Shown one piece after another: positions 1-30,606 of a DNA stretch of 30,606 nt; positions within the stretch are counted from its first letter, which is position 1; each line of letters begins with the position of its first letter. Origin of the DNA: an uncultured Clostridia bacterium. GTDB taxonomy: Bacteria; Bacillota; Clostridia; Christensenellales; Aristaeellaceae. Under the pieces are notes generated by a model. The model was not told the origin of the DNA. It ran no database searches and saw only the letters and a list, made by a program, of their open reading frames with translations. Where the stretch lies: positions 1 through 30,606 of the forward strand of contig CAKUFG010000028.1 in assembly GCA_934647235.1 (NCBI GenBank). The letters run 5' to 3'. The position numbers were made by a program, and so were the translations under genes.

Positions 1-287
1 TGCTCACCACGCTGGATAACGGCTTCACCCAGGTGCGCATCGGCAATCTGGTAGGCTATATGAAGACCGAATACCTGTCCACCAGCTATGTAGCCAGCGC
101 CATGCCGCTGCTCAAGGTCAACTCCTCCGGCAAGGTCAACCTGCGCGAGCAGGCCAGCACCTCCAGCAATTCCCTGGGCCTGTATCCCAAGGATACCGAG
201 GCCATCCTGCTGGGCTTCAATGGCAACTGGGCACATGTCATCGTGGACGGCAAGATCGGCTTCATGCTGACCACCTATCTGAAGTAA
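1..287 (+). CDS. SH3b (bacterial SH3) domain protein, C-terminal fragment; 5' end lies outside the window
   Basis: The frame of ORF 33..287 stays open back to nt 3 (LTTLDNGFTQVRIGNLVGYMKTEYL...). There are two tandem SH3b-type domain endings (...IGNLVGYMKTEYL and ...GNWAHVIVDGKIGFMLTTYLK). Stop TAA at 285-287 is followed by a hairpin. Confidence 0.55.
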   Translation, partial: LTTLDNGFTQVRIGNLVGYMKTEYLSTSYVASAMPLLKVNSSGKVNLREQASTSSNSLGLYPKDTEAILLGFNGNWAHVIVDGKIGFMLTTYLK

Positions 288-301
288 CGCCATCGTTTTT
301 C

Positions 302-331
302 GGGGCGGCTCGATATCGAGCCGCCCTTTTC
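302..331 (+). terminator. Intrinsic terminator after the SH3b gene
   Basis: 10-bp stem GGGCGGCTCG (303-312) / CGAGCCGCCC (317-326) with a 4-nt loop, followed by TTTT. Confidence 0.6.
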
Positions 332-415
332 ATTTGGCATAAAACGTCCCATCCGCACACACACTAAAGCGTGGCGGCATATCACGCCGCATGCTTTAAG
401 ATAGGAGAAATCAAC

Positions 416-2254
416 ATGTGCGGAATCGTTGGATACACCGGCAGCCGTCCCGCCGCGCCCATCCTGCTGGCAGGGCTGTCTCATCTGGAATATCGCGGGT
501 ATGACTCGGCCGGCCTGGCTGTGCGCGAGGGCGGCGGGGAAATCGAGATTGTCAAAACGTGCGGCCGCCTGCGCGCGCTGTATGATATGACCAACGGCGG
601 GCAGGCGCTGCCGGGCGACTGCGGCGTGGGCCATACCCGCTGGGCCACGCACGGCGCGCCCTCGGTGGAAAACGCCCATCCCCTGTGCAGCGACGACCGC
701 ACGGTGGTGGCCGTCCATAACGGCATCATCGAAAATTATCAGGAGCTGCGCGATAAGCTAACCCACGCAGGCTACGCCTTTCATTCCCAGACCGATACCG
801 AAATCGTGGTTAAGCTGATTCACTATTACGCGCGCAAATACGCCCTGGGGCCTGTGGACGCGCTGGCCCGTGCCATGTCGCGTATGCGCGGCTCCTATGC
901 CCTGGCCGTGCTGTTTGCCGACGCGCCGGGCGAAATCTACGCCGCCCGCAAGGATAGCCCCATGATCCTGGCCGTGCGCGAGGGCGAGGGGTATCTGGCC
1001 TCCGACGTGCCCGCCATCCTGCAATACACCCGTGATGTTTATTACATCGGCAATCTGGAAATTGCGCGGCTGGGCAAAGGCACGGTAGCGTTTTTCAATA
1101 TCGACCGTGAGCCGATTGAAAAGGCCCCCACGCACATCGATTGGGACGCCGAAGCTGCCGAAAAGGCAGGCTATGAGCACTTTATGATGAAGGAAATTCA
1201 TGAGCAGCCCAAGGCTGCCCGCGATACCCTGCACGCGCTGATAAAGGATGATCAGATCGATCTGAGCGCCGCTGGGCTGGACGACGCTCTGCTGCGCGCT
1301 ATCCGGCAGATTGTCATCGTCGCCTGCGGCTCTGCCTACCATGTAGGCGTCGCCGCGCAGTATATCATCGAGGATCTGTCGCGCATACCCGTGCGGGTGG
1401 AAATCGCCAGCGAGTTCCGCTACCGCAGGCCCATCTTAGGCGAGGGCACGCTGGCCATCGTCATCAGCCAATCCGGCGAAACGGCAGACAGCCTGGCCGC
1501 GCTGCGTGAGGCAAAAGCGCATGGTGTGCGCACGCTGGGCATTGTCAACGTGGTGGGCTCCTCCATCTCCCGCGAGGCGGACAGCGTACTCTACACCCTG
1601 GCTGGGCCAGAAATCGCCGTTGCCACCACCAAGGCGTACAGCACGCAGCTGATTGCCTGCTGCGCGCTGGCGCTGCAATTGGCGCAGGCTCACGGAACGC
1701 TGGGTGCTGAAGAATACGCCGCGATGATTGCCGAAATGCAGACGCTGCCGGACAAGATGACACGGCTTTTAGAGGACAAGGCGCGCATTCAGTGGTTTGC
1801 GGCCAAGTTTGCCAACGCGCGGGATATCTTTTTCATCGGCCGGGGACTGGACTACGCCGTCAGTCTGGAGGGCAGCCTCAAGATGAAGGAAATCAGCTAT
1901 ATCCACTCCGAAGCCTATGCCGCAGGGGAACTCAAGCATGGCGCGATCAGCTTAGTGGAGCCGGGCACGCTGGTCATCGGCCTGGCTGCCCAGCCCGCGC
2001 TGTATGAAAAGACGCTGAACAATCTGGCAGAGGTTAAAAGCCGCGGCGCGTACCTGATTGGCCTGACTGCCTGCGGGCGCTATGCGCTGGAGGATACCGC
2101 CGACTTTACCGTGTATATCCCGCAGACCGACGCGCATTTCGCCCCCAGCCTCGCCGTCATCCCCCTGCAGCTGCTGGCCTATTACGTCAGCGTAGCCAAA
2201 GGCCTGGATGTGGATAAACCCCGCAACCTGGCCAAGAGCGTTACGGTGGAATAA
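416..2254 (+). CDS. glmS: Glutamine--fructose-6-phosphate aminotransferase (isomerizing), 612 aa
   Basis: Starts MCGIVGY (N-terminal nucleophile Cys2) and is preceded by AGGAGA at 403-408. Two SIS domains are present (SQSGETADS) and the C-terminus is the canonical KSVTVE. The ORF-track start at 371 lacks an RBS and adds a non-homologous extension. Confidence 0.97.
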   Translation: MCGIVGYTGSRPAAPILLAGLSHLEYRGYDSAGLAVREGGGEIEIVKTCGRLRALYDMTNGGQALPGDCGVGHTRWATHGAPSVENAHPLCSDDRTVVAVHNGIIENYQELRDKLTHAGYAFHSQTDTEIVVKLIHYYARKYALGPVDALARAMSRMRGSYALAVLFADAPGEIYAARKDSPMILAVREGEGYLASDVPAILQYTRDVYYIGNLEIARLGKGTVAFFNIDREPIEKAPTHIDWDAEAAEKAGYEHFMMKEIHEQPKAARDTLHALIKDDQIDLSAAGLDDALLRAIRQIVIVACGSAYHVGVAAQYIIEDLSRIPVRVEIASEFRYRRPILGEGTLAIVISQSGETADSLAALREAKAHGVRTLGIVNVVGSSISREADSVLYTLAGPEIAVATTKAYSTQLIACCALALQLAQAHGTLGAEEYAAMIAEMQTLPDKMTRLLEDKARIQWFAAKFANARDIFFIGRGLDYAVSLEGSLKMKEISYIHSEAYAAGELKHGAISLVEPGTLVIGLAAQPALYEKTLNNLAEVKSRGAYLIGLTACGRYALEDTADFTVYIPQTDAHFAPSLAVIPLQLLAYYVSVAKGLDVDKPRNLAKSVTVE

Positions 2255-2275
2255 GCGTCATCGCCACACCCTATC

Positions 2276-2322
2276 AAAAAGCCGCCGGGCCGCCTCGCAA
2301 ACGAGACAGCCCGGCGCTTATT
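2276..2322. terminator. Bidirectional hairpin between convergent glmS and the sugar-binding protein gene
   Basis: 8-bp GC stem CGCCGGGC (2283-2290) / GCCCGGCG (2309-2316) with an inner CTCG-CAAA-CGAG hairpin. It is flanked by AAAAA (2276-2280) and a T-rich tract (2318-2322). Confidence 0.5.
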
Positions 2323-2339
2323 ATGTCGTTAAATATTGC

Positions 2340-3629
2340 TTACAGATCTTCCAGAATCTCGTTGATACGCTCGGCGCACTCCTGCAGCGTGGCCTCAACC
2401 GGCGCATTCTCGCAGAAGATCAGGCCCAGGGACTTCATCCATTCGTTGGTGCAGCTGCTGTAGTAGGTGCGGCTGTCCTGCGGCAGGATGTTGTCAACGC
2501 CTGCAAACATTCCCTGATAGGCAGGGGTCTTTTCGATCAGCGCATCGTAGGCCTCGCCCTGCATGGCAGAGTAACGGCCAGGCATATAGCCGGAAATTTC
2601 CGCCCAGAACAGGCTGGCTTCGCCGCTGGTAACCCAGTTAGCAAACAGGAAACCGGCGTTTTTCTGGGCCTGAGAGGCCTTCTTGGGAATGACCAGATGG
2701 TTGCCGGACAGCAGCGTATACGCCTTATCGCCCACAGCCGGGAAGCCGCTGATATCAAACTCGAACGCGCCGTTGATCTTATCGCGGTAGGTGGTAATCA
2801 GCGAGCAGGTGTGCACCACGCCGAATACCTCCTGGTCCCAGAAATGCTGACGCATGTTCGTGGAAGCGCCCGAGCCATAGGCCCAGTAGCAGTAGCCCTT
2901 GTCAATCCATTCGCGGATCTGCTTGGTAATCTCGATGGACTTTTCATCAGCCACGCCGCTGGTGCCGTCTTCCTTGATGATTTCCACGCCATAGTTGGTA
3001 AAGAAGGTTTCAAAGTACTGCGCGCCCCAGCCCGCAAAGATCATCGCCCAGCGCGCAGTGGTGCCGTCGTCGTTGAACTTGGTCGCCTTCTGCATGAAGT
3101 CGTCCATATCCTCCCACTTTTCAGGCAGGGTGATTCCCTCGTTCTGCGCCACGGTCTTGTTGTAGTAGATCACCTGCGTGGAGGCCAGGAAAGGCAGGGA
3201 GTACATGTGGCCGTCCTCCTTACGGGTGGCGGTTTCACGATAGCCCTTTACGAAATCGTTCTTATCTACGCCGTAGGCTTCCAGGTAAGGTTCCAGATCC
3301 GTGCATACGCCGGAATCGAAGTACTCGGCCAGATAGCCGACGTTTACCTGCGATACGGCAGGGACGGAATCGGCCGCGTGAGCGGCGATCAGGTTTTCAG
3401 CCAGCACAGTGCCGCTGCCGATGTAACGCGGAATCACGGTAATCAGGGGATACTGCTCATGAAACTTCTCGCACAGCACGTTGATGTCCTCGGTATACTG
3501 ATCCTCGTTGCTGTGCCACCATTCGATGGTGATCGGCTCGGTGACTGCGTAGGGGTTGTTCTCGGCCAGCGCGGCGCTCAGCGAGAGCGTCATCAGCAGG
3601 GCCAGGAGCAGCGCGGTAATCTTCTTCAT
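2340..3629 (-). CDS. ABC transporter substrate-binding protein, family 1 (carbohydrate/CUT1 type), 429 aa
   Basis: N-terminal signal peptide MKKITALLLALLMTLSLSAALA|ENN. The length and W/Y-rich composition are typical of sugar SBPs. RBS GGAGAA lies upstream of the ATG at 3629. It is the last gene of the minus-strand operon. Confidence 0.88.
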   Translation of the reverse strand: MKKITALLLALLMTLSLSAALAENNPYAVTEPITIEWWHSNEDQYTEDINVLCEKFHEQYPLITVIPRYIGSGTVLAENLIAAHAADSVPAVSQVNVGYLAEYFDSGVCTDLEPYLEAYGVDKNDFVKGYRETATRKEDGHMYSLPFLASTQVIYYNKTVAQNEGITLPEKWEDMDDFMQKATKFNDDGTTARWAMIFAGWGAQYFETFFTNYGVEIIKEDGTSGVADEKSIEITKQIREWIDKGYCYWAYGSGASTNMRQHFWDQEVFGVVHTCSLITTYRDKINGAFEFDISGFPAVGDKAYTLLSGNHLVIPKKASQAQKNAGFLFANWVTSGEASLFWAEISGYMPGRYSAMQGEAYDALIEKTPAYQGMFAGVDNILPQDSRTYYSSCTNEWMKSLGLIFCENAPVEATLQECAERINEILEDL

Positions 3630-3691
3630 GGGGTTCTCCTTTCTCTTTTTAGGGTAACAGATTGCAAAGCGTCGCCGCTTTAGGCACGGTT

Positions 3692-4840
3692 TTACTTCAT
3701 GCTTGCCTTGGACAGGCCGGTCATGATGTACTTCTGCAGCACCAGGAACAGCACCACAATGGGAACGATCGCCAGTACGGCGGCAGCCATGATTTCGTTG
3801 TAGTTGGATACCTCCAGGCCCGCAAAGGTCTGACGGATGTAGTTGATGCCCACAGCCAGGGTTCGGCGGCTGTTGTTATTTGTCACCATTTTCGGCCAGA
3901 AATAGCTGTTCCAGCCATTGATGAAGGTGATAATGGACACCGTAATCAGCGTTGGCTTGCACATGGGGCACAAAACATAGAAGATCGTGCCGATGCGTCC
4001 CATGCCGTCCACCTTGCCGGCCTCCAGATAGCTGTTATCCACGCTCATGAAGGTCTGGCGAAGCATGAAGATAAAGTAGGCCGATACGAGATTCGGTACA
4101 ATCAGGCCAGGGAAGGAGTTGATCCAGCCCAGCTTGGCCACCATGACGTAAATGGGCACGAACGTCACCTGAATGGGAATCATCAGCGCGCCCAGCACCA
4201 CCAGAAACAGCGTGTTTTTGCCCTTGAATTCGCCCTTGGAAAAGCCATAGGCAGCCAGAATGCCAATGCCCAGCTGGAAAACCATGATAAAGAACGTGCT
4301 GACAATGGTATTGAAGAAATACAGTCCGAAGGGCGCGCGTTTCAGCACGTTGGGATAGGTATCAAAGAACCACTGCTCCGGCCACAGGGTGGGCGTGGGA
4401 GCCAGCAGCTCGTCGCTGGCCTTGAATGAGGAAATAATCATCCAATAAATCGGAAACAGCATCACGATGGACACCAGCGTTGCGCCAATGGTCTGCGCCG
4501 CATGGCTGACCCTGCGCATGGCAAGCTGACGGCGCACCGTGCGGTTGAGCACCGGGCTTACAAAGCGCATCAGCAGCAGGCCAATTACCGCAAAGCCCGC
4601 AATCAGCGCCGCGATTACCGCCAGCACAGCGCGGTTCTTGGCAAACCACCCCAGCGCCTCTGCGCGCTCGTAATCGCCCATTTCAGCGGTAAAGCCTTTG
4701 GCGGTAATCGCATAGCTGATCTGTCCCACCAACGCGCCCAGTCCAATCGCCAGGGCGATGGCCAGCAGCTTGATCAGCACGTCAAACCAGCCGTGCATCT
4801 GCATACGCCGCAGTTGGGAAGCAAAATCCGTCTTTTTCAT
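3692..4840 (-). CDS. Sugar ABC transporter permease, MalG-like, with about 100-aa N-terminal extension (382 aa)
   Basis: The core is LFPIYWMIISSFK...LEAGKVDGMGRIGTIFYVLCPMCKP (EAA loop). Start ATG is at 4840 with GGGAGGAA 7-14 nt upstream. The ORF-track start at 4993 would overlap the upstream permease. Confidence 0.9.
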   Translation of the reverse strand: MKKTDFASQLRRMQMHGWFDVLIKLLAIALAIGLGALVGQISYAITAKGFTAEMGDYERAEALGWFAKNRAVLAVIAALIAGFAVIGLLLMRFVSPVLNRTVRRQLAMRRVSHAAQTIGATLVSIVMLFPIYWMIISSFKASDELLAPTPTLWPEQWFFDTYPNVLKRAPFGLYFFNTIVSTFFIMVFQLGIGILAAYGFSKGEFKGKNTLFLVVLGALMIPIQVTFVPIYVMVAKLGWINSFPGLIVPNLVSAYFIFMLRQTFMSVDNSYLEAGKVDGMGRIGTIFYVLCPMCKPTLITVSIITFINGWNSYFWPKMVTNNNSRRTLAVGINYIRQTFAGLEVSNYNEIMAAAVLAIVPIVVLFLVLQKYIMTGLSKASMK

Positions 4841-4854
4841 CTGTTTTTCCTCCC

Positions 4855-6048
4855 TTACTGGTCGTAATTGACGTTTTTGTTGGAATACTTCATTGTCAGC
4901 GTGGTAAAGACCAGCAGCACAAAGAAGAATACCAGCGATGCGGCCGCCGCGCGGTCTACGCGGAAATCCTTGAACGACAGGTTGTACACCCACTGCACCA
5001 TCACCATCGTCGCGTCGTAGGGACCGCCGGAGGTCATCACGTCCACCGACTGGAACACCTTCATAGAGCTGATAAAGGTGGTCACCAGCAGGAACAGCGT
5101 GGTCGGCGCCAGCATCGGCAGGGTGATGAAGCGGAAGCAGTGCATCTTATCAGCGCCGTCGATGGAGGCTGCCTCATAATAATCCTGCGGAATGCCCTTC
5201 ATCGCGGAAAGATAAATCATCATTGCGTAGCCCACCGTGCGCCAGAAGGTCAGCATCAGGATGCCCGCCAGCGCCGTGGAGGAATTGGCCAGCCAGTCCG
5301 GCCCGACAATGCCCAGCAGCCCCAGCGCCCAGTTGACAATGCCGTGCGGGCCGTTGAGCATCCACACAAAGATGATGGCGCTGGTGGAGGTGGCGATATA
5401 CTTGGGCATGAATACCAGCGCGCGCAAAGCGTTGAAATAGCGGGTCATCCGGTCAAAAAGCAGCGCCAGCAGCAAGCCGCCCGCCAGAGAGAAAAAAACC
5501 TCCCAGAAGGTGTAGCGCAGCGTAACCCACAGCGTGTTTTTCAGATACTTCCAGCCGGAGCCGGCGAAGAGCCATTTGTAGTTTTTAATGCCTACAAATT
5601 TGTATTCTTCCTTCATCAGGTTCCAGTTGGTAAAGCTGATGCGCACCAGATCCAGCAGCGGATAGTATACAAACAGCGCCAGGGCAATCAGCGCGGGCAG
5701 CACGCAGGTAAAATCGCGATAGCGCTCCCAGTGCTGACCCAGCAGCATGTATGCGTTCAGCAGCAGCAGCAAGCCGATGAGCATCATCACAACCGCAAAC
5801 TTCACCGCGTAATAAGCCGCCGTATCGCCAAAGGAAAGGGGCTGGCCGGTGGAAAGGTACTCCGCGTATACGCTTTTCAGGCGGCTGTTGATGCCGGCAA
5901 AGGCCGGCATCTGCAAATCTCCGATCAGGAAGCAGAACACGCCCAGCAGCAAAATCAGCGCGCCTGCCGCAAAGAGAACGGCGGAGAGCGTTTTTTGCTT
6001 TTTTTGAATGCGGACGGGGGGCAGCGGTCGGATTTCAGCGGCTTTCAT
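4855..6048 (-). CDS. Sugar ABC transporter permease, MalF-like, with about 110-aa N-terminal extension (397 aa)
   Basis: EAA loop YEAASIDGADKMHCFRFITLPMLAP. Start ATG is at 6048 with RBS GGAGGAG. It overlaps the HAD gene stop by 4 nt (ATGA at 6045-6048). Confidence 0.9.
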   Translation of the reverse strand: MKAAEIRPLPPVRIQKKQKTLSAVLFAAGALILLLGVFCFLIGDLQMPAFAGINSRLKSVYAEYLSTGQPLSFGDTAAYYAVKFAVVMMLIGLLLLLNAYMLLGQHWERYRDFTCVLPALIALALFVYYPLLDLVRISFTNWNLMKEEYKFVGIKNYKWLFAGSGWKYLKNTLWVTLRYTFWEVFFSLAGGLLLALLFDRMTRYFNALRALVFMPKYIATSTSAIIFVWMLNGPHGIVNWALGLLGIVGPDWLANSSTALAGILMLTFWRTVGYAMMIYLSAMKGIPQDYYEAASIDGADKMHCFRFITLPMLAPTTLFLLVTTFISSMKVFQSVDVMTSGGPYDATMVMVQWVYNLSFKDFRVDRAAAASLVFFFVLLVFTTLTMKYSNKNVNYDQ

Positions 6049-6722
6049 GGGCACTCCTCCTTTGGCGTATCGCCGGGAATATCTTCGTCCTCTATCAGCG
6101 CTTTGCGCAGCGCATCCATGCTTGCATACTGATATGGCGTCGGGGCCTGGCCCTGGCAAAAGCCCTCCGGGTCAAAAAGCGCCCCCTGCATTCCTGCATT
6201 CAGCCCTGCCTGCACGTCCAGCACACGATCGCCCACCATCACCGCCCTGCCAGGTTCCAGGCCATGCTTACTGATCAGGTGCAGCAGCGCGTCCGGAGCC
6301 GGCTTGCGCGGAAAATGATCGTCCTTTGTAATAAAATCGCTGAAATACGGCTTCAGTCCATAATGCTCCAGCGCGTCGATGGAGGCGTGATCCCGATGCG
6401 AATACAGATAATTTTTTCCGCCGTGCTCGCAGACGGCGCGCAGCGTCTCGCGCGTGCCGGGATAGGGCCGCATGGCCTCCAGCGTTTCCTCCTGCGGTGC
6501 GAAGGCATAATATGCATCCAGAATGTCCTGCGCCGCCGTGCCATAGCGCTGCTCCAGCTGCTTCGCGGCCCAGCCGAGAGAATGCTTGGTCAGCCAGCGC
6601 AGCTCGTCAAAGGCAATCTCGATTCCGTTTTGCTGCGCCGCGCGGTGATACGCCCGTGCAACCGCATCATAAGTATCAAAAAGCGTACCATCATAATCCC
6701 ATATAAAGTAGGAAAACCTCAT
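6045..6722 (-). CDS. HAD-superfamily hydrolase, subfamily IA (phosphatase / beta-phosphoglucomutase-like), 225 aa
   Basis: Motif I is WDYDGTLFDT, motif III is the Lys in PRKP, and motif IV is VGDRVLDV. ATG at 6722 is preferred. A GTG at 6728 is possible. Confidence 0.85.
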   Translation of the reverse strand: MRFSYFIWDYDGTLFDTYDAVARAYHRAAQQNGIEIAFDELRWLTKHSLGWAAKQLEQRYGTAAQDILDAYYAFAPQEETLEAMRPYPGTRETLRAVCEHGGKNYLYSHRDHASIDALEHYGLKPYFSDFITKDDHFPRKPAPDALLHLISKHGLEPGRAVMVGDRVLDVQAGLNAGMQGALFDPEGFCQGQAPTPYQYASMDALRKALIEDEDIPGDTPKEECP

Positions 6723-6780
6723 GTTCACTTTGCCTTTCCTGTGCGCATTTTTGCATCATTTGTCATTTGTTCGCGTTCAT

Positions 6781-6800
6781 ATTGGTCTGCTAAGACCAAT
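6781..6800. promoter_or_regulatory. Perfect 8+4+8 palindrome, candidate operator
   Basis: ATTGGTCT-GCTA-AGACCAAT. It lies just downstream of the predicted -10 of the HAD/ABC operon promoter and about 60-80 nt upstream of the predicted LysR-gene TSS. Confidence 0.45.
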
Positions 6801-6810
6801 TTCTGGCCAA

Positions 6811-6840
6811 AATATACCATGTGCTCTTGTTTTCTGTCAA
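6811..6840 (-). promoter_or_regulatory. SigA-type promoter of the HAD/sugar-ABC operon
   Basis: The minus strand reads TTGACA (6840-6835), an 18-nt spacer, then TGgTATATT (-10 at 6816-6811), i.e. an extended -10. Confidence 0.55.
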
Positions 6841-6855
6841 ATTCGATGTTACAAT
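6827..6855 (+). promoter_or_regulatory. SigA-type promoter of the LysR gene, back-to-back with the operon promoter
   Basis: TTGTTT (6827-6832), a 17-nt spacer, then TGtTACAAT (-10 at 6850-6855). Confidence 0.45.
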
Positions 6856-6892
6856 ACATCCATAATTAAAACTTATGGAAGCAGGGGTGCAT

Positions 6893-7816
6893 ATGGATTT
6901 TAAGGATATCAGCTATATCATCGCCGTAGTAGAGCATCAAAGCATCTCCCAGGCTGCGCGCAGCCTGTATATCTCCCAGCCGGCGCTGAGTCAATCCATC
7001 CGCAAAACCGAGCTGGAGCTGGGCAAGCCGCTCTTTCACCGCATTGGTCGTGCCATGACGCCCACCGCCGCCTGCCAGATGATCGTAGCCAGCGGGCGAA
7101 AGCTGCTGCTGGAGCGCGAGATGCTGCTCAATACCGTGGCCCATTTGCAGGACGAGCCGCACGAGGTGCTTCGCCTGGGCATGTCCTCCTTTTACTGCCG
7201 CCACCTGCTGCCCGGCATTCTGCAGCATTTCCAGCAGCATTTTCCCAATGTGCAGCTGGACGTGGCCGAGGTCAAATCCTACGAGCTGGAGCGCCGCGTG
7301 GCCGACGGCCAGCTGGATTTCTGCGTGCTTCCCGTATACCCCATGCATCCCGAGCTGGAATACACGCCCGTCGGCGTTGAAAACATTTATTTATGCATGC
7401 ACCGCAGCCATCCCCTCAATCAGCTGGCCGAGCCCAACCATACCATCAATATCCAATACGCGCGCGAAGAAGGCTTTGTGCTGCAGAACAGCGTCGCCAA
7501 GGCGCACTCCCTGCAGGAACGCTTATTTGCTTACGCAGGCTTCAAACCCCATATCATTTACGAATCCAGCACCTGGGAGGTCGCCATCGCCTTTGTAATC
7601 AGCGGCATCGGCATCAGCCTGCTGCCTGATTTCATGCTGGGCGATCAGCCCGAGGAGGAGCGGCCCTGCTATTACCGTATCCAGAACATTGACACCACGC
7701 GGCCCTTCGGCCTGGGATATCGTCACGGCGCGGTGCTCTCCCCGGCCGCAGAGGAGCTGGTAAAGGTAATCCGCAGCGAGTTCTCCCGCCTGCAGTCCCG
7801 CGTTCCCGCCGTATAG
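6893..7816 (+). CDS. LysR-family transcriptional regulator, 307 aa
   Basis: N-terminal wHTH MDFKDISYIIAVVEHQSISQAARSLYISQPALSQSIRKTELELGKPLFHR plus a C-terminal LysR substrate-binding fold. It is divergent from the HAD/ABC operon. Confidence 0.9.
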   Translation: MDFKDISYIIAVVEHQSISQAARSLYISQPALSQSIRKTELELGKPLFHRIGRAMTPTAACQMIVASGRKLLLEREMLLNTVAHLQDEPHEVLRLGMSSFYCRHLLPGILQHFQQHFPNVQLDVAEVKSYELERRVADGQLDFCVLPVYPMHPELEYTPVGVENIYLCMHRSHPLNQLAEPNHTINIQYAREEGFVLQNSVAKAHSLQERLFAYAGFKPHIIYESSTWEVAIAFVISGIGISLLPDFMLGDQPEEERPCYYRIQNIDTTRPFGLGYRHGAVLSPAAEELVKVIRSEFSRLQSRVPAV

Positions 7817-7919
7817 CCACAAAATACAAAACAAAAACCAAATCCATCGGTAAACGCCTTGTGCCGGGGCTGTCAGATGTGATAAACTGACTGAAAATAC
7901 GTAAGCGGGGAGTATCACA

Positions 7920-9287
7920 ATGAAGAAGCGATTGAACGGAAGAGAAACGCTGCTGATCGCCACGATGCTGTTCGGCATGTTTTTTGGCGCGGGGAATCTG
8001 ATTTTCCCGGTTTATATGGGACAGCTGGCGGGCCGCAATATCTGGAAGGCCATCGCCGGCTTTATCATCACGGGCGTCAGCATGCCGCTGCTGGGCGTAG
8101 CGGCCATCGGCGTCAGCCGCAGCAACGGCCTGTTTGAGCTCAGCTCCAAGGTCAGCCGCCCCTACGGCTACTTTTTCACCTGCGCGCTGTACCTGTCCAT
8201 CGGCCCCTTCTTCGCCATCCCGCGCTGCGCGACGGTGCCCTTCACCGTGGCGGTATCCGGCCTGCTGCCCGCCGAGGAGCAGGGGCTGGCGCTGGCTGTT
8301 TTCTCGCTGATCTTCTTTGCGCTGGTGCTGGGCTTCTCGCTCAATCCGGGCAAAATCCTCACCTACGTCGGCAAGGTGCTGACCCCCGTTTTTCTGGTCT
8401 TCCTGGCGATCCTGGTAATCATGGCGCTGGTCAATCCCGTGGTGGATGTGGCCGCGGTGGAGCCGCAGGGCAGCTATGTTTCAAAGTCCTTCTTCACCGG
8501 CTTTCTGGAGGGCTACAACACCATGGATATGCTGGCCAGCCTGGCCTTCGGCATCGTGGTAATCAACGTGCTGCGCTCCCTGGGCGTCAACGAGCCGCAG
8601 GATATCGCGCGCTCCACAGCCAAGGCGGGCTTTTTCAGCTGCCTGATCATGGCGGTGATTTACGTGTTCGTCACCCTGATGGGCGCGCAGAGCAGCGGCA
8701 TGGGCGTCGCCTGCGCCAATGGCGGCGAGGTGCTCTCGGTGGTTGCCAACCATTATTTCGGCCGCGCGGGCGCGCTGATTCTGGCCGCGACGGTCACGCT
8801 GGCGTGCCTCAAAACCTCGGTCGGGCTGGTTACCAGCTGCGCGGAAACCTTTGTAGCGCTGTTCCCCAAGGGCCCGCGCTACCGCGTATGGGCGGTCATT
8901 TTCAGCGTGCTCTCCTTCCTGGTGGCCAATCTGGGCCTGAGCGCGATCATCGATTACTCCCTGCCGGTGCTGATGCTGCTGTATCCGCTGGCCATCACAC
9001 TGGGGCTGCTGGGTTTGCTGGGCGGCATCTTCCAGCATGACCGCGCCATTTATGCTTCCGTCACCTTCTTCACCCTCGTCGCCGCGCTGTTCGACTTCTT
9101 CAAGGCGCTGCCTAAGCCTGTCATCAGCAAGCTACACCTGCAGGGCGCGATCGACTTTGCCGAGAAGACGCTGCCCTTCTTTGACCTGAGCGTGGGCTGG
9201 CTGTGTCCTGCCATCGTGGGCCTGGCTGTTGGCATAGGCATCCGGCTGATCCGCCGCAGACGCGCCTCCGCCAGGACCGCCGCATGA
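7920..9287 (+). CDS. brnQ: Branched-chain amino acid transport system II carrier (LIVCS family), 455 aa
   Basis: N-terminus LLIATMLFGMFFGAGNLIFPVYMGQLAG is diagnostic of BrnQ. About 12 hydrophobic segments are present. Confidence 0.92.
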   Translation: MKKRLNGRETLLIATMLFGMFFGAGNLIFPVYMGQLAGRNIWKAIAGFIITGVSMPLLGVAAIGVSRSNGLFELSSKVSRPYGYFFTCALYLSIGPFFAIPRCATVPFTVAVSGLLPAEEQGLALAVFSLIFFALVLGFSLNPGKILTYVGKVLTPVFLVFLAILVIMALVNPVVDVAAVEPQGSYVSKSFFTGFLEGYNTMDMLASLAFGIVVINVLRSLGVNEPQDIARSTAKAGFFSCLIMAVIYVFVTLMGAQSSGMGVACANGGEVLSVVANHYFGRAGALILAATVTLACLKTSVGLVTSCAETFVALFPKGPRYRVWAVIFSVLSFLVANLGLSAIIDYSLPVLMLLYPLAITLGLLGLLGGIFQHDRAIYASVTFFTLVAALFDFFKALPKPVISKLHLQGAIDFAEKTLPFFDLSVGWLCPAIVGLAVGIGIRLIRRRRASARTAA

Positions 9288-10510
9288 ACGTCTCGCTGAA
9301 GCAGGATGCGCTGCAGATCATGCGCGCCGCCTTTGACGCGGTGCTGCCTGACGCGGCGGTGAACCGGGCGCTGCGCGGGCGGCGGTTTGACCGGCCCGTC
9401 ACGCTGTTTGCCATCGGCAAGGCGGGCTGGCGCATGGCGCGCGCCGCCTTTGACGCGCTGGGCGCGTCCCAGGTGCGGCAGGGCGTTGTCATCACCAAAT
9501 ATCAGCACAGCGAAGGCCCCATCGGCAATCTGGAAATTTATGAGGCCGCGCATCCCGTGCCTGATGAAAACGGCGTGGCCGCCGCGCGCCGCGCCATGGA
9601 CATGGCGCAGGCTCTGACGGCTGCGGACACAGCCATTCTGCTGATCTCCGGCGGCGGCTCGGCGCTGTTTGAGTGTCCCTATGCGGGCGTTACCCTGTCC
9701 GATATCGCCGATATTACCCGTCAGCTATTGGCCTGCGGGGCGGATATCGGCGAAATCAACTGCCTGCGCAAGCGGCTTTCCGCTGTCAAGGGCGGGCGCT
9801 TTGCCCAGCTTCTGGCCCCGGCAAAGCTGATCACCATCGTGCTCAGCGACGTGCTGGGGGATCCGGTGGATGTAATCGCCTCCGGCCCCGCGCATCCTGA
9901 TCAAAGCACCTGCGCCCAGGCCCAGGAAATTGTGCAGAAATACCGCCTGCTTTTTTCCCCTGCCGCCCAGGAAGCGCTGCATATCGAAACGCCCAAAGCA
10001 CTCTCAGGCGTAGAAACGGTGATCGCCGGCAACGTGCGCCTGCTATGCGAAGCTGCGGCGCGCGAGGCGCAGTGCCTTGGCTATACCGCTGAAATCATGG
10101 ATACCGCGCTATCCTGCGAGGCGCGTGAAGCAGGCGCCATGATCGCCGCGCATGCCGTCACGGCACAGAGCCCCTGCGCAATGATCTGGGGCGGCGAAAC
10201 GATTGTGCATCTGCACGGTCACGGCAAGGGCGGCCGCAATCAGGAGGTCGCTCTGGGCGCTGCGCAGACGCTGGCCGGTCTGTCAAACGCCTGCGTGCTG
10301 GCGGCAGGCTCGGACGGCACGGACGGCCCCACCGATGCGGCCGGCGGGCTGGTGGACGGCGCGTTTTTCGCCCATGCAGGCGCGCAGGCCATCGCTCAAA
10401 GCCTGGCGGACAACAACGCCTATCCCCTGCTCAGGCAGCACGACGCGCTGATTATCACCGGCCCCACGGGCACAAATGTAAACGATCTGTATATGCTGCT
10501 CAAGCGATAA
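9284..10510 (+). CDS. MOFRL-family glycerate kinase (GckA/TtuD-type, DUF4147+MOFRL), 408 aa
   Basis: Motifs seen: FAIGKAGWRMA, LISGGGSALFE, VLSDVLGD, WGGETIVHLHGHGKGGRNQE and GSDGTDGPTDAAG. The ATG at 9284 overlaps the brnQ stop (ATGA). Confidence 0.88.
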   Translation: MNVSLKQDALQIMRAAFDAVLPDAAVNRALRGRRFDRPVTLFAIGKAGWRMARAAFDALGASQVRQGVVITKYQHSEGPIGNLEIYEAAHPVPDENGVAAARRAMDMAQALTAADTAILLISGGGSALFECPYAGVTLSDIADITRQLLACGADIGEINCLRKRLSAVKGGRFAQLLAPAKLITIVLSDVLGDPVDVIASGPAHPDQSTCAQAQEIVQKYRLLFSPAAQEALHIETPKALSGVETVIAGNVRLLCEAAAREAQCLGYTAEIMDTALSCEAREAGAMIAAHAVTAQSPCAMIWGGETIVHLHGHGKGGRNQEVALGAAQTLAGLSNACVLAAGSDGTDGPTDAAGGLVDGAFFAHAGAQAIAQSLADNNAYPLLRQHDALIITGPTGTNVNDLYMLLKR

Positions 10511-10540
10511 CGAGGCAGGCGCAAAGCCCCTCGTTTTTTA
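10510..10540 (+). terminator. Intrinsic terminator after the glycerate kinase gene
   Basis: ACGAGG...CCTCGT stem with inner GGC/GCC pairs, followed by TTTTTTATTT. Confidence 0.7.
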
Positions 10541-10553
10541 TTTGCACGCCATC

Positions 10554-10582
10554 TTGCCTGCGAGCTTTATGTATGTTACAAT
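10554..10582 (+). promoter_or_regulatory. SigA-type promoter of the AraC-family gene
   Basis: TTGCCT (10554-10559), a 17-nt spacer, then TGtTACAAT (-10 at 10577-10582). Confidence 0.5.
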
Positions 10583-10662
10583 GCAATTGCAGATCATATT
10601 TCTGCAAATTTTGCGTTTTTCAGCCAGTTAATTTCCATTTTGTGACCCACAAGGAGGCGATC

Positions 10663-11568
10663 ATGAAGCTGCTTTCGCATTATCGCTCCGCCACCAACAA
10701 GCACTTTTCCAACTGGAGCGAATATGACATCAACGAAAACATGATCTATTCCCACCGCAGCACGCAGTACAACCGCGAAACCTACCCCGTCGGGCTGCAT
10801 TTTCATGATTATTACGAGCTGCTCATTGTGGAGGGCGGCGACGTGCGCTATATCTGCGAAAGCGCGTCCTACCTGCCCCGCTACGGCGACGTAATCCTGA
10901 TTCCCCCCGGCAAGCTGCACATGTCCATGATCAACGCCGAAAGCACCACCTACTCGCGCTGCGTGTTCTATCTGTACGACAACGCCTTCGACGCCATCGG
11001 CTGCTCGCCGCTGCTGGATTTTCTGCACCGGCACGAGAGCAGCGGGCAGTTTTTCACCTCCCTCAAGCCCCGCCGCATGGAGGAGCTGACCGCCCTGCTG
11101 GCGCGGCTGGACGCGGCGCTTGAAAGCGGCCAGCCCGAGGATCACGCGCTGGCCCTGGGGCTGATCCTGCAGGTATTCTATCTGCTCAACAAGCCTGCCG
11201 ATGAAAGCACGCACCACGAGGCTTATTTTCCCCAGAACGTGCTGGATATCCAGCATTATCTGGATACGCACTTTGCCGAGGTATCCACTGTGGCCGATGT
11301 AGCCGAGCACTTTTTCTACAGCCGGGAGTATGTATCCCGCCTGTTCAAAAAGTACCTCAACACCACCGTGGCCAACTATGTGCTGCAGCGCCGCATCGTA
11401 TACAGCCAGCGCCTGATCGAGGCCGACGTGCCGCTGCTGGACGTGTGCTACCAGGCCGGCTTTGGCAGCACATCCTCCTTTATCCGCGCCTTCCAGAGCG
11501 TCACGGGCATGACGCCCTCCAAGTACCGGCACGCGCATCAGGAAAGGCGCAAGCCGGCAGGGCCCTGA
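10663..11568 (+). CDS. AraC-family transcriptional regulator (cupin sensor + HTH), 301 aa
   Basis: N-terminal cupin HFHDYYELLIVEGGDVRYI. C-terminal AraC HTH ...YVSRLFKKYLNTTVANYV...GFGSTSSFIRAFQSVTGMTPSKYR. RBS AAGGAGG lies 5 nt upstream of the ATG at 10663. Confidence 0.9.
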   Translation: MKLLSHYRSATNKHFSNWSEYDINENMIYSHRSTQYNRETYPVGLHFHDYYELLIVEGGDVRYICESASYLPRYGDVILIPPGKLHMSMINAESTTYSRCVFYLYDNAFDAIGCSPLLDFLHRHESSGQFFTSLKPRRMEELTALLARLDAALESGQPEDHALALGLILQVFYLLNKPADESTHHEAYFPQNVLDIQHYLDTHFAEVSTVADVAEHFFYSREYVSRLFKKYLNTTVANYVLQRRIVYSQRLIEADVPLLDVCYQAGFGSTSSFIRAFQSVTGMTPSKYRHAHQERRKPAGP

Positions 11569-11669
11569 CAGGCATGGGCGGCCCCTGGCTTCAGGCTCTG
11601 CCGCCGCTCAGCCCGCATTGTTATCGCTTATTCTCAATTAAAATAAAATTGCACATACGGAGGAACACC

Positions 11670-13082
11670 ATGATTCAGTTTGGAACCGGCGGATGGCGCG
11701 CCAGAATCGGCGAGGATTTTACCTGTGACAACGTGCGCCGCGTAGGCGGCGCGGTATGCGCGTGGCTGAAGGAAAACGGCCGCACGGACCGGCCGGTCAT
11801 TATCGGCTACGACCGGCGCTTTCTCTCCTGCGAAGCGGCCAAATGGCTGGCGGAGGTATTCTGCGCGCAGGGCTTTCAGGTGCTTTTTCTGCACCGCAGC
11901 GCGCCCACGCCCCTGCTGATGCACACGGTGCTCAAGCAGCGCCTGCACTGCGCCCTGCAGGTAACGGCCAGCCATAACCCGGCCATTTACAACGGCATCA
12001 AGCTGATTGTGGAGGAGGGCCGCGACGCGCCGGTGGAAACCACGCAGCGCATCGAGGAGTTTGCCAACGGCACGGCGCTGGATACGCGCTTTGTGCCCTT
12101 CGCCGTGGGCGAGGCCAACGGCAGCATCCAGTATGTCAAAAATCCCTTCAACGATTTTCTGGATGATATCCTGGCCCGCATCAATGGTCAGGCCATCCGC
12201 GATCGCGGGCTGCGCATCCTGTTTGACTCCATGCACGGCTCGGGCACCTACGCGCTGATGGTTATCCTGCATACCGTGCGCTGCACGGTGGACGTCATCC
12301 ACACCGAGCGCGACGCCTACTTTGGCGGCATCGCCCCCGCGCCCAGCGAGCGCACCCTGGGCGAGCTGTCCGAAAAGGTGGTGGACGGCGGCTACGATCT
12401 GGGCATCGCCCTGGACGGCGACGGCGACCGTCTGGGCATCATCGACAGCAGCGGCCGCTATATTGCAGCCAATGAAATTCTGGTGATGCTGTACTACTAT
12501 CTGCACGAATACAAGGGCTGGAAGGGCCCGGTGGTGCGCAACATGTCCACCACGCATATGCTGGACGCGGTGGCCAACGCCCTGGGCGAAGTCTGCTATG
12601 AGGTGCCGGTGGGCTTCAAGTGGATCTCCGCCAAGATCGACGAGGTGGACGCGGTGCTGGGCGGCGAATCCAGCGGCGGCCTGACCGTGCGTGGCCATAT
12701 CCACGGCAAGGATTCAGCCTACGCCGCGGCGCTGTTTGTGGAGATGGTGTCGGTGATGAACGCCTCCCCTGCGCAGATCATGGCTGATCTGATCAGCCGT
12801 TTCGGCGCCTTTGAAATGGCGGACAGCGATTTTTCCTATCCTGCCGAGCAAAAGCCCCAGCTGACGCACCTGCTGTTTGAACAAAAGGCCCTGCCTGCCT
12901 TTGACCGCCCCGTGCGGCGCGTCAGCTATGAGGACGGCTGCAAGGTGTATTTTGAGGACGGCGGCTTTGTGGTGTGCCGCTTCTCGGGCACCGAGCCGCT
13001 GCTGCGCTTCTGCGCCGAGGCCGATACAAAGGAAAAGGCCCAGGCCAGCATCCAGGCGTTCAAGGATTTGCTGAAGTTGTAA
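11670..13082 (+). CDS. Phosphoglucomutase/phosphomannomutase-family phosphohexomutase, 470 aa
   Basis: Catalytic Ser loop TASHNPAIYNG, Mg loop LDGDGDRLG and sugar loop GGESSGG are present. RBS GGAGGA lies upstream of the ATG at 11670. Confidence 0.92.
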   Translation: MIQFGTGGWRARIGEDFTCDNVRRVGGAVCAWLKENGRTDRPVIIGYDRRFLSCEAAKWLAEVFCAQGFQVLFLHRSAPTPLLMHTVLKQRLHCALQVTASHNPAIYNGIKLIVEEGRDAPVETTQRIEEFANGTALDTRFVPFAVGEANGSIQYVKNPFNDFLDDILARINGQAIRDRGLRILFDSMHGSGTYALMVILHTVRCTVDVIHTERDAYFGGIAPAPSERTLGELSEKVVDGGYDLGIALDGDGDRLGIIDSSGRYIAANEILVMLYYYLHEYKGWKGPVVRNMSTTHMLDAVANALGEVCYEVPVGFKWISAKIDEVDAVLGGESSGGLTVRGHIHGKDSAYAAALFVEMVSVMNASPAQIMADLISRFGAFEMADSDFSYPAEQKPQLTHLLFEQKALPAFDRPVRRVSYEDGCKVYFEDGGFVVCRFSGTEPLLRFCAEADTKEKAQASIQAFKDLLKL

Positions 13083-13095
13083 ATCGCCGCATCGC

Positions 13096-13141
13096 AAAAA
13101 GCGGCCCCAGGATCAGACATTCGATCCTGAGGCCGTTTTTG
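13096..13141. terminator. Bidirectional intrinsic terminator (phosphohexomutase / rhomboid-like gene)
   Basis: 13-bp stem CGGCCCCAGGATC (13102-13114) / GATCCTGAGGCCG (13123-13135) with one mismatch. It is flanked by AAAAA (13096-13100) and TTTTT (13136-13140). Confidence 0.8.
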
Positions 13142-13157
13142 ATTTGCGTTTATGCTT

Positions 13158-13838
13158 TTATTTTCTGAACATCCTGCGGCGCTTCCACTGGGCGTACTGG
13201 ATATGCGCCGTCTTGTAGATATCCTCGCCGAAGAACAGCGCCACATTGACCAGCGAAGCGATGGCCGCGCAGCGGAACTGCGTCGGGCCGGAAATAAGAG
13301 CGATCAGGAAATAGACAAGGTCGAGAGCCGCCAGCCACTTGGCCTTGACCGGGATGACGAAAAACAGCATAAACTGCTCGTCCGGATACAGCGCGGCAAA
13401 GGCCAGGAACAGCGACATATACAGATAGGCGTTCGTGCCTACGCCATAGCCGGTAATCAGGTGTCCGATAAACGCGCCCGCCACATTGGCCGCTGCGCCG
13501 ATCACATAATAGATCAGAAAGCGCCGCGCGCCCCAGCGATTTTCCAGCGCCGTGCCGATCAGATAGTAAAAATACAGGCTAATGACGCACCACAGAATCC
13601 TGGTATCGGTGGGAATAATCAGCCATGTCACCAGCCGCCAGACCTGCCCCTGCAGCACGGCGGGAATGTTCAGCGTCAGATACCCCATCAGGTCAAGGTG
13701 CGCGGTGTAGGCCGTGGTCATGCCCAGAAACAGATCCAGCAGGAACACGCCGCCCATGGCAAAGATGATATAGCGCATGATGGGCGGGATGTTGTATTTG
13801 TACAGCCTGCGCTCCAGGCGATTGAGCCAATTGTGCAT
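13158..13838 (-). CDS. Rhomboid-fold polytopic membrane protein, apparently non-catalytic, 226 aa
   Basis: Carries the rhomboid L1/TM2 signature QVWRLVTW...IGTALENRWGARRFLIYYVIG and about 6 hydrophobic segments. ATG at 13838 has RBS GGGAGGTG. By-eye alignment to GlpG places Thr where the Ser nucleophile sits and finds no TM6 His. Confidence 0.65.
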   Translation of the reverse strand: MHNWLNRLERRLYKYNIPPIMRYIIFAMGGVFLLDLFLGMTTAYTAHLDLMGYLTLNIPAVLQGQVWRLVTWLIIPTDTRILWCVISLYFYYLIGTALENRWGARRFLIYYVIGAAANVAGAFIGHLITGYGVGTNAYLYMSLFLAFAALYPDEQFMLFFVIPVKAKWLAALDLVYFLIALISGPTQFRCAAIASLVNVALFFGEDIYKTAHIQYAQWKRRRMFRK

Positions 13839-13880
13839 AGGCACCTCCCAAGATAAAAAATGCTTTGCCTTTCCATTTCT

Positions 13881-13909
13881 ATTATACCCGGTTTCTGTTT
13901 TCGCGTCAA
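13881..13909 (-). promoter_or_regulatory. SigA-type promoter of the rhomboid-like gene
   Basis: The minus strand reads TTGACG (13909-13904), a 17-nt spacer, then TATAAT (13886-13881). Confidence 0.55.
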
Positions 13910-13923
13910 TCATTGCCGCACGC

Positions 13924-13953
13924 GCATGCTTTGCAGCCCTTCTGCGCACAATA
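13924..13953 (+). promoter_or_regulatory. Candidate forespore sigma-G-type promoter for spoVA
   Basis: GCATG (13924-13928), an 18-nt spacer, then CACAATA (13947-13953). The B. subtilis sigma-G consensus is GHATR-18-CATXHTA, so there is one mismatch. It sits about 150 nt upstream of spoVAC. Confidence 0.3.
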
Positions 13954-14104
13954 AGGCTGAAAACATGCCGGAGGCGCAGCCATGGACAATCAACACCGCT
14001 CGTTTCCTCATCCGCTGCTGCGGCTGCCGCGCGCGGGCGACCGGGAAATCCGCCAGAAGGATATCCGCGCGCTGCCGATCAGCCGGGAAAGGAAGTGCTG
14101 AGCA

Positions 14105-14566
14105 ATGCAGCAAAGCTCCTCAAAACAGGATCGAATCGCACAGTACAAGGCGCTGATCGCCCGTTTGACCCCCAAGAGCAAGGTAGGCCAGGGCGCGCTG
14201 CGCGCCTTCTGGGTAGGCGGCGCCATCTGCGTGCTGGGGCAGGTCATCAGCGATATCGGCACGCGCATGCTGGGCCTGACGCTGATGCAGGCCTCCAGCC
14301 TGACCAGCGTGACGCTGGTGTTTCTGACCGCCCTGCTGACGGGCGTCGGCGTGTTTGACGTGATCGCCAAATACGCGGGCGCAGGCACCGTGGTGCCCAT
14401 CACCGGCTTTGCCAACGCCATGGTATCCCCCGCAATGGAGTTTCGTCCCGAGGGCTGGGTGCTGGGCACGGGCGCGCGGCTGTTCACCATTGCCGGGCCT
14501 GTGCTGGTATACGGCGTTTCAGCATCGGTCATCGTGGGCATCGTCTACTATTTTATCTATCTGTGA
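14105..14566 (+). CDS. spoVAC: Stage V sporulation protein AC, 153 aa
   Basis: LRAFWVGGAICVLGQ...AGAGTVVPITGFANAM...GPVLVYG is typical of SpoVAC. The gene heads the spoVAC-AD-AE order. Confidence 0.93.
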   Translation: MQQSSSKQDRIAQYKALIARLTPKSKVGQGALRAFWVGGAICVLGQVISDIGTRMLGLTLMQASSLTSVTLVFLTALLTGVGVFDVIAKYAGAGTVVPITGFANAMVSPAMEFRPEGWVLGTGARLFTIAGPVLVYGVSASVIVGIVYYFIYL

Positions 14567-14574
14567 GGCCCGGT

Positions 14575-15615
14575 ATGCAGGCAGAAAATCGCATTGGTTA
14601 TCAAACCATTGAATACAGAACAAAGCCCTGGATCATGGCCTCGGCCTGCGCGGTCGGCCCGCGCGAAGGGCAGGGCCCGCTGGGCGACTGCTTTGATCTG
14701 GTGGCGCAGGACGCGGCCTTTGGGCAGAATAGCTACGAGCAGGCCGAGGCCGCGCTGCTGCGCGAAGCCTGCCGGCTGTGCCTGGCCAAGGCCAGCGTCG
14801 GCGAAAAGGGCGTGCAGGCCATGGTGGGCGGCGATCTGCTGAACCAGATCATGCCCTCCGCCCTGGCGGCACGGGAATTGAAATTCCCCTTTCTCGGCCT
14901 GTACGGCGCGTGCAGCACCATGTCCGAAGGGCTGCTCACAGGCGGCATGATGTGCGACGGCGGCTATGCTTCGCCTGTGCTGTGCACGGCCAGCAGCCAT
15001 TACGCCACGGCGGAGCGGCAGTACCGCTACCCGCTGGAATACGGCAATCAGCGCTCGCCCGCATCGCAGTGGACGGTCACGGGCGGCGGCGCAGTGCTGC
15101 TCAGCCTGCCCGAAGCCCTGCCCGGCACGCCCATGGCACGGCTGGCGCGCGGCTGCATCGGCCGGGTGGTGGATCTGGGCGTAACCGACAACAACAACAT
15201 GGGCGCGGCCATGGCCCCGGCTGCCGCGGCCACCCTGTGCGCCTATATGGACGATACAGGCGATACGCCCGAACAGTTTGACCGCATCATCACGGGCGAC
15301 CTTGGCATGGTGGGCAGCGACCTTCTGCTGGCCTGGTGCGAAAAGATGGGCCATTCCCTGCCGCGCGAGCGCATGATGGACTGCGGTCTGACCATTTATG
15401 ATCCCTCACAGGACAGCCACGCGGGCGGCTCGGGCTGCGGATGCTCGGCCACCGTGCTCAGCGCCTATATCCTGCCCCGCATTCAGCGCGGCGAGTGGAA
15501 GCGCGTGCTGTTCATGGCCACAGGCGCGCTGCTCAGCCCCACCACTACGCAGCAGGGCGAGAGCATTCCGGGCGTGGCGCACGCGGTAATCATCGAGGGG
15601 GTGGGCGCATGCTGA
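14575..15615 (+). CDS. spoVAD: Stage V sporulation protein AD (thiolase-like fold), 346 aa
   Basis: IGYQTIEY...ASACAVGPREGQGPLGDCFD... matches the SpoVAD N-terminus. ATG at 14575 has GAGG 6 nt upstream. The alternative GTG at 14563 overlaps the spoVAC stop. Confidence 0.92.
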   Translation: MQAENRIGYQTIEYRTKPWIMASACAVGPREGQGPLGDCFDLVAQDAAFGQNSYEQAEAALLREACRLCLAKASVGEKGVQAMVGGDLLNQIMPSALAARELKFPFLGLYGACSTMSEGLLTGGMMCDGGYASPVLCTASSHYATAERQYRYPLEYGNQRSPASQWTVTGGGAVLLSLPEALPGTPMARLARGCIGRVVDLGVTDNNNMGAAMAPAAAATLCAYMDDTGDTPEQFDRIITGDLGMVGSDLLLAWCEKMGHSLPRERMMDCGLTIYDPSQDSHAGGSGCGCSATVLSAYILPRIQRGEWKRVLFMATGALLSPTTTQQGESIPGVAHAVIIEGVGAC

Positions 15616-15980
15616 CAATGCTACTGATGTACGTCAAGGCCTTTGCCGTGGGCGGGCTGTTCTGCCTGATCGGCGAAATCCTGATCCTGAAAACCAAGCT
15701 CACACCCGCGCGCATCCTGGTGTGCTATATCACGGCGGGCGTGATTCTCAGCGCCGTCGGGCTGTACGGCCCCATCGCGCAGTTTGCGGGGGCAGGTGCT
15801 ACGGTGCCCCTGACGGGCTTTGGCCACGCGCTGGCGCAAGGAGCCATCCGCGCCGTGCAGGAAACCGGGCTGCTGGGCGCCTTCACCGGCGGGCTGACAG
15901 CCACTGCGGGCGGCATTGCCGCAGCGATATTCTTTGGCTTTCTGGCCGCGCTGTGCTTTAAGCCCAAGCCCAAGACATAA
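15609..15980 (+). CDS. spoVAE: Stage V sporulation protein AE (AEB-type), 123 aa
   Basis: MLTMLLMYVKAFAVGGLFCLIGEIL...GAGATVPLTGFGHAL. The ATG at 15609 overlaps the spoVAD stop (ATGCTGA). Confidence 0.9.
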   Translation: MLTMLLMYVKAFAVGGLFCLIGEILILKTKLTPARILVCYITAGVILSAVGLYGPIAQFAGAGATVPLTGFGHALAQGAIRAVQETGLLGAFTGGLTATAGGIAAAIFFGFLAALCFKPKPKT

Positions 15981-15999
15981 CGTGCAAAGCAATTTTCAT

Positions 16000-16038
16000 G
16001 CATCCTCTGATAATTCGAAGGATGCTTTTTTATTTTTT
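16000..16038 (+). terminator. Intrinsic terminator after spoVA operon
   Basis: GCATCCT (16000-16006) / AGGATGC (16019-16025) stem, followed by TTTTTTATTTTTT. Confidence 0.85.
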
Positions 16039-16069
16039 CAAAAAACGGCTTTAATTTTGCTCAACTGGC

Positions 16070-16098
16070 TTGCGTGCCAATTGAATCTGCGCTATAAT
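16070..16098 (+). promoter_or_regulatory. SigA-type promoter of the hydrolase / giant protein / sortase operon
   Basis: TTGCGT (16070-16075), a 17-nt spacer, then TATAAT (16093-16098). Confidence 0.5.
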
Positions 16099-16173
16099 GA
16101 AGCTGGTATATAAGCGCCGCATCTCTTCTTGATTTCCGCACATAAAGCAATCTGCCAAAGGAGCCGTAAAGCT

Positions 16174-17277
16174 ATGAAAAAATGGATCAAGCGCATCCTG
16201 GCCGCCCTGCTGGTTTTGGTCCTCGTGTGCGTGCTTGCCTTCTGCGGGCTGTATCTGGGCCGATTCAGAACCCTCGCCTCCATCCGCAAGGTAAGCGCCT
16301 ATGAGGACGGCTACAACCTGTACCGCATGGACGTCAGATACGATTACAGCCTGGACGATATCATTGCCGGCGGCATCACCAGCGATCAGAGCATGGTCAA
16401 CGCCATTGTCAAGGAAGCGCTGCCGCTGCTGCCCGTCAGCATCAAGGCCCCCTCCTTTGGCTGCACGGCCTTTACCATGCAGGATACCGACGGCGATATC
16501 CACATGGGCCGCAACTATGACTTTAAGGACGACACCTCGGCCATGCTGGTATACTGCACGCCCAAGGGCGGCTACAAATCGGTGGCGCTGGCGGCGCTGA
16601 ACAACATCTCCGCCAACACCCCCGACGCCAGCACCAAACAGAAGCTTGCCGCGCTGACCGCGCCCTTTATCTGCCTGGACGGCATGAACGAAAAGGGCGT
16701 ATCCATCGCCGTGCTCACGCTGGACAGCGCGCCCACGCGCCAGTCCACCGGCAAGCCGGTCATCGCCACCACGCTGGCCATCCGCCTGGTGCTGGACCGC
16801 GCAGCCACCACGCAGGAGGCTGTGGAGCTGTTGAAGGGCTATGATATGTTCGCCTCCTCGGGCCGCGACTATCACTTCTATATCACCGACGCTTCGGGCG
16901 ACGGCCGCGTAATCGAATATGACTGCGACGATCCCGCCCGGGGTCTGGTAGATACCAAGACCGAGGCCGTGACCAACTTCTTTGTGATGTACAAGGACAA
17001 GGTGCTGCCCAACCAGAAAAACGGCGTCTACGGCCATGGCCGCGAGCGCTACGACGCGGTGCTGGGCGTATTCCAAGCCAGCGCCGCCCACACCAACGAT
17101 ACCGCCTGGCAGGCTCTGCAGGCCGCCGCGCAGGATCCCAACCCGCAGGATATCACCAGCAACACCCAGTGGTCGCTCAATTATAACGATACCGACCTGA
17201 CGGTGGAAATCGTGCTGCGCCGCCATTGGCAGGATATCTTCCGCTATGCGCTGAACGGCAACCAGCTTCAGCAATAA
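16174..17277 (+). CDS. Membrane-anchored Ntn hydrolase, choloylglycine-hydrolase/penicillin-V-acylase family (linear amide C-N hydrolase, C59-like), 367 aa
   Basis: N-terminal TM/signal anchor MKKWIKRILAALLVLVLVCVLAFCGL. The motif G96|C97-TAFTMQDTDGDIHMGRNYDF matches the family's N-terminal CT(A/S)(I/F)T...FGRN(F/Y)D(Y/F) pattern. RBS AAAGGAG lies upstream of the ATG at 16174. Confidence 0.8.
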   Translation: MKKWIKRILAALLVLVLVCVLAFCGLYLGRFRTLASIRKVSAYEDGYNLYRMDVRYDYSLDDIIAGGITSDQSMVNAIVKEALPLLPVSIKAPSFGCTAFTMQDTDGDIHMGRNYDFKDDTSAMLVYCTPKGGYKSVALAALNNISANTPDASTKQKLAALTAPFICLDGMNEKGVSIAVLTLDSAPTRQSTGKPVIATTLAIRLVLDRAATTQEAVELLKGYDMFASSGRDYHFYITDASGDGRVIEYDCDDPARGLVDTKTEAVTNFFVMYKDKVLPNQKNGVYGHGRERYDAVLGVFQASAAHTNDTAWQALQAAAQDPNPQDITSNTQWSLNYNDTDLTVEIVLRRHWQDIFRYALNGNQLQQ

Positions 17278-17320
17278 CCCATTCATTCCCCGCACAACCA
17301 GAATTATGGAGGTACGCCCC

Positions 17321-20300
17321 ATGCTTAAGCGTCTGTGCAGCCTTTTGCTGATCCTCGCACTGCTTTTCACCCTGCTGCCCGCGCAGGCTGATATCACCCC
17401 GCTGACGCAGCAGGAAATTGCCGCCGCGCGCGCCTTCATCGCCATGGAGGGCGAAGGCAGCAGCTGGCAGCAGAGCATGGCGATCACGGCGGATATGAAC
17501 GCCCTGCAGGTGCAGCAGTATCTGGAATGGCTTTTGTCCGATGAAATCGGCGGGCTGATGAACCAGGTGCTCGACAGCGCGGAGCTGCTGAACCTGGGCC
17601 AGGCCGGCAAGGGCGCCTCTCTTGAGGGCGTGGGGCTTACGCTGCAGCAGCTGCGCAACCGTATTACCAGCTATCATGATACGCTGGAGCAGGGGCGCCG
17701 CTCGGTGTACAACAATCTGCTTCAGCTCAACAGCAATGCCAATATGTCCGCACAGGGCAAATTGCGCATCGCCATCCGCGTGCGCGACGATATGGCTGAA
17801 ATGCAGCGCGTGATCGACGTTGTAGCGAAATACTACGAGCAATACCATCAGCTTTTGGAGCAAAGCACCATCAGCTTCTCCAACCTTTTGCAGGCCGCCG
17901 ATTCGCCCGACAACGGAATCACCGGCGCAGCATTGGGCAAGCTGAACAGCGAAGCCAAGGCCCTTCTGAACGCCGAGCTGCGGCAGATGAGCGCGCAGAA
18001 CGACGTGGACTTCAATGTCGTCGTGCTCTCCTCCAAGCAATTCGGTTTTATCGTGCGCAACAGCAGCGGCGCTCCGCTCAAGGGCGTAAAGGTGCACGTT
18101 TCCTGCACTGCCAGGCCCACCCTCTATCAGGACGGCCAGACCAACAACGAAGGCCTGGTTACCTTCCTGACCAAGGACTTTGACCCGGATGAAGAAAACC
18201 GGATCGTCGTCAATGTGACGCTGACCAGTGATTATTACTGCACGCGCGAGATGCGCCGCCTGACCATGCGCGGCGGTTCAGCCGAGCCGGTAGCGCTGGA
18301 GGCTTATACCGGCAAGCCCTTCCTGCGCATGGCGGGCTTTAACGGCACCGATATCCTCAGCCAGAAAAACACCATCTTCTACTCCCCCAAGAACGATTCC
18401 CTGCACTACTTCGATATTCTGATCGATAACCTGGGCAAAACCAGGATCTCGGGCTGGATGTATCTGTGCTACAAGGTTTACGATGACAGCGGCGAGCTGG
18501 TGGACAAGGAAGAACGGCGCAGCTTCACCTCAGGCACGGCCGTTTCCTTTGCCGGCCAGTACTGCCAGCAGATCGCCCCCGGCTCCGCCGTAACCGTGCG
18601 CGTGGAAACGCCCAGCTTTACCCGCACCTACCAAACCCAGCTGCAGATTGAAAAGGCCGTGGTGGACGAGCCTACGTTCATCAACACCAAGAACCTCTCC
18701 TTCACCGGCCCCGGCCTCAGTCTGACCTTCCCGGAGGAAATTCCCTTCTTCGGCGGCAGCAATCTGACCATCGGCATGCCGCAGGCCCCCGCCCAGCTGG
18801 TCATCGACCCCAGCGGCTATATCCAGTTTGCCTATGGGCACGATTTCCGCAGCGAAACGCTGAACTGGAAAAGCGAAGGCCAGAAGCAGGTGGAGCAGCG
18901 CATCAACAACGCGGCCCGGCGCGCGCAGCGCGACGCCAACGCCGTCGATAACCAGGTGTACCGCAATGCCGGCGCAAAGGATAATATAAAGTTCATCGGC
19001 AACACCACAGCCGCCGTCACCGTCTTTGCAGGCATGCAGGGGCGCGTCAAGTCCGACGCTTCCCGCATCAGCCTCAGCGGCAGCGGCGGCATCCAGGCCG
19101 CGTTCAAGGGCGGCTTTGGCTGGCAGGCCTTTGTGGCGGGCTTCATTCCCGTCTTTGCCGCGCTGGATATGACCTTCGCCCTGGGCGCTTCCTTCGGCCT
19201 GGGCCTGGAGGCCGATCTGCCCAACCTGAGCAACCCCAAATTCCAGTACAACAACGGCATGGGCCTGACCATTGAAATGCTGGCCGAGCTGGGCGTAAGC
19301 CTGGGTCTGGGCGTGCGCGGGGTAGCCAACATCGCGCTGCGCTTCTTTGGCAAAATCGTCCCCAAGCTCAAGCTGAGCACCACGGCCAGCGCGGCCGTCG
19401 CGCTGGGCTTTGGCCTTGAGGTTACGGTGCAGCTGCTCCTCCTCAAATGGAAGCAGAGCCTCTGGCAGGGCAGCTACAGCCTGGATACCGAATCCAACGG
19501 CGGCTCGCTGCAGGGCACCCTGCCCACGCTGAACCAGGGCGCAAGGATCTACCCGGCCGTCAACACCCCTGCCGCCGCAAATACCCTGCTGCCCGTCAGG
19601 AACGGCGGCGGCCTGCCTGCCGATAGGGAAGAGGTTGTGTTCTCCCGCCTGGACAGCATATCGCAGGAAATCCAGTACGCCACGCTGACCTCCTCCGCCG
19701 GGGATCGCTCCGCCACCTTTGGCTTCTGGATTACCCCCGCCGACGGCAGCGCCAATCGCCAGGCCGAGCTGGTGTGGTACAATCTGGATCACCCGGCCAA
19801 CCACGGCGTTGTCTATTACATCGGCAGCGGCGATACCTACCGCCAGACCGAAAGCACCGACTATGCCTTCGCCGTCATGGGCCATCAGAACGTGGTGGCC
19901 GTCAACGTGCTCAGCGGCAAATTTGCCGACGGCAGCGCCACGCCCGAAACCAGCCGCTCCACCCTGGCCGTGATGGAAACCGTTATGCTGGCGGACGGCT
20001 CGCTGTCGCTGGAGCTCTTCCGCAATGTCGTATCCCCCAGCCAGATAGACATCGCCTATTATTACCCCACCGATCTTGTGGCCGGCGGGCAGGACGGCTG
20101 CAGCCTGTCCGCGCCGCTGATCTATCTGATCCATTATAACGACGGCGGCTGGTTTGCCAACGCTGCCTATAACCTCGAATACGTATTCAACGGCCATACC
20201 GCCGAGATTGTCTCAACCGACATGCAGTATCGGAACGGCCAGCTTTCCAAGTCCATCGCTGTATCGTATAACCCCGACGCCGACGACAGCGCGGGCACCA

Positions 20301-22357
20301 CTACCTCCATCACCCGCAAGCTTGCCAGCGCCCGCCCCGGCTCGGTCACGGTGGACGGCCTGCCCGTCCGCGCCGACAGCCTGGCCTGTTACTACCGGCT
20401 GAACGTATCCCGCGAGACTGCGGATATCGCAGATGAGGGTACCACCCTGAGCCTGTTTATGAACGGCACCAGGCTCTATGTGGATACGGACGTAATGTTC
20501 TTTGCCCCGCTGGTGGAATACGGCGCGATCCCCGATCAGGCGAACCATCTGTTCTATCTGAAAAAGGGCCAGGCGGACGACGGCTCCGATTGCTACCGCC
20601 TGATGGGCATGTCCAGCAAGGGCTACCAGAACTACACCGTCCGCGATTACGATGTGCCCATGTACGCCGAAAGCTTCAAAACCGTCACCGTGGACGACGG
20701 CAAGGAATACGGCATCGTCTATCTGTACTGGACGGAATGCGTGTCCCCCAGCGAGTACAATGCCAATGAAAGCTATCAGGTCAAGTGCGTGCGCTTTGAC
20801 CGCGCCAGCAACACCATGTCCGCGCCCTTCACGCTGGTAGAGCTGTCGCAGATGCCCAGCAGCCTGCACATCCAGATGGACGGCACGGGCTTCTACACCA
20901 CCGAGCTTCCGGAGGGCGAGGCCGCGCAGCTTCCCGCCGATTCCGCCGCCGTCAGCCAGCGGCTGGTGCACTTCACCTTCAGCCTGCAGACGGCCGTATC
21001 CCTGACCGGCGTTGCCTCCTACGATCCCTGCGTATGCGCGGGCGAATACGCCTCGCTGCTCTTCTCGGTCAAGAACACGGGCAACCTGCCGGTATCGCGC
21101 TTCATGGTAGCCATCGTGGAAAACGGCTCCTCCACGCCCGTGCAGACCATTACGGTGGATTGCCTCAATCCGCAGACAAACAGCGTCAACAGCCTGTTTG
21201 CCAACGCGGCGGATTCGGCCTATTCGGTCAACCGCGTAGACAGCCTGTACGACGACATCAACGGCGATACCTGGCTGATTACCGCCAGAAATCTGCCTGC
21301 GCAGAGCACGCAGTACGCGCTGTACGCCGATTCCAACGAGATAACCGAGCTGATTCACACCGACCTGCTGATGCCCGGGGACGTGCATGTCTATCAGGCC
21401 GCCTTCAGGGTGCCCGAGGACTGGAACGGCACAAAGCAGCTGACCGCCATGCTGGGGCAGGTGTTCGCGCTGACGCACTATACCAACGCCCTGAACGGCT
21501 CCAACGCAAACTCGCTGGACTTTGAATATGCCTTTGATGAAAACGGCACGCTGCTTTACAGCAATCAGAACACCCCCTCCCGCATCGGCGTAAAGCGCGC
21601 CAGCGTAAGCGCGGCGGAATTCAGCAAGGAGATCGGCGTGGGCGCGGGCGATCTGATGCTGGACTGCCAGCCCTACACCGACCTGGACGGCACGGAATAT
21701 GTGCGCGTCAACATCGTGGGCCGCTCCGAAACCGCCAGCAAGGCCGCCCCCACCCTGACCGCCTCGCTGAACGGCGTCACGGTATTCTCCTATCGCTTTG
21801 CCAACGCCATCGACGAGGACTTTGGCTACACGCTGGATATCCCGGCCTCCCGGCTGCTGATGGGTCAGGCCAGCGGCGAGGTGCTCTTTACCGTGACGGA
21901 CAACGAAGCGGACGAAAGCATGTCCGAGTTTTCGGACTTTGACAACCAGGCTTCCGTCGTGCTGGGCGCGTCCCTGCACATGGTGCTGCAGCCGGCCTCC
22001 ATCACCGTGAAGGAGGGCGAAAGCGCAGTCTTCTCCGTCTCCGTATCGGGCGGCGTTCCGCCCTATACCTACCAGTGGCAACGTTCCATCAACGGCCGCT
22101 GGGTGGATATCGACGGGGCAACGGGCGCGACGTTCGTGCTGACCAATGTGTCTAAAAACGATTACGGCGCAAGGTTCCGCTGCAGCGTGCGCGACAGCCT
22201 GGGCAGCCACGTCATATCGGAGGAGGCCGCACTGACCGTGCAGGCCAACGTGCCCGTTACCGGCGATACCGCCCAGCCTGTTCTCTGGGCCGCGCTGCTG
22301 ATCGCCGCCCTCCTGCTGCTGTGCCTGCTGCGCCGCCGCGGCAAGCAGCAGAATTAA
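17321..22357 (+). CDS. Giant secreted, sortase-anchored surface protein of unknown function, 1,678 aa
   Basis: GGAGG lies 8 nt upstream of the ATG at 17321. Signal peptide is MLKRLCSLLLILALLFTLLPAQA|D. Modules recognised by eye, in order: a helical region of about 200 aa; a CarboxypepD_reg-like beta-sandwich (about 18010-18190, FGFIVRNSSGAPLKGVKVHV...NNEGLVTF); a hydrophobic Gly-rich block (about 19070-19470); CARDB-like modules (about 20998-21130, GEYASLLFSVKNTGNLPVSRFMVAIVENG); an Ig I-set-like domain (about 21975-22245); and a C-terminal sorting signal. Confidence 0.9.
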   Translation: MLKRLCSLLLILALLFTLLPAQADITPLTQQEIAAARAFIAMEGEGSSWQQSMAITADMNALQVQQYLEWLLSDEIGGLMNQVLDSAELLNLGQAGKGASLEGVGLTLQQLRNRITSYHDTLEQGRRSVYNNLLQLNSNANMSAQGKLRIAIRVRDDMAEMQRVIDVVAKYYEQYHQLLEQSTISFSNLLQAADSPDNGITGAALGKLNSEAKALLNAELRQMSAQNDVDFNVVVLSSKQFGFIVRNSSGAPLKGVKVHVSCTARPTLYQDGQTNNEGLVTFLTKDFDPDEENRIVVNVTLTSDYYCTREMRRLTMRGGSAEPVALEAYTGKPFLRMAGFNGTDILSQKNTIFYSPKNDSLHYFDILIDNLGKTRISGWMYLCYKVYDDSGELVDKEERRSFTSGTAVSFAGQYCQQIAPGSAVTVRVETPSFTRTYQTQLQIEKAVVDEPTFINTKNLSFTGPGLSLTFPEEIPFFGGSNLTIGMPQAPAQLVIDPSGYIQFAYGHDFRSETLNWKSEGQKQVEQRINNAARRAQRDANAVDNQVYRNAGAKDNIKFIGNTTAAVTVFAGMQGRVKSDASRISLSGSGGIQAAFKGGFGWQAFVAGFIPVFAALDMTFALGASFGLGLEADLPNLSNPKFQYNNGMGLTIEMLAELGVSLGLGVRGVANIALRFFGKIVPKLKLSTTASAAVALGFGLEVTVQLLLLKWKQSLWQGSYSLDTESNGGSLQGTLPTLNQGARIYPAVNTPAAANTLLPVRNGGGLPADREEVVFSRLDSISQEIQYATLTSSAGDRSATFGFWITPADGSANRQAELVWYNLDHPANHGVVYYIGSGDTYRQTESTDYAFAVMGHQNVVAVNVLSGKFADGSATPETSRSTLAVMETVMLADGSLSLELFRNVVSPSQIDIAYYYPTDLVAGGQDGCSLSAPLIYLIHYNDGGWFANAAYNLEYVFNGHTAEIVSTDMQYRNGQLSKSIAVSYNPDADDSAGTTTSITRKLASARPGSVTVDGLPVRADSLACYYRLNVSRETADIADEGTTLSLFMNGTRLYVDTDVMFFAPLVEYGAIPDQANHLFYLKKGQADDGSDCYRLMGMSSKGYQNYTVRDYDVPMYAESFKTVTVDDGKEYGIVYLYWTECVSPSEYNANESYQVKCVRFDRASNTMSAPFTLVELSQMPSSLHIQMDGTGFYTTELPEGEAAQLPADSAAVSQRLVHFTFSLQTAVSLTGVASYDPCVCAGEYASLLFSVKNTGNLPVSRFMVAIVENGSSTPVQTITVDCLNPQTNSVNSLFANAADSAYSVNRVDSLYDDINGDTWLITARNLPAQSTQYALYADSNEITELIHTDLLMPGDVHVYQAAFRVPEDWNGTKQLTAMLGQVFALTHYTNALNGSNANSLDFEYAFDENGTLLYSNQNTPSRIGVKRASVSAAEFSKEIGVGAGDLMLDCQPYTDLDGTEYVRVNIVGRSETASKAAPTLTASLNGVTVFSYRFANAIDEDFGYTLDIPASRLLMGQASGEVLFTVTDNEADESMSEFSDFDNQASVVLGASLHMVLQPASITVKEGESAVFSVSVSGGVPPYTYQWQRSINGRWVDIDGATGATFVLTNVSKNDYGARFRCSVRDSLGSHVISEEAALTVQANVPVTGDTAQPVLWAALLIAALLLLCLLRRRGKQQN
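22250..22354 (+). other. C-terminal cell-wall sorting signal (VPVTGD + hydrophobic helix + RRRGKQQN tail)
   Basis: PVTG is encoded at 22253-22264. It is followed by TAQPVLWAALLIAALLLLCLL and the basic tail RRRGKQQN, giving the tripartite architecture of sortase substrates. Confidence 0.7.
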
Positions 22358-22384
22358 TCGCTGCACAAGAAAAGAGATCTCCCC

Positions 22385-23365
22385 TTGAAACGCAAAGCTG
22401 ACTTTCCATCGCGTGGACGAACGCGCAGATATCGCTGCATCAGCAGGCGCGGCAGGATGCTGCGCCTGCTGACGGCTGTATGCCTGTGCTGCATTGCGGC
22501 GTTCTGTGCGGTCAAGCTGATTCGCTACGCCCTGGACGCCCGCCGCGCCAGGCTGGCCTACGACGCGCTGCGCGAGGTTTATTACAGCTCCGATACCGAG
22601 CCGCCCAGCGCAAGCCTCGTCCCCTTCCCCACACCCATGCCTGCGCCAACTCCTACACCCATTAGCAAAGCCACCGCTGTGCCTGCCTATACCCCTCCGC
22701 CCGATATCCTGCCCGCCGTCCGCTATCCAGGCAATCCATCCGCCGCCGTCAGCAGCCGGTTCACGCGGCTTCAGCGGCAAAACGCGGATATCATCGGCTG
22801 GCTGAACATCCCGGACATGCTGGACGAGGCCGTGGTGCAGCGCGATAACAGTTACTATCTGAACCGCGATTACCGGGGCTATCACAACGCCAACGGCGCG
22901 ATATTTCTGGATGAATCCTGCCAGCTGGACGCCCGCCCATACACGCTGATTCTGTATGGGCACAACATGAAAACGGGCGCGATGTTCGGCAGCCTGCGCA
23001 ACTATGAGAACCTGCGCTATTATAAGAACAACCCCTTTATCACCTTCGATACGGCCTATGAAGAGGGCGACTATGTGGTCTTCGCAGCCGCCGCCATCGA
23101 CATAAACCCCGACGGCCTGCGCTATGTCGATCTGGCTGCGCTCAGCTCGCTGTCCGTCGAAACGCGCCAGGCAGCCATCACCGCGCTGAAAACGCGCTCC
23201 ATTTATCAGAATAGCCTGGATGTGCAGGCGGACGATCAGCTATTGCTGCTGATTACCTGCACCCAAAGCGACAACGAGCGCCGGGTAATCGCCGCGCGCC
23301 GCATCCGCACGGATGAAACCAGGGAAGCGCTGAGCAGCGTTATCCAGCAAACCTCCAAAAAATAA
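22385..23365 (+). CDS. srtB: Class B sortase, 326 aa (start uncertain: TTG 22385 or ATG 22457)
   Basis: IIGWLNIPDMLDEAVVQRDNSYYLNRDY...GAIFLD...LILYGHNMKTGAMFGSL (catalytic His), LLLITCT (Cys) and RRVIAARRIR (Arg). An N-terminal basic segment plus TM is followed by a Pro-rich linker. Confidence 0.88.
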   Translation: MKRKADFPSRGRTRRYRCISRRGRMLRLLTAVCLCCIAAFCAVKLIRYALDARRARLAYDALREVYYSSDTEPPSASLVPFPTPMPAPTPTPISKATAVPAYTPPPDILPAVRYPGNPSAAVSSRFTRLQRQNADIIGWLNIPDMLDEAVVQRDNSYYLNRDYRGYHNANGAIFLDESCQLDARPYTLILYGHNMKTGAMFGSLRNYENLRYYKNNPFITFDTAYEEGDYVVFAAAAIDINPDGLRYVDLAALSSLSVETRQAAITALKTRSIYQNSLDVQADDQLLLLITCTQSDNERRVIAARRIRTDETREALSSVIQQTSKK

Positions 23366-23366
23366 A

Positions 23367-23406
23367 GCAAAACAGAGCCGTTATAAAAAGCGGCTCTGTT
23401 TTTTTA
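23367..23406. terminator. Bidirectional intrinsic terminator (sortase operon / ABC importer operon)
   Basis: 10-bp stem AACAGAGCCG (23371-23380) / CGGCTCTGTT (23391-23400), followed by TTTTT and preceded by an A-rich tract. Confidence 0.9.
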
Positions 23407-23421
23407 ACGCTGTTTATTTTG

Positions 23422-25074
23422 TTACACGCTGATATCCCGGCGGCCCGTCAGCTTAAAGAACAGCAGCAGGGACAGCACGCTCGTCACCGTCAGCACGGTA
23501 GAGTACGCGGCAGCGTTGCCAAAGCAATCGCGGATGACCTCGGTATAGACCGAAACGGTCAAGGTCTGCGTGGAGCCGCGATACAGCATGATCGACGAGG
23601 ACAGCTCGCTGATGACCGTTACCCAGCTCATGATCGCGCCCGAGATTACGCCGGGCATCATCATGGGCAGCGTCACCTCGGTGAAGGAGCGCAGCTCGGA
23701 CGCGCCCAGCGACACAGCAGCTTCCTCGATGGAGGGGCTGATCTGGCTGATGATGGCCGTGCTGGAGCGGATAGTATAGGGCATACGGCGCACGGTCAGC
23801 GCGATGATGATGATGGCCGCGGTGCCCGTCAGCGCCAGCGGCGGCTTGGCAAAGGCATACAGGAAGCAGATACCAAGCACGGAGCCGGGAATGATATAGG
23901 GCAGCATGGTCAGCGTATCCACGGTGGTGGTGATGATGGACTTGCGGCGCACGGCCAGGTAGGCAATCAGCACGCCCAGCACAATCACCAGCGCGATGGC
24001 GCACAGGCCGTACAGGTAGGTATTGGGGATGACCAGCTTGTTCTTAGAGAAGATCGTCTCGTAGTTTACAAGCGAAAACTGATTGGTAAAGATGCCGGGC
24101 GTGGACTCCTTGAGGAAGGAGGTGACGATCACCGTCAGCTGCGGCAGCATGGCCATGAGCACCACAAAGTATACGAAGACGTGGCACAGGATCCTGGGCA
24201 GCGTGCGCTGCGGACGGGGCAGCATGGGCTTGAGCGCCGACATGGAGTAGGAATGCCGGTGCGAAATCCACCGCTGCAGGAAGAAGAAGATCAGCGTAAT
24301 CGCCATGATAATCACGCACAGCGCGGCGGCAAAATAGCTGTCGTTGGTCACTTCGCCCATGAACTGGTTATACAGCACCACCGGGAAGGTGCGATAGCCC
24401 TCGCCGATCAGCATGGGCGTGCCGAAATCGGAGAACACGCGCATGAACACCAGCAGGGAGGAGGCCAGCACCGTAGGCAGCACCAGCGGCAGGATGATGC
24501 CCGTAACGCGCTGGAAGTTGTTGGCGCCCAGGCTTTCGGCAGCCTCGTTCAGGGAGTTATCCAGGTTTTGCAGCGCGCCGCAGACATACATATACACCAG
24601 CGGGAAGGACTGGAGCGAGAATACCAGCACAATGCCCGCAAAGCCGTATATGCCGCCAAACGACGTGCCGAAGATCGCGTTGATCCACTTGGTAAACAGG
24701 CCGTTGCGGCCCAGCAGCTGAATCCACGCATACGCGCCGATGAAGGGCGGGGACAGGTAGCTGACCACAATGCAGATGTTCAGCGCCTTGCTGCCCGCGA
24801 TGCGGTATTGGCGCGTGATGTAGGCAATCACAAGCCCCAGCGTCGCGCTGATCAGCGTGGATACAACAGTCACCTTGAAGGAGTTCAGCAACGTATTGGT
24901 GTAGTACTTGCGGGTAAAGAAGCGGGTAAAGTTGGCCAGCGTGAAGCTGTTATCGGCGGGGTTGACCACGCTCTTGTACATGATCAGCACCAGCGGGTAC
25001 ACCACAAAGATCAGGAAGATCGCCAGCACCAGCAGCGCCAGGAAGGTCCAGATCGGGGAATGCTTCTGTTTCAT
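23422..25074 (-). CDS. ABC transporter permease, fused two-domain type (FbpB/ThiP-like), 550 aa
   Basis: Two tandem BPD-type permease halves, each with an EAA-like loop (NEAAESLGANNFQRVTGIILP and EEAAVSLGASELRSFTEVTLP). Confidence 0.9.
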   Translation of the reverse strand: MKQKHSPIWTFLALLVLAIFLIFVVYPLVLIMYKSVVNPADNSFTLANFTRFFTRKYYTNTLLNSFKVTVVSTLISATLGLVIAYITRQYRIAGSKALNICIVVSYLSPPFIGAYAWIQLLGRNGLFTKWINAIFGTSFGGIYGFAGIVLVFSLQSFPLVYMYVCGALQNLDNSLNEAAESLGANNFQRVTGIILPLVLPTVLASSLLVFMRVFSDFGTPMLIGEGYRTFPVVLYNQFMGEVTNDSYFAAALCVIIMAITLIFFFLQRWISHRHSYSMSALKPMLPRPQRTLPRILCHVFVYFVVLMAMLPQLTVIVTSFLKESTPGIFTNQFSLVNYETIFSKNKLVIPNTYLYGLCAIALVIVLGVLIAYLAVRRKSIITTTVDTLTMLPYIIPGSVLGICFLYAFAKPPLALTGTAAIIIIALTVRRMPYTIRSSTAIISQISPSIEEAAVSLGASELRSFTEVTLPMMMPGVISGAIMSWVTVISELSSSIMLYRGSTQTLTVSVYTEVIRDCFGNAAAYSTVLTVTSVLSLLLFFKLTGRRDISV

Positions 25075-25078
25075 CGGC

Positions 25079-26158
25079 TCACACCCCTTCGCGGATCAGC
25101 GTGCTGCGCGTTTCCTTATTGAACACGTTTACCTTTTCGGGCACGATATTCAGGGCGATCTCCGTGCCGTCGGGGATGATCTCGCTCAGATCGCTGGGCA
25201 CCACCACTTCGATTTCCTGCCCATCCTTGAGGGTTACAAAATAGTGCTGCGACATGCCCAGGAACACGCTGGAGCGCACCGTGGCGGGAATGCCCGGCTC
25301 GCCCGCAGGGCGAATGGTAAACTCCTCGGGACGCACGGCCACATCCACAGGGCCAGCCACATCCGCACGCAGCGTTTTAATCGGCACGCGATAGCCGCAG
25401 CCAAAGTCCACCACGCCGTCCTTCACATCGGCACTCAGGAAGTTGCTAAGCCCGATAAAGTTGGATACAAACTCGTTGGCCGGGCGCTGATAGATATGCT
25501 TGGGCGTGCCGATTTGCTGAATCACGCCGCCATGCATCACGGCGATACGATCCGAAATGGCCAGCGCTTCCTCCTGATCGTGGGTGACATATACGGTAGT
25601 AATGCCCACCTGTCGCTGGATACGCTTGATGACATTGCGCATTTCCACACGCAGCTTGGCGTCCAGGTTGGACAGCGGCTCATCCATCAGCAGCACCTCG
25701 GGCTCGATGACAATGGCGCGCGCCAGCGCCACGCGCTGCTGCTGGCCGCCGGAAAGCTGGGCGGGCATGCGGTCGGCATAGCTATCGATTTTTACAAGCT
25801 TCAATATTTCATCTACCCGGCGATAGCGCTCCTCCTTGGGCACATGGCGGTTTTTCAGGCCGTAGGCCACGTTGTCGCGCACACTCATATGCGGGAACAC
25901 CGCGTAATTCTGGAACACCATACCCATATTGCGCTTATTGGTGGGGATGCGGTTTACCACCTTGCCGTCCACGCGGATTTCGCCCGCTTCGATGGAGTTA
26001 AAGCCGATAATCATACGCAGCAGCGTGGTTTTGCCGCAGCCGGAGGGGCCCAGCAGCGTAAAAAACTCGCCGGGCTTGATCTCGGCGGACAGGCCCTGAA
26101 TGACAATATTTTTTCCATACGCCTTGGTTACGTTATCTATCTGAATGGCAACGCTCAT
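25079..26158 (-). CDS. ABC transporter ATP-binding protein (PotA/FbpC-like), 359 aa
   Basis: Walker A GPSGCGKTT, signature LSGGQQQRVALARA and Walker B LLMDEPLSNLD, plus a C-terminal TOBE-like extension. Confidence 0.95.
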   Translation of the reverse strand: MSVAIQIDNVTKAYGKNIVIQGLSAEIKPGEFFTLLGPSGCGKTTLLRMIIGFNSIEAGEIRVDGKVVNRIPTNKRNMGMVFQNYAVFPHMSVRDNVAYGLKNRHVPKEERYRRVDEILKLVKIDSYADRMPAQLSGGQQQRVALARAIVIEPEVLLMDEPLSNLDAKLRVEMRNVIKRIQRQVGITTVYVTHDQEEALAISDRIAVMHGGVIQQIGTPKHIYQRPANEFVSNFIGLSNFLSADVKDGVVDFGCGYRVPIKTLRADVAGPVDVAVRPEEFTIRPAGEPGIPATVRSSVFLGMSQHYFVTLKDGQEIEVVVPSDLSEIIPDGTEIALNIVPEKVNVFNKETRSTLIREGV

Positions 26159-26175
26159 CGTGTTATCCCTCGTTT

Positions 26176-26214
26176 CAAAAATCGGGAAGCCTCGCGGCAG
26201 GCGCGGGGCTTCCC
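26176..26214 (-). terminator. Intra-operon hairpin/partial terminator between SBP and ATPase genes
   Basis: The minus strand reads GGGAAGCC-15 nt-GGCTTCCC followed by GATTTTTG. A second hairpin, CAGGGAAT-AGC-ATTCCTG, lies just upstream. Confidence 0.45.
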
Positions 26215-26266
26215 GGCGGATTTGATCTTTGGCTTTCGCAGGAATGCTATTCCCTGAAAGCGTTTT

Positions 26267-27295
26267 TTATTCCATGGTCATTTCCACATGGTCTACGTAG
26301 GTCTTTACGATTTCCGCCTTATGCTCGGCAACATACTTAATGGAGTAAGTGTCGAACTGCTTGATTTCATCGCTGGGGATCATCTTTTCATTGGTGGGCA
26401 CGCCAGCGCGCAGAGGACGCAGGCAAATGGTGGAAGCAACGGCGTTCTGGCTTTCTTCGCTCAGCACGAAGTCCACAAACTTCTTGGCGTTTTCCATATG
26501 GGGAGCGCCCTTGATGATCTGCACAGATTCACCAGGGAAAATGGTGCCCTCAACAGCGTAGACAACCTTGACCGGCTGCTCGCCCTTGGCCTGCAGCTCC
26601 ACGCAGGGATCCTCATAGCTCAGACCCACGGCATATTCGCCGTTGGCCACGCCGTTGTACACCTGAGAGGAGGAGGAGGCAACCTTGCCATCCAGGTTGA
26701 CCAGGAACTTATCGATGAAGTCCCAGGCTTCCTTGCTCATCGGATCGCCATTGCCCATGCCGTAGAGCATGCCGATCAGGCACTGGAAGGCGGAGGAGGA
26801 ATTGGCGGGGTCGGCGCTGATGATCTTGCCCTTCAGTTCGGGCTGGATCAGATCGGCATAGCCGTTCACTTCAATGCCCATTTCGGCCAGCAGCTTGGTG
26901 TTGACGATCATGACGTTGGGTTCGGCATAAGCATTATTAAAGCAGTTGGTGCCATCGTTTTGGAACAGCGGAACCAGCGCGTCGTTTTCGGTGGATACGT
27001 ACACCTCGAACAGATCGCGGTTGGCGGCCAGCATGGTTTCGTCCGCAGCCCAGTGGATATCCACGGTGACGTTGCCGGTTTCCACTTCGCTCTTTACGCG
27101 CTGCAGCACTTCGCCGGAGGAGCCGGTGATCATTTCTACCTTGATGCCGGTCTTGGCTTCAAAGGCGGGGATTACGATGTTGTTCAGGCGTTCATTGCGG
27201 GCGCTGTAAATCACCAGCGTTTCGCCATCAGCCAGGGCAACGCCGCCCATGCACAGCAGAGAAAGCGCAAGAACAAAAGCCAACAGTTTCTTCAT
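26267..27295 (-). CDS. ABC transporter substrate-binding protein, Fe(3+)/thiamine/polyamine-like family 1, 342 aa
   Basis: Signal peptide MKKLLAFVLALSLLCMGGVALA|DGE followed by TLVIYSARNERLNNIVIPAFEAKTGIKVEM..., which is typical of FbpA/AfuA-like SBPs. Substrate cannot be assigned by eye. Confidence 0.88.
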   Translation of the reverse strand: MKKLLAFVLALSLLCMGGVALADGETLVIYSARNERLNNIVIPAFEAKTGIKVEMITGSSGEVLQRVKSEVETGNVTVDIHWAADETMLAANRDLFEVYVSTENDALVPLFQNDGTNCFNNAYAEPNVMIVNTKLLAEMGIEVNGYADLIQPELKGKIISADPANSSSAFQCLIGMLYGMGNGDPMSKEAWDFIDKFLVNLDGKVASSSSQVYNGVANGEYAVGLSYEDPCVELQAKGEQPVKVVYAVEGTIFPGESVQIIKGAPHMENAKKFVDFVLSEESQNAVASTICLRPLRAGVPTNEKMIPSDEIKQFDTYSIKYVAEHKAEIVKTYVDHVEMTME

Positions 27296-27347
27296 TTTCA
27301 GAAGACCACCTTTCACATTTGGGCGTTTTTAGCCCATCTTTGATATA

Positions 27348-27376
27348 ATTGTACACGGCTTTGTGCATTTTGTCAA
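27348..27376 (-). promoter_or_regulatory. Consensus SigA promoter of the ABC importer operon
   Basis: The minus strand reads TTGACA (27376-27371), a 17-nt spacer, then TACAAT (27353-27348). Confidence 0.65.
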
Positions 27377-27430
27377 TACCGCGCAGACAGAATTTTGCTT
27401 TTCTACGTAAATTGTGCTTTTTCGAGCGCA

Positions 27431-27460
27431 TAGAAATAGCGCCCGCGCAAGGGCGGGCGC
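27431..27460 (-). terminator. Intrinsic terminator after the dipeptidase gene
   Basis: 8-bp GC stem GCGCCCGC (27439-27446) / GCGGGCGC (27453-27460). It is followed on the minus strand by TATTTCTAT. Confidence 0.55.
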
Positions 27461-27484
27461 CATGGCTGTTTTTTGAAATTTCAA

Positions 27485-28942
27485 TTAATTATCGCCGCGA
27501 TGATAGCGGATCTTCATATTCTCAGAGGCGTTGCGCAGCACCTGCCCCAGCGCCTTATCGGATTCGGCCCTGACCATTTCGGCGATCTTCTTGTTGGCCT
27601 CAGCCAGCAGGGCCGGATCGTTTTTCGCAGAAAACTTTTCGTCATATTCGCACAAAAGCTTTCTGCCCTTGTTCCAGACGGCGTTCTGATAGCGCTCGTC
27701 CAGCAGAATCGCCTTGAAATAGTGCGCGTCGGTCAGGGCGGCAATCAGGCGGCTGTGCCAATACATGCTGTCGGTGGAAACGGTATCCTTTGTGGCGCTG
27801 AAATAGGCCGGCAGGCTGTCCACCGCCGTATACAGCGGGAAGCAGGCCGTAAAGCCGCTGCCGCCCATGGAAAACCACTGCACGCCCTTGAGCGCGTCGG
27901 GCATATAGCCGCGAATCTGCATGATGCCGCACACATCGCTGTTGGGCACGCCGATGGTGCGGTACTTGCCATGGAAGGCCGCCGTTTTATCATAGGGATC
28001 ATAGGGCGTGCCCTGATAGTGCGAGCCCAGCAGGTAGCGGATATCCTCGACCGTGATCCTGCGCTCGGGCACAAAGGACCAGGGCAGATCGTTGCTTTCG
28101 GGGGTGAAATCCGCGTTGGGGCCATCCCAGCGATAGGTGCGCTCCAGCAGATACCGGGCCATAAACCAGGCTCTGGGCGTGTTGTAGATATGGTCGCTGT
28201 CGCTTCTGGAGCCAAAAGCCAGACGGGGATTGAAGCCCTCGCCCAGTCCAGTGTAGAGGTGATTTTTCTCCACAAAGTCCTTCAGATCGGCCGAACAAAG
28301 GTTCTCCCTGCCCGCGCCGTAAGCGTCCTCAAAGTCAAAATGATCCAGGCCAAACTGGTTGGGCATGATGACCACACGGTCGTCCGGCACACGCTTGGCA
28401 ATCCAGTGGTGCCCGCCGATGGTTTCCAGCCACCACACCTCGTTTTCATCGGCAAAGGCCATGCCGTTAGGCTCATAGGTGCCGTACTGCTCCAGCAGCG
28501 CGCCCATGCGCAGCACGCCTTCGCGGGCGGTATGGATATAAGGCAGGATCACCGTCACCAGATCCTCCTCGCCCAGGCCGCCGGGCACCTCCTTTTTGCT
28601 GCCCTTTCTGGGCTGATACGCCACATAGGGGTCGGCCCCCAGCACCCGGGGATTAGAGGTAATGGTCTCAGTAGCCGTCATGGCCACATTGGCAGCGTTG
28701 ATGCCGCAGGCCGGCCACACGCCGTGCGTTTGGGTCACATTGGGCGCCACGGTATAGCGCATGGGATCGTCGGGCAGCTCCACCTTCAAATGCGAAATCA
28801 CGGTTTTATAGGTTCGTTTCTGATCCTTGGGCTGAACCACAATCAGCCGCTTGGCCTCAAAGCCGCCGTCGTCATTGCGCGAAATCAGCGTAGAGCCGTC
28901 GTTGGTGGCCAGCTTGCCGGCCAGAATCGTCGTGCAGGGCAT
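27485..28942 (-). CDS. C69-family dipeptidase (Cys Ntn hydrolase), 485 aa
   Basis: Starts MPCTTILAGKLATNDGSTLISRNDD (Cys3 nucleophile context typical of peptidase C69). Length fits the family. Confidence 0.9.
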   Translation of the reverse strand: MPCTTILAGKLATNDGSTLISRNDDGGFEAKRLIVVQPKDQKRTYKTVISHLKVELPDDPMRYTVAPNVTQTHGVWPACGINAANVAMTATETITSNPRVLGADPYVAYQPRKGSKKEVPGGLGEEDLVTVILPYIHTAREGVLRMGALLEQYGTYEPNGMAFADENEVWWLETIGGHHWIAKRVPDDRVVIMPNQFGLDHFDFEDAYGAGRENLCSADLKDFVEKNHLYTGLGEGFNPRLAFGSRSDSDHIYNTPRAWFMARYLLERTYRWDGPNADFTPESNDLPWSFVPERRITVEDIRYLLGSHYQGTPYDPYDKTAAFHGKYRTIGVPNSDVCGIMQIRGYMPDALKGVQWFSMGGSGFTACFPLYTAVDSLPAYFSATKDTVSTDSMYWHSRLIAALTDAHYFKAILLDERYQNAVWNKGRKLLCEYDEKFSAKNDPALLAEANKKIAEMVRAESDKALGQVLRNASENMKIRYHRGDN

Positions 28943-28989
28943 TGTTTCTGTCTCCTTATGTACAGTTGATTATCAGCGGGTACGGGAAT

Positions 28990-28998
28990 ATTGTATCA
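28990..28998 (-). promoter_or_regulatory. Extended -10 element upstream of the dipeptidase gene
   Basis: The minus strand reads TGaTACAAT. No good -35 is present. Confidence 0.35.
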
Positions 28999-29093
28999 CT
29001 TTCCGCCCGCATATGCCTATGCCGCCGCCCCAAAAAACACGATAAAAACACAGGAAATTTCTTCAGCGTTTCCCGTCAAGCATGCAAACCCGC

Positions 29094-29125
29094 AAAAAAA
29101 CAAGCCCATCCATTTGGACAGGCTT
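29094..29125 (-). terminator. Intrinsic terminator downstream of the AAA/PD-(D/E)XK gene
   Basis: The minus strand reads AAGCCtgTCCAaaTGGAtgGGCTT followed by GTTTTTTTG. Confidence 0.55.
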
Positions 29126-29232
29126 ATCTCATGTGTCTCCACCTATATAATGATACAAGTTACGAAATAGAATAAGGGGATGCAGGGGGTGCAGTTTGCA
29201 CTCCTTTTGCGCACCCCTTGCACACACACCCT

Positions 29233-30606
29233 TTATAGCTTCTCGAAAACTACCCTGCAGCGCTTTTTGCAGAAAGCAATGCCGAACGCAGTGATATGCT
29301 CCCGACCTTCGTTGCGCAATCGTTCGTCGTAGCGCTTTTCTTTGATCTGATTCATTGCCGCTTCGCACACGCTTTCCATCCCTGCCAGCGTCGGTGAGTA
29401 TTTTACCTCAATCACGATACCCGCATCCGGATCTTCCGGCTCGATAAGGATATCGCTGAATCCATCGCCTGATTCCGCATTGGACAAAATCAGCCAGTTT
29501 GGTTCGCTCCGCAGAAGCCCCAGCAGCAGTCCGTGATAGAAGTTTTCCTTCTGGTCGTCCTTCGCTTTTGTGTCCAGTATGCTGATCATTTTTCCAAGAA
29601 TCACTGTCAACCGTTTCTGAATTTCCTCCGCGTTTCCATCCAGAAACGCCTGACAGAACGCCTGCATGGGCTTTTCGTCATGGACAACCGTTTCCTTAAA
29701 CCATTCCTGAATCTGGAGGATGAATACTTCCCGCACCTCGCTGTTGGGGATGATCAGTTTATATACGCTGCGCTCAACTTTTCCCGCCTGCGTCAGATAA
29801 CCCGTGGTAAACAAAACGCTCCAGAGGTTATCGATGCTGTTGTCGATTTCGTTGTAGGTCAGTTCCAGCCGAACCGCCTTCTCGATGGCTTCTCCCGCAA
29901 TGAGCCGCTCGATCTCGCCCTGCGTGGTCTTATCGGCTTTATCCACGAAACGCCTGACCAGATCGTTTCCGCTGGTGTTGATCCAGTAGGCCTGGGGTTC
30001 TGCGTTCGGTTCGCCGCAAAGTCGGTCTACGTGGTTGATCACGTCCCATGGGCAATACACGTCCACGCTGCCAAAGCGATAGCCGTCATACCATTCTTTT
30101 GTTTCGCCGTAATGCGCTGTCAGGTTATAATCGTCCAGGAGCGTCTTCACTTCAGCATCTGTGAAGCCGAAGTGCTCGTCGAAGCGGCTGTCCGTGATGG
30201 ACAGCACCTTGAAGTTGTTCAGCCCGGTAAAGATGCTTTCCTTCGATACGCGCAGGCAGCCCGTCAGCACCGCGAATTGCAGGTAATCGTTCGTTTTCAG
30301 CGCCTGACCGAACAAACCGCGAATCAGCGCGACCATCTCTTTATAGTAGCCGTGCTGGAACGCTTTATCCAAAGGCACGTCGTATTCGTCGATCAGGAGG
30401 ATGGTCTTTTGACCGTAATGCTGATAGAGCAAGGAGGAGAGCATCTTGAGACTTTCCTGCACGTCATCCATCGTGTCCTGTTCTTTCAGAAAACGTTCAA
30501 ACGGGCGTTTATCATCTTCAGCTATACGCTCGCTCTGCTTCAGAAAGCCAAGCCTCGAAAATTCCGACCGCAAGATGCGCCGCAGCATCCCATAGGCCTC
30601 CTCAAA
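29233..30606 (-). CDS. AAA-ATPase-like + PD-(D/E)XK nuclease (DUF1703/PDDEXK_9-type) protein, 5'-truncated by window edge
   Basis: The frame is open to nt 30606 (FEEAYGMLRR...). Walker-B-like LLIDEYDVPL is followed by YDGYRFG, YWINTSGND and LFTTGYLT. The C-terminal nuclease core is FYHGLLLGLL...ESGDGFSDILIEP...IVIEVKY. The Walker A region lies outside the window. Confidence 0.85.
   Translation of the reverse strand, partial: FEEAYGMLRRILRSEFSRLGFLKQSERIAEDDKRPFERFLKEQDTMDDVQESLKMLSSLLYQHYGQKTILLIDEYDVPLDKAFQHGYYKEMVALIRGLFGQALKTNDYLQFAVLTGCLRVSKESIFTGLNNFKVLSITDSRFDEHFGFTDAEVKTLLDDYNLTAHYGETKEWYDGYRFGSVDVYCPWDVINHVDRLCGEPNAEPQAYWINTSGNDLVRRFVDKADKTTQGEIERLIAGEAIEKAVRLELTYNEIDNSIDNLWSVLFTTGYLTQAGKVERSVYKLIIPNSEVREVFILQIQEWFKETVVHDEKPMQAFCQAFLDGNAEEIQKRLTVILGKMISILDTKAKDDQKENFYHGLLLGLLRSEPNWLILSNAESGDGFSDILIEPEDPDAGIVIEVKYSPTLAGMESVCEAAMNQIKEKRYDERLRNEGREHITAFGIAFCKKRCRVVFEKL

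Follow-up and report, generated by a model that had tools for sequence, protein, structure and literature searches.

A giant, probably wall-sorted protein and its likely cognate class-B-type sortase, encoded behind a conserved Cys-Ntn amidohydrolase gene in gut Clostridia

Positions 16000-23406 of the window (the whole stretch of DNA analysed, 30,606 nucleotides) form a single unit, made up of a promoter, three tightly spaced plus-strand genes and two hairpin/T-run terminators. The genes encode three envelope proteins: a Cys-Ntn amidohydrolase (gene 1), a 1,678-aa surface protein (gene 2, here called the giant) and a class-B-type sortase (gene 3). With confidence only a little above even, we favour the reading in which genes 2 and 3, for an adhesin and its sortase, make up an accessory cassette that has docked behind a conserved envelope amidase gene and uses its promoter. 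Coupling of the hydrolase to this cassette is only partly supported: most likely it shares only the promoter with the giant and the sortase, and direct biochemical coupling to the giant is possible but unsupported. The features of the unit are listed in Table 1.

Table 1. Positions of the features of the three-gene unit in the window
Feature	Position	Strand	Basis or remark
Intrinsic terminator at the end of the spoVAC-spoVAD-spoVAEB operon	16000..16038	+	Left edge of the unit; sequence, RNAfold
Sigma-70-type promoter, TTGCGT-17 nt-TATAAT	16070..16098	+	Sequence reading, conservation
Ribosome-binding site of gene 1, AAGGAG	16158..16163	+	Sequence; kept in related loci
Gene 1, predicted 367-aa type-II membrane-anchored Cys-Ntn amidohydrolase proenzyme	16174..17277	+	Pfam, NCBIfam, alignment to 3pva
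Cys97 codon, predicted N-terminal nucleophile	16462..16464	+	Orthologue conservation, PVA profile alignment
Ribosome-binding site of gene 2, GGAGG	17308..17312	+	Sequence; 8 nt ahead of ATG 17321
Gene 2, predicted 1,678-aa secreted, wall-sorted modular surface protein of an uncharacterised family	17321..22357	+	Translation
Gene 2 signal peptide, aa 1-23, ...LPAQA|DITP	17321..17389	+	Sequence reading
Gene 2 helical N-terminal domain, aa 30-225	17408..17995	+	AF2 model m560783d85a98, pLDDT ~80-94
Gene 2 two beta-sandwich domains, aa 240-445, the first CarboxypepD_reg-like	18038..18655	+	AF2, Pfam
Gene 2 Gly/Ala/Leu-rich amphipathic beta-hairpin domain, aa 552-722	18974..19486	+	AF2
Gene 2 beta-propeller, aa ~769-1195	19625..20905	+	AF2 model m3eafc007d885, repeated four-strand blades
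Gene 2 three beta-sandwich 'leg' domains, aa ~1211-1534, the first CARDB-like	20951..21922	+	AF2, Pfam, Foldseek
Gene 2 I-set-type Ig domain, aa ~1543-1641	21947..22243	+	Pfam Ig_3, ig, I-set; PDB profiles
Gene 2 cell-wall sorting signal: VPVTG (22250-22264), Asp, hydrophobic segment, RRRGKQQN tail	22250..22354	+	Sequence
Gene 3, 326-aa class-B-type sortase, TTG start	22385..23365	+	Pfam Sortase, TIGR03064, 2oqw, conservation
Strong bidirectional intrinsic terminator	23367..23406	.	Right edge; common to the convergent ABC-transporter operon ending at 23422

The terminators, promoter, three same-strand genes and gap sizes all lie where a sequence-only reading of this DNA had placed them. At the left edge, where the spoVA operon ends (genes assigned via Pfam), the hairpin folds at -13.1 kcal/mol (z -3.4, RNAfold) and is followed by the T-run TTTTTTATTTTTT. 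The right-hand hairpin reaches -22.1 kcal/mol (z -5.3) on the plus strand, where T7 follows, and -18.0 kcal/mol (z -3.9) on the minus strand, so that it can also serve the convergent ABC-transporter operon, whose permease (Pfam) is encoded on the minus strand downstream of the unit. A simple terminator scan missed both hairpins because their loops exceed its 8-nt rule. Both promoter boxes (TTGCGT, 16070-16075; TATAAT, 16093-16098) are invariant in the related loci L001, L009 and L036, with the -35 box reading TTG[C/T]GT, and homology to these loci begins at 16066, immediately 5' of the -35 box. The 43-nt gap between genes 1 and 2 holds just the GGAGG ribosome-binding site, the start region of gene 2 being the same in L116 (AGGAGGTAC-N-CCCCATG), and 27 nt separate genes 2 and 3 (99 nt from an alternative gene 3 start at 22457). 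Neither gap folds better than shuffles (RNAfold, z -0.3 and +0.5), in agreement with their earlier description as free of hairpins. Taken together, the layout points to co-transcription from the sigma-70-type promoter. No Rfam family was found across the window, nor in 15900-17400 at E up to 1. Long antisense ORFs over the region are without Pfam matches and were judged to be high-GC artefacts.

The giant has 75 full-length-type homologues, each unnamed or 'hypothetical', and searches of Pfam, PDB sequences and Foldseek (against PDB and BFVD) returned no end-to-end match to a characterised family, in support of the sequence-only reading. Only generic beta-sandwich modules had been recognised before; these are present, but the AF2 models add a beta-propeller and an amphipathic beta-hairpin domain. 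The latter has strands of up to 24 residues that are strictly amphipathic (odd/even hydropathy alternation), many invariant Gly and Phe residues and no structural counterpart in Foldseek (TM <=0.14). The best Foldseek matches of the propeller are the propeller proteins integrin alpha-V, SorCS2, Sevenless and DDB1, and propeller and legs together align in an integrin-alpha-like manner: as in the integrin alpha-subunit ectodomain, a propeller head is followed by a row of beta-sandwich legs (9iuj_A, E 1.1e-10, Foldseek). The resemblance is, however, structural only (TM-scores 0.30-0.35, identity ~10%) and common descent is unsupported; the giant lacks a beta-subunit partner, differs in domain number and has no integrin counterpart for its N-terminal 760 residues. 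The C-terminal Ig domain, which matches phage Ig-like decoration proteins (9d7z, 5.6e-11, PDB profile), is the only Pfam domain found beyond weak matches, namely PF13620 in the beta-sandwich region (weak here, stronger in homologues) and CARDB at aa 1240-1291. The tripartite sorting signal reported earlier is borne out: an ...AQA|D signal peptide (hydrophobic peak at aa 1-10 in 19-residue windows), VPVTGD, ~20 hydrophobic residues and RRRGKQQN, with P1645, T1647, G1648 and D1649 invariant or nearly so across the family. The motif is VPVTG, and neither a canonical LPXTG nor a Pfam anchor-domain (Gram_pos_anchor) match was found. A sortase-assembled pilin was considered and rejected, as the 1,678 aa contain no YPK[N] or VYPK motif and the locus has a single substrate gene.

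The product of gene 3 appears class-B-like (MEROPS C60B) but divergent. Its Arg/Lys-rich cytoplasmic tail is followed by a TM segment, a Pro-rich linker and then the catalytic domain, which contains His193, Cys292 and Arg299/300. It scores above the cut-off of Pfam Sortase PF04203 (39.5 bits against 26.6, E 5.4e-10); its best-scoring sortase model is TIGR03064 srtB (130.5 bits, E 6e-38), below the equivalog cut-off of 153.75. The top PDB matches are all SrtB enzymes, the best being B. anthracis SrtB (2oqw, 2e-22), to whose His and Cys motifs LYGH193NM and LITC292 align. H193, C292 and R299/R300 are invariant across six lineages, and the SrtB His/Cys/Arg triad seen earlier stands, with Arg299/300 the putative catalytic Arg from its position only. 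The Arg/Lys-rich N-terminal extension is conserved in the same number of lineages, which places the start at TTG 22385 and the gap at 27 nt; the ATG at 22457 and the 99-nt gap, given earlier as an alternative, are disfavoured.

That gene 3 is the sortase of gene 2, as had been proposed, is strongly supported by comparison of about 40 related loci, in which changes in the sorting motif go together with changes in the type of sortase encoded alongside. An adjacent sortase is retained in at least eight lineages of giant loci: those of the window type (59-100% identity) are paired with [V/F/E]P[V/L]TGD and distant ones (31-34% identity) with PP[K/A]TGD; loci without one mostly carry LPQTGD or PPTTGD. 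Cleavage of the giant is thus expected within VPVTG. A class-B-type sortase gene adjoining that of a non-LPXTG protein is also seen in known loci that pair a dedicated class B sortase with a single substrate, namely isd srtB-IsdC of S. aureus and B. anthracis, AbpA-SrtB of oral streptococci (PMC4974636) and C. difficile SrtB, whose substrates carry a (S/P)PxTG motif (PMC5569036), and the likeness extends to the catalytic His and Cys of solved SrtB structures and to a motif that covaries with the sortase. VPVTGD is, however, not among the described SrtB motifs (NPQTN, NPKTG, (S/P)PxTG, LPKTxAVK), gene 3 falls short of the srtB equivalog cut-off and has the Arg/Lys-rich tail and Pro-rich linker besides, and known substrates are a haem-binding NEAT protein or a small adhesin rather than a 1,678-aa protein of unknown family. 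The covariation provides a natural matched set of class-B-type sortases and non-canonical motifs (VPVTG, FPVTG, PPxTG), useful for understanding and engineering sortase specificity.

The product of gene 1 is predicted to be an outward-facing, membrane-anchored Cys-Ntn hydrolase, with aa 7-28 as its N-terminal anchor, a conserved pro-segment that ends at Gly96 and a catalytic chain beginning with Cys97. It passes the cut-offs of Pfam CBAH (PF02275; 52.5 bits against 20.4, E 7.5e-14) and AAT (PF03417; 38.4 bits against 23.2, E 1.4e-9). The sequence SFG|CTAF is unchanged in 15 orthologues, in which Cys97, Arg113 and Asp116 are invariant and equal Cys1, Arg17 and Asp20 of penicillin V acylase 3pva, and the PVA profile alignment starts precisely at Cys97. 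The best NCBIfam match, C45_proenzyme NF040521 (71.9 bits, E 5.7e-20, aa 87-331), stays below the subfamily cut-off of 85 and suggests a borderline relative of the C45 autoproteolytic acyltransferase/hydrolase proenzymes, whose Gly|Cys junction it shares; by family membership, it would cleave itself at Gly96|Cys97. With the PVA/BSH enzymes (CBAH, MEROPS C59) it has in common, beyond the Pfam scores, the nucleophilic Cys, an Arg at +16 and an Asp at +19, but its best match to a solved PVA/BSH reaches only ~26 bits, and whereas those enzymes are soluble with the Cys at or near position 2, gene 1 has a 96-residue N-terminal segment that includes the membrane anchor and a conserved ectodomain piece. 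Identity as a bile salt hydrolase was rejected (NF038245, 23.3 bits against a cut-off of 350), and that name is unwarranted. The earlier description as an anchored, outward-facing Cys-Ntn hydrolase is supported; the anchor, however, lies within the pro-segment, before the predicted cleavage site, so that tethering of the mature enzyme would require the two chains to stay associated.

In six lineages, which belong to one hydrolase clade (bootstrap 88/100), a giant follows the hydrolase gene after a gap of 25-60 nt. None of the six junctions has a hairpin, the giants have diverged to 33-82% identity and the outer flanks are not syntenic; the tight junction thus shows more persistence than would be expected of a neutral neighbour. 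A giant occurs within 7 kb at only 6 of 64 other metagenomic hydrolase loci (those with at least 1.5 kb of downstream sequence). Hydrolase homologues number 1,865, the best 120 of which are all at least 70% identical. Within the giant-linked clade, L115 (82% identity) and L118 (89% identity, with the same upstream synteny as L001) are without a giant, and in L118 its place is taken by a ThiF-like gene that has a perfect promoter to itself. The majority of giant homologues are preceded by other genes, which encode a secreted C39-like peptidase (a Peptidase_C39_2 protein carrying a signal peptide, directly ahead of the giant in a 57%-identity clade), TetR together with a PrsA-like PPIase, or an HTH regulator. 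The peptidase also adjoins the hydrolase at 30 of 80 loci, and in L110 hydrolase, peptidase and giant all lie within 4.5 kb. This recurring association hints at a shared envelope function; gene adjacency is uninformative on action in trans. Across lineages where the giant drops to ~31-33% identity the hydrolase stays ~70% identical and, unlike the sortase, does not co-diverge with the giant. Conservation of the hydrolase beside giant homologues therefore holds for six lineages of one clade and breaks down in most other giant lineages, and the functional coupling to a SrtB substrate put forward in the sequence-only reading is weakened, as most hydrolase orthologues, L115 and L118 included, have no giant nearby.

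A precedent for an enzyme gene adjoining that of a sortase-anchored substrate exists in C. difficile, where the gene for PPEP-1 (CD2830) lies beside that for SrtB-anchored CD2831 and the enzyme releases the SrtB substrates CD2831 and CD3246 (PMC5569036). By analogy, the tethered hydrolase might cut an amide or isopeptide bond in the giant or its Thr-peptidoglycan anchor, leading to maturation or shedding, and the C39-like peptidase might play the same role in sister clades. Consistent with this are the tight, hairpin-free junction kept in six lineages although the flanks are rearranged, and the peptidase in the equivalent upstream position, elsewhere often beside the hydrolase. PPEP-1 is, however, a secreted zinc Pro-Pro endopeptidase whose cleavage sites in the neighbouring protein are proven, whereas gene 1 encodes a membrane-anchored Cys-Ntn amidohydrolase that mostly occurs without the surface protein, as giants mostly do without a nearby hydrolase. 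The PPEP-1/CD2831 pair is regulated oppositely by c-di-GMP riboswitches; the window genes share one promoter, and the Rfam search found no such riboswitch. Co-divergence with the giant is seen for the sortase and not for the hydrolase, and close relatives retain the hydrolase after loss or non-gain of the giant. To our knowledge, the established substrates of CBAH and C45 enzymes are small amides or the enzymes themselves, and not other proteins. We regard a processing or release role as unlikely, and the hydrolase is probably not devoted to maturing or releasing the giant. Unlikely, too, is that the Ntn amidohydrolase, the C39-like peptidase and the PrsA-like foldase are interchangeable accessory enzymes that mature, trim or release giant integrin-like proteins of gut Oscillospiraceae; were it true, a Cys-Ntn 'linear amide' hydrolase would for the first time be seen to act on a sortase-anchored protein or its wall linkage, and action on the surface protein would add to the activities known for Ntn hydrolases.

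Coupling might also run through a ligand, with the giant binding a host or dietary amide (a conjugated bile acid, N-acyl amide or ceramide-like lipid), perhaps via its hydrophobic beta-hairpin domain or propeller, and the tethered hydrolase beneath cleaving it. Co-expression from one promoter, the place of the hydrolase in the linear-amide (PVA/BSH-like) Ntn clan, the unusually hydrophobic, strictly amphipathic Gly-rich beta domain without known counterpart and the fact that all sources are gut metagenomes would fit this. It is nevertheless improbable in our view: each partner mostly occurs alone, the BSH equivalog model failed widely (23 against 350 bits), the ligand is purely hypothetical and the binding site on so long a wall-anchored protein (1,678 aa) would lie at a great distance from an enzyme tethered to the membrane. 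Finally, genes 2 and 3 could be expressed mainly from a promoter of their own within or just after gene 1, the adjacency then having no consequence for expression. Other clades do have a regulator (TetR or HTH) directly upstream of the giant, and consensus promoter scans are crude and blind to non-sigma-70 promoters; yet such a scan found no plus-strand promoter-like site in 16100-17320, the hairpin-free 43-nt gap offers only a ribosome-binding site and the homology block common to relatives starts at the promoter 5' of gene 1, and we consider separate expression very unlikely.

In the docked-cassette reading, which we prefer, the giant would be exported via Sec and retained through its C-terminal hydrophobic segment and charged tail, after which the co-encoded sortase would cut it within VPVTG and join it to peptidoglycan. 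On the surface it would most likely be adhesin- or receptor-like, with a beta-propeller on integrin-alpha-like legs plus two N-terminal domains. The hydrolase would be synthesised as a type-II membrane proenzyme, cleave itself and act at the outer membrane face on an amide substrate of its own, in a function presumably independent of the giant. The giant and the sortase would be a fast-diverging accessory cassette that, in one lineage of gut Oscillospiraceae-like Clostridia, came to sit immediately behind the conserved hydrolase gene and uses its promoter, with co-expression of the three genes. The hydrolase result is cautionary, in that an operon-like junction can arise when an accessory cassette docks behind a conserved gene, and need not mean a shared biochemical pathway. 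The giant family is conserved over its full length, recurs in human-gut Oscillospiraceae-type MAGs and is in every case labelled 'hypothetical'; it probably constitutes a major surface structure in gut bacteria that are abundant but uncultured.

Comparison of the window with L001 suggests that the giant and sortase have a history different from that of the hydrolase and flanks, being much more diverged: amino-acid identity is 98-99.8% for the ABC transporter and 95% for the hydrolase, against 82% for the giant and 84% for the sortase, with dS values of 0.11, 0.22, 0.48 and 0.35, respectively. Such strong divergence next to flanks that are almost identical suggests that alleles of a surface-exposed protein have been exchanged, perhaps under pressure from phages or the immune system.

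The window, with a base composition of about 60% G+C, is DNA of a spore-forming Firmicute, in which exactly three genes, all on the + strand, lie between the spoVA genes and an ABC-transporter operon. Folding together with the sequence confirmed the terminator-bounded three-gene unit with a TTGCGT-17-TATAAT promoter described in the sequence-only reading; a simple consensus terminator scan missed both terminators through its loop-length rule, and folding was used in its place. As the downstream hairpin folds on the minus strand too, it can terminate the convergent operon as well. The promoter boxes are kept in three related loci, whose homology to the window starts at 16066, just 5' of the -35 box. 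The gaps of 43 nt (genes 1/2) and 27 nt (genes 2/3) had been described as hairpin-free, and indeed neither folds better than shuffled sequence or holds a hairpin or terminator beyond chance; a consensus scan found no + strand promoter-like site between genes 1 and 2, and genes 2 and 3 each have their own ribosome-binding context. The second gap had been given as 27 or 99 nt, depending on the sortase start. The Arg/Lys-rich tail specified by the 24 codons from TTG 22385 to ATG 22457 is kept as protein in six lineages, so gene 3 starts at the TTG and the shorter gap stands, while the ATG, and with it the 99-nt gap, was dropped. No Rfam family matched in the leader or the rest of the window, and riboswitch or leader RNA control as in C. 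difficile CD2831/PPEP-1 was rejected. Antisense ORFs of 916, 555 and 535 aa, typical of 60% GC DNA, have no family match and were rejected as genes.

Features of the three-gene unit and its borders, with the domains modelled in the giant surface protein
Feature	Position	Strand	Remarks
spoVAC, spoVAD, spoVAEB	upstream of the unit	+	
Upstream hairpin	16000-16038		-13.1 kcal/mol, z -3.4; T-run behind
Promoter TTGCGT-17-TATAAT	16070-16098	+	read in sequence
Gene 1, hydrolase	16174-17277	+	367-aa proenzyme
GGAGG ribosome-binding site of gene 2	8 nt before ATG 17321	+	
Gene 2, giant surface protein	17321-22357	+	1,678 aa
Helical domain	giant residues 30-225		AF2
Two beta-sandwiches	giant residues 240-445		AF2
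Gly/Ala/Leu-rich domain, very long beta-hairpins	giant residues 552-722 (window 18974-19486)		AF2
Disordered linker	giant residues about 723-768		AF2
Beta-propeller	giant residues about 769-1195		AF2
Three beta-sandwich "legs"	giant residues 1211-1534		AF2
Ig domain	giant residues 1543-1641		AF2
Gene 3, sortase	22385-23365	+	
Downstream hairpin	23367-23406		-22.1 kcal/mol, z -5.3; T7 behind
ABC-transporter operon (permease, ATPase, solute-binding protein)	downstream of the unit		convergent; then C69 dipeptidase

Gene 3 encodes a class-B-type sortase: its Pfam Sortase score exceeds the cut-off, its best model is TIGR03064 srtB (6e-38; 130.5 bits, below the equivalog cut-off of 153.75), and the top matches of a PDB profile search are all SrtB, the best being B. 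anthracis 2oqw (2e-22), with whose His and Cys motifs its own align. The gene 2 product, referred to here as the giant, carries a signal peptide as well as a tripartite sorting signal composed of VPVTGD, a hydrophobic segment and RRRGKQQN. Across the approximately 40 loci with giant homologues whose gene neighbourhoods were surveyed, the type of motif tracks the type of adjacent sortase: behind giants with [V/F/E]P[V/L]TGD a window-type sortase (59-100% identity) always lies directly downstream, giants with PP[K/A]TGD are followed by a distant sortase (31-34% identity), and those with LPQTGD or PPTTGD have, with few exceptions, no adjacent sortase. Such sortase-less loci with PPTTGD or canonical LPQTGD are found in two clades, named by identity to the window giant, namely the 47% clade (L005-L007, L015, L018, L023) and the 31% clade (L008 and others), which implies that sorting has passed between housekeeping and dedicated sortases in the evolution of the family. 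Giant and sortase also diverge together, being 82% and 84% identical to those of L001, the closest other allele, with dS values of 0.48 and 0.35 and a dN/dS of 0.22 for each. Judged by this comparative evidence, we consider the proposed sortase-substrate pairing to be real. The pair is a variant of the well-known dedicated-SrtB loci, from which it differs in a motif not described before, a divergent sortase and a substrate from an uncharacterised family whose N-terminal half is structurally unmatched.

That family comprises about 75 full-length relatives of the giant (1,620-1,750 aa, 29-97% identity), all unnamed or "hypothetical", with human-gut Clostridia and Oscillospiraceae MAGs as their sources. 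Pfam, NCBIfam and PDB profile searches recognised only the C-terminal Ig domain, which the PDB search relates to phage Ig-like decoration domains. Two AF2 models (pLDDT 77.5 and 79.7) gave the domains listed in the table. By Foldseek, the C-terminal half resembles an integrin alpha-V-like propeller-plus-legs (E 1e-10, TM 0.30-0.35), a likeness to the integrin alpha-V ectodomain at the level of architecture only, and the N-terminal 760 residues gave nothing meaningful against PDB/BFVD (TM <= 0.14). A known adhesin or enzyme was rejected, since the profiles give Ig only and Foldseek on both models returns generic beta-sandwich or propeller folds with TM <= 0.35, in agreement with the earlier view that the giant has no end-to-end match to a known family. 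The statement that only generic beta-sandwich modules are recognisable was right as to the beta-sandwiches but too narrow, as a beta-propeller and an unmatched beta-hairpin domain are also modelled. The giant has neither an enzyme domain nor a pilin motif; the absence of the latter and the single substrate gene rule out a class B sortase-polymerised pilus subunit. The beta-hairpin domain, rich in Gly, Ala, Leu and Phe, for which no structural match was found, has strictly amphipathic strands of up to 24 residues, with a strict alternation of hydrophobic and small residues, and many of its Gly and Phe are invariant across the family. Its composition recalls beta-sheets that insert into membranes or face lipid, an oddity in a wall-anchored protein.

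Gene 1 encodes a Cys-Ntn hydrolase for which Pfam CBAH and AAT each exceed the cut-off and whose N-terminus is a signal-anchor (MKKWIKR followed by 21 hydrophobic residues), as expected from its first assignment as a membrane-anchored enzyme of the choloylglycine-hydrolase family. The best NCBIfam model is C45_proenzyme, at 72 bits short of its cut-off of 85; a bile salt hydrolase was rejected, the protein failing that equivalog by far (23 versus 350 bits). SFG|C97TAF, Arg113 and Asp116 are invariant in all 15 hydrolase orthologues compared, and in an alignment with penicillin V acylase Cys97, Arg113 and Asp116 fall on its Cys1, Arg17 and Asp20. The approximately 66 extracytoplasmic residues ahead of Cys97 are likewise conserved, which suggests, by analogy with C45/C89 enzymes, an alpha-chain that remains bound after self-cleavage. 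One sequence, P0198 (the 90% cluster of an 82%-identity hydrolase), has 715 aa, about twice the normal length, which could reflect a fusion or an error of gene calling.

The hydrolase gene precedes a giant by 25-60 nt in the window, in the L001 group (hydrolase 95% and giant 82% identical to the window proteins), L116/L117 (80% and 59%; hydrolase start overlapped by a TetR gene), L012/L039 (79% and 54%), L020 (73% and 37%) and L028 (71% and 33%). These giant-linked hydrolases form one clade (NJ bootstrap 88/100, on a reduced set of taxa), and whole-block synteny was dismissed as the cause of the adjacency because L012, L020, L028 and L116 have flanks that bear no relation to those of the window. 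The same clade includes L115 (hydrolase 82%) and L118 (hydrolase 89%; upstream genes as in L001), both lacking the giant; in L118, the gene behind the hydrolase is ThiF-like and has a TTGACA-17-TATAAT promoter of its own. The hydrolase family is very large, with 1,865 matches, of which the best 120 are each at least 70% identical. Of 64 metagenomic hydrolase loci with enough downstream sequence, only six carry a giant within 7 kb, five of them in the giant-linked clade. Upstream of the giant, the 57% clade has a secreted Peptidase_C39_2-like cysteine peptidase, in the slot occupied by the hydrolase in the window, the 47% clade has small HTH regulators, and the 31% clade (L008, L021, L022, L024, L025, L030; also L027) has TetR and a 365-430-aa PrsA-like PPIase (Rotamase), plausibly a foldase for the huge secreted giant. 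Loci with either partner alone thus rule out a universal linkage; the proposed coupling of the hydrolase to the giant and sortase appears, from these comparisons, to be confined to one clade, and of what the neighbourhood survey was to show, sortase adjacency tracks the motif but most giant clades have other upstream genes. The C39-like peptidase (papain-fold, with a signal peptide and a mature part of ~200 aa) neighbours the hydrolase more often than any other gene does, in 30 of 80 loci and in either orientation (e.g. L004 4312-4995, L013 about 7280-7963, L110 3125-3829 on the minus strand and L078 5947-6873, with 26 further hydrolase loci). In L110, hydrolase, C39-like peptidase and giant lie within 4.5 kb, and on one contig (L100, identical to L022) hydrolase and giant are 13 kb apart. 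TetR genes flank the hydrolase-giant-sortase cluster of L116 (7300-8004 and 15252-15935), the stop of one overlapping the hydrolase start, and L115 has a 1,117-aa BspA-type LRR_5 surface protein (3613-6966) two genes upstream of the hydrolase.

In the model that we propose, one transcript would yield three envelope proteins: the giant would be secreted and retained by its C-terminal anchor, the dedicated SrtB would cut it within VPVTG and join it to peptidoglycan, where it would most likely serve as an adhesin or receptor-like structure, and the hydrolase would activate itself and act on an amide substrate of its own at the outer face of the membrane. We lean slightly towards hydrolase and giant being co-expressed but biochemically independent. 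Against such independence stand the hydrolase-giant junction, kept tight through much divergence, and the loose three-way association of hydrolase, C39-like peptidase and giant, which may reflect either an ancestral block of envelope genes that is eroding or a shared function. A role for the hydrolase in processing or releasing the giant has a precedent in C. difficile, where PPEP-1 processes and releases CD2831 (PMC5569036), and is unlikely here; cooperation in which the giant captures what the hydrolase cleaves is rather improbable, and separate transcription of the genes very improbable. A literature search found no paper that connects a sortase substrate with an Ntn hydrolase, and the present results suggest why: the link is mostly genomic and not biochemical. 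A hydrolase-sortase-substrate system is accordingly weakened as a headline claim, and the parts worth further study are the giant family and the covariation of motif and sortase.

Divergence between the window and L001 is uneven. The ABC transporter shows 98-99.8% identity (dS 0.11; 97-98% at the nucleotide level), the hydrolase has a dS of 0.22 (~94% at the nucleotide level), and the giant remains at ~98% of nucleotides up to codon ~160 (about codons 57-157), its remainder and the sortase standing at 76-88%. This hot-spot (17800-23400), also seen against L002, L009 and L035-L038, suggests that alleles of a surface-protein cassette have been exchanged, one breakpoint falling in the helical domain of the giant, and fits a recombining accessory cassette of adhesin and sortase that has docked behind a conserved gene. 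Position 16066 is a rearrangement breakpoint: upstream of it, where the window has the spoVA operon, L001, L002, L009 and L118 carry genes for SDR, biotin ligase, MGDG synthase and aldo-keto reductase/ferredoxin. The whole stretch running from the promoter to the C69 dipeptidase is common to the window and its closest relatives.

Elsewhere in the window, the Peptidase_C69 dipeptidase (27485-28942, minus strand; E 9e-154) is a second Ntn-clan enzyme, unrelated in sequence to gene 1, that adjoins the ABC transporter and is kept with it in L001 and L002. Two overlapping + strand ORFs of 234 and 193 aa (13152-14358), between the phosphoglucomutase gene and spoVAC, have no Pfam match and are only putatively coding. 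At the right end, 29233-30588 (minus strand) encodes a predicted AAA-ATPase_like and PD-(D/E)XK (PDDEXK_9) protein, with a G+C content of ~50%, below that of the rest of the window.
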